From contig JBLNDE010000050.1 of the NCBI GenBank assembly GCA_050261335.1, positions 7,435 through 71,434 on the forward strand: a DNA stretch of 64,000 nucleotides, in the 5' to 3' direction. Below are positions 1 to 64,000 of the stretch, in pieces; within the stretch, counting starts at the first letter, position 1, and each line of letters starts with the position of its first letter. The stretch is from Bacillota bacterium. GTDB taxonomy: Bacteria > Bacillota > SHA-98 > UBA4971. The position numbers were made by a program, and so were the translations under genes. Under the pieces are notes generated by a model, which did no database searches, was not told the DNA's origin, and was given only the letters and a program-made list of their open reading frames with translations.

Positions 1-150
1 GCCGAAGAGCGCGAAGGTGATCGCATCGAGAAGCGAGGACTTCCCCGCCCCATTCTCGCCCACCAGTGCTCCGCAAGCGATTGGGCTCAGGTCGACGGAC
101 TCGCGGCGGTAGGAGAGGAAGTTCTCGAGGTCCAGTCTGATCGGTTCCAC
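1..150 (-). CDS. sbcC: SbcC/Rad50-like ATPase, N-terminal fragment (continues beyond window)
   Basis: Reverse translation from GTG 148-150 gives VEPIRLDLENFLSYRRESVDLSPIACGALVGENGAGKSSLLDAITFALFG, which contains a Walker A motif (GENGAGKSS). The start abuts the TAG stop (151-153) of the SbcD-like gene. Confidence 0.75.
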   Translation of the reverse strand, partial: MEPIRLDLENFLSYRRESVDLSPIACGALVGENGAGKSSLLDAITFALFG

Positions 151-1332
151 CTACGCCACCTCCTTGAGGAGAGCCTGAGCCGCCAGGACCACGGACTTCC
201 CGAGCCGCTCGCTGATGTCAGTGCGTGTGGCCAGCCACTTTTCGAGGGCCTCCAAAGGGCTCGTGGTCTCCGTCACGGAGGCCTCGCGGGCCCGTTCGCT
301 GCGGATAATGTCCGGGAAGACCCCGGCGATCTGGTGGGGAGACTCTTGCTCCAGCCGCTTGAGGATCGCCGAGTGATCCACCCGCGATGCCAACTCCTCG
401 GTGCAGCGATACACGACCCGGACGATCGCGTCGCGGGCAGCCTCGAAGTCGTCGCCGGTACCGATGAGTCCGTCGAGCCATGCCTGGACGTCCTGATCAT
501 CACCGAACTCAAGGGTCCAAAACCGCCGTGCAGGAAGCTCGACGAACTCGACTTCCTGTGTCGCGAGGTCCACTATGTAGCACCCACATTCGTTTCTCTC
601 CTCGCCGAAGTCGTGGCGCTCGAGGACCCCGGTGTGCAGCACGACCGGATCAGTCGCGATTACCTGCGGCGCATGTATGTGGCCCATGACCACCGCCCTG
701 ACGGGGAGAGCCTGAAGGTCCCCCAGCGGCAGCGTGGGCTCCGTGGCCGCGAGGGAGTTGCCGGCAGCAAGACGACACCCGGAGATCGCCCAATGACCCA
801 TCAGGACGACGGGCTTGGACCCGTCCGCCTCGGTCAACCAGTAGCGCGCGATCTCCAAAAGTCGCGCCGACGTTTCCTGAGCAGCCACTGCGGGATCCGC
901 GCCGCCGGTCCCCACTGCCTTTGTGAACGGCAAGACCACAACGTCCACTTCGGACAAGTGCACGATTATGGGCTGTGTGATGCCCCAGCGGAGGCCGTCC
1001 GGCGCGAGACGGCCTACGAGGTCGACCGGCGAGATCTGCCCGGGACCGAGGTCGTCGTGATTGCCCTTGCAGCCGACCACCGGGATGCCTGAGTCCTCGA
1101 ATGCGCGGAAGAGATCCGCTACCTCTAGCATCTGAGCCGGCGAGGGCCGGGAATTCGGGAAGAGATCCCCGGGAAAAAGCGCCGCGCTGACCTTGTGCTC
1201 GACGGCGGCCTGGAGGAGCGCTTGCGCGCTCCTCCGCCACTCCTGCAGGCGCGAAGGAATGCCGTCTTCGCCCGTCCGGTTGAACGTCGGCCAGAAACAA
1301 TGGAGGTCGCCGGAGCAGAGAATCTTAGGCAT
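151..1332 (-). CDS. sbcD: SbcD/Mre11-like metallophosphoesterase nuclease
   Basis: 393-aa ORF with calcineurin-type motifs in canonical order (GDLH, GDLF, GNHD, GHW, GHIH), immediately followed by the SbcC-like ATPase. Confidence 0.85.
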   Translation of the reverse strand: MPKILCSGDLHCFWPTFNRTGEDGIPSRLQEWRRSAQALLQAAVEHKVSAALFPGDLFPNSRPSPAQMLEVADLFRAFEDSGIPVVGCKGNHDDLGPGQISPVDLVGRLAPDGLRWGITQPIIVHLSEVDVVVLPFTKAVGTGGADPAVAAQETSARLLEIARYWLTEADGSKPVVLMGHWAISGCRLAAGNSLAATEPTLPLGDLQALPVRAVVMGHIHAPQVIATDPVVLHTGVLERHDFGEERNECGCYIVDLATQEVEFVELPARRFWTLEFGDDQDVQAWLDGLIGTGDDFEAARDAIVRVVYRCTEELASRVDHSAILKRLEQESPHQIAGVFPDIIRSERAREASVTETTSPLEALEKWLATRTDISERLGKSVVLAAQALLKEVA

Positions 1333-2455
1333 TCGCCGCCGCCCCCTTCGCCTTGTTCTGGCAGCTATAGCACAGGACGCGCCCGAACTTCTTCTGGCTG
1401 TAGCTCACTACGCTGCCCGAAGTGATCTTCTTGCCGCACTCAACACAGGTCCCGTAGACGACCGGGCGCGGCTTGGCCTCCGTAGGCTCAGGCGCGGGAG
1501 CAGGCTCGGGTGGGAAGAGCGTACCATCAGGCGGGGCCGCCTCATCGGACGCTTCCTCATCCGCAGGCTCCTCGGAGGGCACCTCGAGAGCCTCCTCGGC
1601 GTCACCCGGTTCGACTGCGTCAGGCGCGGGTCCCGAGGACGAGGCTCCGGCTTCGACCGTCTCGTCATCCTGGGTCGGCGCCGCGATGGCCGGTCGCTCC
1701 GCAAACGCCACCTGGGGCGCAGGGGGCGTGGCGGCTCCGAACAGAGCGCTCATCGCCGCCACGCCGTGCTGAATGAGAGCCTGGCGCACTCCGGGATCGT
1801 TGTAGTCCGGCGAGAAGTCGATTCTCGGCACGACGAAAGGCTTGTGGAGTTCCGCGGCTGTGTATTGGCTCTTGATCCCGAGCGCCGCCCTGATGACGCG
1901 AAGCATCGCGCCCGTCTCGGCTCTCATGAGCTTGTTCTTCCGCCACTGGATCATGGCTGTGTGTGTCTGTCGAGCTGCCCACTCCTCGGGTTCCAGGCTC
2001 TTTAGGTTGTCTTTCTTCTTGGGATCGCCGGCATACTCGTACGCCTTCTTGAGGTTCGCTTCGTGGGTCTCTTCCTCGATCACCGCGAGGTCGATTTCCT
2101 TCTCAGCCATGATTGGCTGCCACGAGCCATCTGGGAGCCTCACCGCGCCCACGGCCTTGTAGCAGACATAGTCTCGCTGCAAGACCGTCGGGCCGCTCTC
2201 GCGCCAGTTCCACACGATGCCGGCAGCCGCGGCAATTCGCATCAGTGCGGGTTTTGCCAGGCAGTAGATGTCGTCCCAGGCCTTCGCTTTTTCGTTATAG
2301 CGGCTCCCGACCTTGAACACGTCGCCCGACATCGGATCGGGGTTGACCTGCACCACCGTGGTGCGCGCCGCGTGCCATGGGCTCACCTGCTCGATGTGCT
2401 GCGTCGGCATCAGGACGTTGAACTTGTCGGGCTTATACTCTACAAGCTGGCCCAC
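1325..2455 (-). CDS. Phage hypothetical protein with an acidic/Pro-rich linker and a C-terminal CxxC...CxxC zinc ribbon
   Basis: 376-aa ORF with a GTG start directly after the TAG stop of the upstream ORF, and an 8-nt overlap with sbcD. The C-terminus reads CVECGKKITSGSVVSYSQKKFGRVLCYSCQ. No family recognised. Its position next to SbcCD suggests a recombination role (inference only). Confidence 0.6.
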   Translation of the reverse strand: MGQLVEYKPDKFNVLMPTQHIEQVSPWHAARTTVVQVNPDPMSGDVFKVGSRYNEKAKAWDDIYCLAKPALMRIAAAAGIVWNWRESGPTVLQRDYVCYKAVGAVRLPDGSWQPIMAEKEIDLAVIEEETHEANLKKAYEYAGDPKKKDNLKSLEPEEWAARQTHTAMIQWRKNKLMRAETGAMLRVIRAALGIKSQYTAAELHKPFVVPRIDFSPDYNDPGVRQALIQHGVAAMSALFGAATPPAPQVAFAERPAIAAPTQDDETVEAGASSSGPAPDAVEPGDAEEALEVPSEEPADEEASDEAAPPDGTLFPPEPAPAPEPTEAKPRPVVYGTCVECGKKITSGSVVSYSQKKFGRVLCYSCQNKAKGAAANA

Positions 2456-2809
2456 CTAGACCACCTCCTTGAGCCGTTCGCGGGATGTGGATCCGCGTGC
2501 GAGCCAGACCCGCAGATCCTGCGTCAGAGCTCGCATGCCCTTCAGATACGTCTCGAGGTAATCGCGCAGCCCGGTATCGTGCCGGTGTTCTTCAACGCGT
2601 CTGCGGAATGCGCGCCCCAGGCTGTCGATGTAAGCTGTCGCCGACTCACTAATGTCCGTCACCGTGTAGGCTTCTACCGTCGCGGCGGACAAGCGGTCGA
2701 CCGCCTTGCCGAGGATCCCTCGATCGTCGAGCCCTGCGTTGTCCACAAGTCTCTCGATCTCGCCGAGAACCTCCGCGACGGTGTCAGCGTCCACCATCCG
2801 TGCCATCAC
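2456..2809 (-). CDS. Phage hypothetical protein (117 aa)
   Basis: ORF tightly packed between neighbours (4-nt overlap upstream, 0-nt gap downstream) on the same strand as the operon. No motif recognised. Confidence 0.5.
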   Translation of the reverse strand: MMARMVDADTVAEVLGEIERLVDNAGLDDRGILGKAVDRLSAATVEAYTVTDISESATAYIDSLGRAFRRRVEEHRHDTGLRDYLETYLKGMRALTQDLRVWLARGSTSRERLKEVV

Positions 2810-3600
2810 GCCGCACCCCGCTTTCTCGCCTCGCGCCGCTCCCAGCGACGCGCGTTCGTCCGAGCGCGCTTGAGCATCTTAGGGATGTCGTGGGTAATGA
2901 TGTAGGTCCCCTCGTCCTCCAAGCCCAGCACCTGGAGCATGTTCGCGCAGGCCACATAAGCACGGTCGCTCGCGGCCACATAGCCGCCGTAGTGCGTCGC
3001 GGAGAACAAAGGCTCGACGTCATTGCGGAGAATGCTCAAGATGCTGTAGATTGCGGCGACTGCCTTGCCGGGGTCCGCGCAATCGAGCCCGTGCGGGCAG
3101 ATACCCCTCTCCCGCAGGATCGAGCGCCGGTATTGCCTCTGAACGTCCGGAGGGATGCGATACTGCCCGGGCTCGAGCTCGTTGGCCGGATTCATGTAAT
3201 GCCCTGTGACCTGGAGCATCTCGTCCATGCCCGGCACAGACACCTTGAGCACCTCGACTGGCTGCCTCCGCAGCCCGAGGCCTTCCACTATTTCGCACAT
3301 CAGCCTGTTGATCTCGCTGTTGGTCTCCTGGTCCGCTCCGGTCTCGCCCGGTTCGATCCCCTCGGCCCGGAGCCACTCAGGCCAGACCTCCATCTGATGC
3401 TCAAGCCGACCGAGAAGTGTCACGACGTGTTGAGGATTCTCGCAGTTGAACCCGTGGTGGCACCGGCTTGCCGACCGGTCCAGGGCTTCCTGGGCGCTCT
3501 CCTCGCGCTTGCGCCGGGCACGGCAAATCGGCCCGATTCCGAGTTTCATGCTCTCGGGGTTCGAGAGCGCCCGCTTGCACGCGTAACACCTGTTCGCCAC
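2806..3600 (-). CDS. Phage hypothetical protein with an N-terminal CxxC...GIGPIC motif (DUF6011-like)
   Basis: 264-aa ORF with a GTG start preceded by AAGGGGGTGA. The N-terminus MANRCYACKRALSNPESMKLGIGPICR resembles the short Cys/GxGPxC motif common in phage proteins. Confidence 0.6.
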   Translation of the reverse strand: MANRCYACKRALSNPESMKLGIGPICRARRKREESAQEALDRSASRCHHGFNCENPQHVVTLLGRLEHQMEVWPEWLRAEGIEPGETGADQETNSEINRLMCEIVEGLGLRRQPVEVLKVSVPGMDEMLQVTGHYMNPANELEPGQYRIPPDVQRQYRRSILRERGICPHGLDCADPGKAVAAIYSILSILRNDVEPLFSATHYGGYVAASDRAYVACANMLQVLGLEDEGTYIITHDIPKMLKRARTNARRWERREARKRGAA

Positions 3601-3667
3601 GCCTCGTCACCCCCTTGAACCTCCAGTCCCGGCGTGGTAGACTGGAGGTGGTTGAGACTTGCCTGCT

Positions 3668-3699
3668 GGGGTCGAGGCGACTGCCATCGCCTCGACCCC
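3668..3699. terminator. 13-bp perfect-stem hairpin (GGGGTCGAGGCGA-ctgcca-TCGCCTCGACCCC)
   Basis: Seen directly in the sequence. It lies just downstream of the small minus-strand ORF 3706-3927. The T/C-rich tail is on the plus-strand side only. A second 9-bp hairpin lies at 3620-3648. Confidence 0.4.
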
Positions 3700-3705
3700 T
3701 TCCCT

Positions 3706-3927
3706 TCACGCCGCACTCTTCGGCTGCGGCTGCGGCGTCTCGCTCGCGAGCATTGCGGCCCCGAGAGCGGCCATCAGTCCGCTGATGGGCCCCGTGTAGG
3801 CGAAGCCACGTACCCACCTGCGGTCAAACTTCCGCGCCGCGAGGTAACACTCCATCACCCGCCGGTCCTTGAGTCCTCGCCGTCCGCCTAGGGCACGAAT
3901 CGTCTCGCACAGTGTCGCTTTCGGCAT
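3706..3927 (-). CDS. Small phage protein (73 aa) with a hydrophobic C-terminal segment
   Basis: ATG at 3925-3927 preceded by a strong RBS (AAAGGAGGTGCAACAC). Only this C-terminal part of the 186-aa track ORF has a start signal. Confidence 0.55.
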   Translation of the reverse strand: MPKATLCETIRALGGRRGLKDRRVMECYLAARKFDRRWVRGFAYTGPISGLMAALGAAMLASETPQPQPKSAA

Positions 3928-4016
3928 GTGTTGCACCTCCTTTCCAAAGCAGGACCTTCGCTGGAAACACCGAAGCACTACCGGAGCACCGGGCGCTTGC
4001 ACGGGAGGTTGATATC

Positions 4017-4205
4017 GTGGCCAGGCCAACCAGGTCGCGCAACCAGAACGGTCGCTTCCGTAAGAAGCGTAGCGACACGCACCAGGAGACTCTCGAGAAG
4101 ACTTACGACGGCGGTGTCCCTGGTGGTCGTGGTGACCGTCACCTGAAAACCATCCTGAAGAATGAGGGTTCCCCGTCTCTCTCCAAGCTCTTGAAGAAGG
4201 ACTAA
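4017..4205 (+). CDS. Small basic protein (62 aa: VARPTRSRNQNGRFRKKRSD...)
   Basis: GTG at 4017 preceded by GGGAGG at ~9 nt, with strongly coding-like third-position GC. It is the only plus-strand ORF inside the minus-strand early block. Confidence 0.5.
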   Translation: MARPTRSRNQNGRFRKKRSDTHQETLEKTYDGGVPGGRGDRHLKTILKNEGSPSLSKLLKKD

Positions 4206-4222
4206 CAATCCTGCCCGGTGCC

Positions 4223-4498
4223 CTAGATCTCTCTGTCGGGGATATCTGCCTCCCCGATTTTGTCAATGTGCTCGACCCAGCCGGCCGGAATGACTATGTA
4301 GTCGTGCTGGTTGTCTCCCGGCTCGACGGTGTAGTTCTGAAGAATCGCCACGCACCGCTTAGTCCTCTTGAGTAGTAGTCCGCACGAATACTGCACGGGT
4401 AGGACGTCCTCGAATCGTTTCGGGAAGGCGCACCCGTCCGCCCGGCATGCATCACGCCACCTTACGAGCACAACAGGAAGCCTTATCGCGGCGCCCAA
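4223..4498 (-). CDS. Phage hypothetical protein (91 aa; start uncertain, alternative GTG at 4471)
   Basis: ORF in operon orientation. The TTG start overlaps the upstream gene by 16 nt. No motif recognised. Confidence 0.45.
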   Translation of the reverse strand: MGAAIRLPVVLVRWRDACRADGCAFPKRFEDVLPVQYSCGLLLKRTKRCVAILQNYTVEPGDNQHDYIVIPAGWVEHIDKIGEADIPDREI

Positions 4499-4791
4499 CC
4501 CGCTCCCCGCTCCTTCCTGTGGCTCGTTACCCGCCGCCTTCTCCGGTAGGCGTATGCAGGTAGGTCGTCATCTCCCGGCCGATGCCCGCCTTCCGCGACG
4601 AACCGTGCGATCTCGTCCCGATGGATACGAGGCGTGCCGCCCACCCACACGGCCGCAAGGTCACCGCGCCTGATGAGGCGGTATACGTGCTGCCGCGACA
4701 CCCGGAACAGGGCCGCCACTTCGGAGGGCCGCAGCCATTCGGGCTCGGGCCGGTCTGCTGCGGGGAGTCTTGGTTCGATTACATCCATCAT
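4483..4791 (-). CDS. Excisionase-family helix-turn-helix DNA-binding protein
   Basis: LRPSEVAALFRVSRQHVYRLIRRGDLAAVWVGGTPRIHRDEIARFV matches the MerR-like excisionase HTH pattern. The start was moved to ATG 4789-4791 (MMDVIEP...). Confidence 0.65.
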   Translation of the reverse strand: MMDVIEPRLPAADRPEPEWLRPSEVAALFRVSRQHVYRLIRRGDLAAVWVGGTPRIHRDEIARFVAEGGHRPGDDDLPAYAYRRRRRVTSHRKERGAGWAPR

Positions 4792-4870
4792 GCCAGCGTC
4801 TCTCCATTCCGTTTGTCTCTTGGCTCGATAACCTCGTCCCGGTGTCTCGCAGCCGTGATCCGAAGATGCA

Positions 4871-5425
4871 TCACGCCGGCACCGCCTCCCACGTTTCCTG
4901 CCCCGGCACCACAACGCCCTTCACCGCGAGTTTGCGGGCGTGTCTCTCACGGGCTTCGATGCCGATCGTTCGGTCGAGCCGGTCGAGGCTTGCCGCCAGG
5001 ACGGACGCTGCGTGTTGCGTATCGCACACCGCCTGCTCGTATAGCCGGATCAGGGCCTCCCTGTCATTGCGGGTCACCGCGTTCTGGACTCCCTCAAGGC
5101 TTTCGAGCGCCTCTCGATCCTCCTCAAGGACGATCCAGGCCGCCTCTCCCGGCCGGAGAATGGCCGGAGCTGGCACGGCTGCATCCTGCAGGGCCGCGAC
5201 GATTCCACGCCCGAGGCCCTCCACCTCCACCGTGATGGGGACCTGGAGATGGTAAGCAGCCCGGAGGGCGTGGCTGATGGTGATCGAGCATCTGCCGGTC
5301 TCGATGGCGCAAACGTGCTTGCCGTCGGACACGTCCAGGATCTCCGCAAAGGCGTCCGCTGAGTAGGCGGCGGCCCTGCGCTTTGCCCTCAGGTCTACGG
5401 CTCTCACCATCGCGGTCTTTCGCAT
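4871..5425 (-). CDS. Phage hypothetical protein (184 aa)
   Basis: ORF starting MRK, preceded by GAGAGGAGGG, which lies inside the 62-bp repeat (copy 1). Confidence 0.55.
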   Translation of the reverse strand: MRKTAMVRAVDLRAKRRAAAYSADAFAEILDVSDGKHVCAIETGRCSITISHALRAAYHLQVPITVEVEGLGRGIVAALQDAAVPAPAILRPGEAAWIVLEEDREALESLEGVQNAVTRNDREALIRLYEQAVCDTQHAASVLAASLDRLDRTIGIEARERHARKLAVKGVVVPGQETWEAVPA

Positions 5426-5498
5426 GCTCTTGTCCCTCCTCTCGTGGCGAATTCGGTATCAAACCCCAGGGCGCAGGGGTAAGATTGACGTGGGCGAT
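5417..5498 (-). repeat. Leader repeat copy 1 (62-bp core 5437-5498 plus a weaker extension through the MRK start codon)
   Basis: The core is 61/62 identical to 6572-6633. On the minus strand it contains the CCCC-TGCGCCCT-GGGG hairpin, then TTTGATA, then the RBS GAGAGGAGG. Confidence 0.85.
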
Positions 5499-5686
5499 GA
5501 CGATTCATCCAGGAGCTCGCTCGCGGGCACTCCAAGGGCAGCGGCGAGTTTCTGTAGAGTCCGCGTTGTAGGGCTCTTCCGGCCCATCTCAATGTAGTGG
5601 ATTGACGACTGGGCCACGCCCGCAGCCTTTGCAAGCTCCTGTTGAGATAGCCCGAGTTGTTCTCTCAAGGTCTTGACCTTGCTCAT
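5459..5686 (-). CDS. XRE-family HTH protein (Cro-like, 75 aa)
   Basis: LREQLGLSQQELAKAAGVAQSSIHYIEMGRKSPTTRTLQKLAAALGV is a typical HTH_3 pattern. RBS AAAGGTGA. Divergent from 5788-6105. Confidence 0.85.
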   Translation of the reverse strand: MSKVKTLREQLGLSQQELAKAAGVAQSSIHYIEMGRKSPTTRTLQKLAAALGVPASELLDESSSPTSILPLRPGV

Positions 5687-5708
5687 GGATTATCACCTTT
5701 TCGATTAG

Positions 5709-5736
5709 AGTATATCAGTCCTTCGCTTACTGTCAA
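5709..5736 (-). promoter_or_regulatory. Leftward sigma-70-type promoter of switch 1 (TTGACA-16-TATACT)
   Basis: On the minus strand, the -35 TTGACA is the complement of 5731-5736 and the -10 TATACT is the complement of 5709-5714. Confidence 0.5.
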
Positions 5737-5748
5737 TAACTATTTTGA

Positions 5749-5782
5749 TTGACCACATGATACAATCACTATAGTAATTACT
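5749..5782 (+). promoter_or_regulatory. Rightward promoter of switch 1 (TTGACC-17-TAGTAA) overlapping the 10-bp perfect palindrome AGTAATTACT
   Basis: -35 at 5749-5754, -10 at 5772-5777, palindrome at 5773-5782. The predicted TSS falls within a few nt of the GTG/TTG start, so the mRNA may be leaderless. Confidence 0.4.
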
Positions 5783-5787
5783 GGCAG

Positions 5788-6105
5788 GTGCTCCACTTGG
5801 ACTTCGGTGCTAGAATCAAGCAGCTCCGAGAAGCTGCTGGCCTAAGCCAGAACGAGCTGGCACGTCGCGCCGGGCTTGCCCAGTCCGGCCTGAGCTATCT
5901 TGAGTCAGGGGCGAAAGGTCCCAGTATCGACACCCTCCTCCGGATTTGCAGCGCTCTGGGTTTGTCGCTGTCGCAGTTTCTGGGGGAGGAAGATAACCCG
6001 CTACCCCCGGACATACGCTTGCTCGTCCGTGAAGTCGAGCAATTGACTCCTGATCAGCGGAGAACTCTGACTGAGTTCATCAGGTCCCTCAAGACCACCG
6101 ATTGA
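5788..6105 (+). CDS. XRE-family HTH protein (CI-like, 105 aa; alternative TTG start at 5797)
   Basis: IKQLREAAGLSQNELARRAGLAQSGLSYLESGAKGPSIDTLLRICSALGLS is a typical HTH_3 pattern. Confidence 0.85.
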   Translation: MLHLDFGARIKQLREAAGLSQNELARRAGLAQSGLSYLESGAKGPSIDTLLRICSALGLSLSQFLGEEDNPLPPDIRLLVREVEQLTPDQRRTLTEFIRSLKTTD

Positions 6106-6127
6106 CTTATCAAGGAGCGTGGACTAA

Positions 6128-6265
6128 GTGGCCAACAAGAGACAGACCAGTTGTAAGGTCGCCAAGAAAGCTTCAAAGATCCTAAAGGACGATCGCTTCA
6201 GCGATGATGCAAAGTCCGTCGCCGGGAGCGCCCTCGCACAAACCAAGAAAGGTAAGGGCAAGTAG
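6128..6265 (+). CDS. Small Lys-rich protein (45 aa: VANKRQTSCKVAKKASKILKDDRFSDDAKSVAGSALAQTKKGKGK)
   Basis: GTG at 6128 with AAGGAG 10 nt upstream. Below the 60-aa cutoff of the ORF track. Its stop is 1 nt from the stop of the convergent ORF 6267-6560. Confidence 0.4.
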   Translation: MANKRQTSCKVAKKASKILKDDRFSDDAKSVAGSALAQTKKGKGK

Positions 6266-6266
6266 G

Positions 6267-6560
6267 CTAGAGTTCATAGGACACGATAAACTCCGTATTC
6301 ACGAACACAGTCTTCTTGCCAGCCAGAATCTTGACAAAGCCGCCTGCCTGGATGGTTGCATCCATGTCAGCTTCGACCTCAACGTCGTCGAAGTAGTCGC
6401 CGTTGGCCAAGCACAAGCGGCGTATGTGTCGTGCCGTTGATCTCTCAAGCCTTTCGAGTGCTCGTATTCGCCCGGAATCGGTCTCGACCGTCGTTTTTCC
6501 GTGCTCTCGCTGAAGAGGCTCACGCTCGGGCGTTGGCGGTTGACCAAGGCACTTTCGCAT
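6267..6560 (-). CDS. Phage hypothetical protein (97 aa)
   Basis: ORF starting MRK directly downstream of leader repeat copy 2, which supplies its RBS. Confidence 0.5.
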   Translation of the reverse strand: MRKCLGQPPTPEREPLQREHGKTTVETDSGRIRALERLERSTARHIRRLCLANGDYFDDVEVEADMDATIQAGGFVKILAGKKTVFVNTEFIVSYEL

Positions 6561-6633
6561 TCTCTCCCCCGTCCTCTCGTGGCGAATTCGGTATCACACC
6601 CCAGGGCGCAGGGGTAAGATTGACGTGGGCGAT
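6552..6633 (-). repeat. Leader repeat copy 2 (62-bp core 6572-6633)
   Basis: 61/62 identical to 5437-5498, with the same position relative to the downstream MRK start codon. Confidence 0.85.
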
Positions 6634-6893
6634 CAGGTACCGGTTGCATCTAGGGCCGCGGCCTGCTCGTCGTTTGGCGCCTTGTCCAAACCGCTTGCGA
6701 AGCCGCTTGCGAAAAAGACCTCTTCTACTGATCGCCCAACAGTGTCAGCGATGCTCTTGGCCAGCTCAAGGGTAGGGTTGCGAACACCCTGCTCGATCTT
6801 GTAGTAGAACGAGGGCGATATGCGGAGCATCTTGGCCATATCCGCAACCGTTAGACCCTTAGCCTTACGGGCTTTTCTTAGCGCATCGCGCAC
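6633..6893 (-). CDS. XRE-family HTH protein (Cro-like, 86 aa)
   Basis: KAKGLTVADMAKMLRISPSFYYKIEQGVRNPTLELAKSIADTVG is an HTH_3 pattern. Divergent from 7056-7412. Confidence 0.85.
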   Translation of the reverse strand: MRDALRKARKAKGLTVADMAKMLRISPSFYYKIEQGVRNPTLELAKSIADTVGRSVEEVFFASGFASGLDKAPNDEQAAALDATGT

Positions 6894-6911
6894 AGTTGTG
6901 ACTCACTCCTC

Positions 6912-7012
6912 TTGGACGTGTCGTCCAACTCTCGGTTTTAGTATACTGGACGAACCGTCCAATGTCAACATGTTTTTGCCCTTCTTGTCCAAGACATTTT
7001 CAGATTGGACAA
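6912..7012. promoter_or_regulatory. Operator cluster of switch 2: three TTGGAC-based inverted repeats
   Basis: O1 at 6912-6928 is TTGGACG-tgt-CGTCCAA (perfect). O2 at 6947-6961 is TGGACG-aac-CGTCCA (perfect). O3 is TTGTCCAA (6985-6992) / TTGGACAA (7005-7012), separated by 12 nt. Confidence 0.6.
6940..6968 (-). promoter_or_regulatory. Leftward promoter of switch 2 (TTGACA-17-TATACT), with operator O2 filling the spacer
   Basis: On the minus strand, the -35 is the complement of 6963-6968, the -10 is the complement of 6940-6945, and the spacer is exactly 17 nt. Confidence 0.6.
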
Positions 7013-7025
7013 TATGTGCTAGAAT
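6997..7025 (+). promoter_or_regulatory. Rightward promoter of switch 2 (extended -10 TGCTAGAAT; weak -35 TTTTCA)
   Basis: TGCTAGAAT lies at 7017-7025, ~30 nt upstream of the ATG at 7056 (RBS GGGAGG). The right arm of O3 lies immediately upstream of the -10. Confidence 0.45.
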
Positions 7026-7055
7026 GGCGACGGAAGTAACCGGGAGGCCGAAAAC

Positions 7056-7412
7056 ATGACCTTTGGGCAGCGACTGAAAGGCCTTCGTGAGTCCTGCAAA
7101 ATGTCGCGAGACGATCTCGCTACAAGGCTAGGACTATCTTATTGGGCTGTTGCCAAGTATGAGCAGGACGAAAGAGTTCCGGACCATGAGGTCTTAGGCC
7201 GGATCGCGGGTCTTTTTGGGACCAGCATAGACTACCTCCTCGGCCGCACCGACGATCCCACTCCACTACCCACTACGCGTGACGAAGCCGTCGAGACCAC
7301 AGCAGCCCACCGGACAGACGATCCAATGGCCGAGCTTCCCGAGGAGGCCAGGAAAAGCCTGAGAGAGTTCCAGGAATACATTCTCAAGAAGTACGGCAAG
7401 AAAACCGAATAG
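7056..7412 (+). CDS. XRE-family repressor, ImmR-like (118 aa, HTH plus C-terminal tail)
   Basis: LKGLRESCKMSRDDLATRLGLSYWAVAKYEQDERVPDHEVLGRIAGLFGTSIDYLLG. Followed by an ImmA-type gene, as in ImmR/ImmA modules. Confidence 0.85.
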   Translation: MTFGQRLKGLRESCKMSRDDLATRLGLSYWAVAKYEQDERVPDHEVLGRIAGLFGTSIDYLLGRTDDPTPLPTTRDEAVETTAAHRTDDPMAELPEEARKSLREFQEYILKKYGKKTE

Positions 7413-7454
7413 CTCGTATGCTCAAGCACCAGTGCATCACCGGAGGGACCCCAG

Positions 7455-7901
7455 GTGCCTTATTCACTCATCTCACTTGCTTACGAGGAAGGCATCAAAG
7501 TCGAGTACTGGGACTTCGAGCCGCCCCTTGAAGGCGTTTACTGGCGGAAACCAGGGCTTCCGCCCGTCATCGGGATATCGCGGAGGCTGTTCGACAACCG
7601 CAGACACTTCCGGTCTGTCCTGGCCGAGGAACTCGGGCACCACTTCACCACAGTGGGGTGCTACGTTCCGGAGGTCTGGCTTCATTACGCGGACAGACTG
7701 AACGCGGGCCGAGCCGAGTACCGGGCCGCGCGATGGGCTGCCGCGTACCTTATCCCGGCGGACAAGCTGTGTGAGACACTGAGTCGGGGCACGACTGATG
7801 TGTGGGAGCTAGCGGATCGGTTCGAAGTCGACGAGCCGCTGGTGAGACTGAGGTTGACGACGCTTCAGGCAACGCGCGGCGTGGTGGGCGGAAAAACATG
7901 A
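7455..7901 (+). CDS. ImmA/IrrE-family (M78-like) metallopeptidase-domain protein with a variant zinc motif
   Basis: 148 aa. Its position after an XRE repressor, its size, and the LAEELGHH segment align to the family motif (l-A-H-E-l-G-H). The first His is Glu (codon GAG 7626-7628). RBS GGAGGG. Confidence 0.75.
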   Translation: MPYSLISLAYEEGIKVEYWDFEPPLEGVYWRKPGLPPVIGISRRLFDNRRHFRSVLAEELGHHFTTVGCYVPEVWLHYADRLNAGRAEYRAARWAAAYLIPADKLCETLSRGTTDVWELADRFEVDEPLVRLRLTTLQATRGVVGGKT

Positions 7902-8983
7902 GCGCCGAAGCCGCACGGGCGGCTGGAACGCTATTGCCGACATCCGTTTTCAGGGAGGCGGTGACCTTGAGAAAGGGTATTGCTCTGGCACTCGTGGTCA
8001 TCACGGCTCTTGGGGTTGGCGGCTGCATTGGGCGTCGTCCCACGCAGGTCGCTCGGTTCCGCATCACAGACGTCAAGTTCCGCAAGCTCGCCGGGGCTCC
8101 GAGTGGAACCCTCTCCAGGGACGGCAGCGTCGTAAACGGCCGATTCCTCATCGCATACGAACGCGCCAACGCCACGGCCGTGGTCTTCGACTGGGCCTTT
8201 GGCCAACATGACCCCGATCAGCCCTGGCATGCCGCCGGCTCTGACTCGGACCTGGACGGGCAATACACGTTCGACACGACCTTCACAAGCGTCAATTGGG
8301 TAACGATCCGAGGGACAGCGACGACGCCCGGAGGCCAGGTCGTCGTCGATCAGCGTGTCGTGAATATCGACAACCGGCCTCCGGATGTCTCGGTTAGCCC
8401 AAGAGACCGGTCGGTGTTGAACAGCCCACCCACTGCGATTGTCATCAATGTAGTGGACGGCGGGGCAACCGAGGGAACGGATGAGGCCGGTACCGAGGTC
8501 AGTGTTACCGTTGACGGCTCACCGTTGACCTGTTCTCGCACGGATCTTGAAGATCAGATCCAGCTTGTGCCGCAAGGTGCCTGGCCGAACGGCCTGTACG
8601 AGGCTACGGTTACCCCGAAGGACATCACGGGGAACGTAGGAAATCCAGTCAGTTCGCAGTTTACCCTGAACCAAGCGATTGTCGGCTCGCCCCCGGCCAT
8701 CTCTATAGTAAACCCTGTAAGCGGCACAATCGTAAGTGGTACCGTGGGTATAACCTATGCTGCATCTCCGGACGTTGCCCGAATTTGGATCGATTACGCG
8801 TTCGGACAATCGGAACCTCTAGCATGGCAAGAGATCGAGGAAGACATAACCGTAGACGGTTCCTATCTCTTGGACACGACATTCACAGGGCGCAACTGGG
8901 TTTCCATTCGGCTGTTTGCCGAGTCAACCAATGGGCTCACGGCAGTGAGCGATTCCATAGCTCTTAATATCCAGAATCCCTAG
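7898..8983 (+). CDS. Lipoprotein with an internal duplication and Ig-like/beta-sandwich character
   Basis: The ATG at 7898 overlaps the ImmA stop (ATGA). Signal peptide plus lipobox-like ALGVGGC. Two related segments: FDWAFGQHDP...DGQYTFDTTFTSVNWVTIRG...VVNIDN and IDYAFGQSEP...DGSYLLDTTFTGRNWVSIRL...ALNIQN. Confidence 0.7.
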   Translation: MSAEAARAAGTLLPTSVFREAVTLRKGIALALVVITALGVGGCIGRRPTQVARFRITDVKFRKLAGAPSGTLSRDGSVVNGRFLIAYERANATAVVFDWAFGQHDPDQPWHAAGSDSDLDGQYTFDTTFTSVNWVTIRGTATTPGGQVVVDQRVVNIDNRPPDVSVSPRDRSVLNSPPTAIVINVVDGGATEGTDEAGTEVSVTVDGSPLTCSRTDLEDQIQLVPQGAWPNGLYEATVTPKDITGNVGNPVSSQFTLNQAIVGSPPAISIVNPVSGTIVSGTVGITYAASPDVARIWIDYAFGQSEPLAWQEIEEDITVDGSYLLDTTFTGRNWVSIRLFAESTNGLTAVSDSIALNIQNP

Positions 8984-9009
8984 ACCATCGGGAGGGGGAT
9001 CCTGTTCCG

Positions 9010-9105
9010 ATGAGCCTTCTCTACTACGGCGACAGACTTCGCGTCGGCAGGACGCTCGCCGCGGTGGAGACGGCGAAGGCACAAAGCACTAGGGAAGCTG
9101 GATAA
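9010..9105 (+). pseudogene. Remnant carrying a duplicated methyltransferase 5' end (MSLLYYGD... then unrelated, 31 aa)
   Basis: 9010-9034 (ATGAGCCTTCTCTACTACGGCGACA) matches 10808-10832 (ATGAACCTTCTCTACTACGGCGACA) at 24/25 positions. Both are preceded by a GGAGG-type RBS. Confidence 0.45.
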
Positions 9106-9186
9106 TCTGACTTTCGCTTTCGCCATATAGGGAGACATCACTTACGGCTTTGGGTGGCCGCGCATGCTTCAGCATAGGAAAGGGGC

Positions 9187-9729
9187 GTGAATCGCGTGCC
9201 AAAGAACATGCGCGGAAACTTGATCGGGCTCGCCGTTATCATAGGGCTCGCTATCTCTTTGACCGGATGTCTCGGCGGAGGAGGCCCATCAGTAGATACC
9301 ATAGTACGTGGCGAGGTCAATGCATTACTGGACAGGCTTGAAGTCGCCTTTCTGACAGAAGATGTAGACCTAGCATTGTCGTGTTACTCTGACCCGTTCG
9401 TTGTGGTGACGGGCAGCTCGGAAACGACTTATACACACGCTCAACAGCGCAGCGTTTTCGAACTAGCATTCGCCCTCGTAGACTATCTGATTTATGATGT
9501 TATCAACCGTCAGATCGTCGTCATTGACGCCGCAAGCGCTGTCGCCACATGCGACATTCACATTAAGGGGACAAACCCATCGACGGGGACCATCGAAGAA
9601 ATGGACCACGTAGAGCTGACAATACGCAAGATAGCTGACCAGTGGAGGATCACGAAGTATAAGTTACTGCAGGTGACGCCGCTTTCTCAGGTAGTGATGC
9701 CGGAGGCAATGAGGGCGCCAGCGAGGTAG
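9187..9729 (+). CDS. Lipoprotein, possibly with an NTF2/SnoaL-like fold
   Basis: Signal peptide with lipobox LTGC. Region by eye more A/T-rich than its surroundings. The fold guess is low confidence. Confidence 0.65.
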   Translation: MNRVPKNMRGNLIGLAVIIGLAISLTGCLGGGGPSVDTIVRGEVNALLDRLEVAFLTEDVDLALSCYSDPFVVVTGSSETTYTHAQQRSVFELAFALVDYLIYDVINRQIVVIDAASAVATCDIHIKGTNPSTGTIEEMDHVELTIRKIADQWRITKYKLLQVTPLSQVVMPEAMRAPAR

Positions 9730-9796
9730 TTAGTACATGCGTGCGCGGCCACCTGGAAGAACACCGTGATTCGGTCGCATCAGGAGGACAGCTGCA

Positions 9797-10228
9797 ATGC
9801 GTACGTTTCGAGTCTTGTTTCTTGGTTTCCTTGTCCTTCTCTCCCTCTCCACCCTGGTCTTCGCCGCCTCCCCGGTCCGCGTCATCGTCAACGGCGTCGA
9901 CCTCGGTCCGGCCGCCCAGGGGCAGGTTATAGACGGCCAGGTGATGGTCCCGCTAAGGGCCGTGGCGGAGGCCCTGGGCGCCGACGTGAAGTGGGACCCG
10001 GTGGCGTCGTGTGTCTACGTCACGACCGCAGGGGCCACCGAGGTCTCCGAGGAGCCGGCACCGGCGCCGGCGGAGAAGAAAGAGGTCACGGTCTACATCA
10101 CGAAGACCGGGAGCAAGTACCATCGGTTGGGATGCCGGTACTTGTCCAAGAGTTGCATCCCCATCAGCCTCGAGGACGCGAAGGCGAGGGGGTACAGCCC
10201 GTGCAGCGTGTGCGGGGCGCCGCAGTAG
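9797..10228 (+). CDS. Secreted protein: copper-amine-oxidase N-terminal-like (stalk) domain plus a Cys-rich C-terminal motif
   Basis: Signal peptide ...LVFAAS. VNGVDLGPAAQGQVIDGQVMVPLRAVAEALGADVKWD is typical of the Cu_amine_oxidN1-like domain. The C-terminus reads TGSKYHRLGCRYL...YSPCSVCG. RBS AGGAGG. Confidence 0.7.
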   Translation: MRTFRVLFLGFLVLLSLSTLVFAASPVRVIVNGVDLGPAAQGQVIDGQVMVPLRAVAEALGADVKWDPVASCVYVTTAGATEVSEEPAPAPAEKKEVTVYITKTGSKYHRLGCRYLSKSCIPISLEDAKARGYSPCSVCGAPQ

Positions 10229-10290
10229 ACATGATGCTCACCGTCCTAGAGGCAGCGGGGGTGTGAGCCAAGGAAGGTGGGAGTAGTGCA

Positions 10291-10791
10291 GTGTCAATGC
10301 GGAATGTGCTTCCCTTGCTGGCAGCGTTATTGGTCTTGCTGCCATCCTGGCAATCTGCGGAGGCTCAGGAGCCCAAGCCTGACGTCCCGGCGGTCTTCGA
10401 AAGCATAGAATTGATCATCGAGCCTCAGCAGACACTTGTGAAGCTGACGGTAAAGGCGGTAAACCGCTTCTCGTATGCGCTGACCATCAACCCTTTGACC
10501 GAGTCGGCGCTGCGGGACAACCTCGGCAATGAGTATAAGCCCCTCGGGCTCGTGGAGAAAAAGGACCTACTCACGGGGAAGTTCGGCGGCGGGCTGATGA
10601 ACCCAGAGAAACGCTCGGGCTGTCTTGTCTTCCCTGCACTGCGCGAAGGTGTGACGACAGTGGCGTTCGTCCTGCCCGTGAGGCGTCAGAGAACATTGTC
10701 TCAGATCGTAATGTCTCAACTTCAGGGTGACGTGTTCACGCTATCCAAGATATGGCTTATGGGAGATGGGGACATAAAGCCGCTAAATTAG
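10291..10791 (+). CDS. Secreted hypothetical protein (166 aa)
   Basis: Signal peptide ...SWQSAEAQE. No secure family; possibly DUF4352-like beta-sandwich. Confidence 0.6.
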   Translation: MSMRNVLPLLAALLVLLPSWQSAEAQEPKPDVPAVFESIELIIEPQQTLVKLTVKAVNRFSYALTINPLTESALRDNLGNEYKPLGLVEKKDLLTGKFGGGLMNPEKRSGCLVFPALREGVTTVAFVLPVRRQRTLSQIVMSQLQGDVFTLSKIWLMGDGDIKPLN

Positions 10792-10807
10792 GAGGCCTGC
10801 TTGCACG

Positions 10808-12433
10808 ATGAACCTTCTCTACTACGGCGACAATCTCGACATACTGCGGCAATACATACCAGACGAATCAGTCGATCTCATCTACCTCGACCCGCCCTTT
10901 AACAGCAAGGCCACCTACAACGTGCTCTTCGCCGAGAAGAACGGCACGGCGTCGGCCGCCCAGGTGAAGGCCTTCGAAGACACGTGGCACTGGGACCAGC
11001 AGGCCCAGGCGACGTTCGTAGAGGTGACCCACAGGGGGCCGCCCAAGCTCGCGGCGCTGCTCGATGCGCTATACAAGTTCCTCGGACCTAACGATATGAT
11101 GGCGTACTTGAGCATGATGGCGATCAGGCTGGTGGAGTTACACCGGGTGCTGAAGTCGACGGGAAGCATCTACATGCATTGTGACCCGACGGCGAGCCAT
11201 TACCTGAAGCTGGTCATGGATGCGGTATTCGGACATGACAAGTTCCGCAACGAGATCGTGTGGCAAAGGGCAGCACCGAAGGGACACGCGTTCACTAGGT
11301 ACCCTTCTGCGCACGACACCCTGCTTTTCTACGGTAGGTCCTCCTTTACCGTCTGGAACACACCGTATTCACCACACCGGGAGGGCTACATTCAGAGCCA
11401 CTACGCTCATGTAGAGCCGGAGACCGGTCGCCGATTTACGCTTGGAGACTGTCTAAACCCTAACCCCGACCGCCCCAATTTGACTTACGAGTGGAATGGA
11501 CATACTCGAGTCTGGCGCTGGACAAGAGACAAGATGCAGCAGCTACACGACCAGGGGCGACTGGTGTATACTCGGACGGGTATCCCACGGTACAAACGTT
11601 ATCTAGATGAGATGCCGGGAACGCCAGTGACTTCAGTCTGGGCTGACATTCCACCAATAAACTCCATGGCGCGAGAACGACTTGGCTATCCAACCCAGAA
11701 GCCAGAAGCTCTTCTCGAGCGCATCATCGCGGCAAGCACTAATAAGGGCGATGTTGTCCTCGACCCCTTCTGCGGATGCGGCACAACCATATCAGCCGCC
11801 GAGAGACTCAAGCGTCAGTGGATAGGCATAGACATCACCCACCTGGCCATCGGCCTTATACGCCACCGACTCCAGAGCATGTTCGGTTCCGACCTGTCTG
11901 AATACCAGGTCATCGGCGAGCCCAAGGATCTCGCGAGTGCCGGAACCCTTGCCGAAGAAGACCGCTACCAGTTCCAATTCTGGGCCCTCGGCATGGTCGG
12001 CGCGCGGCCGATCGGCGAGAAGAAGAAGGGCGCGGACCGCGGTATAGACGGCATAATGTTCTTCCACGACGAGGTGCATGGGGACAAGCTCGGGCCCGTC
12101 AAGAGCGTCGTCGTCCAGGTGAAGAGTGGCCACGTGAACTCCGGAATGGTCCGCGATCTCAAAGGCACAATGGAGCGCGAGAAGGCGAGCATCGGGGTGT
12201 TCATCACGTTGAACGAGCCGACGAGGGAGATGGTGAAGGAGGCTGCCACGGCGGGGTTCTATGAGTCTCCGCTCGGACAGCAGTATCCACGGCTTCAGAT
12301 CCTCACCGTCCGGGAGATGCTCGAGGGGAAACGTATCCTGATGCCTTCGGAGCTCGCGAGGGTGGACACGACGTTCAAGAAGGCCGCAAGGCACAGGGCC
12401 AAGCCGGTGACGAAGGCGATGGAGTTCGGCTGA
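10808..12433 (+). CDS. Beta-class N6-adenine/N4-cytosine DNA methyltransferase fused to a C-terminal Mrr_cat-like restriction-endonuclease domain
   Basis: Motif IV (LIYLDPPFNS) lies N-terminal to motif I (VVLDPFCGCGTT), as in the beta class. The C-terminal ~150 aa (GADRGIDGI...VVVQVKSGHVNSGMVRDLKG...IGVFITL) match the D...QxK Mrr-type nuclease core. Confidence 0.88.
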   Translation: MNLLYYGDNLDILRQYIPDESVDLIYLDPPFNSKATYNVLFAEKNGTASAAQVKAFEDTWHWDQQAQATFVEVTHRGPPKLAALLDALYKFLGPNDMMAYLSMMAIRLVELHRVLKSTGSIYMHCDPTASHYLKLVMDAVFGHDKFRNEIVWQRAAPKGHAFTRYPSAHDTLLFYGRSSFTVWNTPYSPHREGYIQSHYAHVEPETGRRFTLGDCLNPNPDRPNLTYEWNGHTRVWRWTRDKMQQLHDQGRLVYTRTGIPRYKRYLDEMPGTPVTSVWADIPPINSMARERLGYPTQKPEALLERIIAASTNKGDVVLDPFCGCGTTISAAERLKRQWIGIDITHLAIGLIRHRLQSMFGSDLSEYQVIGEPKDLASAGTLAEEDRYQFQFWALGMVGARPIGEKKKGADRGIDGIMFFHDEVHGDKLGPVKSVVVQVKSGHVNSGMVRDLKGTMEREKASIGVFITLNEPTREMVKEAATAGFYESPLGQQYPRLQILTVREMLEGKRILMPSELARVDTTFKKAARHRAKPVTKAMEFG

Positions 12434-12606
12434 CGGTAGGCGTAGAGACGAGAGGGTACGGAGCATGCAGCGTGTGCGGGACAGAGGGGTAGCGCTGTAA
12501 GACAAGCACCAGCCCCTGAGTCTCGGACTACAGGAGGTGAACTTCAGCGGTTCGGACACATGTGGTATGATTGAAGCAGTCGCGAAGCCAAGAGGGGGCG
12601 AAGCAA

Positions 12607-13368
12607 GTGGAGAAGAGCTTCACGTACAAGTTGCCCGGAGCCAAACCGAACGCCATACCTCTCTCCAATCTAGGGCAGATCCTGAAGGCCATAGAGGATT
12701 TCGTGATGGGTCTTTGGGAAGCTGAAGGCGGAGAAGCCAATCCCCCTACGCTCAGCCTTATAGGCATTGGTGAAGGGAGTACTTGCCTAGAGTTGGCTGC
12801 GTCCGAGCCCGAGGAGACCCTTCCGATAGTCCGCAGGGGGTTCTCTGCGCTTGCCCGCGGTCAGCATAGGGGTTTCCCAGAGAGAGCCAGCCGCGCTGTC
12901 CATACTCTCAGGCAGGCAGCGCAGCGTTGGGGCCGAGCCGAGGTGTACGTGGGCCAAGAGTTGGTTGCCAGGATAGAGGAGACAATTGGAGCCGCCGAGC
13001 CCGTCACAGTCAGGGGACAGACGGTCCTATATGGCACCTTACAGAGGATCGGTGGAATCACGCCGAAAGCGGTGATAGCGCCCGACTCTGGAGGCCGGGG
13101 CATTTCGTGCGACATCAGCAGGGAACTTGCTAAGCAGATAGCTCCCAGGATCTATACGCGTATCTGTGTCACGGGAGTTGCCGAATACGACATAGCAGAC
13201 TGGTCCATTCTGTCCTTCAAGATTGAAGCGCCGCTTGACTATGAGGAATTGCCCGTCACGGAAGCTCTTGCTCGCCTGTACAAGGCAAGCCCGAAGGCGT
13301 GGGAAGGGATCGCAGACGTTCAAGCATACATCTCGCGCCTCAGAAGTGAGGAGGGTGACGATTGCTGA
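12607..13368 (+). CDS. Unknown protein (~253 aa; ORF open from TTG 12571), upstream partner of the PIN gene
   Basis: GTG at 12607 preceded by AGAGGGGG. Coding-like composition. Its 3' end overlaps the PIN start by 7 nt. No recognisable domain. Confidence 0.6.
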   Translation: MEKSFTYKLPGAKPNAIPLSNLGQILKAIEDFVMGLWEAEGGEANPPTLSLIGIGEGSTCLELAASEPEETLPIVRRGFSALARGQHRGFPERASRAVHTLRQAAQRWGRAEVYVGQELVARIEETIGAAEPVTVRGQTVLYGTLQRIGGITPKAVIAPDSGGRGISCDISRELAKQIAPRIYTRICVTGVAEYDIADWSILSFKIEAPLDYEELPVTEALARLYKASPKAWEGIADVQAYISRLRSEEGDDC

Positions 13369-13904
13369 TCTTTGTGGACACGCAGATCCTGATCTGGGGT
13401 GTGAGGCAATTCGCCAGTGCAGGGCAAGAGGGCATGATAGATATGGCTAGAGCCTTCTTTCAGCAGGTACAAGCACAAGGGGACCAGGTTGGCATCGCAG
13501 CACCGACTCTTGCCGAGTACCTAGTGAGGACGCCTGAGGCCGACCGCCAAAAGGTAGTTGCCGAGTTCCAACGGTGTTTCTGCGTTTACCCATTTGACTG
13601 TGGGGCGGCCGCCCAAGGCGCGCAGTTGTGGTCGAGGGTTCATGGAGGAAAGAGCCTCGGGGAAGTAGCCAAGGAGATCGGAGCTAGAAGATATGAACTC
13701 AAGGTTGATCATCAAGTAGTCAGCATCGCGGTCCATCGCGGCGCTTCGCGGCTTTATACGCACGACGAGTTCATGCTCCGGTTCGCCAAGCCCTTCATAC
13801 GCGCCGAGAAGCTGCCCCCAACACAGGGGCGTCTTCCGTTGGAGCTGGAGCCAGGCTCGGCTATAGTCGAAATCGCCTCCTCGACAGACGATTTGGGAAC
13901 GTGA
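13362..13904 (+). CDS. PIN-domain (VapC-like) putative ribonuclease
   Basis: MLIFVDTQILIW..., LAEYL, KVDHQVV and YTHDEF place four acidic residues in the PIN pattern. TTG start preceded by GAGGAGGG. Confidence 0.72.
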   Translation: MLIFVDTQILIWGVRQFASAGQEGMIDMARAFFQQVQAQGDQVGIAAPTLAEYLVRTPEADRQKVVAEFQRCFCVYPFDCGAAAQGAQLWSRVHGGKSLGEVAKEIGARRYELKVDHQVVSIAVHRGASRLYTHDEFMLRFAKPFIRAEKLPPTQGRLPLELEPGSAIVEIASSTDDLGT

Positions 13905-14130
13905 GGCAAGCCCAGGTGTAGGCCAAAGCCATACGGCCAAGAGCGCTTTTCCATGTGTGGACATTTGGGATACTGCTATAGGTTCCTTCACGAGAGGCAA
14001 CACTGCATACGAGGCTACATCTAGGAATGCAGGCCTGGCACATGATCCACCGACACCTTCGGCGCCGATTTACTCTTCCGTGAGAGGATGTCCATACACT
14101 AGCTCTGCATGATCGTAAGAGGTGAGCCAC

Positions 14131-15372
14131 ATGGCAAAGAAGAAGATCCGCGCCTGGGGCGACGGCCAGATCAAGCAGCTCGGCGAGGACAAGTGGCTAG
14201 TGCGGGCCTCGGGCGGCACAGACGCCGACGGGCGGCGAATCCGACCATCGCAAGTCGTTTATGGGTCCCAGGCCCAGGCTAAGAGAGTCCTGCGGGAGCT
14301 ACAGGGGGAATTGGATGACGGGACCTACATCGCGCCTGAGGATATGACCCTCGGCGACTGGCTCCGCGAGTGGTTTCAGGCCGAGTACGGGTGCAAGATC
14401 GGAGACCCCAGAGGGACTATTTTGGAAACAGCCAAAGCAGGGACGACCGCCAGGCGCTACGAGAGCATCATCCGTCTGCACATCATACCCGCTATTGGGA
14501 AGGTGCCCATCCAGCGCCTCCGCGGCACACATCTTCGGCGCTATTTCGACGAGATAAGCAAGACCCAAAGCATGGCGACGCTCGAACTCCACTACATGGT
14601 GCTTCACTCCGCGTTGGACGCGGCGGTGCGAGAACACATAGTGAGGGAGAACGTGGCCTCGAGCATGATGGGCAAGCCGACCCGCGACCGCGACGACTCG
14701 CCCGCGGATGTGCTCGAGAACTGCTGGGAGGCAGACGAGGCCGCGCGATTCATCGCTACGGCAAGAGAAGCGGGCCCACAGTGGGCGGCATTCTTTACCC
14801 TAGCCCTCGACTCTGGGATGAGGAAAGGCGAGCTCTGCGCCCTCATGTGGAAGGATGTTGATTGGGACGCCGGGACGATCCAGATCGAGCGGTCGCTCAT
14901 ACGGGCTTCCAAGCAGCCGCTGTTCGGCCCTGTGAAGAATAGGCGGCCGCGCACAATCATGATTGCCCCCGAGACCCTGGCGCTTCTGAAGGCGCACCGC
15001 AAACACCAGGTAGAGATCAAGCTCCGCATGGGCGAGGCGTACAACGACTTCGGGCTCGTCTTTGCCAAGGAACCGGACAAGTACCGCCGGAAGGACGTGG
15101 TCGGATGCCCGCTTCAGGCGAACAACCTCGGCGAGAGGGAGTTCTTGCGGCTCATACAGGGGGCGGGAGTGCGCCCCGTCAAGTTCCACGGGCTGCGCCA
15201 CACCTGCGCGACGCTGCTCCTGAAGGCGCGGGTACCGGTCCACTACGTCGCCGCTCGGCTCGGACATACCGACGTCGGGACGACGCTCAGGATCTACGCC
15301 CACGCGATTCCGTCGGGGGAGAAGGAGATGCTGAATGACCTCCGGCGCGCTCTCGGGCTGTCGGACAAATGA
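14131..15372 (+). CDS. int: Tyrosine site-specific integrase
   Basis: C-terminal catalytic region HGLRHTCATLLL...LGHTDVGTTLRIYAH. The N-terminal arm/SAM-like region is typical of phage integrases. ATG at 14131 preceded by AAGAGGTGA (ORF open from 14122). Confidence 0.9.
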   Translation: MAKKKIRAWGDGQIKQLGEDKWLVRASGGTDADGRRIRPSQVVYGSQAQAKRVLRELQGELDDGTYIAPEDMTLGDWLREWFQAEYGCKIGDPRGTILETAKAGTTARRYESIIRLHIIPAIGKVPIQRLRGTHLRRYFDEISKTQSMATLELHYMVLHSALDAAVREHIVRENVASSMMGKPTRDRDDSPADVLENCWEADEAARFIATAREAGPQWAAFFTLALDSGMRKGELCALMWKDVDWDAGTIQIERSLIRASKQPLFGPVKNRRPRTIMIAPETLALLKAHRKHQVEIKLRMGEAYNDFGLVFAKEPDKYRRKDVVGCPLQANNLGEREFLRLIQGAGVRPVKFHGLRHTCATLLLKARVPVHYVAARLGHTDVGTTLRIYAHAIPSGEKEMLNDLRRALGLSDK

Positions 15373-15399
15373 GGCGTCTAGCTGCATGAAAACGAAAAT

Positions 15400-15431
15400 G
15401 GACAACGGTTGGACAATACCAGCCGTTGTCC
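15400..15431. terminator. Bidirectional hairpin terminator between int and tRNA-His
   Basis: GGACAACGG (15400-15408) pairs with CCGTTGTCC (15423-15431). T-rich tracts lie on both sides: GTTTACGTTTTCC on plus and ATTTTCGTTTTC on minus. Confidence 0.5.
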
Positions 15432-15471
15432 GTTTACGTTTTCCCAGCGTACGAGTCCTATAATAATAGGA

Positions 15472-15548
15472 TGGGGTGGATGATGGGAATCGAACCCACA
15501 GCCTCTGGAGCCACAGTCCAGCGCTCTCACCGTTGAGCTACATCCACC
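15472..15548 (-). tRNA. tRNA-His (anticodon GTG) with G-1 and encoded CCA
   Basis: Hand-folded cloverleaf: G-1; acceptor GTGGATG/CATCCAC; D stem GCTC/GAGC; anticodon stem CTGGA/TCCAG with loop CTGTGGC; T arm GTGGG-TTCGATT-CCCAT; discriminator C; CCA. Confidence 0.93.
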
Positions 15549-15875
15549 ACGACACACCTATAGTTTTCTGCGCATCCCACGGCCGACATCGCCCCCGAGC
15601 CAGCTCCTGTCGCCTGCCCCGGGGACATTGACAGAATACCACATAAACCCGGAGGCGTCAAGACTCGGCCGAAACCGCGAACGGCAGGCATTCCTTGCCG
15701 GAAGCCTCGATGGTGCAGACGAGGTGGTCGGCACCCTCCATGCTCGAGCTCCCTTCTTGAGGATCGGTGCCTGCGCGCTCCTCCACTGACCAGCGGTCAG
15801 GCGCACTCCCCGCACCATGCAGGCGCCACCCGGCGCAACGCCGCCGCACAGGGTGAAGACAGCGGTGCCAGGATG

Positions 15876-16697
15876 TCATCCCTTGAGCGCGCCGGCAAGG
15901 AGACCTCGGATGAAATAGCGCCCCAGCAGCACGTACACCACGACGGTGGGCAGGGCCGCCAGCACGGACCCGGCCATGGGCAGGTTCCACGACACGGCCT
16001 GCCCGCCCGCCAGGTTCGCGAGGGCCACGGTTATGGGCTGGGAGGCCGGCCGGGCCAGGGTCACGGCAAATAGGAACTCGTTCCAGATCTGCGTGAACTG
16101 CCAGATGGCTACCACCAGGAAGGGCGGGCCCGAAAGCGGCAGGACGAGCCACCTGTATATGCCGAAGAAATCCGCCCCGTCAATGAACGCGGCCCCGAGA
16201 AGCTCGTCCGGGATCTCCGCGTAGAAGCTGCGGAAGAGCAGGGTGGTTATCGGCAGGCCGTAGACAACGTGCACCAACACGAGGCCGGGAAGGCCGCCGT
16301 ACAGCCCGATCCCGCGCATGAACTGGAACAGCGGGACGAGGATGCTCTGGTAAGGTATAAACATGCCGAACACCACAAGCGGCAGCACAAGACGGGCGCC
16401 AGGGAATTCCCACTTACATAGCACGTAGCCGTTGATGGAGCCGAGTGCGGCCGAAAGAAGGGTGGCCGCGATGGCCAGGATGATGCTGTTCTTCAGCGAC
16501 GGGGCAAACTGCCTGATGGCCGTCGCGTAGCTCGCCCAGTACGGACGCGCCGGGGGCTTCCACGCCGTTAACAGGTTGATGTCGGCCGGCGCCTTCAGGC
16601 TGGTGACGAGTGCGAGGTACACCGGGATGAGGTATGCCACCGCAAGAAGCGTGATGAGAGCATATATGAACCACCTGCTTGCGCCACGTTGATACAT
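15876..16697 (-). CDS. Carbohydrate ABC transporter permease (MalG/UgpE-like)
   Basis: Multi-TM protein with the EAA-loop region [23 protein letters not shown]. Start set to ATG 16697, just downstream of the upstream gene's stop. Confidence 0.85.
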
Positions 16698-16704
16698 GGC
16701 CCAC

Positions 16705-17817
16705 TCAAGCCCTCCCCTCCCGGAACGATGCAACGAGGTAGGGGACTATCAGGATGGACACGATAACGAGCAGGATGACGGCGATAGACGCCCCCTTCGC
16801 AAGCTCGTTCCCGCGGAACGTCGTAAGGAACATGAGAATGGCCGGGACGCTGGTAGGCGCGTTGTCAGGGCCCGCCATGGCGAACACCAGGTCGAAGATC
16901 TTGAGGGCGATGTGTCCGAGGATGATTATGGCGCTCCACGTGATGGGGGCCAGCAACGGAAGCTCTACGTACCGGTACACCTGCAAGGGGCTTGCCCCGT
17001 CCACCCGGGCCGCCTCCCGCAGCTCGTCGGGGATCGTCCGCAGCCCGGCGAGGTAGAGCGCCATGGTGTACCCGGACATCTGCCACGTTGCCGCTATGAC
17101 CACACCGACGAGCGCCAGGTTGAAGCCGTGAGACTCCGGAAACGGGAGGAGCTGGAACTGCGTCGCCCCTCCTGCCAGGGCCCATGCGAACAGCACCAGG
17201 CCCGGTAACCCCGTCAGCGCGGCCGCCCGGAAACGCTGCCGCGCGGCGGACCACAGCCCCCAGGCAATGAGCACGAGCGCCGCGCCCAGCACCACGTAGT
17301 AAGGCAATGTCTGCCAGTTGAACTGGAGGACCTGATCCCGACTGCTGAGCCACAGGAAACTCGCAGGCGGCAAGCGTACCAGCGAAGGAAGCACGTTCAC
17401 GCCGCCCCGGGGCTGAAGAAGCCAGCGCCAGATGGTGCCGGTAACGATGAACGATAGCGACATGGGGAACAAAAAGATCGTGCGGAAGACCGCTTCGCCG
17501 CGAATACGCTGATCGAGGATAGTGGCGAGAAAGAGGCCGAGCGCAAGCGATGCGGCGACGAACAGCACAGTGAAGAAGACCATGCTCACGAGGTCCTGTC
17601 GAAAGCGCACGTTGAGGAACCCGGTGAAGAGCTCACGGTAATTCTGCGCTCCCACGAAGTGTATCTCGGGCTTCAGCGCAAGGGCGGCCCCCTGCCCCCA
17701 GTCGGTGAGCGAGATGTAGACCGTCTGCCCTATGAACCCGTACACGAACACCGCAAGGAGCGCAAGAGATGGTAGTACGACAAGGATGGCCATGACCTGG
17801 TCGCGCCTGGACCGCAT
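16705..17817 (-). CDS. Carbohydrate ABC transporter permease (MalF/UgpA-like)
   Basis: EAA loop [24 protein letters not shown]. Start set to ATG 17817 ([14 protein letters not shown]...). Confidence 0.85.
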
Positions 17818-17983
17818 CGACCCCACCCCTTTCCAACCAGACCCATGGCCATGCATCTCGAAGCATGGCGGGACCAAGACCGCAGCACCCAGCACACCCC
17901 GGGTATCCTGCGGGCCCGCCGCGTCCAGGACGTCCAGGAACCTGGCCACGTCCGGGAACCCGGCGGCGGGCCCTCCTTCTGCC

Positions 17984-19246
17984 TTAACGACCTATGCCAG
18001 CCTGAATGGCAACCGCCTGGGCCGCGTTCGCCGCCGCCTCGGGGTTGCGACTGTTGAGGAAGATCTCCATGACCGTTGCGAAGTCATTCATGAACCGCTC
18101 GTTGGCGACCACTCCGTGGGCGAGGCTGCCTACGATGGCGTTGGCCCTCCAGTCCTTCGCAGCACTCTGGAGGTAAGCGTTGTACTTGGACAGGTCGCTA
18201 TCCACACGTGCGCTGATGGACCCCTTGAGCGGGTTGAACGTGTCCTGGGCCTCCTTGCTTCCGAGCATCTTCAGCCACGCGAGGGTGTTCTCGCGGTGCG
18301 GAGCGCCCACTGGCAGCCCAAAGGAGTCGGACAGCATCATGAACACGCCGGAGGTGCCGGGCGCAGGCGCCCAGCCGAAGTCCTTGCCCGGCTGCAGCTT
18401 GAGGGTGGTGACCATGTAGCCCGCCGCCCAGTCGCCCATGACGTTGAATGCGGCCTGGCCTTTCACCACCATGTCGGTGGCCTGCTGCCAGGAGAGAGAC
18501 GGAGCGTCCTGGTTGGTGTACTCGAGCACCTTGCCGAACGTCTTCCACGCCCCCACGACTTCCGGGCTCTTCCATGACAGCTTGCCCTGCCAGAGCGCCT
18601 CCCACTTGTCCTTGCCGAGGCAAGCGAGGACGACGCTCTCCCAGAGGTGGGAGACGGTCCAGTTCTCACCCAGGGAGAGCGGGACCACGCCCTTCGCCTT
18701 GAGCGTCGGGGCGATGGCAAGGAACTCGTCCCACGTGGCGGGCGCCTTCACGCCCCACTTCTTGAGGTTGTCCGGCACATACCAGAGTACATTGGACCTG
18801 TGGATGTTGACCGGCACGGACCAGATGCCGCGGTCGGTGCTGAGGAGTTTCAAGAGACCCTCGGGGAAGGCCGACTTCCAGCCTTCCTTCGCATAGAGGT
18901 CGCTGAGATCCTCCATACGCCCGGCCACGACCCATGTGCCGATGAGTTCCTGCCCGGCGTGGACCTGGAAGGTGTCAGGCGGCTCACCGCCGAGCATGCG
19001 GGTCTTGAGGACGGCCTTGGCGTTCACCCCGGCTCCGCCGGTGACGGTGGAGTTGATGACCTGGACGCCAGGATGCTGCTTCTCGTAGAGCTCGATGAGC
19101 GCCTGCAACGCGGGGCCCTCGTCTCCCGCCCACCAGGAGAAGATCTCTAGTTTGCCGCTGAGAGGAGCTGAGGCTGCCGTGGCGCCCAGGCACGCAACCA
19201 GGGTCACGCTAACCACCAGAACAGCGAGCCACTTCGATGTCCTCAT
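17984..19246 (-). CDS. Extracellular sugar-binding protein of an ABC transporter
   Basis: Signal peptide and family-1 solute-binding pattern ([31 protein letters not shown]). ATG at 19246 preceded by CAGGAGGGAT. Confidence 0.85.
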
Positions 19247-19837
19247 CTCTATCCCTCCTGACGAAATGGTATCCGGGAGCATGTTTCACTCTACACACTC
19301 GTGTCAGTCCGAGCCATGCAAGTCCGGCTAGTCCTGGGGATTCCACCGGTTCGGGCTACCCGGGTTCACCCGCCGCTGATGGTTTCCGCCGCCCGATACC
19401 ACCCCCCTCCTCCAGAACCATCCCATTTCCCCCAGCTACATACGCGCGGCGCCCGGACAGGCGCCTCAAGCGGCTGGCTCTTCACCGGGCCGGCCTTCCG
19501 ACACGCCCGGCTGCCGGCACGGTCTGCCCCAATGCCCCAGGCTCACCCGCGCCTGGCTTCATTTATGCTGTAAACAAAGTCGAGCTGGCCCTCACGTTTG
19601 CTCGCGTTGCATCAGGGGGACTGGGAGAATTCCGCCCTGAACCTGTTACTGCGGCCTCTCACCTGCTTATGGGCGCCCTTCCCGGGCCTTTCATCTGGCG
19701 GGGCCTGTTCCCGGAGCTGGAACGCCGCTCCGCTGCTCAGCCGGTACTTTCTACACTGGTCGAAGAACTCCTCCTCGCGCTGGCGCGTGGCTCCACCCAA
19801 TCTGCGGGCCCGGGTCGCTGCCTGCAGGGCGCATGTT

Positions 19838-21196
19838 TCAGAGGCTAACGCCAGCCCCCACGATCTTGTCCCGTTTCTCCCGCAAGTACCGCCCCAGGCT
19901 GCTGAGGTCACCATCGATGGTGAGCGCCATGGCCCCGTACAGCACGGCGCACGGGATCCACATGAAGACCGCGAACAGCATCGCATAGAGATAGCCGTGG
20001 CCACGGATGAGCATGCCGCCGAGGAAGGGACCTATCCCTCGCCCAAGGCTATCCGTGATGTTGTGGAGCCCGAACACCGACCCCCGGCGCTCAGGCGGGT
20101 TCACGTTAATGAGCATGGCCTTGATATTGGCGGAGGGGATCGTCACGATCACTCCTGTCAGGAAACTGGTGACCAGAGGCATGGCCATCGCGTGCGATCC
20201 CATGGCAGGCGTAAGGTGCATCGTCATGATCATATAGCCCGGAGCCACCCCGGCGAGCACGGCGCCCGCACAGAAGAGAGGCAACGCCCTCGGCGACCGC
20301 CGGAATATCCTGTCACCAGCCCAGCCGCCGAGAAGTCCGCCTGCCGTCGCCCCGAGGCCGAGAACGAGGGTGAGCATCGTCGCAAACTCCTTCGTGAAGC
20401 CCTTGCCCTCGTAGAAAGGTATCAGGAAAAAGGGGATGAGCCCCCACGGGATTGAGCCGGGTATCCCCTGGACGAACCCCAGCAGGTTGGTCCTGTTGGC
20501 AAGCACGGCCTTGAGGTCCGAGAACTTGATCCTTTCGGTATACTCGAAACCCCGCTTCAGGAGGTCAGCGAGCTCCTTCTCGCGCGCGCCCCGTTTCGGC
20601 TCCCTGGCCATAAGCATGAACGCCGGCACGAGCACGAAGTTCGGGACCGCGGCAAGAATGAACGGCAGACGCCAGCCGTATGTTCCGGCCAGAAAGCCGG
20701 GCATCACCTGGCCGAGCATCTCACCGATCCCCCATGCTGTGCTGACGAACGCTATGGCGGTGGCCCTGTGCTCGGCATTGAAGTAATCGCCCACGAGCGA
20801 GAAGGTGATCGGAAAGATGCCCCCCACCCCGAGGCCGGTGAGGATTCTCAGCACCAGGAGCTGGTTATATGTGGTCGTGAAAGCCCTCACTCCCGTCAGG
20901 AAGCAGGGGATCTCGCCGAGAAGCACGGTGAATGCGAGCAGCTTCTTCCGCGAGAAGCGGTCGGTGAAGTACCCGAAGAACATGCTCACCAGCGCCCCAA
21001 GGATCGTGAACGCCGACCCGATGATTCCGATCTGCCGTTCGTCTATCCGATACTCAGCCATGATCTCCCGTACGACCGGATTCATGGCATTCTGGTCCGC
21101 GAAAAGCCACACCGAGATCATGACCAGGACGGCCAGGGTCCACTTTTCCCTGTTCGACACTACCTGCTTCCTCCCTCGCTTGCTCTTATCACCCAC
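19838..21196 (-). CDS. MFS transporter
   Basis: 452 aa with repeated hydrophobic helices and an MFS-type loop (GYFTDRFSRKK). Confidence 0.8.
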   Translation of the reverse strand: MGDKSKRGRKQVVSNREKWTLAVLVMISVWLFADQNAMNPVVREIMAEYRIDERQIGIIGSAFTILGALVSMFFGYFTDRFSRKKLLAFTVLLGEIPCFLTGVRAFTTTYNQLLVLRILTGLGVGGIFPITFSLVGDYFNAEHRATAIAFVSTAWGIGEMLGQVMPGFLAGTYGWRLPFILAAVPNFVLVPAFMLMAREPKRGAREKELADLLKRGFEYTERIKFSDLKAVLANRTNLLGFVQGIPGSIPWGLIPFFLIPFYEGKGFTKEFATMLTLVLGLGATAGGLLGGWAGDRIFRRSPRALPLFCAGAVLAGVAPGYMIMTMHLTPAMGSHAMAMPLVTSFLTGVIVTIPSANIKAMLINVNPPERRGSVFGLHNITDSLGRGIGPFLGGMLIRGHGYLYAMLFAVFMWIPCAVLYGAMALTIDGDLSSLGRYLREKRDKIVGAGVSL

Positions 21197-23169
21197 ATGC
21201 CAAGCACGCGCTCCGGGATCACCGTCTCGCCATTTACTCTGAAGTTACCTGCGTTCTCAGGCACTCTGATGTACACGTCCCGCTTCCTGACTGCTCGCTC
21301 GTGGTAATCCATCACGATATCGCTGCCGTCCACTTCGAGCCTCGATACCTCGCAGCCCGGGAAGAGGTGGCCTGTGCTTCCCACAATTGCGAAGTCTTCC
21401 GTCCCGGCCTTAAGGAAGCACACAGACTGGTACGGCCCCAACCTGATGTGCGTTCCGCCGGGAATGAAGCGGCCGCGGCCGAAGTACACGCCCGGCCCAG
21501 GCTTTGCGCTCTCCTCGCGTGCACCGAGGTTGGCGAAGGCCTCATACTGCCTGTTGTCGATGGTGAATTCCACGTGGCACACGTCCCCTGAGCGCTCGAC
21601 GTGCCGTATACTCTTCTCGACAACGGGAAACTGCGAGAGGTAAATCTCCAGCTCCTGCTCGGAATAGGTATCGATGTTGTCGGAGGTGAATACCAGGGTC
21701 CCAAATATGTGGTTCAGCAGGAACAACGTGTACCGCTGGTCCGGGCTAAGCCGGTTTCCCTTGTTCCTCAGGATGAAGACATCAGGGTCGCTGCCGAAGA
21801 CGTTACCGTTCAGGTGCCAGCGGCCAATGGCGCTCGCGAGCGAGTTTGCCGTGGACACCCTTTCACGGTAGCCCAGCCATCGGAGAAGGCGATCATCCCA
21901 CACCGGGGCCACGTCGCTTCCTACCCGACAATAGTCCATGCGCCCGAACGCAGGGCCGAGTGGCACCCCGCAACCGAGGATCACCCTGTCTCCCACAGCC
22001 TTCCTGAGGAAATCCAGGGCCTCGGTCATCACCTGCCCGCGCGGTTTCCCGTCCCGTGGGATCAGCGCAGCGGCGTAAAGGAAGTCCAGCTTGACCATGT
22101 CGAAGCCCCATGCGTTCAGGACCGTGTCAAACACCCGGGCGAGGTAGTCTCTCACCGCGGGACTATAGAAATCGAGGGCAAAGAATACCCCGCTCCAGTT
22201 GGGATTGAAGCCCGCCCTGACAGGTCTCCCTTTCGCGTCGCGCAGAACCCAGTCGGGGTGTTCGCGGAAGATGATGGACCTTTTCTCGCAGATGAAGGGC
22301 GCAAGCCACAGGCCGGCCCTGTAGCCCCTTGCTCTTACCTCGTCTGCGACGTGCTTCATGCCGCGAGGGAATTTGTGGTTCGCCACGAGCCAATCGCCCA
22401 CGGCGTTCTGGTACCCGTCGTCCACCTGGAAATAGTCGATGGGGATGCCCCGGCGTGCCAGCGCGTCAAGGTTGGCGAGCACGATGTCCTCGCTGATCCG
22501 GGTGTAGTAGTTGTACCAGCTCGTCCAGCCTGAGCGGGGACCACCGCGGCGGCAGGGTATTCCAAGTCGTTCGAAGTACCCGTCGAAGACCTCGGCCTCG
22601 CTCCCAGACGCGATATACATGTGGAACGCCTGGAGAGGTGACCGCACCCGGACATTCGCGCAGTCCTTCTTCACATGCAGGACCCCCGCACCCGTGTCGT
22701 ACACGAACAGGGTGTACCCGGCTGCCTCTGAGAGAGATCCTATAAGCGTGCATTCACGCCCGCTTTTCACATAGGTGTACGTCCACCCGTGCAGGTTGCC
22801 CGGCCGGCCGCTGTACCGGTGAAACGCATAGTCTCCGTACGGCCCCAGCAGCGGCCGGGCTACGGCCACGATCCCCCTCATGCTCTCCGCGGGGTCGAAC
22901 TCCCGGCTCTCGGTCCAGCTCTGGAAGCCATTCACGTAGACGCGGTCGTGGGCCGAAGGCCGCAGCGATATCTCCAGATACAGCTCATTTAGCACCATCT
23001 CGCGGGCCGGCTCGATCGTCAGTGAAAAGACCAGCCCACTGCCCTCGCGCTGCGCACGCGGCAGGATCAGGACGTCGGGCCCCTTGAAGTCAGTCAGCGC
23101 ATCGAAGACCGCAGTCTTGCGCTTGCCGCCCACCGAACACCTGATACGCCCACCAGTCACCTCTACCAC
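21160..23169 (-). CDS. GH36-like alpha-galactosidase (melibiase family)
   Basis: GWTSWYNYY...IDYFQVDDGYQNAVGDW...GLWLAPF...FDMVKLDFLY motifs are typical of the alpha-galactosidase TIM barrel. Confidence 0.75.
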   Translation of the reverse strand: MVEVTGGRIRCSVGGKRKTAVFDALTDFKGPDVLILPRAQREGSGLVFSLTIEPAREMVLNELYLEISLRPSAHDRVYVNGFQSWTESREFDPAESMRGIVAVARPLLGPYGDYAFHRYSGRPGNLHGWTYTYVKSGRECTLIGSLSEAAGYTLFVYDTGAGVLHVKKDCANVRVRSPLQAFHMYIASGSEAEVFDGYFERLGIPCRRGGPRSGWTSWYNYYTRISEDIVLANLDALARRGIPIDYFQVDDGYQNAVGDWLVANHKFPRGMKHVADEVRARGYRAGLWLAPFICEKRSIIFREHPDWVLRDAKGRPVRAGFNPNWSGVFFALDFYSPAVRDYLARVFDTVLNAWGFDMVKLDFLYAAALIPRDGKPRGQVMTEALDFLRKAVGDRVILGCGVPLGPAFGRMDYCRVGSDVAPVWDDRLLRWLGYRERVSTANSLASAIGRWHLNGNVFGSDPDVFILRNKGNRLSPDQRYTLFLLNHIFGTLVFTSDNIDTYSEQELEIYLSQFPVVEKSIRHVERSGDVCHVEFTIDNRQYEAFANLGAREESAKPGPGVYFGRGRFIPGGTHIRLGPYQSVCFLKAGTEDFAIVGSTGHLFPGCEVSRLEVDGSDIVMDYHERAVRKRDVYIRVPENAGNFRVNGETVIPERVLGMWVIRASEGGSR

Positions 23170-23549
23170 GGCACTCGCCTCCCGGCTCGAGAAGCCTGCG
23201 GGCCGCGACGACGCATGGCCCGGGTTACGCCCGCGCCCTGTGCTTTACCGAAGAGATCTTTCTTGCAAGTACCACGAACTCCTTCACAAGTTGCTCGTGA
23301 CCCGGGTCGTCCTCGCGGGTTTCTGTGAGGTCCGACGCAAGAAGGCTCAGGACGAGATATGAAGAAGGCAGAGAAGCTTGCTCCAGTCTACGGCAACGTT
23401 CTTATCGCAGGAGTGGAGGAATGCGGGGCAGGATGTAGAATCTAGCCGGTAAAATGGGCATGAGCCTGGCTCATCTTGCGCACCGCGCACCAGGCAAGGT
23501 GGTACTGCACGGGCGATGCGCCGGCTCGCAGGCGGGGGATCGGCTTTTC

Positions 23550-24653
23550 ATGACAAATCGAAGTAGGCTCACAGGATCGGCGTTGCAGGTCGTGATGCTG
23601 CTGAGCGCGCTCGCGCTCTCCCTGCTCGTCGGAGGAGGCCTGATTGCAATTGCAGGCGCGAACCCGCTCGTCGCTTACAGGTCCATGTTCCTCGGGCCGG
23701 TGAGCGGCCGCTACGGCATTACCGAAAGCCTCGTCAAGGCAACCCCTCTCCTGCTTGTTAGCCTCGGAATCATCACGTCCTTCCGAAGCGGCATCCTAAA
23801 CATCGGCGGAGAAGGCCAGATGGTGATGGGAGCAGTGGCGGGCAGCGCCGTCGCTCTTGCTCTACCCAACCTACCAGGGCTCGTCCTCCTCCCCCTGGTG
23901 CTGGCAGTCAGTGTTGCCGCGGGGGCCGTGTGGGGCGGATTCGCCGGATGGCTCAAGGCACGCCTTGCGGTGAACGAGATCCTCAGCACCATCATGCTGA
24001 ACCAGATCGCTCTCCAGCTTTGTCTCTACCTCATAAGGGGCCCCATGATAGACCCGGACGAGGTCGCATACGGCACCGGGTGCCCTCAGACCGCGCTCCT
24101 TCCCAGGCAGGTATGGATGGCGAGGCTGGTCCCCAGCACAAGATTTCACTGGGGCTTTCTCCTCGCTATGGCGCTTGCCGTAGCGGTATACGTGTTGCTG
24201 TGGCGCACCACTATCGGCTATCGCATGAGAGCGGTAGGGGCCGGCCCTCGGGCGGCCCGCTATGCGGGAATCCGTGTTGAAGCTTACCAGGTCCTGGCCA
24301 TGGCTCTGGCAGGCGGTTTCGCTGGGTTGGCCGGCCTTGTCGAAGTCCTTGGCGTCCATCACCGTGTGCTGGAGGGGCTGTCAGCAGGCTACGGCTTCAG
24401 CGGAATCGTGGTGGCTCTCTTCGGAAGGCTGCATCCCCTTGGATGCATCCCGGCGGCGGTCCTCTTCGGCATGCTCGTGCTGGGCGCCGACATGATGCAG
24501 CGTGCTGTGGCGATCCCTGCAGCCATTGTCATGACTATTCAGGGCCTCGTCGTCTTGTTCGTAGTTGGGACCGACATCTTAATTCGACGCCCTGAGCTGT
24601 GGCGGCGCTGGCTGAAGGGGCCCTCTCGGGGTAATGAGGAGGTTCAAAGCTAA
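23550..24653 (+). CDS. ABC transporter permease (BMP/nucleoside-sugar type); start uncertain (ORF open from 23454)
   Basis: Multi-TM protein. Operon with a second permease, a BMP binding protein and a double ATPase. Confidence 0.8.
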   Translation: MTNRSRLTGSALQVVMLLSALALSLLVGGGLIAIAGANPLVAYRSMFLGPVSGRYGITESLVKATPLLLVSLGIITSFRSGILNIGGEGQMVMGAVAGSAVALALPNLPGLVLLPLVLAVSVAAGAVWGGFAGWLKARLAVNEILSTIMLNQIALQLCLYLIRGPMIDPDEVAYGTGCPQTALLPRQVWMARLVPSTRFHWGFLLAMALAVAVYVLLWRTTIGYRMRAVGAGPRAARYAGIRVEAYQVLAMALAGGFAGLAGLVEVLGVHHRVLEGLSAGYGFSGIVVALFGRLHPLGCIPAAVLFGMLVLGADMMQRAVAIPAAIVMTIQGLVVLFVVGTDILIRRPELWRRWLKGPSRGNEEVQS

Positions 24654-24655
24654 CA

Positions 24656-25588
24656 GTGGAGGATCTTCTGAGTCAGGGGGCCGTCATCGGGATCCTCGCA
24701 ACCGGAGTGCGCCTTGCCGCGCCCTTCCTCTTCGCTGCGCTGGGGGAGATGTTTGTCCAGCGCTCAGGGGTGTTCAACCTCGGCGTCGAGGGTGTCATGA
24801 TGATGGGAGCATTCATGGGGTTCCTCGTGACACTGCACACGTCCAACCCGTACCTGGGGGTTGCCGTTGGGATCATGGTGGGAGCCGTCCTGGGGCTTCT
24901 CATGGCCGTCGTCAGCGTTACAATGCAGGCTGAACAGGGGATAAGCGGCATCGGGCTGTACATGTTCTGCTGGGGGCTGTCCGGCCTGCTTTTCCGCCTT
25001 TATGTTGGCTTCATCACCTCCATCCGGGGCTTTGGCCCGGTGCACGTGCCCGTTCTTTCTCGTATTCCGGTGTTCGGCCCCATCCTGTTCCAGCACAACT
25101 GGCTGGTCTACCTGGCCCTGATCCTGGTCCCGGTGTCCTGGTTCGTCCTCTATAAGACCACGTGGGGCTTGAAGGTACGCGCAGCTGGAACCACCCCGGA
25201 GGCTGCGGACACTCTGGGTGTTGACGTCAACGCCATCCGCTACCAGTGCGTGATCCTGGGGAGCGCGCTCGCGGGCCTCGCAGGAGCCTTCCTCACGGTG
25301 GGCCAGGCTAACATGTACGCTGATAACATCACGGCAGGCCGCGGGTTCATCGCTGTGGCCCTCGTGTATTTCGGCAGATGGAGCCCGGTGGGCATCCTCC
25401 TCGGGTCGCTGCTCTTCAGCATGATGAACGCTCTCCAGTTGTGGATCCAAGTGCTCGGAATCAACTTCCCGTACGAGTTCGCGGTGATTCTCCCGTACGT
25501 CATGACCATCGCGGCGCTGGCGATCGCCGTGGGACGAGTCTGGGCACCGGCCGCTCTCGGTAAGCCGTTCCAGCGCGAGTCCGCTTGA
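24656..25588 (+). CDS. ABC transporter permease (second subunit)
   Basis: 310-aa multi-TM ORF. GTG start 2 nt after the upstream stop. Confidence 0.85.
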   Translation: MEDLLSQGAVIGILATGVRLAAPFLFAALGEMFVQRSGVFNLGVEGVMMMGAFMGFLVTLHTSNPYLGVAVGIMVGAVLGLLMAVVSVTMQAEQGISGIGLYMFCWGLSGLLFRLYVGFITSIRGFGPVHVPVLSRIPVFGPILFQHNWLVYLALILVPVSWFVLYKTTWGLKVRAAGTTPEAADTLGVDVNAIRYQCVILGSALAGLAGAFLTVGQANMYADNITAGRGFIAVALVYFGRWSPVGILLGSLLFSMMNALQLWIQVLGINFPYEFAVILPYVMTIAALAIAVGRVWAPAALGKPFQRESA

Positions 25589-25676
25589 CGCAGGGCATGC
25601 CCACTGGCTCTGGCGAGTTCGGCTCCGCGCTCCGGAGCCGTTGTAACTGCAACAAACATGTAAGGAGGAGGAAGAG

Positions 25677-26681
25677 ATGAGAAGGGTTCGGTTGCTGACG
25701 TCGCTGGCCATCATTGTAGCATTGCTGATGGCACTTTGCGCAGGGGTGGGACATACAGCCGCCAAGGTCAGGATCGCCCTCGTGCTGCCGAGCACAATAG
25801 ACGACATGGCGTGGAGCCAGTCGATGTACGAGGGGCTCAAGACGGTCCAGAGAGAGATGGGCGAAGGGCGGATGGAGCTTGCCGTGAGCGAGAGGCTGGC
25901 AAACCCGGTGGATGCGGGCGCTGCCATTCGCCAGTATGCCGACCAGGGCTACGACATCGTCATCGCCCACGGGGCGCAATATCAGAGCGTGCTCATGGAA
26001 ATCGCATATGATTTCCCGAAGACCACCTTTGCCTACGGGACGGGCTTCAAGCCGGCCCCCAACATCTTCGCCTATGACCCCCAGGCGCAAGAGGGCGCCT
26101 ATCTGATGGGCATGATAGCCGCGCTCATGAGCAGGAGCGGCGTCCTTGGAATCGTGGGCCCGGTTGAGTCGGGCGACGCGGTGAAGTACAACTACGGCTT
26201 CCAGCAGGGTGCCATGGCCGCACGGCCTGACACAAAGGTCCGCATCGCTTACACCGGCTCGTTCGGCGATGTGGTCGGCGCCGGCGAGCTTGCCAAGGTG
26301 CATATGGATGCCGGGGCCGACATCCTGACAGGATCGTCGCAGCAGGCGGTCGGCGGGGTCCGGGCGGTCGCGGAGAGGCCCGGGAGGTACTGGATGTCCA
26401 CCGACATGGATCAGAGCTCGCTGGCACCTGATACGGTCCTGGTGGCCCAGGTCTACAACTGGCAGAAAGTCGTGAAAAGGATGCTCGAGCTCAGGTCCAA
26501 AGGCCTGCTCGGCGGCGAACATCTCGTGCTTTCGTTCGCTGACGGCACCCTCGAGCTGAGGTACAACCCGAAGCTCGCCGACAAGATCCCGGCCACTGTC
26601 AAAGAGAAGGTGGAGAAGGTCAAGCAGCAGATCATGAGCGGAGCCCTCAAGATTGAGCTGCCCAAGGGAGGAGCCAAGTGA
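25677..26681 (+). CDS. BMP-family (basic membrane protein / PnrA-like) ABC substrate-binding protein
   Basis: Signal peptide. IALVLPSTIDDMAWSQSMYEGL...YDIVIAHGAQYQ pattern. RBS GGAGGAGG. Confidence 0.85.
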   Translation: MRRVRLLTSLAIIVALLMALCAGVGHTAAKVRIALVLPSTIDDMAWSQSMYEGLKTVQREMGEGRMELAVSERLANPVDAGAAIRQYADQGYDIVIAHGAQYQSVLMEIAYDFPKTTFAYGTGFKPAPNIFAYDPQAQEGAYLMGMIAALMSRSGVLGIVGPVESGDAVKYNYGFQQGAMAARPDTKVRIAYTGSFGDVVGAGELAKVHMDAGADILTGSSQQAVGGVRAVAERPGRYWMSTDMDQSSLAPDTVLVAQVYNWQKVVKRMLELRSKGLLGGEHLVLSFADGTLELRYNPKLADKIPATVKEKVEKVKQQIMSGALKIELPKGGAK

Positions 26682-26720
26682 GGGTTCGTTAGTCCCTCCC
26701 AGTCTGCCAACATCTGGCGG

Positions 26721-26833
26721 GTTGCCGGCGTTGCACTCGGGGACGGTGCCCCAAGTGTGGCGCGCTTCGCCGAAATTCGGCCCGTCTGGCTAGGCAGCCG
26801 GATTTTGACACCCCTCGTGCAATCACCGGCAAC
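26721..26833. repeat. Palindromic intergenic element, copy A (full, 113 bp)
   Basis: Terminal inverted repeats GTTGCCGGCGTTGCAC / GTGCAATCACCGGCAAC. Its reverse complement matches copy C (54696-54807) along its whole length. Lies inside the operon, between the binding-protein and ATPase genes. Confidence 0.85.
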
Positions 26834-26917
26834 CCCTCCCAAGAGCCGAGAGCATTTCTGCACTCTCACTTGGGAAATAGCTGAGAGGTTCACACTCAGG
26901 GCGGGAGGCCTCACCTG

Positions 26918-28552
26918 ATGAATGTGACGGATGCAGCAGCGAACGCGCCGAACACCACGGACGCGGGAAACGCAAAGGCTGCCCCTAACGTACAGGGTGC
27001 GGTTATGGCGGCCGCCGTGCGCCGTGTCAGGAACGTGAAGATGCGGGGGATCGTGAAGAGATTCCCCGGCGTGCTGGCGAACGACCACGTGGATCTCGAC
27101 ATCAAGGCCGGCGAGGTGCTCGCCCTGCTTGGCGAGAATGGGGCCGGGAAGACGACCCTCATGAAGGTCCTGTACGGCCTGTACCGCCCCGACGGAGGGC
27201 AGATCCTCGTCAACGACGCGCCGGTGCACATCCCGTCACCCAGGGAGGCGATATCCCTCGGTATAGGCATGGTACACCAGCACTTCATGCTCGTGCCCAG
27301 CCTGACGGTGACGGAGAACGTGGTGCTGGGCCTCGCCTCCCCGCGAGGCCCGCTCCTCGACCTTCGCTCCGCAGCAAGGAGCATAGCCGAGCTTGCTCGC
27401 TCATACGGCCTGAACGTGAAGCCCGACGCGCCAGTGTGGCAACTGAGCGTGGGAGAGCAGCAGCGCGTTGAGATCGTAAAGGCTCTCTATCGTGGCGCTG
27501 AGGTGCTCATTCTCGACGAGCCCACCGCCGTACTCACTCCCCAGGAGGCGAGCGAGCTCATCCAGGTTCTGAAAGGAATGGCCCGGGTGGGGCGCGCCAT
27601 TGTGTTCATTACTCACAAGCTCAACGAGGTGATGGCCGTCAGCGACAGGGTGACAGTGCTTCGCGGCGGCAAGGTGGTGGGCACTGTCCCCACCTCCAAG
27701 GCGGACCCTGGCATGCTCGCCCGGATGATGGTAGGGCGAGATATCGCTCCGGCACGCCGTTCGGGCGAGGCAGCGCAGGGAGCACCGGTCCTCGAGCTAT
27801 CCGGCGTGTGGGCAGACAACGACAAGGGCCTGCCTGCACTCCGCGGCCTATCCCTCGAAGTCAGGACAGGAGAGATCGTGGGTCTCGCCGGGGTGTCAGG
27901 CAACGGGCAAAAAGAGCTCGCAGAAGCCATAGCGGGACTACGGCGGGTGACGCGCGGCCGGGTGCGCCTTCAGGGCAAGGACATCACCAATGCACCGCCC
28001 GCCCGCATTATCGCGGAAGGTCTCGGCTACGTGCCCGAGGACCGCCTCTCGGTGGGCATCGTGCCCTCGTTCTCCGTGGAGGAGAACCTGGTGCTCAAGA
28101 GCCACCACCGCCCGCCATTCTCCCGAGGCATCTTCCTCCAGGGCCGGGCCATCCGGGACTGGGCCACGAGGATGGTCGAGCAGTACGATATCAGGACGCC
28201 GGACCTCCACACCGTCGCCACGCACCTCTCAGGCGGAAACATCCAGCGGCTCATCCTGGCGCGAGACGTGTCCAGGAATCCGGCGATGCTGCTGGCCTGC
28301 TACCCCACTCGGGGGCTGGACATCGCCGCCACGGAGTACGTCCATCGCCGGCTTCTGGACGTGAGAGCGGCCGGCGGCGGCATTCTCCTCATCTCCGAGG
28401 AGCTTGACGAGATCCTCAACCTCAGCGACCGCATAGCCGTCATCTATGAGGGAGAGATCGTGGACGTGCTGGATACGGACCAGGTCAACGTGGACGAACT
28501 CGGGCTCCTCATGGCTGGCGGGCGCCGCGACCAGGCAGCCCCGCCGCGCTAA
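26918..28552 (+). CDS. ABC transporter ATP-binding protein with two fused ATPase domains
   Basis: Walker A GENGAGKTT and GVSGNGQKE; signatures LSVGEQQR and LSGGNIQR; Walker B ILDEPT. Confidence 0.88.
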   Translation: MNVTDAAANAPNTTDAGNAKAAPNVQGAVMAAAVRRVRNVKMRGIVKRFPGVLANDHVDLDIKAGEVLALLGENGAGKTTLMKVLYGLYRPDGGQILVNDAPVHIPSPREAISLGIGMVHQHFMLVPSLTVTENVVLGLASPRGPLLDLRSAARSIAELARSYGLNVKPDAPVWQLSVGEQQRVEIVKALYRGAEVLILDEPTAVLTPQEASELIQVLKGMARVGRAIVFITHKLNEVMAVSDRVTVLRGGKVVGTVPTSKADPGMLARMMVGRDIAPARRSGEAAQGAPVLELSGVWADNDKGLPALRGLSLEVRTGEIVGLAGVSGNGQKELAEAIAGLRRVTRGRVRLQGKDITNAPPARIIAEGLGYVPEDRLSVGIVPSFSVEENLVLKSHHRPPFSRGIFLQGRAIRDWATRMVEQYDIRTPDLHTVATHLSGGNIQRLILARDVSRNPAMLLACYPTRGLDIAATEYVHRRLLDVRAAGGGILLISEELDEILNLSDRIAVIYEGEIVDVLDTDQVNVDELGLLMAGGRRDQAAPPR

Positions 28553-28571
28553 CCCCGCCAACGGAGTAGCC

Positions 28572-29984
28572 CTATATGTGAATGGCCATGCGGTGGACGG
28601 CCTCGGCGGCCTCGCCCAGGGCCTCCGCAAGCGTGGGATGCGCGTGTATGGTCTTCGCGAACTCGCCGACGGTCATCCTCATCCTCACCGCCACGGCGGG
28701 TTCGGGGATGAGCTCCGTGGCATGCGGGCCGACGATGTGGATCCCGAGGATCCTGTCAGTACTGGCGTCGGCGATGATCTTGACGAACCCCTCGGCCTCC
28801 CCCATCGCAAGAGCCTTGCCGCTCGCCGTGAAGGGGAACTTCCCCACTCTTATATCGAAGCCCTCATCCCTGGCCTGCCGCTCGTTCAACCCGACGCTCG
28901 CCACCTCGGGCGATGTGAAGATGGCGCTCGGCACGGCCGCGTACGACATGCGCCTGTCGGCCCCTGCTATGTTGTGGGCGGCAACGATCCCCTGCGCCGA
29001 CGCCACGTGTGCGAGCATTACCTTGCCCACGACGTCTCCGATGGCGTAAAAGCCGGAGACATTCGTCGCCATCTGGTCGTTCACGACCACCTCGCCCCGC
29101 TTGCCGATCTCGACTCCAACATCCTCGAGGCCGATGCCCTCGGAGTTAGCCTTTCGCCCGACCGACAGGAGCACTCGCGACGCCGCGAGGCGCTCGCCGC
29201 TATCAAGCGTGGCCACGGCCCCGTCTCCCTCCGCGGCGATACGCTCGATCCTGACGCCCGTCCTCACCTCCACCCCGCGCTTCTTCAGGGAAGCCGCTAC
29301 AGCAGCAGCTGAATCCGGGTCCTCCATCGGCAGCACCGTCGGCATTATGTCAACCACAGTCACCCGACTGCCCAGGCTCGAGAAAATGAATGCAAACTCG
29401 CACCCGATGACGCCGCCGCCCACAATGAGCAGGCTCCCGGGCACATCCTGAAGGTCGAGGGCCTCGTCGCTGGTGATGACGGTTCGGCCGTCGTACCCAA
29501 ACGACGGCAAGATCATTGGCTTCGACCCCGTCGCGATGATTATGTCGCGCGCCTTCACCTCGGCCGGCCCGTCCTTCGCCTCGACCTCGACCCGCCCCGG
29601 GCCGGCCACCCTGCCGACACCCGCGATCACGGTGACCTTGTTCTTCTTCAGGAGAAAGCCTATTCCCGCCCGGAGCCTCGCCACCACCTGGTTTTTCCGC
29701 GCCACCATCTTGTCGAAGCGCGCCCGGACCTCGCCCGCGCCGCCGGTCTCCACGCCGAACTCGGCAAGGCGCCTCGCCATCTCGAGGGTCTGTGTGCTCG
29801 CAACAAGCGCCTTGGTGGGGATGCAACCCCTGTTCAGGCACGTCCCGCCAAGCTGGTCCTTTTCAACGAGGCACACCGAGCGTCCAAGCTGCGCCGCCCT
29901 GATAGCCGCGACATACCCGCCCGGCCCCCCTCCTACCACTGCCGCGTCGAATTCTGCCAACCCGCAACACCTCTTTCTCGACAC
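28572..29984 (-). CDS. lpdA: Dihydrolipoyl dehydrogenase (alternative TTG start at 29960, preceded by AAAGAGGTG)
   Basis: FAD motif VVGGGPGGYVAA and redox-active disulfide GGTCLNRGCIPTKAL. Confidence 0.88.
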   Translation of the reverse strand: MSRKRCCGLAEFDAAVVGGGPGGYVAAIRAAQLGRSVCLVEKDQLGGTCLNRGCIPTKALVASTQTLEMARRLAEFGVETGGAGEVRARFDKMVARKNQVVARLRAGIGFLLKKNKVTVIAGVGRVAGPGRVEVEAKDGPAEVKARDIIIATGSKPMILPSFGYDGRTVITSDEALDLQDVPGSLLIVGGGVIGCEFAFIFSSLGSRVTVVDIMPTVLPMEDPDSAAAVAASLKKRGVEVRTGVRIERIAAEGDGAVATLDSGERLAASRVLLSVGRKANSEGIGLEDVGVEIGKRGEVVVNDQMATNVSGFYAIGDVVGKVMLAHVASAQGIVAAHNIAGADRRMSYAAVPSAIFTSPEVASVGLNERQARDEGFDIRVGKFPFTASGKALAMGEAEGFVKIIADASTDRILGIHIVGPHATELIPEPAVAVRMRMTVGEFAKTIHAHPTLAEALGEAAEAVHRMAIHI

Positions 29985-31204
29985 CGGTCTTCCCCAAAGC
30001 GCGCTGCCGGATCTGGTCCGCCCGTCACCCTCCTCGCCGCACTGGACAGGGTCGATACGTCCCCTGGCCGGCGCGGGCCGCTGGGCCCGCGCCCTACGGC
30101 TGCGGCGAGTACACGCGCGGCACGCGCTTGGTTATGGCGCACACCACCTCATAGCTTATCGTGCCCAGTTTGTCTGCGACCTCTTCAGCGGAGATCTCCT
30201 GGTCGCCCTGCCGGCCTATGAGGACCGCCTCATCCCCCACCTCGACCTCGAGATTCCCGGCGTCCACCATGCACTGGTCCATGCAGACCCGTCCGACGAC
30301 GGGGAGCCTCCTCCCCCTTATCAAGACCTCACCGCGGTTCGATAGGCCTCGCGAAAGGCCGTCAGCATATCCGACGGGAAGGGTGGCGATCACCGTGTCC
30401 TCTCGGGTCACGTACGTCGATCCGTAGCTCACGGGGGTGCCCGCAGGCACCCTCTTCACAAAGCACACCCGTGTCTTCAGCGACAGGGCGGGCCGGATGT
30501 CCATCTCCCTCTTCACCTTCTGGAACCTCTCAGTGCTGAACGGCGAGAGGCCGTACATCAGGATGCCTGGCCTCACAAGGTCCAGCCAGGCCTCGGGCAT
30601 GTCCACGCAAGCCGCGCTGTTTGCCACGTGGCGAAACTGGATCTGCACTCCCGTCGTGCGCAGAGCCTCAGTCACTTCCATGAACCTCGAAAGCTGCTCC
30701 CGCGCACACGACTTGTCATCCGCATCGGCGGTGGCGAAGTGTGTGTATACGCCCTCGACCTCAACGTTCGGGAGCATGGCGATGCGCCGCACGAAGCTTA
30801 CGGCCTGCCGAGGCGCAACCCCGATCCGACCCATCCCGGTGTCCACCTTGATATGGCACTTACCCCTCTTGCCCTCCTGCGTCGCTGCCACCGACAGGGC
30901 CTCGGCGAACTCGTACGTGCCCACGGTGCAGGACAGGCTGTAGCGGAGGACGCGCCGCGCCTGGCTCGGGAAAAGCTGACCGAAAACGAGAATCGGGGCG
31001 ATGATGCCGCTCTTTCGCAGCACGACCCCCTCCTCCACAAGGGCGACACCGAGCCATGTGGCGCCGCTCGTAAGGGCCGTAGTTGCCACCTGGACGGCCC
31101 CATGGCCATAGGCGTCGGCTTTCACCACCGCCATGATCTCCGGCCCCGCCCCGATCCTCCTTCGGATCGCGGCTATGTTCCTGCCTATGCTCGCAAGGTC
31201 CACC

Positions 31205-32848
<1,644 letters not shown>

Positions 32849-33447
32849 GAGCTATGGCGATGTCGCGAGTGTGAGCGATGCTGACCTCAACCCGGACAAC
32901 ACCGCGCTGCGCGGCCACGTCGGCCGCCCGGCCGGCCAGGCGCACGTACGGCTTCCCGCAGGGATCCTCCGCGATCTCGATCTCGCTCCACCCGAAGCCG
33001 CGTATCCCGGTGCCCAGGGCCTTCGCCACGGCCTCCTTGGCCGCAAACCGCCCGGCCAGCCTGTCGTAGCGACCCCCCGTGGAGGACTTCATCTCCTCGG
33101 ACGTGAACACCCGCCCCTCGAGCCTGTCACCCTTACGCTGCATGAGTTCGCGGATGCGGGCCACCTCAACGATGTCCACGCCCACACCAGTTACGCCGGG
33201 CGCGTCCCATGCACGGCCGCTCCCGGCTTTCAGCGCCTCGGCGCCCGTGGATAGGGAGGGGCCGCTGCGGTCGGGAACCCGGGCCGCGTCACCGCTCCCC
33301 GCTCCTGGCTCGCCAGCGCGGCGCGCTCCGGCCGCGCCGGAGATCTGTTCTGAACCTTGTGTACCGTTCGCCCGGAGAATCATCGGCCCTGCCATCGTCT
33401 CCGTTCTCAGCCCCCGGCCCCCGCCCCCAACACGCGTTACTCGCGCG

Positions 33448-35280
33448 TTACTCGACGGTCACACTCTTCGCCAGGTTCCTCGGCTTATCCACATCGCAGC
33501 CCCGGGCCACCGCTGCGTAGTACGCGAACAACTGCAGCGGAATGACCGCCAGCACCGGCGCCAGATACGCGCTGGTCCGCGGGATATAGACCACGTGGTC
33601 CACAGACTTGCGGATCTCGTCGTCGCCGTCGAGCGCGAGGGCGACGACCGTGGCATCGCGCGCCTTCACTTCCTTGATGTTGCTCAGCATCTTTTCATAC
33701 ACGTCGCCCTGGGTCGCAAGGGCTATGACCGGCACGCCCTTCACCACGAGAGCAAGCGTGCCATGCTTCAGTTCACCGGCCGGGTACGACTGGGCGTTGA
33801 TGTAGGAGATCTCCTTGAGCTTGAGGCTCCCCTCCATGGAGACCGCATAGTCGAGCCCCCTGCCGATGAAAAACATCTGCTCCGCCCGATGCAGCTCCTG
33901 TGCGAGATCGCGCACCACGCTGTCCTGCCCCAGCAGGATCTCCTCGGCGTACATGGGAAGCTTCTCCATCTGGCGCACGATTTCCTGCTCTTCTTCGAGA
34001 TCGATCGTGCCCCGGCGTCTTCCCAGCCCCACCGCAACGAGAGCGAGCGCCACGAGCTGCGTGATGTACGCCTTCGTGGACGCCACCGCGATCTCCGGGC
34101 CTGCCCACGTGTAGAGCACGTCGTCCGCCTCGCGCGCCACCGAACTCCCGACGACGTTGGTGATGGCCACCACGCGCGAGCCCCGCTTCTTCGCCTCCCT
34201 GAGCGCCGCGAGGGTGTCGGCGGTCTCTCCAGACTGGCTGACCACAATCGTAAGCGTCCTCGGGGAGACCATCGGGTCTCTATACCGGAACTCGCTCGCA
34301 ACGTCCACTTCCACCGGTACCCGCATCAGGCCTTCTATGAGCCTCTTGCCCACGAGGCCAGCATGGTAAGCTGTGCCGCACGCGACGATGAATACCTTGT
34401 CGATGTTCGCGAGGTCGGCGCCTGTGATGGGTACTTCGTGCAAGGAAACCGTTTTCGCGTCCCTGTCGATCCGCCCGGTGAGTGTATCCCGGATGGCCCG
34501 GGGCTGCTCGTGTATTTCCTTGAGCATGAAGTGATCGTATCCGCCCTTCTCGGCCATCACAGGATCCCACCTGACGTGGACCACCTCCTTTTGCACGGGC
34601 CGCCCGTCGAGGTCCTGCACGGTGACGCTGTCCGACGTGAGGATGGCAACCTCCCCGTCCTCCATGACGAAGATCTCCCTCGTAGCAGCCATGACCGCAG
34701 GGATATCGGACGCAAGGAAGTTCTCGCCCTTCCCAAGGCCGACGATGAGCGGGCTATCCTTGCGGGCTGCGACGATCATGTCGGGGTCGCGTCGGGATAT
34801 CACAGCGATGGCAAACGATCCGCGCGCCCTGGAGAGAGCCTGCCGCACTGCGCCCGCCAGGTCCCCGTTGTAGTACTGCTCGATGAGGTGCGGGAGCACC
34901 TCGGTGTCGGTCTCGGAGTTGAACGCATGACCCCTCGCCTCGAGCCACTCCCGCAGGGCGAGGTAATTCTCGATGATGCCGTTGTGGACCACGGCGAGCT
35001 GCCCCGTGCAGTCGCTGTGCGGGTGGGCGTTCACGTCGGACGGCCTGCCGTGAGTCGCCCAGCGCGTGTGTCCGATCCCCACGCAGCCGGCAGGGGCTTC
35101 CCCGTTGAGCTGGGCCTCCAGCTTCGCCAGCCTGCCTTCGGTCTTCCTCACCTCGATTGACCCGTTTCCCAGAACCGCGATCCCGGCTGAATCGTATCCA
35201 CGGTACTCCAGCTTTTTCAGGTTATCCAGGAGGATTGGGCTTGCCTGGCGCGGCCCGATATAGCCGACTATTCCACACAT
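33448..35280 (-). CDS. glmS: Glutamine--fructose-6-phosphate aminotransferase
   Basis: MCGIVGY N-terminus (Cys2 amidotransferase), SIS domains, C-terminal KSVTVE. Start set to ATG 35280. Confidence 0.95.
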   Translation of the reverse strand: MCGIVGYIGPRQASPILLDNLKKLEYRGYDSAGIAVLGNGSIEVRKTEGRLAKLEAQLNGEAPAGCVGIGHTRWATHGRPSDVNAHPHSDCTGQLAVVHNGIIENYLALREWLEARGHAFNSETDTEVLPHLIEQYYNGDLAGAVRQALSRARGSFAIAVISRRDPDMIVAARKDSPLIVGLGKGENFLASDIPAVMAATREIFVMEDGEVAILTSDSVTVQDLDGRPVQKEVVHVRWDPVMAEKGGYDHFMLKEIHEQPRAIRDTLTGRIDRDAKTVSLHEVPITGADLANIDKVFIVACGTAYHAGLVGKRLIEGLMRVPVEVDVASEFRYRDPMVSPRTLTIVVSQSGETADTLAALREAKKRGSRVVAITNVVGSSVAREADDVLYTWAGPEIAVASTKAYITQLVALALVAVGLGRRRGTIDLEEEQEIVRQMEKLPMYAEEILLGQDSVVRDLAQELHRAEQMFFIGRGLDYAVSMEGSLKLKEISYINAQSYPAGELKHGTLALVVKGVPVIALATQGDVYEKMLSNIKEVKARDATVVALALDGDDEIRKSVDHVVYIPRTSAYLAPVLAVIPLQLFAYYAAVARGCDVDKPRNLAKSVTVE

Positions 35281-35398
35281 GGTCCTGCTCCTTTCGGGTG
35301 AGTGACTGACAAGTACTGAAGACGGTGGCCCGGCAATCGCATGGCTGCCTCTACCGGCAACCGTACGAAGCGCCGGGCCGGTCTCGCACCGTCGCGGC

Positions 35399-36775
35399 TT
35401 AGCCGAGAGCCTCACTTATCGCCCTGGCGACATCCCCGACGACCTGTTCCAAGCTCGCGCGGTCAGGTCCCTCACCGAGCACCCTGACGAGGGGCTCGGT
35501 GCCGGACGGCCGCACGAATATCCTGCCATCGTCGCCGAGGCGTTCGGTGGCGCGGGCAACAGCCTCATCAATGGCCCGGTTACCGGAGAGCCCGTTCTTG
35601 TCGCGGACTCTCACGTTTACGAGCACCTGCGGGAAGGTCTGCATCCAGGAGGCCAGCGCCGAGAGAGGCTGCATCGTCTCGCGGACCACGCAAAGGAGCG
35701 CAAGCGCCGTGATGGCTCCGTCCCCGGTCGTGCTGCGGTCGAGGAAGATGATGTGGCCGGATTGCTCGCCTCCGAGGATGATGCCCGTCCTGCGCATCTC
35801 CTCCAGCACGTAACGGTCGCCGGCCTTCGTGAGGACCACGGACCCGCCCTCGCGCTCGAAGGCTTTCACCAATCCAAGATTGCTGTAGACGGTAGCCACG
35901 ATCGAGTTGCGGGGGAGCTTTCCCTGGCGAAGGAGATGAAGCCCGCATATAGCCATGATGTGGTCGCCGTCGACCACCCGACCCCTCTCATCGACGGCGA
36001 TGAGCCTGTCAGCGTCGCCGTCGTGTGCAAGGCCGATGTCAGCCCCTGCCTCCACCACGGCCCGCGAGACGGCCTCCGGGTGGGTCGAACCGCAGCCCAC
36101 GTTTATGTTCGTGCCGTCAGGCGCGTCGCTCATGGCGACAACGTCGGCGCCGAGCTCCCTCAACAGCCTTGGGGTGCACGCAAATGCCGCGCCGTTCGCG
36201 CAGTCCACGACGATCTTGAGCCCTTCCAGCGTAACATCGCAGGTGCGTTTCACAAACTCCACGTATCTATCCTGAGCGTCAGTGATATCCAGTGATCGTC
36301 CCACGTCGCACCCTGTGGGTCTCGGCAGGCCGTCTTCCGGTTCGGACCGCACGTTGCCTGCACCGTCGAGGACGCGCCGCTCTATCTCTACCTCCTCCTC
36401 ATCGGATAGCTTGAAGCCGTCACGAGAGAAGAACTTGATGCCGTTGTACTCGACGGGGTTGTGCGAAGCGGAGATGACGGCCCCGGCGTCGGCCTCGAGG
36501 CTGCGCACGAGATAGGCCACGCCGGGCGTTGGCACCACCCCCACACGCAGCACGCGCGTTCCGACGGACATCATACCAGCCGCCAGGGCCGCCTCGAGCA
36601 TATCCCCGGAAAGCCTCGTGTCCCGGCCGATGACGATCGCGGGGGCGCCGTCCCTTGTGCTCCGTTTCGAGGCGACCACCGCGGCGCCCGCTCGCCCGAG
36701 CCTGAACGCAAGCTCAGGAGAAAGCGCGCCGTTGGCGATCTCACGCACCCCGTCTGTGCCGAACAGTCTTCCCAT
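35399..36775 (-). CDS. glmM: Phosphoglucosamine mutase
   Basis: MGRLFGTDGVR N-terminus and phosphoserine loop SASHNP. ATG at 36775 preceded by GGGAGGAC. Confidence 0.93.
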   Translation of the reverse strand: MGRLFGTDGVREIANGALSPELAFRLGRAGAAVVASKRSTRDGAPAIVIGRDTRLSGDMLEAALAAGMMSVGTRVLRVGVVPTPGVAYLVRSLEADAGAVISASHNPVEYNGIKFFSRDGFKLSDEEEVEIERRVLDGAGNVRSEPEDGLPRPTGCDVGRSLDITDAQDRYVEFVKRTCDVTLEGLKIVVDCANGAAFACTPRLLRELGADVVAMSDAPDGTNINVGCGSTHPEAVSRAVVEAGADIGLAHDGDADRLIAVDERGRVVDGDHIMAICGLHLLRQGKLPRNSIVATVYSNLGLVKAFEREGGSVVLTKAGDRYVLEEMRRTGIILGGEQSGHIIFLDRSTTGDGAITALALLCVVRETMQPLSALASWMQTFPQVLVNVRVRDKNGLSGNRAIDEAVARATERLGDDGRIFVRPSGTEPLVRVLGEGPDRASLEQVVGDVARAISEALG

Positions 36776-36843
36776 CCACTCTGTCCTCCCGGTCTCTCGC
36801 AAATCGTCCGCCAATCGTTAATGAACGGTCAGTTGATGAACGC

Positions 36844-37734
36844 TCAATAGAGACTCTCGGTCTTCTTGAGATTCGGCTGCACAGGTGCCTTACCAGGCGT
36901 CGACCCGGGGGCAGACGCACCGCCCGCGCTGTTACCGGTACCGGCATCGGAGCCGGAGCCCCCGCCAGTGGAGGAAGCGCCGCCACCGGCCGGTCCTGAT
37001 GCGCCGGATACACCCTGCCCGGCCGCGCCCGCGCCGGCCCCCCCGCTCCCCGTAGCTGAAGGCGCAAGTTGCGCCCTCGCCTGCACCGGGACGGTGATGC
37101 GAGCCGACGCCGGATACGCGCTCACGCCCTCGACCTGGCTGCCGCTGCCGTCGACGGGGACCACCGCCACGTCCCGCGAGACCCCGGCTGCAACCCCTGA
37201 GATGTCTATCTGGGCGAGCGCGCTCCTCACCGCCTCCACCCTGCTCCTTGGCCCAGCTATCGTCACTGACCTCGGCGTGGAGCCTGGCTGCAAGGGGACA
37301 TAGCCGTCGCTCGGAAATCCCACGAGAGCCACGACCACAGGCATGTCCCGTCCGATGACAGCCTCAACGGTCACGCTCGTGCTCGACGGCATTATCTCCA
37401 TGACCTGGACGCCGTCGGGCGCCGAGGCCTGAACCCTCACGCCGTGCTCGCCTTCCCCGCGCCCCGCTACAGACACGAACGCTCTGACCCTGGACCCGTC
37501 GAGCGGCTCCACCACATGCCTGGGCCCGCGCACGCGGACTTCCACATCTTTGGGTTTCGCGGTGATTATGAGGTTCGGGGCCACCCCGCGAACCTCCATG
37601 CCAACCGTGATGATCTTCTCGACGGTGTCCCCTTGCGTGCGCCTGATGTCGGCACCCGCCACGAACCATACAACGATTGCGAGAAGCAGCGCTGCTATTC
37701 GCAGGTGCAGGTCGCGCGCAACGGGCAACTTCAT
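36844..37734 (-). CDS. cdaR: CdaA regulatory protein CdaR (YbbR-domain protein) with a Gly/Ser/Ala-rich tail
   Basis: N-terminal TM helix, then YbbR-like repeats. Its ATG overlaps the cdaA stop (ATGA at 37731-37734). Confidence 0.82.
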   Translation of the reverse strand: MKLPVARDLHLRIAALLLAIVVWFVAGADIRRTQGDTVEKIITVGMEVRGVAPNLIITAKPKDVEVRVRGPRHVVEPLDGSRVRAFVSVAGRGEGEHGVRVQASAPDGVQVMEIMPSSTSVTVEAVIGRDMPVVVALVGFPSDGYVPLQPGSTPRSVTIAGPRSRVEAVRSALAQIDISGVAAGVSRDVAVVPVDGSGSQVEGVSAYPASARITVPVQARAQLAPSATGSGGAGAGAAGQGVSGASGPAGGGASSTGGGSGSDAGTGNSAGGASAPGSTPGKAPVQPNLKKTESLY

Positions 37735-38582
37735 GTCGCATGCCCCCTCAGCCACCCGGGGATGCCCTGCCTGACGCGGCCGGGTTCCAGCAACTCCCCG
37801 AGCTTATCCCTCAGGGCACCCTCGTCGAGGTAGCGCGTGAGCTTGCCGTTAAGCGCCAGTGAGATGACCCCTGTCTCCTCGGAAACGATCACGACCACCG
37901 CATCAGACTGCTCCGTGAGACCCAGTGCAGCCCTGTGCCTCGTCCCGAGCCTCTTGCTTACGGCCGGGTTCTCCGTGAGAGGCAGGTAACATCCTGCCGC
38001 GACGATCCTGTTCCCCTTGATGATGACGGCGCCGTCGTGAAGAGGCGAGTTGGGCGTGAATATGTTGGCGAGGAGTTCCGCTGACACCACGCCGTCGATC
38101 TTCGTCCCGGTCTCCATGAGTTCGGCGACGCCGGTCTCACGCTCGATCACGATGAGCGCACCGACCTTGTCCCGGGCCATCATCGCCGCCGCCCGTGCGA
38201 CGTCGGAGATGAGCCTCGCGGCATCCTCCTTGCCGAGAAACCCGAGAGGGCCTGCGAAAAGGCCTCCGCGGCCGATCTGCTCCAGTGCCCTGCGCAGTTC
38301 TGGCATGAAGACTATGGGCAGCGCCACAAACAGCAGGGTGATGGTCTTCTGCAACAACCAGTATACGGTCCGCAGGCCCAGGAGGTTACTGACCATCGTG
38401 GCTACAAACAGAATGGCGATGCCTTTCAGTAGAGACACCGCCCTCGTTCCCCGGATGATCACGAGTATTTTATAGATGACGTACGCCACGATGAGGATAT
38501 CTGCTACCGCGCTGACAGCCTGCCTGGCATTTATCTTGGCAAGGTCCTCAACGAACCTTGCCAGGCTGATGTCGAACGGCAT
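37731..38582 (-). CDS. cdaA: Diadenylate cyclase CdaA
   Basis: Three N-terminal TM helices and a DAC domain with the HDGAVII and GTRHRAA motifs. ATG at 38582 preceded by GGGGGAGG. Confidence 0.92.
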   Translation of the reverse strand: MPFDISLARFVEDLAKINARQAVSAVADILIVAYVIYKILVIIRGTRAVSLLKGIAILFVATMVSNLLGLRTVYWLLQKTITLLFVALPIVFMPELRRALEQIGRGGLFAGPLGFLGKEDAARLISDVARAAAMMARDKVGALIVIERETGVAELMETGTKIDGVVSAELLANIFTPNSPLHDGAVIIKGNRIVAAGCYLPLTENPAVSKRLGTRHRAALGLTEQSDAVVVIVSEETGVISLALNGKLTRYLDEGALRDKLGELLEPGRVRQGIPGWLRGHAT

Positions 38583-38631
38583 GGGCCTCCCCCTCGGCTC
38601 CGGTCCTGCTTGCAGCCTCCGCCACAACTAT

Positions 38632-38660
38632 ATACTATACATTTGTCCGCGCTCGCGCAA
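38632..38660 (-). promoter_or_regulatory. Candidate promoter of the cdaA operon (TTGCGC-17-TAGTAT)
   Basis: Read on the minus strand: the -35 is the complement of 38655-38660 and the -10 is the complement of 38632-38637. Confidence 0.35.
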
Positions 38661-38757
38661 GGCTCGTTGGCTGGTATTGCACGGTACCGGCTCGAGGAAA
38701 GTCCCCGGCCGGGTGTTGACCTCATGATATCCATCGCGACAAACGAGCAAACGCGAC

Positions 38758-38782
38758 GCGACCGGCACCGGATGCCGGTCGC
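38758..38782 (-). terminator. Intrinsic terminator-like hairpin downstream of the ApgM-type gene
   Basis: GCGACCGGCA-ccgga-TGCCGGTCGC (10-bp perfect stem), followed on the minus strand by GTCGCGTTTGCTCGTTTG. Confidence 0.55.
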
Positions 38783-38797
38783 GAGAGCGCTCGCAGG

Positions 38798-40036
38798 CTA
38801 CGCTCCGAACTTGGCCAGCTTGAGAGCGTGCGCCATCGCCAGAGGGAGGGCGCCGAGGGACGGGAACGTCCCGAGCGACCCGCCCGCGCAGGCCGTCTCG
38901 CCAAAACCCGCGATGCGGTCAGGCCTCACCCACTTGGAGTGGATGAGGAAAGGCACCGGGTGCCAGCTATGGGCCTTGAGAGTGGCGGGGGTGGAGTGGT
39001 CCCCGGTCACCACCAGCACGTCGGGCTCAAGTTCCAGAATGGCGGGGAGGCTCCGGTCGAAGGCTTCGAGCACCTCCACCTTGCGGGCGAAATTGCCGTC
39101 CTCCCCCGCGCTGTCTGTGTCCTTGACGTGGAGGTAGAAGAAATCGAACTTTCCGAAGTTCTCACGGAGGGTTGCTACCTCATCCTCCATGGTAGCACCG
39201 GTCTCCAGGATCTCCATGCCCAGCAACCTCGCCACGCCGCGATACATCGGATAGGTGGCGATGGCTGCCGGGGTGAGTTTGAATGTCTCCGACATGGTCG
39301 GTATGTCGGGGTGCTTCGCGAAACCTCGGAGCAGAATCATGTTCGCGGGATGCTGGTCGCGCAACACCTGCGTCGCCCTGTCGAGCCATTGATTGATGAT
39401 CGCCGCCGTGCGTTTGGCTTCGGGGGCACGCGGGACGGCTGGCTTCGGCCGCTCGCCCACATGCTGCGGGTCGGTGTCCTCGATGTCCCCTGAGAGCCCC
39501 TCGCCCCGGAACACCGCAACGAACCTGTGCAGCTTGCCGGGCTCGAGGATCACGTCCGCGCCGTCCACGCGGATCTCGCGAAGCATGTTGACGAGCTCTC
39601 GGTTCTTCTCCGTCGGAATCCTCCCGGCACGCCTGTCGGTGATGACGCCGGACTCGTCCACGGTGCAGAAGTTCCCGCGGGCGGCAACGTCGGTACGCTG
39701 CAGCTCCAGCCCGACCCCGAGGGCCTCGAGAACGCCCCGGCCTATCTCATACTTCAGAGGATCGTACCCAAAGAGCGCGAGGTGCGACGGCCCGCTACCC
39801 GGGGTGATCCCTATCCCCACCGGCTCCACCAACCCGCAACTGGACCTGGCCGCAAGAGCGTCCAGGTTCGGTGTGCTGGCCGACTCGAGGGCGGTGCGCC
39901 CTGTGTCGGTATGGGGAAGACCTCCCAGGCCGTCCACTACAGCCATGACGATCCTGGAGTCGGTCTTCTCCGCGAGGGCTCTGATGACTTCGATGTGTAC
40001 CACTTTGACATCTCTCCTTCTGCCAGGGTCTAACAA
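38798..40036 (-). CDS. Cofactor-independent phosphoglycerate mutase family protein (ApgM-type metalloenzyme)
   Basis: VVDGLGG...TPNLDALA...GSGPSHLALFGYDP...VVTGDHSTP motifs of the alkaline-phosphatase-superfamily mutases. Confidence 0.78.
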   Translation of the reverse strand: MLDPGRRRDVKVVHIEVIRALAEKTDSRIVMAVVDGLGGLPHTDTGRTALESASTPNLDALAARSSCGLVEPVGIGITPGSGPSHLALFGYDPLKYEIGRGVLEALGVGLELQRTDVAARGNFCTVDESGVITDRRAGRIPTEKNRELVNMLREIRVDGADVILEPGKLHRFVAVFRGEGLSGDIEDTDPQHVGERPKPAVPRAPEAKRTAAIINQWLDRATQVLRDQHPANMILLRGFAKHPDIPTMSETFKLTPAAIATYPMYRGVARLLGMEILETGATMEDEVATLRENFGKFDFFYLHVKDTDSAGEDGNFARKVEVLEAFDRSLPAILELEPDVLVVTGDHSTPATLKAHSWHPVPFLIHSKWVRPDRIAGFGETACAGGSLGTFPSLGALPLAMAHALKLAKFGA

Positions 40037-40141
40037 CTACGTACCAATCTACGGGTCATTCTATACGCGTCACGCTTTTCCTCCTCGGAACGCGGGGACA
40101 TACTAAGTGCGGGTTCAGAAACCACCGCCACTTTTCCAGGG

Positions 40142-40200
40142 GTTGCCGGTGTTGTACTCCGGGGACGGCGCTTGCGGCGCGCCTCGTCAGATTCGGCGCT
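40142..40200. repeat. Palindromic intergenic element, copy D (partial)
   Basis: GTTGCCGGTGTTGTACTCCGGGGACGGCGC... aligns with the first ~60 nt of copy A (same orientation, about 27/30 at the start). Lies upstream of the PBP1A gene. Confidence 0.6.
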
Positions 40201-40283
40201 CGAGGTCAGGCGGATCGAGGGCGCTCAATCGTACAAGAGCCTGTCCCTGATTCGCCGCCGAACGGGCGAACGCCGATGAACCT

Positions 40284-42464
40284 GTGCCTGAAGTCCAGGC
40301 CGGGGCGAGACCGACCGATGGCTCCAGGCGCGTCATTTCACCTGGCGGGAGCGAGGCGTGGGGTTTGCACGGAGGGCGCGGGCGGCCCGAAGACCGCGGG
40401 CAGTGCGAAAAGCGCGGGCAGCAAGACCGGCACGGACGGCAGGAGCAGCACGGGCGACGCGGCCGGCATGAGCAGGAGGACGCGGGTGTCCAGGGCGGCC
40501 CCTCGGGCATTCGCGCCCGCTGGCGTTCGGCCGTGTTCACGGTCGCTGGCGTGGTCCTGGTCGCCTTTGCCCTTGTGCGCATCTTCCCGATACCCGGCAA
40601 GCAGATCGGAAGCGTGTTCTACGACATCCATGGCGAGGCCATCACGTCGACCGTTGCGGGCAATCGCGTCCAGGTGCCACTCTCGGCCATCGCGCCCCGT
40701 CTGCGCGAGGCGGTCATCGCCGTGGAGGACGAGCGCTTCTACAAGCATCCAGGCATCGATCCCGTCAGCATCGCAAGGGCCCTCGTGCGGAACATCCGGG
40801 CAGGACGTATCGTGGAGGGCGGCAGCACCATAACCCAGCAGCTTGCCAAGAACATGTTCCTGCCTCCGGAGCGAACCGTCGGGCGTAAGGTGGCAGAGCT
40901 CTTCCTCACGATTTACCTGGAGCTCAAGTTTTCAAAGGACGAGATCCTCGAGCGGTACCTCAACCTCGTGTACCTGGGGCACGGGGCGTACGGGGTCGAA
41001 GCCGGGGCGCGCCTCTACTTCGGAAAGAGCGCCGCGGATGTCTCCCTTGGAGAAGCCACGATGCTTGCAGGTCTCACCAGGGGACCTTTCTACTACTCCC
41101 CGTACAGGAACATGAGCGCCGCCCTCGCCAGACGCAGGGTCGTGCTGGGCAGAATGGTTTCGGCGGGATACCTTACGAAGGCCCAGGCGGAGGCCGCGGC
41201 CCGGGAACCGCTCAAGCTCGTGGGGATCGGCGCCCGCGAGATCAGGGCAGCGCCTTACTTCGTGGACTACGTCATGGAGGAGATCCTGCGCCGCCTCGGC
41301 GACGGCGGGAACCTGCTATACTCGGGCGGACTGAAGGTATACACCACCCTTGACATGTCCATGCAAAGGGCAGCGGAGAAGGCGTTCGGAGAGGGGCTTG
41401 ACGCACTCACCCCCGGGACGCCTCCTGACCAGGTCATCCAGCCCCAGGGAGCACTGGTCGCCATCGACCCGAGGAACGGCCACGTGCGTGCGCTCATCGG
41501 AGGGAGAAGCTTTCACGAGACCCAATTCAACAGGGCGATCCACGCGAGGAGGCAGCCCGGCTCAGCATTCAAGCCGTTTTTCTATGCCGCGGCGCTGGAC
41601 AGCGGTTTCACGGCGGCGACCACCCTCACCTGCGAGCCGCTGACGTTCTGGTCGACAGGAGTCCCCTATACCCCGACCGACTACGGACGCTTCGACTATC
41701 ACCTCCGCCCGCTCACGCTGCGGGAAGCGCTCGTGGTCTCATGCAACGTGGTCTCGGTTCGCCTCGCGAGCATCATAGCGCCTGAAAAGGGAGCGGAGTA
41801 CGCAAGGCAATTCGGCATCAAGAGCCCGCTGCGCCCCAACCTTTCGCTCGTCCTCGGGACGTCAGAGGTGACGCCGCTGGAGATGGCTGCGGCATTCGCT
41901 CCTTTCGCCAACGGGGGAAAGCGCGTAGAGCCCGTGTTCATCGTGTCGGTCAAGGACAAGTACGGCCGCGAGCTCTTGCGTGACCGCCCCCGGGTAAGGC
42001 AGGTACTCGACCCCAGAACTGCGTTCATTGTTACCGACATCCTCAAGCAGGTCATAAGCCGCTGGGGAACGGCCGGGACCATAGCGGGAAAGGTGAAGCG
42101 CCCGGCAGCAGGGAAGACCGGGTCGACGCAGAACTACACCGACGCCTGGTTCGTGGGATACACCCCGGACCTCGTGTGCTCGGTGTACGTGGCGTACGAC
42201 GACCCTGCCACCCCCCTCGGAAGGTCGGGCGCGGTCGCCGCTGCACCTATATGGGCCGACTTCATGAGGGAAGCGCTGGCGGGAAAGCCCCCCGCCACGT
42301 TTCGGAGGCCGCCCGGGATAGTGGCGCGCGAGATCTGCCATGAAACCGGGTGCCTTGCCACCACGGGATGCCCCGACACCCGGTGGGAGCTGTTCAAGAC
42401 GGAGGCTGTGCCCACTGAAACGTGCCCCTGGCACGGCGGCGCGGCGCCGGTAATCGGGAGGTGA
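40284..42464 (+). CDS. Class A penicillin-binding protein (PBP1A: transglycosylase + transpeptidase); start uncertain
   Basis: GT51 motifs EDERFYKHPG and GGSTITQQ. Transpeptidase motifs SAFKP, SCN and KTGST. The basic N-terminal ~70 aa precede the single TM helix. Confidence 0.88.
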   Translation: MPEVQAGARPTDGSRRVISPGGSEAWGLHGGRGRPEDRGQCEKRGQQDRHGRQEQHGRRGRHEQEDAGVQGGPSGIRARWRSAVFTVAGVVLVAFALVRIFPIPGKQIGSVFYDIHGEAITSTVAGNRVQVPLSAIAPRLREAVIAVEDERFYKHPGIDPVSIARALVRNIRAGRIVEGGSTITQQLAKNMFLPPERTVGRKVAELFLTIYLELKFSKDEILERYLNLVYLGHGAYGVEAGARLYFGKSAADVSLGEATMLAGLTRGPFYYSPYRNMSAALARRRVVLGRMVSAGYLTKAQAEAAAREPLKLVGIGAREIRAAPYFVDYVMEEILRRLGDGGNLLYSGGLKVYTTLDMSMQRAAEKAFGEGLDALTPGTPPDQVIQPQGALVAIDPRNGHVRALIGGRSFHETQFNRAIHARRQPGSAFKPFFYAAALDSGFTAATTLTCEPLTFWSTGVPYTPTDYGRFDYHLRPLTLREALVVSCNVVSVRLASIIAPEKGAEYARQFGIKSPLRPNLSLVLGTSEVTPLEMAAAFAPFANGGKRVEPVFIVSVKDKYGRELLRDRPRVRQVLDPRTAFIVTDILKQVISRWGTAGTIAGKVKRPAAGKTGSTQNYTDAWFVGYTPDLVCSVYVAYDDPATPLGRSGAVAAAPIWADFMREALAGKPPATFRRPPGIVAREICHETGCLATTGCPDTRWELFKTEAVPTETCPWHGGAAPVIGR

Positions 42465-42838
42465 CGTGCATCACCGGTCACGGCCCTACCCGTTCCCGAC
42501 GTCACACGTACCAGGGGACGGGTGACCTACGTCACCCGTCAGGCTCTTCCCGTTCCGTATCTCACGCATCAGGAGCCAATCGGTGACGTACATCATCGTT
42601 CCCGCCTTACCCGTTCCCTCTGTCACGGGTTCCCCACGAAGCGTTCCGTACGTCACCTGTTGAAGCTGCATCAGTGACGCACATCACAGGTTCCTCCTGG
42701 GCTGTTCCATACGCCACGCGTCCTCCAGGAATCGTTCCGCACGTCACTCGTCGAAACGGGACGAGTGACCCATATCACCATTCGTGGCTTACCCGTTCTC
42801 TGCATCAGCGGTCCTCCGCGAAGCGTTCCGCACGTCAC
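42461..42838 (+). repeat. Phased array of 13 copies of GT(G/T)(A/C)-N6-TCAC (30/31-bp spacing, 91-bp super-period)
   Basis: Motif starts at 42461, 42492, 42522, 42552, 42583, 42613, 42643, 42674, 42704, 42734, 42765, 42795 and 42825. It fills the gap between two convergent stop codons. Confidence 0.85.
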
Positions 42839-43647
42839 TCGTCCAACACGAACCTTGCTATGGCCTCCGCCACCCCGTTGCCGTCTTCCCCTCGAGCGAC
42901 GTAGTCAGCGGCCTTCTTCACCTCGTCGGCGGCATTCCCGACCGCAACCCCAACCCCTGCGAATTCCAGCATCGATATGTCGTTCTCGCTGTCGCCCAGG
43001 GCCATCACCTCGCTGCGCGCAACGCCCAGATACCGCGAGAGAATGTCGAGAGCTGACCCCTTCGATACCTCCGCCGCGGTGAACTCTACGTAACGCGGCA
43101 TGGAGCGGACCACGTGGAGACGGTCGCCGAAGCGCGCCTTGAACTCGGGCAGACGTCGGTCCGTGTCCTCCTTCGAGGCGGTGATTATCAGAAGCTTCGT
43201 GGGGGCACGGTCAACGAAGGCGGTGAGGTCGCCGACGGCGACGGCCCCCACCTTCGCATGCGCCATATACGAAAGGGCCTCCTCGTCGTACCGTTCGACA
43301 TACAGGGTATCGTCCATGTAAACGTTGAGGTGAAGGCCCTCCTGCCGTGCGTAGGCCACGACGTCCTTTGCGTGCTTCAGGGGCATGGGCCTGTGGCTTA
43401 TGACCTCGTGCGTCCTCGCCGTCTTGATGAGTGCCCCATCATACGTGATGAGCGGGGCATCGAGCCCGAGATCCTCCGCAAAGGGCGCGGTGGCCCGGAA
43501 CATGCGCCCGCTTGCAAGAGTCACAACGCAGCCTGCCGCTGCTGCAGCCCCGATGGCCGCTCGCGTGCATTCGCTGATCTTCAGATCGCTTCCTATGAGA
43601 GTGAAATCGACGTCGATTGCGACAAGCCTTACTCCGATCTCAACCAC
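42835..43647 (-). CDS. Cof-type HAD-IIB phosphatase
   Basis: N-terminal AIDVDFTL (DxD-type nucleophile motif) and C-terminal GDSENDISML...GVAVGNA. Confidence 0.85.
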   Translation of the reverse strand: MVEIGVRLVAIDVDFTLIGSDLKISECTRAAIGAAAAAGCVVTLASGRMFRATAPFAEDLGLDAPLITYDGALIKTARTHEVISHRPMPLKHAKDVVAYARQEGLHLNVYMDDTLYVERYDEEALSYMAHAKVGAVAVGDLTAFVDRAPTKLLIITASKEDTDRRLPEFKARFGDRLHVVRSMPRYVEFTAAEVSKGSALDILSRYLGVARSEVMALGDSENDISMLEFAGVGVAVGNAADEVKKAADYVARGEDGNGVAEAIARFVLDE

Positions 43648-43717
43648 CCCACCTGGGGCGGGCCGCCCGTTGCGTTCCGGCCCCCATTCATGCCATGGCG
43701 CGTCGTCTGGTCGTCTC

Positions 43718-44080
43718 CTATTCGCTGGACCTGTCGCGCACCAGGAAACTTAGAATGCTGCTACCGACGGAAAGCAAGATGGAAGCGAGGACAGCAGGCC
43801 AGAAGCCTGCTATATGGAAGCCCCCCACCAGCTTCGCAACGAGCCACAGCATGAGCCCGTTGATTATGAAAGTGAAAAGCCCGAGCGTGAGCACCTGGAT
43901 GGGAAGCGACAGGATGATGAGGACCGGCCGTATCAGGGCGTTGACGATGCCGAGCACGAACGCGGCGACGAGCGCCGGTATAACGCCGGTCACCTCGACG
44001 GCCGGCCCCATGATGAACGGAAGCAGGAGCAATATCACTGCATTGATGAGGCATCGCGTCAGGAACCCGTGTCCTCTCAA
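43718..44080 (-). CDS. Phage-holin-family 4-TMS membrane protein (YvlD-like)
   Basis: LINAVILLLLP...LGIVNALIRPVLIILSLPIQVLTLGLFTFIINGLMLWL matches the Phage_holin_4_2 pattern. The TTG start at 44078-44080 is preceded by GGAAAGGGGGA. The long track ORF upstream is not supported. Confidence 0.8.
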   Translation of the reverse strand: MRGHGFLTRCLINAVILLLLPFIMGPAVEVTGVIPALVAAFVLGIVNALIRPVLIILSLPIQVLTLGLFTFIINGLMLWLVAKLVGGFHIAGFWPAVLASILLSVGSSILSFLVRDRSSE

Positions 44081-44141
44081 CGTTCTCGTCCCCCTTTCCT
44101 GGTGCGACCTGAGTAGATCGCCGCCAATTCGAGCTACTCTT

Positions 44142-44256
44142 GAGCGCGCAAGTCCCGTCCTGCGAGCCGGCCAGCCAGATTCTCGACGCCCCAGCGTGCA
44201 AGCGCCGGCAAGCCCAACACCGTCAGGAGAAGCGGCGCAAACCTGTGGCGCCATAC
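44142..44256. repeat. Palindromic intergenic element, copy B (diverged, left half; inverted relative to copy C)
   Basis: The reverse complement of 44142-44256 aligns with 54652 to about 54770, including the extra arm GTATGGCGCCA.GGTTTGCGCC...CCTGACGGTGTTGGG. Confidence 0.7.
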
Positions 44257-44814
44257 TCAGACCAGCCGGATCGAGATCTCGATGCCACTGGATCCCTCGG
44301 CCACCTCGAGGAGAGTGAACCTCCCCTGATACCTGAGGACCCTTATCAGATCGGCAAGTGCAAAGAGCCACGCCGGGCCCCACTTGACCGAATACCGTTC
44401 TCTGTTCGGGCCATGCTCCCCCTTTTGGTTCGCCGCATCAGCGCGCGAGCAGTCGGTACACGAACGACGCGCGCCCGGGACCACGGCAGCGCGCATTCTG
44501 CTCCAGCCCGTGCGGCAGAGGCTCCCCTGCGTCTTTGCGGCGAAGGTCGGACAGAGGAAGAAGAACGCCGACATGAGGTAGCCCGTCGATTCCAGCAGGT
44601 CCTCCAGCACGAAGAGCGGGAAGATGATGGGGACGGCCCCTCGCCATCCGGGGAACCGCAGCGTGAACATGAGGAAGAACGACGGGAAGCGCCGCCGACC
44701 TCCGGCGGCGGTCGTGCCCGCTGCGTGCGGTCCCGTACGACCCCGGCGCGGGGCGGGTGCCACTTGTGCAGCCGCCCCGTTTCGCTTCACGTGCGCCTCA
44801 GAATCACTCGACAT
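44257..44814 (-). CDS. Hypothetical protein (185 aa), likely a distant paralogue of the adjacent SHOCT-like small protein
   Basis: Third-position GC is coding-like. The C-terminus LLEVAEGSSGIEISIRLV parallels IVDVDSDQAKVEVYVE of the upstream gene, and PIIFPLFVLEDLLE parallels VNIPLALAKVAMKFIP. Start chosen at MSSDSE. Confidence 0.45.
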   Translation of the reverse strand: MSSDSEAHVKRNGAAAQVAPAPRRGRTGPHAAGTTAAGGRRRFPSFFLMFTLRFPGWRGAVPIIFPLFVLEDLLESTGYLMSAFFFLCPTFAAKTQGSLCRTGWSRMRAAVVPGARRSCTDCSRADAANQKGEHGPNRERYSVKWGPAWLFALADLIRVLRYQGRFTLLEVAEGSSGIEISIRLV

Positions 44815-45172
44815 AGACTTCCACCTTCGCCTGGTCGCTATCGACGTCCACGATCTTGCCCATCGTGGCATCGGTGATGCTCGCAAGGATCTCATCCAGG
44901 TCGATGTCCTGTTCCCTGATCTCGGCAGCCACGTCCTTCGGTATGAACTTCATGGCCACCTTCGCAAGGGCGAGCGGGATATTCACGTTCACCTTGGTGT
45001 TGTCCTCGGCGTCGAAGACGCGCACCCGCAGCATCCTGGCGGGCCGGCCCGCCCCCGCCCCGGGCTGGCCCGGGGACGAGCTCTCCAGGGCTTCGAGCAG
45101 CTTCAGCCCCTCGTCCACGGAGATCTTGCCCTCACGAACCATCGCCAGTATCTGTCTCTTTTCATCGATCAT
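44804..45172 (-). CDS. SHOCT-like domain small protein (122 aa)
   Basis: MIDEKRQILAMVREGKISVDEGLKLLEALE N-terminus. ATG at 45172 preceded by GAGGAGGG. The track ORF is longer but overlaps the upstream gene by 167 nt. Confidence 0.65.
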   Translation of the reverse strand: MIDEKRQILAMVREGKISVDEGLKLLEALESSSPGQPGAGAGRPARMLRVRVFDAEDNTKVNVNIPLALAKVAMKFIPKDVAAEIREQDIDLDEILASITDATMGKIVDVDSDQAKVEVYVE

Positions 45173-46793
45173 CGTGATCGCCCTCCTCGTCATTCGTGGG
45201 GAATCCGGTCGCCTGGTGATGATGGCCTTGCGCCCCCGGCTCCGACGCACCCGGGGTGCCCGGGGCATCCGGCACACTCGGCGTACCCGGCTCACCTGGC
45301 GAATGGAGCCGGCCCTGCCCTGCGGCATCGGGGCCCGCCCCAGTGATGGTTATGGAGCCGTTCGACGTCTCCGCTTTGATCCTGAGCCTGTCGGCGTTTG
45401 TCTCGTACGCGGCGGTCGAGGCCACAATCTCCTTGTGTCCCATTGACCTCGTGTTCACCTCGTATGTGAGATTCGGCAGATCGACGTGAATACCTCCATG
45501 CGACGTCTCAGCCTCTATAGAATAGCCGACGTCTTCAGCGGTGGCAAGCTGCACCTCTATGGACCCGTTGGACGTTTCGAGCTCGTACACGGCGTCGCCT
45601 GTCGGCCTTGCGGGGGCCACGAGGATACTCCCGTTGGAGGTCTCTGCGACGAGCCTCTTTGCGGGCCCCCTGCACTGGATGCGGCCGTTCGCGGTCTCCA
45701 GCTCAGCGGTGACGACGCTCGCCCCGTCGAGAGTGATTCGACCGTTGGACGTCTTCACGTCGATGGTGCCGCAGTCCAGGGCGCCGATTTCCACCTTCCC
45801 GTTGGACGTCTCCAGGTCCAGATCATACCGGAACCCTCGCGGAAGTTGAATCGCAAGCGCTGCCCCGCTCACCACGTTCTCGCCGCTGCAGTCGATCCTG
45901 AGCCGGTCAGGTGTGGCCTCATACTCGATGGCCTCCTCCAGCCGGGCCCTGGTGACACCGGGGTCGCTCGCCGCGCCCCTGACGCGCGCGCGGACCTCCA
46001 CGCGGAAGCCCGGGCCGTCCCACGGCTCAATGGTGATGCCGCCGTTGGACGTGGTAGCATCCACGTTCACCTTCTCGAGCTGCGCGTCGAAGGTACCCTC
46101 GAAGGCCCTCTCCACCCTCACGCCCGGGGCGAGGACGCTGAGGAACGGCTCAGTGAAAGCCTCCACCCAGTCCGGCGCTTCACCCCACCTGGAGCGCCGG
46201 CGGGCCTTCCCGGAGAGTTCCTCGCCGAGCTTCTCCGCAACGCGTTCCTTCTCGCGCATGGCGCGCTCGAGGGCGCGCTGCTTCTCCCTCATCGCCGCCT
46301 CCACCGTCTTCTCGATGCGCTCTGCGAGGCTCTCGAGCGCCGGGCCGTAAGAGGTCTCAGCAAGATGCGCCAATCTGTCAGCGAGGGCGCGGATCTTGGC
46401 GAAATCCGGCCCGCGGCTGCAGGTTTCGCGCTCGCTGCCGCCCCCCGTGCCCTCGTTGCCCGCCGCTGTCGCGGCATCCCCGGCGTCAGCACCAGTGCCG
46501 GCGCCAGCGCCGGCGTATGAGCCCGTGTCTCGAGCGCCGGCACAGGCCGTATCCTCCGCGCTGCCCGCGACGCGCTCGCCGGGTGCAGCGGCGCCTCGTC
46601 GCTGGCCATCGGGCTCCCCGGCTTGCCCGAAGGCCTCGCCGCCAGGCCCCTGCCGGGCCTCGCCGCCTTCCCCCGGCGCGCCCTCCCCAGGCTCCACCGC
46701 CTCGTTCAGGGCCTCGATGAGGGCTGCGGCCTCTTCGCTCGTGATCTTCCCTTCTTCGAGCATCTTCAGGATCATCATGTGCTCTTCCAGCAC
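45162..46793 (-). CDS. SHOCT-like N-terminus + long low-complexity linker + DUF4097-type beta-helical domain (YvlB/LiaG-like)
   Basis: MMILKMLEEGKITSEEAAALIEALNE, then repeated ETSNG(S/R)I strands typical of DUF4097. GTG at 46793 preceded by GAGAGGAGGGG. Confidence 0.75.
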   Translation of the reverse strand: MLEEHMMILKMLEEGKITSEEAAALIEALNEAVEPGEGAPGEGGEARQGPGGEAFGQAGEPDGQRRGAAAPGERVAGSAEDTACAGARDTGSYAGAGAGTGADAGDAATAAGNEGTGGGSERETCSRGPDFAKIRALADRLAHLAETSYGPALESLAERIEKTVEAAMREKQRALERAMREKERVAEKLGEELSGKARRRSRWGEAPDWVEAFTEPFLSVLAPGVRVERAFEGTFDAQLEKVNVDATTSNGGITIEPWDGPGFRVEVRARVRGAASDPGVTRARLEEAIEYEATPDRLRIDCSGENVVSGAALAIQLPRGFRYDLDLETSNGKVEIGALDCGTIDVKTSNGRITLDGASVVTAELETANGRIQCRGPAKRLVAETSNGSILVAPARPTGDAVYELETSNGSIEVQLATAEDVGYSIEAETSHGGIHVDLPNLTYEVNTRSMGHKEIVASTAAYETNADRLRIKAETSNGSITITGAGPDAAGQGRLHSPGEPGTPSVPDAPGTPGASEPGAQGHHHQATGFPTNDEEGDHDDR

Positions 46794-46830
46794 GATGTCC
46801 CCTCCTCTCGGGTTGCCGGTTGACAGAACA

Positions 46831-47214
46831 TCACCGCTGCTTGAGAAGCTTGATCGCTTCCTCCGCAGGGATCTCACCCTTCGCAAGCAGGTCCAGGATG
46901 CCCTTACGCTTTACTGCGGTCTGTGCTTCGTCCTCCTTCTCGCGCTCCACAGGGTAGCCGAGGGCCTGGATGATCGCATCAAGCCGGCCTCGGACTGTAG
47001 GATATGACACGCCGAGTTCCCTCTCCACTTCCTTGATGTTGCCGCGGGACTTGATGAAGATCTCGACGAAGTCCTTCTGCTCGTTGGAGAGCTGACAGAA
47101 CTTGCACGTCTCGAAGCGGCCTTCTATGGATGTCTCGCACCTCGGACACGACAGCTTCGTCACGTCCAGGGCTTCCCCGCATACAGGACATCTGCCCAGC
47201 GCCCTTCGTCTCAT
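46831..47214 (-). CDS. DUF2089-family zinc-ribbon + HTH protein (putative transcription factor)
   Basis: CPVCGEALDVTKLSCPRCETSIEGRF..C.FC zinc ribbon, followed by FIKSRGNIKEVERELGVSYPTVRGRLD. Confidence 0.8.
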   Translation of the reverse strand: MRRRALGRCPVCGEALDVTKLSCPRCETSIEGRFETCKFCQLSNEQKDFVEIFIKSRGNIKEVERELGVSYPTVRGRLDAIIQALGYPVEREKEDEAQTAVKRKGILDLLAKGEIPAEEAIKLLKQR

Positions 47215-47236
47215 GCTCTCACTCCCTTCAATATCG

Positions 47237-47303
47237 TTAATGGCGCCCTTAATGGTCTTAACCTTTCACTTAACATCATAAACCCGCCTGGTTCTCCTGT
47301 CAA
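47237..47303 (-). promoter_or_regulatory. Consensus promoter of the DUF2089 operon (TTGACA-17-TATGAT), with four TTAA-core repeats in the 5' leader
   Basis: The -35 is the complement of 47298-47303 and the -10 is the complement of 47275-47280. TTAATGG occurs at 47237 and 47249, and TTAAC at 47258 and 47270. Confidence 0.55.
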
Positions 47304-47459
47304 CAAGTCTCCTCCGCTTTCTCGTCGTAACCCGCGGCATCCACGGCAGGGTGCTCCGCGGCCGTCTCAGGGGGAACCTGCGCTGCCGTATCCGGGCTCA
47401 GAGAAGGTCCCCGGGCAGAAAAGTCACAGCGTGTTCGGCAGGAAACCCAATCTCAATGG

Positions 47460-47473
47460 CGAATGCATGTTCG
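47460..47473. promoter_or_regulatory. Candidate LexA (Cheo-type SOS) box CGAATGCATGTTCG
   Basis: One mismatch to the Gram-positive palindrome CGAAC-N4-GTTCG. Located in the DUF2089/uvrB divergent intergenic region, but 62 nt upstream of the predicted uvrB -35. Confidence 0.35.
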
Positions 47474-47535
47474 CAAGCCAAGACGGTAACACTGCCACAT
47501 GCTGGACGCGCTCAGGCTGAGGCTGAACGGTGACG

Positions 47536-47564
47536 TTGCAGAGGGGGCGCAGGTGTTCTAGAAT
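47536..47564 (+). promoter_or_regulatory. Candidate uvrB promoter (TTGCAG-17-TAGAAT)
   Basis: Hexamers at 47536-47541 and 47559-47564 with a 17-nt spacer. Confidence 0.4.
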
Positions 47565-47692
47565 TGTGCATGGAGGCGAACGCCCGCCCGAAGGGGCGAT
47601 TCCCGGGCCGGTGCCCGACATGGATCCCCCGGGATATGCCGTCAACAGCTGGTTGGAGAGGGAATCCCTGATGAGGAGGCAGTGCGCTGGGA

Positions 47693-49759
47693 TTGAACGA
47701 ATTCAAGCTGAGAACCGATCTACAGCCTAAAGGCGACCAGCCCAGGGCCGCGCGGGAGCTTGCCGAAGGCGTACGAGCCGGCTACAGGTGTCAGACGCTC
47801 CTCGGGGCAACGGGCACCGGGAAGACGTTCACGGATGCTCTCGTGATCCAGGAGGTGCAGAGGCCCACGCTGGTGATTGCCCACAACAAGACGCTTGCGG
47901 CGCAGCTTTGCAGCGAGTTTCGGGGGCTTTTTCCCGACAACGCCGTCGAGTACTTTGTAAGCTACTACGACTACTATCAGCCCGAGGCGTACATCCCGCA
48001 GACCGACACCTACATCGAGAAGGACTCATCGATCAACGACGAGATCGATCGGCTGCGTCACGCCGCGACGAGCGCCCTTTTCGAGCGGCGCGACGTGGTG
48101 ATCGTAGCGAGTGTGTCGTGTATATACGGCCTCGGGTCGCCCGAAGACTACAAGGGCCTGACAGTCATGCTGTGCCGTGGCGGCGAGGCTGACAGGGACG
48201 CCGTCCTTCGGAAGCTGGTGAGCATCCAGTATGCACGCAACGACATCGGGTTCACGCGGGGCACTTTCAGGGTGCGGGGCGACGTGGTGGAGATAATCCC
48301 GGCCTACGGTGAAAATGCCGTCAGGATCGAGTTCTTCGGCGACCAGGTCGACCGGATCCTCGAGGTGGACGTGGTCACCGGCGAGGTGCTCCGGGAGAGG
48401 GACTTCGTAACCATCTTCCCGGCCACGCATTTCATCACCAGCGACGAGAAACTCAAGCGTGCGCTGGCCAGCATCGAGGAGGAGCTGGACGAGCGCCTCG
48501 CCGAGCTACGGTCCGCCGGGAAGCTGCTCGAGGCCCAGAGGCTCGAGCAGCGGACCCGTTACGACCTGGAGATGCTGGCCGAGGTGGGATATTGCCAGGG
48601 CATCGAAAACTACTCGCGCCATCTCACCGGGAGGCAGCCGGGAGAGCCGCCCGCCACGCTCCTCGATTACTTCCCCGAAGACTTCCTGGTGATCATAGAC
48701 GAGTCGCACGTGACGTTGCCCCAGTTGCATGCGATGTACGCGGGCGACCGGTCACGTAAGGAAAGCCTCGTCCAATACGGGTTCAGGCTGCCGTCGGCCT
48801 TCGACAACCGTCCGCTCACGTTCGAGGAGTTCGAGGGGCGCGTAAACCAGGTCATCTTCGCGTCCGCAACGCCCGGGCCGTACGAGCTTCGCGTGAGCAG
48901 CCAGGTGGTTGAGCAGATCATACGTCCGACGGGGCTCGTCGACCCGGAGGTCGAGGTGCGCCCCGTGAGGAACCAGATAGACGATCTCCTCGCCGAGATA
49001 CGGGCGCGCGTCGACGCGGGCGAGCGGGTGCTCGTCACGACCCTCACGAAGAAGATGGCCGAGGACCTCACCGACTACCTTGTGGACATCGGCGTGAAGG
49101 CCCGCTACCTCCACTCCGAGATCGATACCCTGGAGCGCGTGGAGATCCTGCGCGACCTCCGCCTGGGCGACTTCGACGTCCTTGTGGGAATCAACTTGCT
49201 GCGCGAGGGGCTCGACCTGCCCGAGGTGTCGCTCGTGGCCATCCTCGACGCAGACAAGGAGGGCTACCTGCGCTCCGAGACGTCGCTCATCCAGACCATC
49301 GGACGGGCGGCGCGCAACGTGCATGGCAAGGTGATCATGTATGCGGACTCCATCACCCGGTCCATGCGGCGTGCCATCGACGAGACCAACAGGCGGCGCA
49401 GGATCCAGATGGAGCATAACGAGCGCTTCGGTATAACCCCCGAGTCCATCAAGAAGGCCGTCCACGACATCGCGGCCTTCGCAAGGGCTGCCGAGGACAA
49501 GCCCGCATACGGGGCGGCGGCACATGCCGGGGACCGCGCCGGGTCAGCAGCCGGGGCCGGGGCCGGCGTCGGGACTGGGACTGGAGTCGCGGCCGGCGCG
49601 GACACCGACGCGGCGGCGGAGATGTCCCACAAGGAGCTTGCGACGCTCATCCGCACCCTCGAGGAGGAGATGCGCAGGGCAGCCCAGGTGCTCGAGTTCG
49701 AGCGCGCTGCGGAGATCCGCGACAGGATCCGCGCCCTGAGGCGTCGGTTCGCGTCCTGA
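47693..49759 (+). CDS. uvrB: Excinuclease ABC subunit B
   Basis: GATGTGKT Walker A, helicase motifs and a C-terminal UVR domain ([16 protein letters not shown]). TTG start. Confidence 0.95.
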
Positions 49760-49789
49760 GCACAGTCGCACTTTCGGAGGAGACACAGA

Positions 49790-52723
49790 GTGAGCAAGCA
49801 AGAGATAATCGTCAAGGGTGCGCGCCAGCACAACCTGAAAGACATAGACCTCGCGATCCCCAGGGACAGGCTCGTGGTGATCACTGGCCTTTCCGGCTCG
49901 GGTAAGTCCTCCCTCGCGTTCGACACCATCTACGCTGAAGGTCAGCGCCGCTACGTGGAGTCGCTTTCCGCGTACGCAAGACAGTTCCTCGGCCAGATGG
50001 ACAAGCCCGACGTGGATTACATCGAGGGCCTCTCCCCGGCCATCGCCATCGACCAGAAGAGCGGGAGCCGAAACCCCAGGTCCACCGTGGGCACGGTCAC
50101 TGAGATATACGACTACCTGCGACTCCTCTTCGCCAGGATCGGGAGGCCCCACTGCCCGAAGTGCGGCAAGCCGATCACCCAGCAGACAGTGCAGCAGATC
50201 GTCGATCAGGTCATGGCGCTAGGCGAGGGCACGAGAGTGCAGGTCCTCGCGCCGATCATCCGTGGCAAGAAGGGCGAGCACAAAAAGGTGATCGAGGACG
50301 TGCGTAAGGAAGGCTTCGTCCGCGTCCGGATCAACGGCGAGGTACGAAGCGTGGACGAGGACATCCCTCTCGAGCGTTACAAGATCCACACCATAGAGAT
50401 AGTCGTGGATCGCCTCGTGATACGTCCCGGCGTCGAGAACCGCCTCGCGGACTCCCTCGAGCTCGCAATGAGGCGCGGCGAAGGGATCGCGATCGTCAAC
50501 GTGGTAGGCGGAACAAGAGGCCACGTAGACAGCGATAGCCAGAGCCGGAGCCAGGACCGGGGCCAGAGCGGGGCTCAGGGCCACGGCACCGACCGCAGCC
50601 CGGACCACGGACAGGACCTCGTCTTCAGCGAGAAGTTCGCGTGCCCAGACTGCGGGGTGAGCTTCGAGGAGCTTGCACCGAGGATGTTCTCGTTCAACAG
50701 CCCATACGGCGCGTGCCCGGAGTGCGCGGGTCTCGGCACCAGAGAGGAGATCGACCCCGAGCTCGTCCTTGACCTCGACAGGAGCATAGTCGAAGGCGGC
50801 ATCGTGCCCTGGGAGAGATCGTGGCAGGGAACGCGCAGCGATTATTTCGCGCGCCGGGTCATGGCCGTATGCGAGCGGTTCGGCATAGACCCGTCCACAC
50901 CGATCGGCCGCCTGCCTTCCGAACAACAGCGCGTGCTCCTCTACGGCGCCGGCAGAGAGCGGTTTCGATACCAGTATCACAACTTCGAAGGCGAGCTCGT
51001 CTGGCACGAAAGCCACTACGAGGGCGTCGTCCACTACCTCGAGCGCCGGTATAGGGAGGCCCACTCGGACGCGGCGCGCGAGGAAATACAGCAGTTCATC
51101 ACGGCACGGCCGTGCCCTGCCTGCCGCGGCGCGCGCCTGAAACCCGAGAGCCTCGCCGTGAAAGTCGGCGGCAAGTCCATCATGGAGGTCACCGCCATGT
51201 CGTGTTCTGCGGCGAGGGAGTTCTTCGAGAGGCTCTCCCTGACCGAGCGCGAGACCACGATAGCAAGGCAGATCCTCAAGGAGATACGGGAGAGGCTGGG
51301 GTTTCTGGTGAACGTCGGCCTCGACTACCTGACCCTCGACAGAGCCGCGGGATCACTTGCAGGCGGCGAGGCGCAGCGCATCCGGCTCGCCACGCAGATC
51401 GGGTCGAGCCTGGTCGGGGTCCTCTATATCCTGGACGAGCCAAGCATCGGGCTCCACCAGCGCGACAACAGGCGTCTCATCGACACCCTCATGCACCTGC
51501 GCGACCTGGGTAATACCGTGCTCGTGGTGGAACACGACGAGGAGACCATCCGCTCCGCAGACCACATCATAGACATTGGGCCGGGGGCCGGCGCGGAAGG
51601 CGGGTATGTGGTCGCCTCGGGCACCATAGATGACATCATCGCCTGTGAGAAGTCCATCACCGGTCAGTATCTCGCGGGCAAGCGGCGCATCGTGGTGCCG
51701 CCGCGGCGCCGCCCGCCCAACGGGAAGTCACTTGTCATAAGAGGCGCGCGCGAGCACAACCTGAAGAACATCGACGTGGAGATCCCTCTCGGGGTGTTCG
51801 TGTGCGTCACGGGGGTTTCGGGGTCAGGCAAGAGCACGCTCATAAACGAGATCCTCCACCGCAGGCTCGCGCACGAACTGAACAGGGCCGCAGTGAAGCC
51901 CGGCGAGCACGATGCCGTCCTGGGCATCCAGCACCTCGACCGGGTCATCGACGTGGACCAGTCGCCCATCGGCCGAACTCCGCGCTCGAACCCCGCGACA
52001 TACACCGGGACGTTCGACCTGATACGCGAGACCTTCGCTCTCACCGCGGAGGCCAGGGTGCGCGGGTACGGTCCGGGCAGGTTCAGCTTCAACGTGAAAG
52101 GCGGACGCTGCGAGGCGTGCAAGGGGGACGGCATCATCAAGATAGAGATGCACTTCCTTCCCGACGTCTACGTGCCGTGCGAGGTGTGCCGGGGAAAGCG
52201 GTACAACCGGGAGACACTGGAGATCAAGTACAGGGGAGCGAACATCGCCGACGTGCTCGACATGCGGGCCGACGAGGCACTCGAGTTCTTCAAGAACATC
52301 CCGAGGATCCACCGCAAGCTGGAGACCCTCAACGACGTCGGTCTCGGCTACGTCAAGCTGGGCCAGCCAGCCACGACGCTCTCGGGCGGCGAAGCCCAGC
52401 GGGTCAAGCTTGCGACCGAGCTCAGCAGGCGGAGCAATGGGCGAACCCTCTATATCCTTGACGAGCCCACCACCGGGCTTCATTTCGCCGATATAGAGAA
52501 ACTCCTCTCGGTGCTGGGCCGCCTCGTGGATGCCGGCGACACCGTGCTCGTCATCGAGCACAACCTCGATGTCATCAAGACCGCGGACTACATCATAGAT
52601 CTCGGTCCGGAGGGCGGAGAGCGCGGTGGCACGGTCGTGGCGTGCGGCACGCCGGAGGAGGTCGCAAGGAACGAAATGTCCTATACCGGGCAGTTCCTCA
52701 AGAAGGTGCTGGGTATATGCTGA
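49790..52723 (+). CDS. uvrA: Excinuclease ABC subunit A
   Basis: Two ABC modules ([18 protein letters not shown]), zinc-finger CxxC pairs and LSGGEAQR signatures. Confidence 0.95.
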
Positions 52724-54651
52724 GTGACCAGACGCGCAGCAGGGGGTCGCCGGGCGTGCCTGCTGCGGCCGGGGGCGCGAGGGAGAGCCTTCAGGAGAGG
52801 GTGAAGGACCTCCCTGACAGGCCCGGGGTTTACATCATGAAAGACGCCTCGGGCCGCGTCATCTACGTCGGCAAGGCGTCGTCCCTCCGGAACAGGGTGC
52901 GCTCGTATTTCCAGTCGCCCGAGGGTCTCGCCGGCCGCACGCGAGCGCTCGTCGCGCACATCGCCGATTTCGAGTACGTGGTCACCGACTCCGAGGTCGA
53001 AGCGCTCATCCTCGAGAACACCCTCATCAAACGGCACCGGCCACGATACAACGTCCGTCTCAGAGACGACAAGACTTACCCGTTCATCAAGGTGACCCTG
53101 GCGGAGCCGTTCCCGAGGGTGATCGTCACCCGGAGGGTGGACCGGGACGGGTCGCGTTACTTCGGCCCTTACCCCAACGTGAGCGGCATGCGCGACACTC
53201 TCGCCTTTCTGAAGCGGCTTTTCCCAGTGCGCGGATGTTCGAAGAAGATCACCGAGGAGTCGCGAGAGCGTCCGTGCCTCAACTACCATATCGGAAAGTG
53301 CCCGGGCGCGTGCGCAGGCGCGATAACGCGCGAGGCGTACGCCGAGATCGTGAAGCAGATCGTCCTGTTCCTGGAAGGCCGCCAGGACCGGCTCGTCCGG
53401 GAAATGAAGAGGAGCATGCAGGCAGCATCGGACCTCCTGGACTTCGAAGCCGCGGCGGCGCTCCGCGACAGGATACGGGCCATGGAACGGGTCATGGAGC
53501 GCCAGAAGATGGTGCTCGAGTCGCGACAGGACATCGACGTAATAGGGTTCGCGCGGGACGAGGACGGGGCAGAAGCCTGCGTGCAGGTGTTCTTCGTTCG
53601 CGGCGGCAAGCTCGTGGGGCGCGAGCGGTTCTTCATGGCGAATTCCGACGGCACGCCCGACGCCGAGATGGTCGCTGCCTTCATCAAGCAGTACTACGCG
53701 GCGGCCTCGTTCGTGCCCCGCGAGGTCGTGGTGCAGGCCAGCCTCGTCGCTGACGACGCCGACTCCGTCGCCTCATGGCTCGGCGCCCTTCGGGGCTCGA
53801 AGGTGCGCATCACCGTGCCCCAGCGTGGGGAAAAGAAGCGCCTCGTGGACATGGTGCGCGATAACGCCAGGCTTGGCCTCGAGGAGGCCCGGCTCCGCGC
53901 CATGCGCGCCGCTGAGATGGAAGGCGGCGCTCTCGCAGAGCTTCAGGAAGCGCTGGGGCTCCCCAGGCTGCCACGCAGAATAGAGGCGTTCGACATATCG
54001 ACCATCCAGGGGACCGATGCGGTCGGGTCGATGGTGGTGTTCGAGAGCGGACGTCCGCTCAAATCCGCATACAAGCGGTTCAGAATCAGGACCGTGGAGG
54101 GGCAGGACGACTTCGCGATGATGCGCGAGGTGGTTGGGAGGCGATGCCGGAGAGCGCTGCACGAAGGGCAGGAGCGGCATGAGGGGCACGAGAGTCGGGA
54201 GCAGCCGGGCGCAGTGCCTGACCTGATGCTGATCGACGGCGGAAAGGGCCAGCTCAACGCGGCCCTCGAGGCGCTGCGGGAGTGCGGCCTGGCCGAGAAG
54301 GTGCCAGCCGCCGGCCTTGCCAAGGAGCAGGAGCTCGTCTTCCTCGAGAACAGGCCCGACCCCATCGCCCTGCCGAGGGACTCGAAGGCCCTCTTTCTCC
54401 TCCAGCGCGTGCGCGACGAGGCCCACAGGTTCGCCGTGTCCTACCATCGCCAGCTCCGGACGAAGCGCGCAACCCTGTCCATGCTCGAGGAGATTCCCGG
54501 CATCGGGGAAAAGCGTCTCAAGGCCCTCATCACGGCATTCCGCTCAGTGCGCGCCATGCGAGAGGCGAGCGTCGAGGACCTGGCGAAGGTCCCCGGCATG
54601 ACGCGCAGCGCCGCCGCGCGGGTGAAAGAAGCCCTGGGCTCGTCGCCCTAA
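52717..54651 (+). CDS. uvrC: Excinuclease ABC subunit C
   Basis: GIY-YIG (GVYIMKD...VIYVGKA...RVRSYF), UVR domain and C-terminal (HhH)2. The ATG at 52717 overlaps the uvrA stop (ATGCTGA). Confidence 0.93.
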
Positions 54652-54816
54652 GTATGGCGCCATGGGTTTGCGCCATCTTCCCTGACGGTGTTGGGGTTGC
54701 CGGTGATTGCACGAGGGGTGTCAAAATCCGGCCACTGGCCAGACGGGCCGGATTTTGGCGAAGCGCGCCCCGCTTGGGGCGCCGTCCCCGAGTGCAACAC
54801 CGGCAACACCGGCAAC
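54652..54816. repeat. Palindromic intergenic element, copy C (extra left arm 54652-54695, 112-bp core 54696-54807, 9-nt tail duplication)
   Basis: The core has TIRs GTTGCCGGTGATTGCAC / GTGCAACACCGGCAAC and an internal 12-bp inverted repeat CAAAATCCGGCC / GGCCGGATTTTG. The left arm contains the hairpin ATGGCGC-N9-GCGCCAT. Confidence 0.85.
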
Positions 54817-54983
54817 TACTGGCAATGGGGCAAGGGCTATCGCACTCTCACTTAGGGCGGGGCGTCAGGAATCTGGATACCCAGTGCACCAGATTCCAGC
54901 GAGGCGCGTCGCAAGCGCGCCGTCCCGGGCGGGCAACGCCGGCAACCCCGGCGAGGACGTACGCGCTGAAACAAGAGCTTTGC

Positions 54984-56306
54984 TCATCTTCTCCGGAGCC
55001 ACCTCGCAAGCGGGCCTTCGACGCCGGCCGAGGGAATGCTGACGTGGGCCTCGTCGCCCGGGCCAGGCACTGGGATGATGCCGATCCTGTCCACGTCGCC
55101 CGGGATGGACCTCGCGAAGCGCATCCGCTCAGCACCGCCCGGCCCGACGCCGTGCCCACTGCCTGGCCCACCGCCGTATCCTCCGTCCGCGGCGCCCGCC
55201 TCACGCTCAGCCTCTATGTAAAACCATGGCGGTGACCCGTTCATCGCGTCGAGCAGGTCCGCTGTCGTCCTCACCGGCTGACCGTTCACCGCGGTGATGA
55301 TGTCCCCGCTACGAAAGCCAGCCCGCGCCGCCGCGGAACGCGGCACCACGTCGAGCACCTTCAGTCCGCGCGGGGAAGGCACATAGACTGCCTCCGACCG
55401 GGTCTCGGCACGCCTGCCCGCCGCTATCACCATCTCGTGCCCCAGGGGCGAGAAGAGAGCAGCAAGCCAGCGCATCCACGGATAGACGGACGCGCCGAGC
55501 GCCAGCGCCAGCAACACCACGCTGAACGCCATGAGATTGCGCGCCGTCCGGGCGCTCCTTTCCCGCGGTGCCCGCGCCACGGCGAAATCGCCGTACCCCA
55601 GGGCCGCGGGCAGAGCGAACATGGCGAAAAGCAGCTCGTGTCCTTCAGGCACGACGATGCTCGGCTTGATGAGAGGCCACCAGTCCGGCATGCTTATGAG
55701 GCTTCGGGATATGCTTTCCAGCTCGCTCAAACGAGGCGTGAGCAACATCATGCCCACGAGCGGTATCGGCCAGAACTTCTGCAGGAGGAAACCGCCCACC
55801 ACCTTCCCGTCACGCGCCTTCATGTACAGAGGAAGCGCCCCCTGCTCCCCGGTGCCCCAGATGAGAAGGCTCTCCATGAGGTGCAGCACGGCCACGAGGA
55901 TCATGGTCTCAGGTATCCCTACCTTCGGCACGCCGAAGACCAGGTTCGAGAGGGCCAGGATACCCCCGGCGTACGAGAAGCAGAGGAACCTCGGATCGAT
56001 GAGCATGAGCGCCAGGGCGACTGGTAGCAGAAACGCAACTCCCGCCCCAGTCACGGTGACGCCCACGAATACGAAGATGAGGCTCGCTACGAACCCCGCT
56101 GCCGCCCCCAGGAGAAGCGACGTGAGAACAAGGGAGGTCGGGGACTCGGTAGCCTGGCCGAAGACGCGGTGCTCGATCCTGGCTATGCGTGCGTACTGCA
56201 TCGCCACCAGCGCGACCACCATCCAGAAAGCGGGATGCAAAAGCACCTGCGGGATCAACATGAGGATGGTCACGATCACCTTGCCGAAAGGAAACATCCA
56301 GGCCAC
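54984..56306 (-). CDS. Polytopic membrane protein with a C-terminal PDZ domain
   Basis: About 8 hydrophobic helices, then LKVLDVVPRSAAARAGFRSGDIITAVNGQPV (PDZ). No HEXXH seen. Confidence 0.75.
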   Translation of the reverse strand: MAWMFPFGKVIVTILMLIPQVLLHPAFWMVVALVAMQYARIARIEHRVFGQATESPTSLVLTSLLLGAAAGFVASLIFVFVGVTVTGAGVAFLLPVALALMLIDPRFLCFSYAGGILALSNLVFGVPKVGIPETMILVAVLHLMESLLIWGTGEQGALPLYMKARDGKVVGGFLLQKFWPIPLVGMMLLTPRLSELESISRSLISMPDWWPLIKPSIVVPEGHELLFAMFALPAALGYGDFAVARAPRERSARTARNLMAFSVVLLALALGASVYPWMRWLAALFSPLGHEMVIAAGRRAETRSEAVYVPSPRGLKVLDVVPRSAAARAGFRSGDIITAVNGQPVRTTADLLDAMNGSPPWFYIEAEREAGAADGGYGGGPGSGHGVGPGGAERMRFARSIPGDVDRIGIIPVPGPGDEAHVSIPSAGVEGPLARWLRRR

Positions 56307-56395
56307 TCCCTGCGTGCGCGCAAATCGGACGGTTCAAGACCAGTCGTTCAAGACCATTATACGCCGCTCTGCAAGTCCCGTTGCCGAAGACCGCC

Positions 56396-57766
56396 CTAAG
56401 CCGCTTTGCGCTCCTGGATCTTGGCCCTCAGGACCTCTATTGCCCTGTCAAGCTGCGTATCGCGCAGGGCGTCCTGCGACGCGCCGGCCGGAGAATCTTC
56501 CGGTTTCGGCAGGCTCACCACCACATCGGGCACTATGCCCTTCTTGTCTATGGAATGTCCCCCCGCCGTGAGATACCTCGACGTCGTGATGGAGACAGCC
56601 GAGCCGTCGGAAAGCGGATATATGGTTTGCACGAGCCCCTTGCCGAACGTGGTGACCCCGACGATGGTGGCGGCCTTCGTATCCTGCAGCGCGCCGGCGA
56701 CGATCTCCGAGGCGCTTGCGCTCACCTCGTTCACGAGCACCACCACCGGGACGGTGATCTTACGCCCGCGGCCCGAGTAGTAGGTGAGTCTGCGCCCGTC
56801 CCTGCCGACCACGTGCACCACTGGCGTCCCGGACGGAAGGAACGTGCTCGCCACCTGGATCGCCAGAGGGAAGGAGCCGCCCGGGTTATATCGCAGGTCG
56901 AGGATGAGCCCACGCATCTCCTGCTTGGCAAGGGCGTCCAGCTCCCGGTTCAAGGCATCCACGGTGTCGTCGCCGAAGAATGACGAGATCTGCACGTATC
57001 CTATGCCGCCCTCCAGCATCTCCGAGGCCACATGGGGGACCCTGATGGTGTCCCTGATGATCTTCACCTCGAAGAAGCGTGTCTTGCCGTCCTCGTCGCG
57101 CTCGATGCCGAGCATGACCTCTGTACCCTTCTTGCCCTTCATAAGGGACTGAGCGTACTCGATCGCCATGTCCTTCGTAGACTTACCGTCTATGAACTTG
57201 ATCCTGTCGAGTGGCCGCAGGCCTGCCCGCTCACCAGGCGTCCCCTTGAGCGGCGCCATGACGGTGAGCTGCCCCTCGCGAATGCCGATGTATATGCCGA
57301 TCCCATCAAAGGTGCCCCTCAGGTCGTCCGTCATGGCGCGAAACTGAGCCGGATCCATGTAGCGCGTGTACGGATCGCCGAGGACGGCGAGCATGTCAGG
57401 TATGCTGTGCTTCTCATCATAGGCTTTGAGCAGACCGGCCACGTCAACCTCTGAGACATACGCGTTCTTGAGAAGGTTGATCACCTCGAGGGCAACGAGA
57501 GCGTTCTCCTCGGCCGGCTTCGCGGGACCGTCCGAAGGGCCCGCGGGCTGCGCCTGGGCCTCTGTCTGGGCCTCTGTCTGGGCCTGCGTCCGGGCCTGGT
57601 CCTGGTCCGGGAGCTGGGACCCGGTTTGGGAGACACTCGCTGCAGGGATGTCTACCAGTGGAACGGCGCAGTCCGCCGGAGCGTGAAGCCATCCCAAGAA
57701 GCCAAGCGCCGCGACCGCCGCGAGCGCTATCAGCGAACCACACATCACGCGTTCGAATCTTCTCAT
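56396..57766 (-). CDS. ctpA: S41 carboxy-terminal processing peptidase
   Basis: PDZ plus S41 core (LILDLRYNPGGS, VLVNEVSASASEI) and a signal/anchor N-terminus. Confidence 0.88.
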   Translation of the reverse strand: MRRFERVMCGSLIALAAVAALGFLGWLHAPADCAVPLVDIPAASVSQTGSQLPDQDQARTQAQTEAQTEAQAQPAGPSDGPAKPAEENALVALEVINLLKNAYVSEVDVAGLLKAYDEKHSIPDMLAVLGDPYTRYMDPAQFRAMTDDLRGTFDGIGIYIGIREGQLTVMAPLKGTPGERAGLRPLDRIKFIDGKSTKDMAIEYAQSLMKGKKGTEVMLGIERDEDGKTRFFEVKIIRDTIRVPHVASEMLEGGIGYVQISSFFGDDTVDALNRELDALAKQEMRGLILDLRYNPGGSFPLAIQVASTFLPSGTPVVHVVGRDGRRLTYYSGRGRKITVPVVVLVNEVSASASEIVAGALQDTKAATIVGVTTFGKGLVQTIYPLSDGSAVSITTSRYLTAGGHSIDKKGIVPDVVVSLPKPEDSPAGASQDALRDTQLDRAIEVLRAKIQERKAA

Positions 57767-57911
57767 AACGCCTCACCAGTCTCCTCGCACCTTGGAGCAA
57801 CCTTACGTCCATCGCGGAACCGACGGTCCCCGCCCGGCCGGCTGTGTCGGTCAAGCCGACCGCCTTGCGCAAGGCCGTTCAGGGCGCGCCATGATTCGGA
57901 ACTCACCTCTG

Positions 57912-59132
57912 CTACTTCAGCCATTGCCTGGGGTTCACCGGAGTGCCGTCATCGCGCACCTCGAAGTGAACGTGTGGCCCCGTGGAAAGACCGGTACTGC
58001 CGGACCTCGCCACCCGGTCCCCCTGAAGCACCGACTGGCCGCTCTTCACAAGAAGCGATGAGTTGTGACCGTAAAGAGTGGACAGCCCCCCGCCGTGGTC
58101 GATGATGACCGTGTACCCGTATCCGCTTATCCACCCGCTGTAAATCACGACCCCATCCGCCGCCGCAAGCACGGGGGTGCCCGACGGCACGGCTATGTCT
58201 ATGCCCGAATGGAACCGGGATGTCCTGAGTATTGGGTGGAACCTCATCCCGAAATCTGAGGATATCTTCCCGTTCACCGGCATGATGAACTTCCCGCTCC
58301 ATCTTGGCAGGGACCTCCCTGCCTTCGCCTCGCGCGCCTGCAACTCACGGATGGCCCGTTCGAGTTCGCGACTCATTTCCTCGAGTTCATCGAGGGCCTG
58401 CTCGTACCTGGTACGCTCCTTCTGGATTCGGGCGAGGACAGCCTCCCTCTCTCGCACCCTGGCCGCAAGCTCGGCCTCCTGCACCTTCACCTGAGCCTGC
58501 ACCCGCGCGAGATCATCGCGTTCTTTCTGCAGCTTCGCCTTTCTCCTGGCGACCTCGGCCATCTTGGCCTCGATCACTGCAACCTCCGCCCTGGCCTCGT
58601 CGAGGCACCGGGCATCATTCTCCGCAAGGATCTCGACGTACTCGAACCTGCACACGAAGTCGGCGAAGTCCCTGGAGGAGAACAGCACTTCCAGGTAATC
58701 GGCGGGGCCGGACATGTATATGGCGCGGAGCCTCCCCTTCAGCGCGGAGAGCGTCCGGTCGAGGCGCTTCCTCGCCTCTGCCAGATCGTCCTCTGCTGCG
58801 GCGAGGTCCCGCTCCGCCTGGGCGACAGCCTGGACAAGGCGCTTCGCCTGCCCCTCGAGCGCGGCCAGGCGAGCCCTCGTTTTCTCCAGGTCCATCTCGG
58901 CCTTCTGGATCTCCCCGAGAACGCCCTTTTCCTTCTGTTTGACGGTGAGAAGCTGCTTCTTGGTCTCCTGCATCTGGTCGGTTACGTCGCCGAGCTGGTC
59001 GCGTTTGTGGGATAGCTCCGACGAGGGCTCCCCAAGCGCAACGCAAGGCAGCACAAGGACGGCCGCCGAAAGCAGAGCCATAAAGAAGCATGCTAGCCCG
59101 AGCCTGGTTCTCACCTTCTGTAACCTCCGCAC
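57912..59132 (-). CDS. M23-family peptidase with an N-terminal coiled coil (EnvC-like)
   Basis: HSGIDI and HVHFEV zinc motifs. A long heptad-rich N-terminal half. Confidence 0.88.
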   Translation of the reverse strand: MRRLQKVRTRLGLACFFMALLSAAVLVLPCVALGEPSSELSHKRDQLGDVTDQMQETKKQLLTVKQKEKGVLGEIQKAEMDLEKTRARLAALEGQAKRLVQAVAQAERDLAAAEDDLAEARKRLDRTLSALKGRLRAIYMSGPADYLEVLFSSRDFADFVCRFEYVEILAENDARCLDEARAEVAVIEAKMAEVARRKAKLQKERDDLARVQAQVKVQEAELAARVREREAVLARIQKERTRYEQALDELEEMSRELERAIRELQAREAKAGRSLPRWSGKFIMPVNGKISSDFGMRFHPILRTSRFHSGIDIAVPSGTPVLAAADGVVIYSGWISGYGYTVIIDHGGGLSTLYGHNSSLLVKSGQSVLQGDRVARSGSTGLSTGPHVHFEVRDDGTPVNPRQWLK

Positions 59133-59183
59133 CTCCGGCCGGGTCCGGGTTCAGGGCAGGCTGTCATCCTCTGGACAAAAGAC

Positions 59184-60062
59184 TCACACCCGCAAGTACC
59201 GCTTCACAAATACCCCGCCGGCCACGATGCCCATGAGCACGCCCATGAGGAGCAGCGCGACGCAAAGCGCGGCCACTGGCTCAGGCGCGGTGATGACCGG
59301 GATGAACGGGGCCAGCGCAGCGACATAACGCACGGCCAAGTTGTAACCGGCAAACAGCAGGAGCCCGGATATGGCGGCACCCACGAGCCCGACGACCATG
59401 CCTTCCACGAGGAATGGCCATCTTATGAACCAGTCCGTGGCGCCCACCAGCTTCATGACCTCTATCTCGCGAGCGCGCGAGATGACCGTGAGCCTGACGG
59501 TGTTCCCCACGATGAACACAACGGCCGCGACGAACAGCGCTGCGACCGCCGCTCCAGCCACTCCCACAAGTCGCATGGTGGCGAGGAGCTTCTCGGTGAA
59601 CCCCTGCCCGTAGTTCACGCCGAGCACGCCGGGGATGCGTGATATCCTGGCGGCCACCTCCGAGGTGCGCTCGGGATCCTCGACCTTCACGTCGAACGCA
59701 TCGGGCAGCGGGTTGTCGCCGACCACATCCAGCAAGCCCGCGCGCTCGCCAAGCTGGCCGCGCAGCCGCCGCAGCGCCTCGGCCTTGCTCACGAAAGCCA
59801 CCTGCGCCACGCCGTCAGTCCCCCGGATCTGCTCCCTCACGGCTGCGACTCCCTCGGGGGACAGGCCGTCCTCCAGAAATGCCCGGATCTCGATCCTGGC
59901 CTGTAGCGACTGAGAGATATGGTCGAGGTTCATCAGGATGAGCGCAAGCGCACCCAGGACGAACAGGGATGCAGCGATGGTTCCGAGAGATATGAGGCTG
60001 ACGTTGCGCCTGGCCGAGTGCCAGCCCTCAGCCAGGAAGTACCATACCGTGGTCAGCCTCAC
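59184..60062 (-). CDS. ftsX: Cell-division ABC transporter permease FtsX
   Basis: FtsX topology (TM1, large extracellular loop, 3 TMs). Directly downstream of ftsE. Confidence 0.9.
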   Translation of the reverse strand: MRLTTVWYFLAEGWHSARRNVSLISLGTIAASLFVLGALALILMNLDHISQSLQARIEIRAFLEDGLSPEGVAAVREQIRGTDGVAQVAFVSKAEALRRLRGQLGERAGLLDVVGDNPLPDAFDVKVEDPERTSEVAARISRIPGVLGVNYGQGFTEKLLATMRLVGVAGAAVAALFVAAVVFIVGNTVRLTVISRAREIEVMKLVGATDWFIRWPFLVEGMVVGLVGAAISGLLLFAGYNLAVRYVAALAPFIPVITAPEPVAALCVALLLMGVLMGIVAGGVFVKRYLRV

Positions 60063-60747
60063 GCCCGTATGCTCCTCTCTCGTCGTCTCTGACGATCTTT
60101 CCGCAATCCAGCTCGATGACGCGGCGCATCATGCCGTTGACTATGGACCTGTTGTGGGTCGCCATGATGACCGTCGTGCCTCTCTTGTTGATCCGCAGGA
60201 GCAACTCCATGATACCCCATGACGTATCGAGGTCCAGGTTGCCTGTGGGCTCGTCAGCCAGCAGAATCGTGGGGTCGCCTACGATGGCGCGAGCAACGGA
60301 CACGCGCTGCTGTTCCCCACCGGAAAGCTCGCCGGGGTACGCGCGGGCCTTGTCTGCGATGCCTACGAGCTCGAGCGCTTCCAGCACTCGCACCCGGATC
60401 TGACGCGGGTTGGCCTCTGTCACGCGGAGCGCGAAAGCCACGTTCTCGTATGCCGTCTTGTTAGGCAGGAGCTTGTAGTCCTGGAAGATCATCCTCACCG
60501 CCCGGCGCAGGTATGGGACCTCCGACGGCCTCATGCGCACCACGTTGCGGCCGTCCACGATGACCTGGCCCTGCGTGGGAAGCACCTGCCTCATGAGGAG
60601 GTTCATGAATGTGGTCTTCCCCGCCCCACTCGGGCCCACCAGAAAAACGAACTCGCCCTGCCTGATGTACGTGTCGGCGTTGAGGAGCCCCACGGCTCCG
60701 TTCGGGTACACCTTCGACACGCTGTAGAGGCGGATCAACGTCATCAC
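60028..60747 (-). CDS. ftsE: Cell-division ATP-binding protein FtsE
   Basis: GPSGAGKTT, LSGGEQQRV, ILLADEPTGNLD. Confidence 0.93.
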   Translation of the reverse strand: MMTLIRLYSVSKVYPNGAVGLLNADTYIRQGEFVFLVGPSGAGKTTFMNLLMRQVLPTQGQVIVDGRNVVRMRPSEVPYLRRAVRMIFQDYKLLPNKTAYENVAFALRVTEANPRQIRVRVLEALELVGIADKARAYPGELSGGEQQRVSVARAIVGDPTILLADEPTGNLDLDTSWGIMELLLRINKRGTTVIMATHNRSIVNGMMRRVIELDCGKIVRDDERGAYGREADHGMVLPG

Positions 60748-60867
60748 TTCCCGGAATTCCTGGAAAATCGAGCTTACCAGCTATACTTCGATAGGCTTCG
60801 GCGAAAACCTCCTCACTTCTCGAAGAACTATCTTCCAGGCGGCCTCGGAAAGCGGCCGAGATGCCAT

Positions 60868-61470
60868 TCATGTGGCGATGTGCAGCAGGAGCGCCCAAGC
60901 CTCTCTCGGGTGCTTCGTCTGGACGCTGATGGTATAGACGGTGTCGGCGTCCTTCGCGAGGCCGTATATCCCGCCCTGGACGCGCATCCCCTCGAGCAAC
61001 TCCGGGCCGGGTCCCCCTTCGTCGCCGCTTTCCTCGATGAACGGCCCCAGGTTCACGAGCGCCCCCTTCTGCGCGTAAAACTCGTACCTCTCCCGCGGCA
61101 GGTACATGACGTCCGGAGCGTCCTGCGCTGCCATGAGCACGATGAGCTTCTGCTCGTATGCCGTGATCCCGCCGGCGATCTGCACGGCCGGAGCGGTCTC
61201 GACCTCCACCCTGACGCCGGGGTTCGCGGCCTCGAAGCCTTTCACGGCCTCCTCGACCCGCTGCTGCTCATGAGGATCTCCCCATATCGAGAGCCGCAGG
61301 GTCACCCCCGCATTCTCCGGCTTCCCGCATCCTGCCACGGAAAGCGCCAGCCCCACGCAAGCCGCCGCGACGATGCACGTCCGCCGGGCGGCTGTCGCTG
61401 TCATCCGCGGTATCCTGCCCATCGACGTCACCTCCTGTGACGCAGCGGTAAGGCGGTGTAGGCAAGTCAC
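60868..61470 (-). pseudogene. Short solute-binding-lipoprotein-like ORF (200 aa), probably an internally deleted/truncated remnant
   Basis: Lipobox LSVAGC. The N-terminal ~130 aa resemble family-1 sugar-binding proteins. IYGLAKDADTVYTISVQTKHPREAW juxtaposes segments normally ~100 aa apart, and the ORF ends shortly after. No cognate permease genes are present. Confidence 0.4.
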
Positions 61471-62432
61471 CGCGCACCGGAACGCCTTCTCTCGACTGCC
61501 CTCAGCGCCGCCTTCACGATGTCCTCGGAAAGAAGACCGTAAGCCCGGAGGAGTTCCTCCGGCGTCCCCGACTGGCCGAACGCGTCCCGGATGCCGACGC
61601 GCTCCACGGGCACGGGGCAGCGCCCGGCCGTTATCTCACACACCGCGCTCCCGAGCCCCCCTATGACGTTATGCTCCTCGGCAGTCACAATGGCGCCCGT
61701 CTCGCGGGCAGCTGCGACCACCGCGTCCTCATCGGCAGGCTTGATCGTGGCCATGTCGAGCACCCTCGCCGACAAGCCCTCCCCTTCAGCAAGGCGCGAT
61801 GCGGCCTCGAGAGCCGAAGCTACCAGCACGCCGCACGCGATGATGGTGACATCGCCGCCCTCCCGGAGAAGCGCCGCCCGCCCAATCCGGAAGCCGTAGT
61901 CGTCGTCGAATACCACCGGCACGCCGCTCCGCCCCAGGCGTATGTACACCGGCCCGCTGTGCTCTGCTGCCGCGAATACCGCCTTTTCCGTCTCGACGGC
62001 GTCCGCCGGGACGATCACCGTCATGCCCGGGATCGCTCTCATGAGAGCGACATCCTCGACGGACTGGTGGGACGCGCCGTCCTCGCCCACGGTGATCCCG
62101 CCATGGCTCGCGCCTATCTTCACGTTGAGGCCGGGATACGCGATGACCTGCCGCACCTGGTCGAAGGCCCTGCCCGCCGCGAACACCGCGAACGTGCTGG
62201 CGAACGGGATCTTGCCTGACGCCGCCAGGCCCGCCGCGGTCCCCATCATATCAGCCTCCGCTATGCCCATATCGAAGAACCTCTCTGGGAACCTGGCCGC
62301 AAACTCGTCGGTCTTCGTGGATTTCGCAAGGTCTGCGTCGAGGACCACGACGTCGGGGTTGACTTCGCCCAATTTCACCAGGGCCTTGCCGTACGCCGCG
62401 CGCGTCGCTATCTTTTTCGGTACATCTGTCAT
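61467..62432 (-). CDS. Transketolase, C-terminal (pyrimidine-binding) subunit
   Basis: RAAYGKALVKLG...FFDMGIAEADMMGTAAGLA pattern. ATG at 62432 preceded by GGAGG. Confidence 0.9.
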   Translation of the reverse strand: MTDVPKKIATRAAYGKALVKLGEVNPDVVVLDADLAKSTKTDEFAARFPERFFDMGIAEADMMGTAAGLAASGKIPFASTFAVFAAGRAFDQVRQVIAYPGLNVKIGASHGGITVGEDGASHQSVEDVALMRAIPGMTVIVPADAVETEKAVFAAAEHSGPVYIRLGRSGVPVVFDDDYGFRIGRAALLREGGDVTIIACGVLVASALEAASRLAEGEGLSARVLDMATIKPADEDAVVAAARETGAIVTAEEHNVIGGLGSAVCEITAGRCPVPVERVGIRDAFGQSGTPEELLRAYGLLSEDIVKAALRAVERRRSGAR

Positions 62433-62504
62433 GAGACCCTCCGCCTCCGTTCTGCTCGGACTCGATGCCGGGCCGTGCATCCCCGTGCCCAGGGCAGGCC
62501 CCGG

Positions 62505-63383
62505 CTACAGCGTATCATGCTCGATTCGGCGGACGGCCTCCTCCGCCTGCTCGTGCGATGGGGCCTTCCCGTGCCAGTCCACGGCGTTCTCCATGAAGGG
62601 TACGCCCCTGCCCTTCACCGTGCGCGCCACGACCACAGTGGGCCTCCCCTTCGTCGCCTTCGCCTCTTCGCACGCCGCGAAGATCGCCCTGATGTCGTGG
62701 CCGTCTATCTCCAACACGTGCCACCCGAAAGCCCGCCACCTTGCAGCGACATTATCGAGGGACTTGACGTCCCGCACAGGGCCGTCGATCTGAAGGCCGT
62801 TGTGGTCCACGAAGGCTGTGAGATTGTCCAGCTTCCGGTGGACCGACGTCATAGCGGCCTCCCACACCTGGCCCTCCTCGAGCTCACCGTCGCCGAGAAG
62901 GACGTACACCCGCGTTGGGCGCCCGTCGAGCCTCGCCGCCAGGGCCATCCCGTTGGCCGTCGAGAGGCCCTGACCGAGCGACCCCGTGGACATCTCCACG
63001 CCCGGAGTATGCTTCATACTCGGGTGGCCCTGGAGCCTGCTGCCGAGCTTCCGCAGGGTGAGCAGTTCCTCCACGGGGAAGAACCCCGCCTCCGCCAGCA
63101 CCGCATAGAGCGCCGGCGCGGCGTGCCCCTTGGACAGCACGAACCTGTCCCTGTCGGGCCAGCCCGGGTCTTTCGGGCTAATCCTCATCACCTTGAAATA
63201 GAGCGTGGCAAGGATCTCCGCGGACGACAGGGACCCGCCGGGATGGCCGGACCCCGCCTCGGCGGTCGCCCTGAGCACGTGGACCCTTAGCTGTCTCGCC
63301 TTTTCCTTCAGCATGCGGACATCGTCTTCCGCAAGGCCCGTCACCGGGCAGCAGCACGTGTCGCCATCGAGCATGATCGTCAC
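62505..63383 (-). CDS. Transketolase, N-terminal (TPP-binding) subunit
   Basis: GSGHPGGSLS and GDGELEEGQVWEA motifs. Confidence 0.9.
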   Translation of the reverse strand: MTIMLDGDTCCCPVTGLAEDDVRMLKEKARQLRVHVLRATAEAGSGHPGGSLSSAEILATLYFKVMRISPKDPGWPDRDRFVLSKGHAAPALYAVLAEAGFFPVEELLTLRKLGSRLQGHPSMKHTPGVEMSTGSLGQGLSTANGMALAARLDGRPTRVYVLLGDGELEEGQVWEAAMTSVHRKLDNLTAFVDHNGLQIDGPVRDVKSLDNVAARWRAFGWHVLEIDGHDIRAIFAACEEAKATKGRPTVVVARTVKGRGVPFMENAVDWHGKAPSHEQAEEAVRRIEHDTL

Positions 63384-64000
63384 TCCTTATGTCGCTGCAT
63401 CGCGAATTTCTCCGCAAGGACCTGTAACATGAACCTGGGCAGTGCAAGCATCCGAACGAACCTCCTCGGCTCGCGCACGAGGCGATACAACCACTCGAAA
63501 CCCATCTCGCCCATCCACTTGGGCGCGCGGGACGCGCGGCCCGCCAGCACGTCGAGGCTGCCGCCGACCCCGATGCATACCGACGGACGGAGCCTGGCTC
63601 TGTTGCCGGCCGCCCACCTGTCCTGGCGCGGCGCACCCATGGCCACGAACACGAGCCGCGCACCGCTTGCGTTTATCCTCTCGACCACCGCCTGTTCGTC
63701 CTGGCACCTGAAGAAACCGTGATGTGTCCCGGCTATCCGAAGCCCTGGAAGGCGCGCCGCAAGCCGCGCCGCAGCCTCCTCCGCCACGCCGGGTGCCGCC
63801 CCCAGAAGAAAGACGGGCCAATCCTCCGCGGCCGCGCATGCGACCAGCTCCTGCATGAGGTCGAATCCGGCCACCCTGGCAGGAAGCGGCCTCCCAAGCA
63901 CGCGTGACGCCCACACGATGCCGGCGCCGTCCGGGACCACCAGGTCCGCGGTGTTGATGATCGCGGCAAGGTCCGGGTCGTGCCTGGCAATCATGGCCAT
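63380..64000 (-). CDS. WecB/TagA/CpsF-family glycosyltransferase (N-terminus beyond window edge)
   Basis: ADLVVPDGAGIVWASR...VFLLGAAPGV...VFVAMGAPRQDRW...GFEWLYRL motifs. Confidence 0.85.
   Translation of the reverse strand: MAMIARHDPDLAAIINTADLVVPDGAGIVWASRVLGRPLPARVAGFDLMQELVACAAAEDWPVFLLGAAPGVAEEAAARLAARLPGLRIAGTHHGFFRCQDEQAVVERINASGARLVFVAMGAPRQDRWAAGNRARLRPSVCIGVGGSLDVLAGRASRAPKWMGEMGFEWLYRLVREPRRFVRMLALPRFMLQVLAEKFAMQRHKE

Follow-up and report, generated by a model that had tools for sequence, protein, structure and literature searches.

Two convergent genes, one for a class A PBP (PBP1A; 40284..42464, + strand; Pfam PF00912 and PF00905, Transgly and Transpeptidase) and one for a HAD-family (Cof-type, Hydrolase_3) phosphatase (42835..43647, − strand; Pfam PF08282, E 1e-60), are separated by a gap that is occupied from one stop codon to the other by short, evenly spaced repeats. 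The locus lies in a 64-kb stretch of Bacillota DNA, referred to here as the window. It raises the question of what kind of sequence fills such a gap, how it came to fit it so exactly and whether its repeats serve as binding sites. The preliminary description had favored an array specific to this locus, of the centromere, iteron or operator kind.

Structure of the Array

Thirteen same-strand sites were found where they had been placed, between the stop codons of the PBP1A and HAD-hydrolase genes, with starts at 42461, 42492, 42522, 42552, 42583, 42613, 42643, 42674, 42704, 42734, 42765, 42795 and 42825 (+ strand). The spacings follow the repeating 31/30/30 pattern that was originally described. 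Autocorrelation of the array gives peaks at lags of 30, 61, 91 (0.57 identity) and 182, and a repeat search returned three 91-nt copies with 68–70% identity, in agreement with the proposed 91-bp super-period. The relatedness between sites, put at 60–70%, extends to whole units, which are alike to this degree along the entire array. Tandem Repeats Finder did not report the array at any of the thresholds used, since the units are too diverged.

Four of the 13 sites are exact matches to GTGA-N6-TCAC, a fifth (42583) has TCAT as its right half, and the other eight carry GTTC on the left, as had been noted. The right half TCAC of the motif as first written holds for 10 of the 13; the exceptions are 42583 (TCAT), 42704 (CCAC) and 42795 (TCAG). 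With up to two mismatches allowed, GTTCCGYACGTCAC has eight matches in the 64-kb window, six of which fall inside the array; 1.0 is expected by chance, and eight were reached in 0 of 100 shuffles. Every match to GTGAC-N5-TCAC in the window also falls inside the array.

Some details of the description required adjustment. The spacing of about three helical turns per site is approximate, as a period of 30.33 bp amounts to 2.89 turns at 10.5 bp per turn, or a rotation of about −40 degrees per site; the sites are in helical phase only in DNA of ~10.1 bp per turn. The element-derived sequence extends slightly past the ends given for the array, to ~42452–42845. The statement that no reading frame is open across the array was borne out, with no ORF of more than 61 aa contained wholly within it. 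No promoter-like site was found in the array, and prediction gave no intrinsic terminator for the space between the convergent PBP1A and HAD genes.

Dispersed Copies and the Full-Length Element

A strict three-site pattern taken from the window array was scanned over 596 Gb of sequence, in which ~0.3 matches are expected by chance according to our estimate. It matched 26 loci in the MAG Yes71-24 (Bacillota), one in UBA6811 and one in MAG-64. One of the Yes71-24 loci (L100) is the orthologue of the present locus, being 96% identical to window positions 36271–44192 with the array present. All copies are intergenic, and they lie between convergent, divergent and tandem genes, unbiased with respect to the context and orientation of the genes. 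In blastn, the 27 other copies align with the window from 42452 or 42459–42461 to 42716–42778 at 70–88% identity. Identity of the copies to the window array is 77–88%. As this exceeds the 60–70% likeness of the units to one another, the whole element spread after its units had diverged. An array span of 408 bp is the commonest, and variants differ from it in ~30-bp steps. The pattern scan of viral contigs gave 0 matches, and distant-mode blastn against plasmid and phage collections gave no match. A metagenome scan recovered mostly the same organism (sample Ga0067045) along with one relative at 85% identity, and no autonomous or gene-carrying form of the array element.

The full copies of Yes71-24 are ~609 bp in length and non-coding, and are bounded by terminal inverted repeats (TIRs) that begin TAGTACTRCTYTGTCA... 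with TA at the tips. The body is built of 15 units that follow one another as A B A B A B A B C A B A B A B, where the A type reads GTGACGTACGTCAC and the B and C types read GTTCCnnACGTCAC. The A–B dimer measures 61 bp and the mean unit 30.3 bp, and the array takes up about three-quarters of the element. None of the six frames is open throughout, and the longest run without a stop spans 99 codons. TIRs of ~22 bp are found in 10 complete copies, and the arms and TIRs are conserved in most copies. At TIR position 8 both ends change together, with AU in five copies and GC in three. TA is present at each tip in eight of the 10 complete copies, as well as in short MITEs and in the related IS described below, and forms part of a palindromic tip, TAGTACTA. 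Transposition is what we infer, because a 2-bp TA duplication is inseparable from this palindromic tip and no empty orthologous insertion site was recovered.

The ends of the element point to its family. A 1353-bp IS (L114, 86–1438) with the ends TAGTACTACTTTGTCAGATACG codes for an IS701-family transposase of 397 aa (NF033540, E 7e-106). The right-end repeat of the MITE, TAGTACTRCTYTGTCAGATACG, matches the left end of this IS at 21 of 22 bases; the source of the IS is a Pseudomonas MAG, outside this clade. In MAG303 and AS04akNAM_80 there are 138–165-bp MITEs with matching ends and without the array. The shared IS701 end and these short, array-less versions thus identify the element as a MITE of IS701 type with a tandem array in its interior. 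A tblastn search with the L114 transposase as query against the window and all collected loci, including ~300 kb of this clade, matched only L114 itself, and a TIR scan of the genomes showed MITE forms only in this clade. A lone TIR in one locus (L117) is adjoined by ORFs that are not transposases, and an all-against-all megablast of the collected loci revealed no repeat of IS length. The literature on IS701 target duplication and on bacterial MITEs with internal arrays yielded nothing directly applicable. We know of no bacterial transposase that requires 15 internal sites in the same orientation.

The Window Copy as a MITE Remnant

The sequence at 42452..42845 (+) is a truncated, TIR-less copy of this ~609-bp array-bearing MITE, as judged from blastn against the 27 copies, with junctions placed by alignment with the consensus and with the closest array-less relative (L001). 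No TIR was found in the 64-kb window. The units from 42461 to 42703 (+) are collinear with consensus units 3–10 (A B A B A B C A), with best matches of 23–29 of ~30 bases. The remainder, 42704..42855 (+), is an old internal re-duplication according to the best matches of its units and the three 91-nt repeats; its units are most like consensus 8, 9, 7 (tied with 14), 8 and 9. The stretch 42583–42673 together with 42704..42855 makes up the three 91-bp super-repeats that had been noted earlier, and a comparable extra 91-bp block is present in one of the dispersed copies (L086). On this alignment evidence, the window array is almost certainly a dead, end-less fragment of a lineage-specific MITE, immobile because it has no ends. 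The locus-specific centromere, iteron or operator array first envisaged is left without support by the presence of the same array at 25 other loci of the sister genome, by the full copies bounded by TIRs and by the lack of a ParB or Rep neighbor. This lack had itself been pointed out, and the domain search of the neighbors (PBP1A, HAD hydrolase, a holin-like protein, phosphoglycerate mutase and CdaA) agrees with it.

In the array-less relative, at 78% aa identity, the PBP and HAD genes overlap by 44 bp tail to tail. The PBP C-terminus diverges from that of the relative after ...CPWHGGAAPV, and the HAD C-terminus after ...VAEAI..FV. Judged from these breakpoints, the last ~4 codons of the PBP gene (V-I-G-R) and its TGA stop are element-derived, as are the last ~3 codons of the HAD gene (L-D-E) and its stop. 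Two circumstances account for the exact fit of the array in the gap: the insertion or later deletions cut both genes, and the array offers TGA/TCA every 30 bp, so that each flanking gene terminates at the first in-frame stop. A MITE copy would have landed in, or recombined into, the tail-to-tail PBP1A/HAD junction, after which both its ends were lost and a 91-bp block was duplicated again. Both genes would now owe their final codons and their stops to the remnant, which is probably inert locally beyond this role of spacer and stop-codon donor.

Conserved Core Positions

Across 13 copies, unit positions 2–4, 11–13 and 18 are about ten-fold less variable than the others. This defines a core of seven positions per unit with the pattern T(G/T)(A/C)-N6-TCA-N4-T. 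The mean pairwise diversity is 0.031 at the 105 core columns versus 0.311 at the 253 non-CpG non-core columns (Mann–Whitney p = 7e-32), and shared variants occur at 2% of core versus 45% of non-core columns. The most constrained bases are TGA...TCA and the T five bases on, with the outer G and C less so.

Three further ideas were considered and rejected. CpG hypermutability accounts for the C-to-T and G-to-A changes at the site center, TGACGTACGTCA to TGATGTACATCA; it does not account for the conservation of the core. Retention of TGA and TCA as stop codons on the two strands is at odds with the equal conservation of TTC in the B sites and with that of the T at position 18. Nor is the array likely to be a multiplied terminal transposase site, as by eye only GTCA is shared with the terminal repeat.

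Interpretation and Rival Explanations

The explanation that best accounts for the findings as a whole, with a probability of about 0.7, is that of a MITE remnant whose array units are putative protein-binding sites serving the spread of the element. That the array is a set of candidate binding sites is in itself an evenly balanced proposition. The earlier suggestion of such an array is favored by the conserved core and by the lack of RNA covariation, while the likeness to CRP- and Rex-type operators stands as a string match. Each unit would be the recognition site of a sequence-specific DNA-binding protein. The A sites are palindromic (TGAC-N4-GTCA), as would suit a dimer; the B and C sites would keep one half-site, with the other replaced by a fixed TTCC. 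The sites would be maintained by selection on the ability of the element to spread, and candidate binders are the transposase, an accessory factor and a host factor assembling on the element. A role in binding the transposase is a guess, because the array core is unlike the terminal repeat beyond GTCA.

One alternative is that the cell itself has taken over the MITE-borne arrays for a nucleoid-organizing, silencing, centromere-like or global-regulator protein, with the window copy still at work, for example, as a roadblock between convergent genes that have no predicted terminator between them. Judged from the substitution patterns, some constraint after insertion, meaning a host-level role, is conceivable. 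Private, and hence late, variants at core columns are about four-fold depleted (17 versus 68.6 expected), although many of these may stem from unsampled source lineages. In orthologous pairs compared in situ, core positions change at about half the rate of the others (8/153 versus 50/504), a difference short of significance (p = 0.075). Between the window array and its 96% orthologue, 7 of 378 bases differ (1.9%), compared with 3.8% in the surrounding 7.9 kb, and this end-less copy has been retained since before that split. Decayed copies persist at the orthologous loci of relatives at 92% (MAG-64) and 85% identity (UPAD01), and the latter has lost core bases in four of nine sites. The A site contains the GTGA-N6-TCAC core of CRP- and Rex-type operators and resembles matS (GTGAC-N3-GTCAC); against this, the absence of the motif elsewhere in the 64-kb window gives no sign of a host regulon, the copies show no preference for gene context or orientation, and their length drifts by whole units. 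On balance, host exaptation is unlikely. A related idea, that the element is a vehicle dispersing a ~450-bp platform of 15 protein-binding sites, with arrays, including end-less remnants, occupied in vivo, is doubtful as well, if marginally less so. If it were true, the extended nucleoprotein complexes of a dimeric protein would constitute transposon-dispersed sites for nucleoid structuring, silencing or roadblocks, a bacterial analogue of eukaryotic transposon-borne regulatory arrays.

The array could also be a neutral satellite inside the MITE, a by-product of slippage or unequal recombination with no sequence-specific function. The number of units does vary among copies by ~30- or 91-bp steps, the array-less MITEs with the same ends indicate that the array is dispensable for this element type as such, and eukaryotic transposon–satellite hybrids are known, such as Tetris (PMC4079207). 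A neutral satellite should decay uniformly, yet seven of 30 positions stand out as ~10-fold less variable in all 15 diverged units, a position-specific pattern that CpG content and base identity fail to explain, and so this origin has only about one chance in ten of being correct. Smaller again is the likelihood of an RNA element. Its transcript would come from the element itself or belong to the flanking genes as a 3′ UTR, and would serve as a structured RNA, a protein-binding RNA or a REP/BIME-like stabilizer of mRNA. The array occupies the 3′ region of two convergent genes, and the predicted fold of each strand is more stable than that of shuffled sequence (z = −3.9 and −4.8), although a low folding energy is to be expected of repeated palindromes. 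The RNAalifold covariation term is unfavorable (+3.13, eight copies), compensatory pairs occur in the terminal repeats only, and the commonest A-site variant, GTGACGTACATCAC, disrupts the hairpin by a C–A mismatch. Moreover, array orientation is unbiased relative to genes, and no relevant Rfam match was obtained with the window and three full copies. A decayed coding repeat or a degenerate CRISPR array can practically be dismissed. A ~30-bp period is CRISPR-like, and 30 bp could encode a 10-residue repeat, but the 30/30/31 (or 61) period breaks the frame, all six frames are closed, and a check for an intact repeat-protein gene in relatives was negative, the closest one lacking any gene here. 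Homology links the “spacers” to each other, and they are conserved between copies, in units that are 60–70% alike, and no cas genes or domains occur among the neighbors.

Significance

For annotation, MITE remnant is the appropriate label for the region, in place of one that implies regulation or partitioning. Most MITEs of bacteria are simple sequences resembling a hairpin. Fifteen phased units with seven near-invariant positions each would represent unusually strong sequence selection inside a mobile element that is non-coding. Should the sites be bound by a protein, the family would provide a simple system for studying the effect of internal sites on IS701-type transposition, and also the seeding of multi-site binding arrays in bacterial chromosomes by transposons. 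The immediate impact is modest, given an uncultured lineage and a family restricted to a narrow clade.

Comparison with Known Systems

The element shares with IS701-family ISs and MITEs an IS701-type TIR and TA tips, and is likewise short, non-coding, dispersed and intergenic. It differs from IS701-derived MITEs in its length of ~609 bp, toward the upper end of MITE sizes, and in its phased 15-unit array, which is absent from the 138–165-bp relatives. The pneumococcal BOX elements are modular MITE-like repeats of the form boxA-(boxB)n-boxC, with 0–8 copies of the 45-bp boxB, and are thought to act via RNA or DNA hairpins. They too are dispersed, non-coding and intergenic, with distinct end modules and an internal tandem module of variable number. 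The present element, in contrast, has 15 units of ~30 bp in A/B alternation with near-invariant positions, no covariation and clear IS701-type ends.

The sopC centromere of F consists of 12 repeats of 43 bp that each contain a palindromic site for SopB, and plasmid centromere and iteron arrays in general are single loci beside the parAB or rep genes on their replicon. The array resembles these in its many same-orientation tandem repeats, its short palindrome (A sites) and its fixed spacing; unlike them, it is the body of a multi-copy transposon scattered over the chromosome (at least 26 copies) with no partner gene nearby. CRP/FNR operators read TGTGA-N6-TCACA, Rex-type operators TTGTGAA-N4-TTCACAA and Escherichia coli matS GTGAC-RNY-GTCAC. 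The A site includes the operator core noted above and has the GTGAC and GTCAC half-sites in common with matS, in which the spacer is 3 nt as opposed to 4 nt in the A site. What sets the array apart from all three is its B/C type, with TTCC replacing TGAC, to which eight of the 15 units in a full-length copy and eight of the 13 sites in the window belong. The sites are also not located at promoters, as CRP and Rex operators are, and occur in any intergenic context, 3′ ends included.

REPs are palindromes of alternating orientation that are mobilized by RAYT (REP-associated tyrosine transposase) proteins, and the STAR elements of Staphylococcus aureus have no inverted-repeat ends. REP/BIME and STAR sequences are, like the present family, lineage-specific, multi-copy, intergenic and built of short recurring motifs, whereas the element described here is bounded by TIRs and has all its sites in one orientation. 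A further parallel is Tetris of Drosophila virilis, a DNA transposon with a tandem-array interior (PMC4079207). Hybrids of this type are eukaryotic and foldback- or Helitron-like, their arrays seed satellites and position-specific constraint like that of the present units is not implied; what they have in common with the present element is a tandem repeat array carried inside a DNA transposon.

The array as part of a dispersed element

The array represents a fragment of a non-coding element that exists in multiple copies, is bounded by terminal inverted repeats and has IS701-type ends. As the preliminary description had it, thirteen same-strand sites lie between TGA 42462-42464 and the complement of 42835-42837, the stop codons of a class A PBP gene (Transgly + Transpeptidase) and a Hydrolase_3 HAD phosphatase gene. 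The 31/30/30 spacing, repeated, is borne out, as is the departure from TCAC at site 42583 (TCAT); sites 42704 (CCAC) and 42795 (TCAG) deviate as well. Helical phasing is approximate only, since the period of 30.33 bp makes 2.89 turns at 10.5 bp per turn. Self-similarity peaks at lags of 30, 61, 91 (57% identity) and 182, and a repeat search returns three 91-nt copies of 68-70% identity; the array is undetected by Tandem Repeats Finder (TRF). The sequence GTTCCGYACGTCAC (≤2 mismatches) has eight matches in the window where 1.0 would be expected; six of these fall inside the array, as does every window match to GTGAC-N5-TCAC. TRF short-period repeats occur elsewhere, at 45242-45301 (9 bp x 6.7 copies, inside ORF 45162-46886, a toastrack/DUF4097 protein) and at 57544-57611 (12 bp x 5 copies).

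A three-site pattern, GTTCC-N5-TCAC-N16/17-GTGAC-N5-TCAC-N16/17-GTTC, was searched for in 185,579 species-representative genomes. It matched 28 loci: 26 in a single genome, Bacillota MAG Yes71-24, one in UBA6811 (99.5% identical to Yes71-24) and one in MAG-64 (~92% identical). Nothing like the array was found in the viral contigs, plasmids and phages searched. The Yes71-24 locus L100 matches window 36271-44192 at 96% identity and carries the same array, seven substitutions apart; the window thus belongs to an organism closely related to Yes71-24, whose own genome has 25 more arrays. The same organism is present in JGI metagenome sample Ga0067045, and in the bioreactor contig UPAD01, from an 85%-identical relative, the orthologous copy has decayed. 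All copies are intergenic, whether the neighbouring genes are convergent, divergent or tandem, and both orientations occur. The other arrays are 77-88% identical to window 42461-42716, whereas internal units are 60-70% identical to each other, which means that the element spread as a whole once its units were already divergent.

Anatomy of the element

Alignment with flanks revealed conserved arms outside the array, ~57 bp on the left and ~120 bp on the right, ending in the inverted repeats TAGTACTRCTYTGTCA...//...TGACARAGYAGTACTA, each of which has TA at its tip. The full length is exactly 609 bp in five copies, and others reach 618-763 bp through unit or block duplications. The body comprises 15 units (A B A B A B A B C A B A B A B) with a 61-bp A-B dimer as its basic period. 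The A unit site is a perfect palindrome, GTGACGTACGTCAC, and the B and C sites read GTTCCnnACGTCAC. The element contains no long ORF. GTCAC and TGAC motifs occur in its left arm, together with a GCCGTCA/TGACGGC hairpin.

Terminal repeat position 8 splits the eight complete aligned copies into two subfamilies (5 vs 3), TAGTACTG... paired with ...CAGTACTA and TAGTACTA... paired with ...TAGTACTA, a change at one end being matched at the other. At locus L082 (5828-5871) two elements stand tip to tip (...GCAGTACTAGTACTGC...) with a palindromic junction in common. At L083, a run of masked N (6076-6195) immediately left of the array makes the left arm unreadable.

A second dispersed, intergenic repeat family of ~200 bp, with inverted ends CTAAGTGAGGGT...ACCCTCACTTAG, looks like another MITE. 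It occurs at window 26676-26878 (-) and 54649-54862 (+) and at L085, L089, L091, L095, L097, L104 and L108. The array element is often joined by its left tip to the ...CTCACTTA end of this family, with TA in common (L097 5002, L081, L087, L091, L092, L104 and, in MAG303, L124 3535), which suggests that it strongly prefers that end as an insertion site or that the two form a composite. In UBA6811, L101 1-4773 follows the Yes71-24 locus L097 (99.5% identity) as far as the left end of the element, and 4775-6558 then follows the L104 locus (96%); the junction arose either in the genome, by recombination between two copies of the element, or in the MAG assembly, as a chimera spanning the repeat.

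The window copy and its flanking genes

Unit-by-unit comparison matches 42461-42703 to consensus units 3-10, and the units after 42703 are closest to 8, 9, 7, 8 and 9. The three copies of the 91-bp super-period noted earlier thus go back to an old re-duplication of units 7-8-9; an additional 91-bp block of similar kind is present in the L086 copy. The window copy lacks units 1-2 as well as the arm and terminal repeat of either end, and is presumably immobile and probably inert.

In L001, the nearest relative without the array, the PBP1A and HAD genes overlap by 44 bp, tail to tail. The window proteins depart from those of L001 near their C-termini, PBP1A at ...GGAAPV|IGR* and the HAD hydrolase at ...FV|LDE*, and the last codons and stop codons of both genes appear to be element sequence. 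The array offers TGA or TCA every 30 bp and shifts frame every 61 bp. Genes entering it consequently end almost at once, which accounts for the apparently exact filling of the gap in the preliminary description.

L001 (JBLNCC010000110.1) is labelled Betaproteobacteria, yet its PBP1A (78% aa identity) is the closest one outside the Yes71-24 clade and it shares the PBP1A-HAD neighbourhood, and the next-best PBP1A matches are Bacillota; its label or bin is probably wrong. In L002 (8030-8150), from a 65%-identical relative, the post-PBP1A spacer has array-like short motifs, GTGTCAC and CCCGTTCC, and after them repeated TATTCC/TAGAGC words; a different gene lies downstream.

Kinship with IS701

A scan for the terminal repeat recovered 138-bp MITEs in Bacillota MAG303 and 165-bp MITEs in AS04akNAM_80. 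Both have the same ends as the array element and no array, and their right arm, of ~50 bp, is homologous to that of the element. A Pseudomonas MAG carries a 1353-bp element (L114 86-1438) with ends TAGTACTACTTTGTCAGATACG, the left of which shares 21 of 22 bases with the right end of the array element. Its sole ORF (397 aa) is an IS701-family transposase (NF033540, E 7e-106; DDE_5). These shared ends identify the family as a MITE of the IS701 type in which an internal tandem array was either acquired or amplified. With its motifs and hairpin, the left arm is a possible source from which the array grew. No IS701 transposase was found in the ~300 kb examined from the window's clade; such an enzyme, acting in trans, would move or have moved the element.

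Constraint within the units

Across 13 copies from one genome, pairwise diversity is 0.01-0.06 at unit positions 2-4 (TGA in A units, TTC in B and C units), 11-13 (TCA) and 18 (T), the core, and 0.2-0.4 elsewhere. The mean is 0.031 in 105 core columns against 0.311 in 253 non-CpG non-core columns (p = 7e-32), a difference for which base identity fails to account. Variants common to at least two copies affect 2% of core columns and 45% of others, and private core variants number 17 against 68.6 expected. Neutral satellite decay would not yield low variability specific to the core. The site centre varies chiefly through CpG transitions (TGACGTACGTCA to TGATGTACATCA); these look compensatory, and deamination explains them as easily.

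Constraint in place was measured in orthologous pairs. Changes affect 7/62 core and 43/202 other positions between L099 and L133, and 1/91 and 7/302 between the window and L100. Pooled, core positions (8/153) are about half as changeable as others (50/504; p = 0.075), an effect far weaker than the ten-fold one between paralogues. Read most simply, these data mean that core sites matter in lineages that keep spreading, with constraint after insertion weak at most; a host-level role for these sites is also conceivable. Beside the degraded right end of the decayed L133 copy lies a ~200-bp low-complexity tract rich in CCCAC/CCCGT (~700-1000), missing from the L099 orthologue.

The array has low folding energies, which result from its repeated palindromes; the RNAalifold covariation term is unfavourable over the eight complete copies, clear paired changes occur only between the two terminal repeats, and predictions gave no promoter or terminator signal at the array. 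An RNA reading is therefore unsupported. Derivation of the core from the terminal repeat was likewise rejected, the patterns being different. Under the reading based on spread, each unit would be recognised by a sequence-specific DNA-binding protein, probably a dimer, and the sites would be maintained because they help the element to spread.

Comparison with known systems

Taken as a string, the site resembles CRP- or Rex-type operators and matS. Plasmid centromeres, one of the types named in the preliminary description, are alike in form only (sopC is an example): their defining feature is a single locus with linked genes for partition or replication, whereas the array belongs to a multi-copy element without such linkage, and that reading is not supported. 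What sets the element apart is strong, regular constraint inside non-coding mobile DNA. By its ends, the closest known kind is the IS701-derived MITE; by its architecture, it is the modular, MITE-like repeat, of which the pneumococcal BOX element, with the form A-(B)n-C, is an example.
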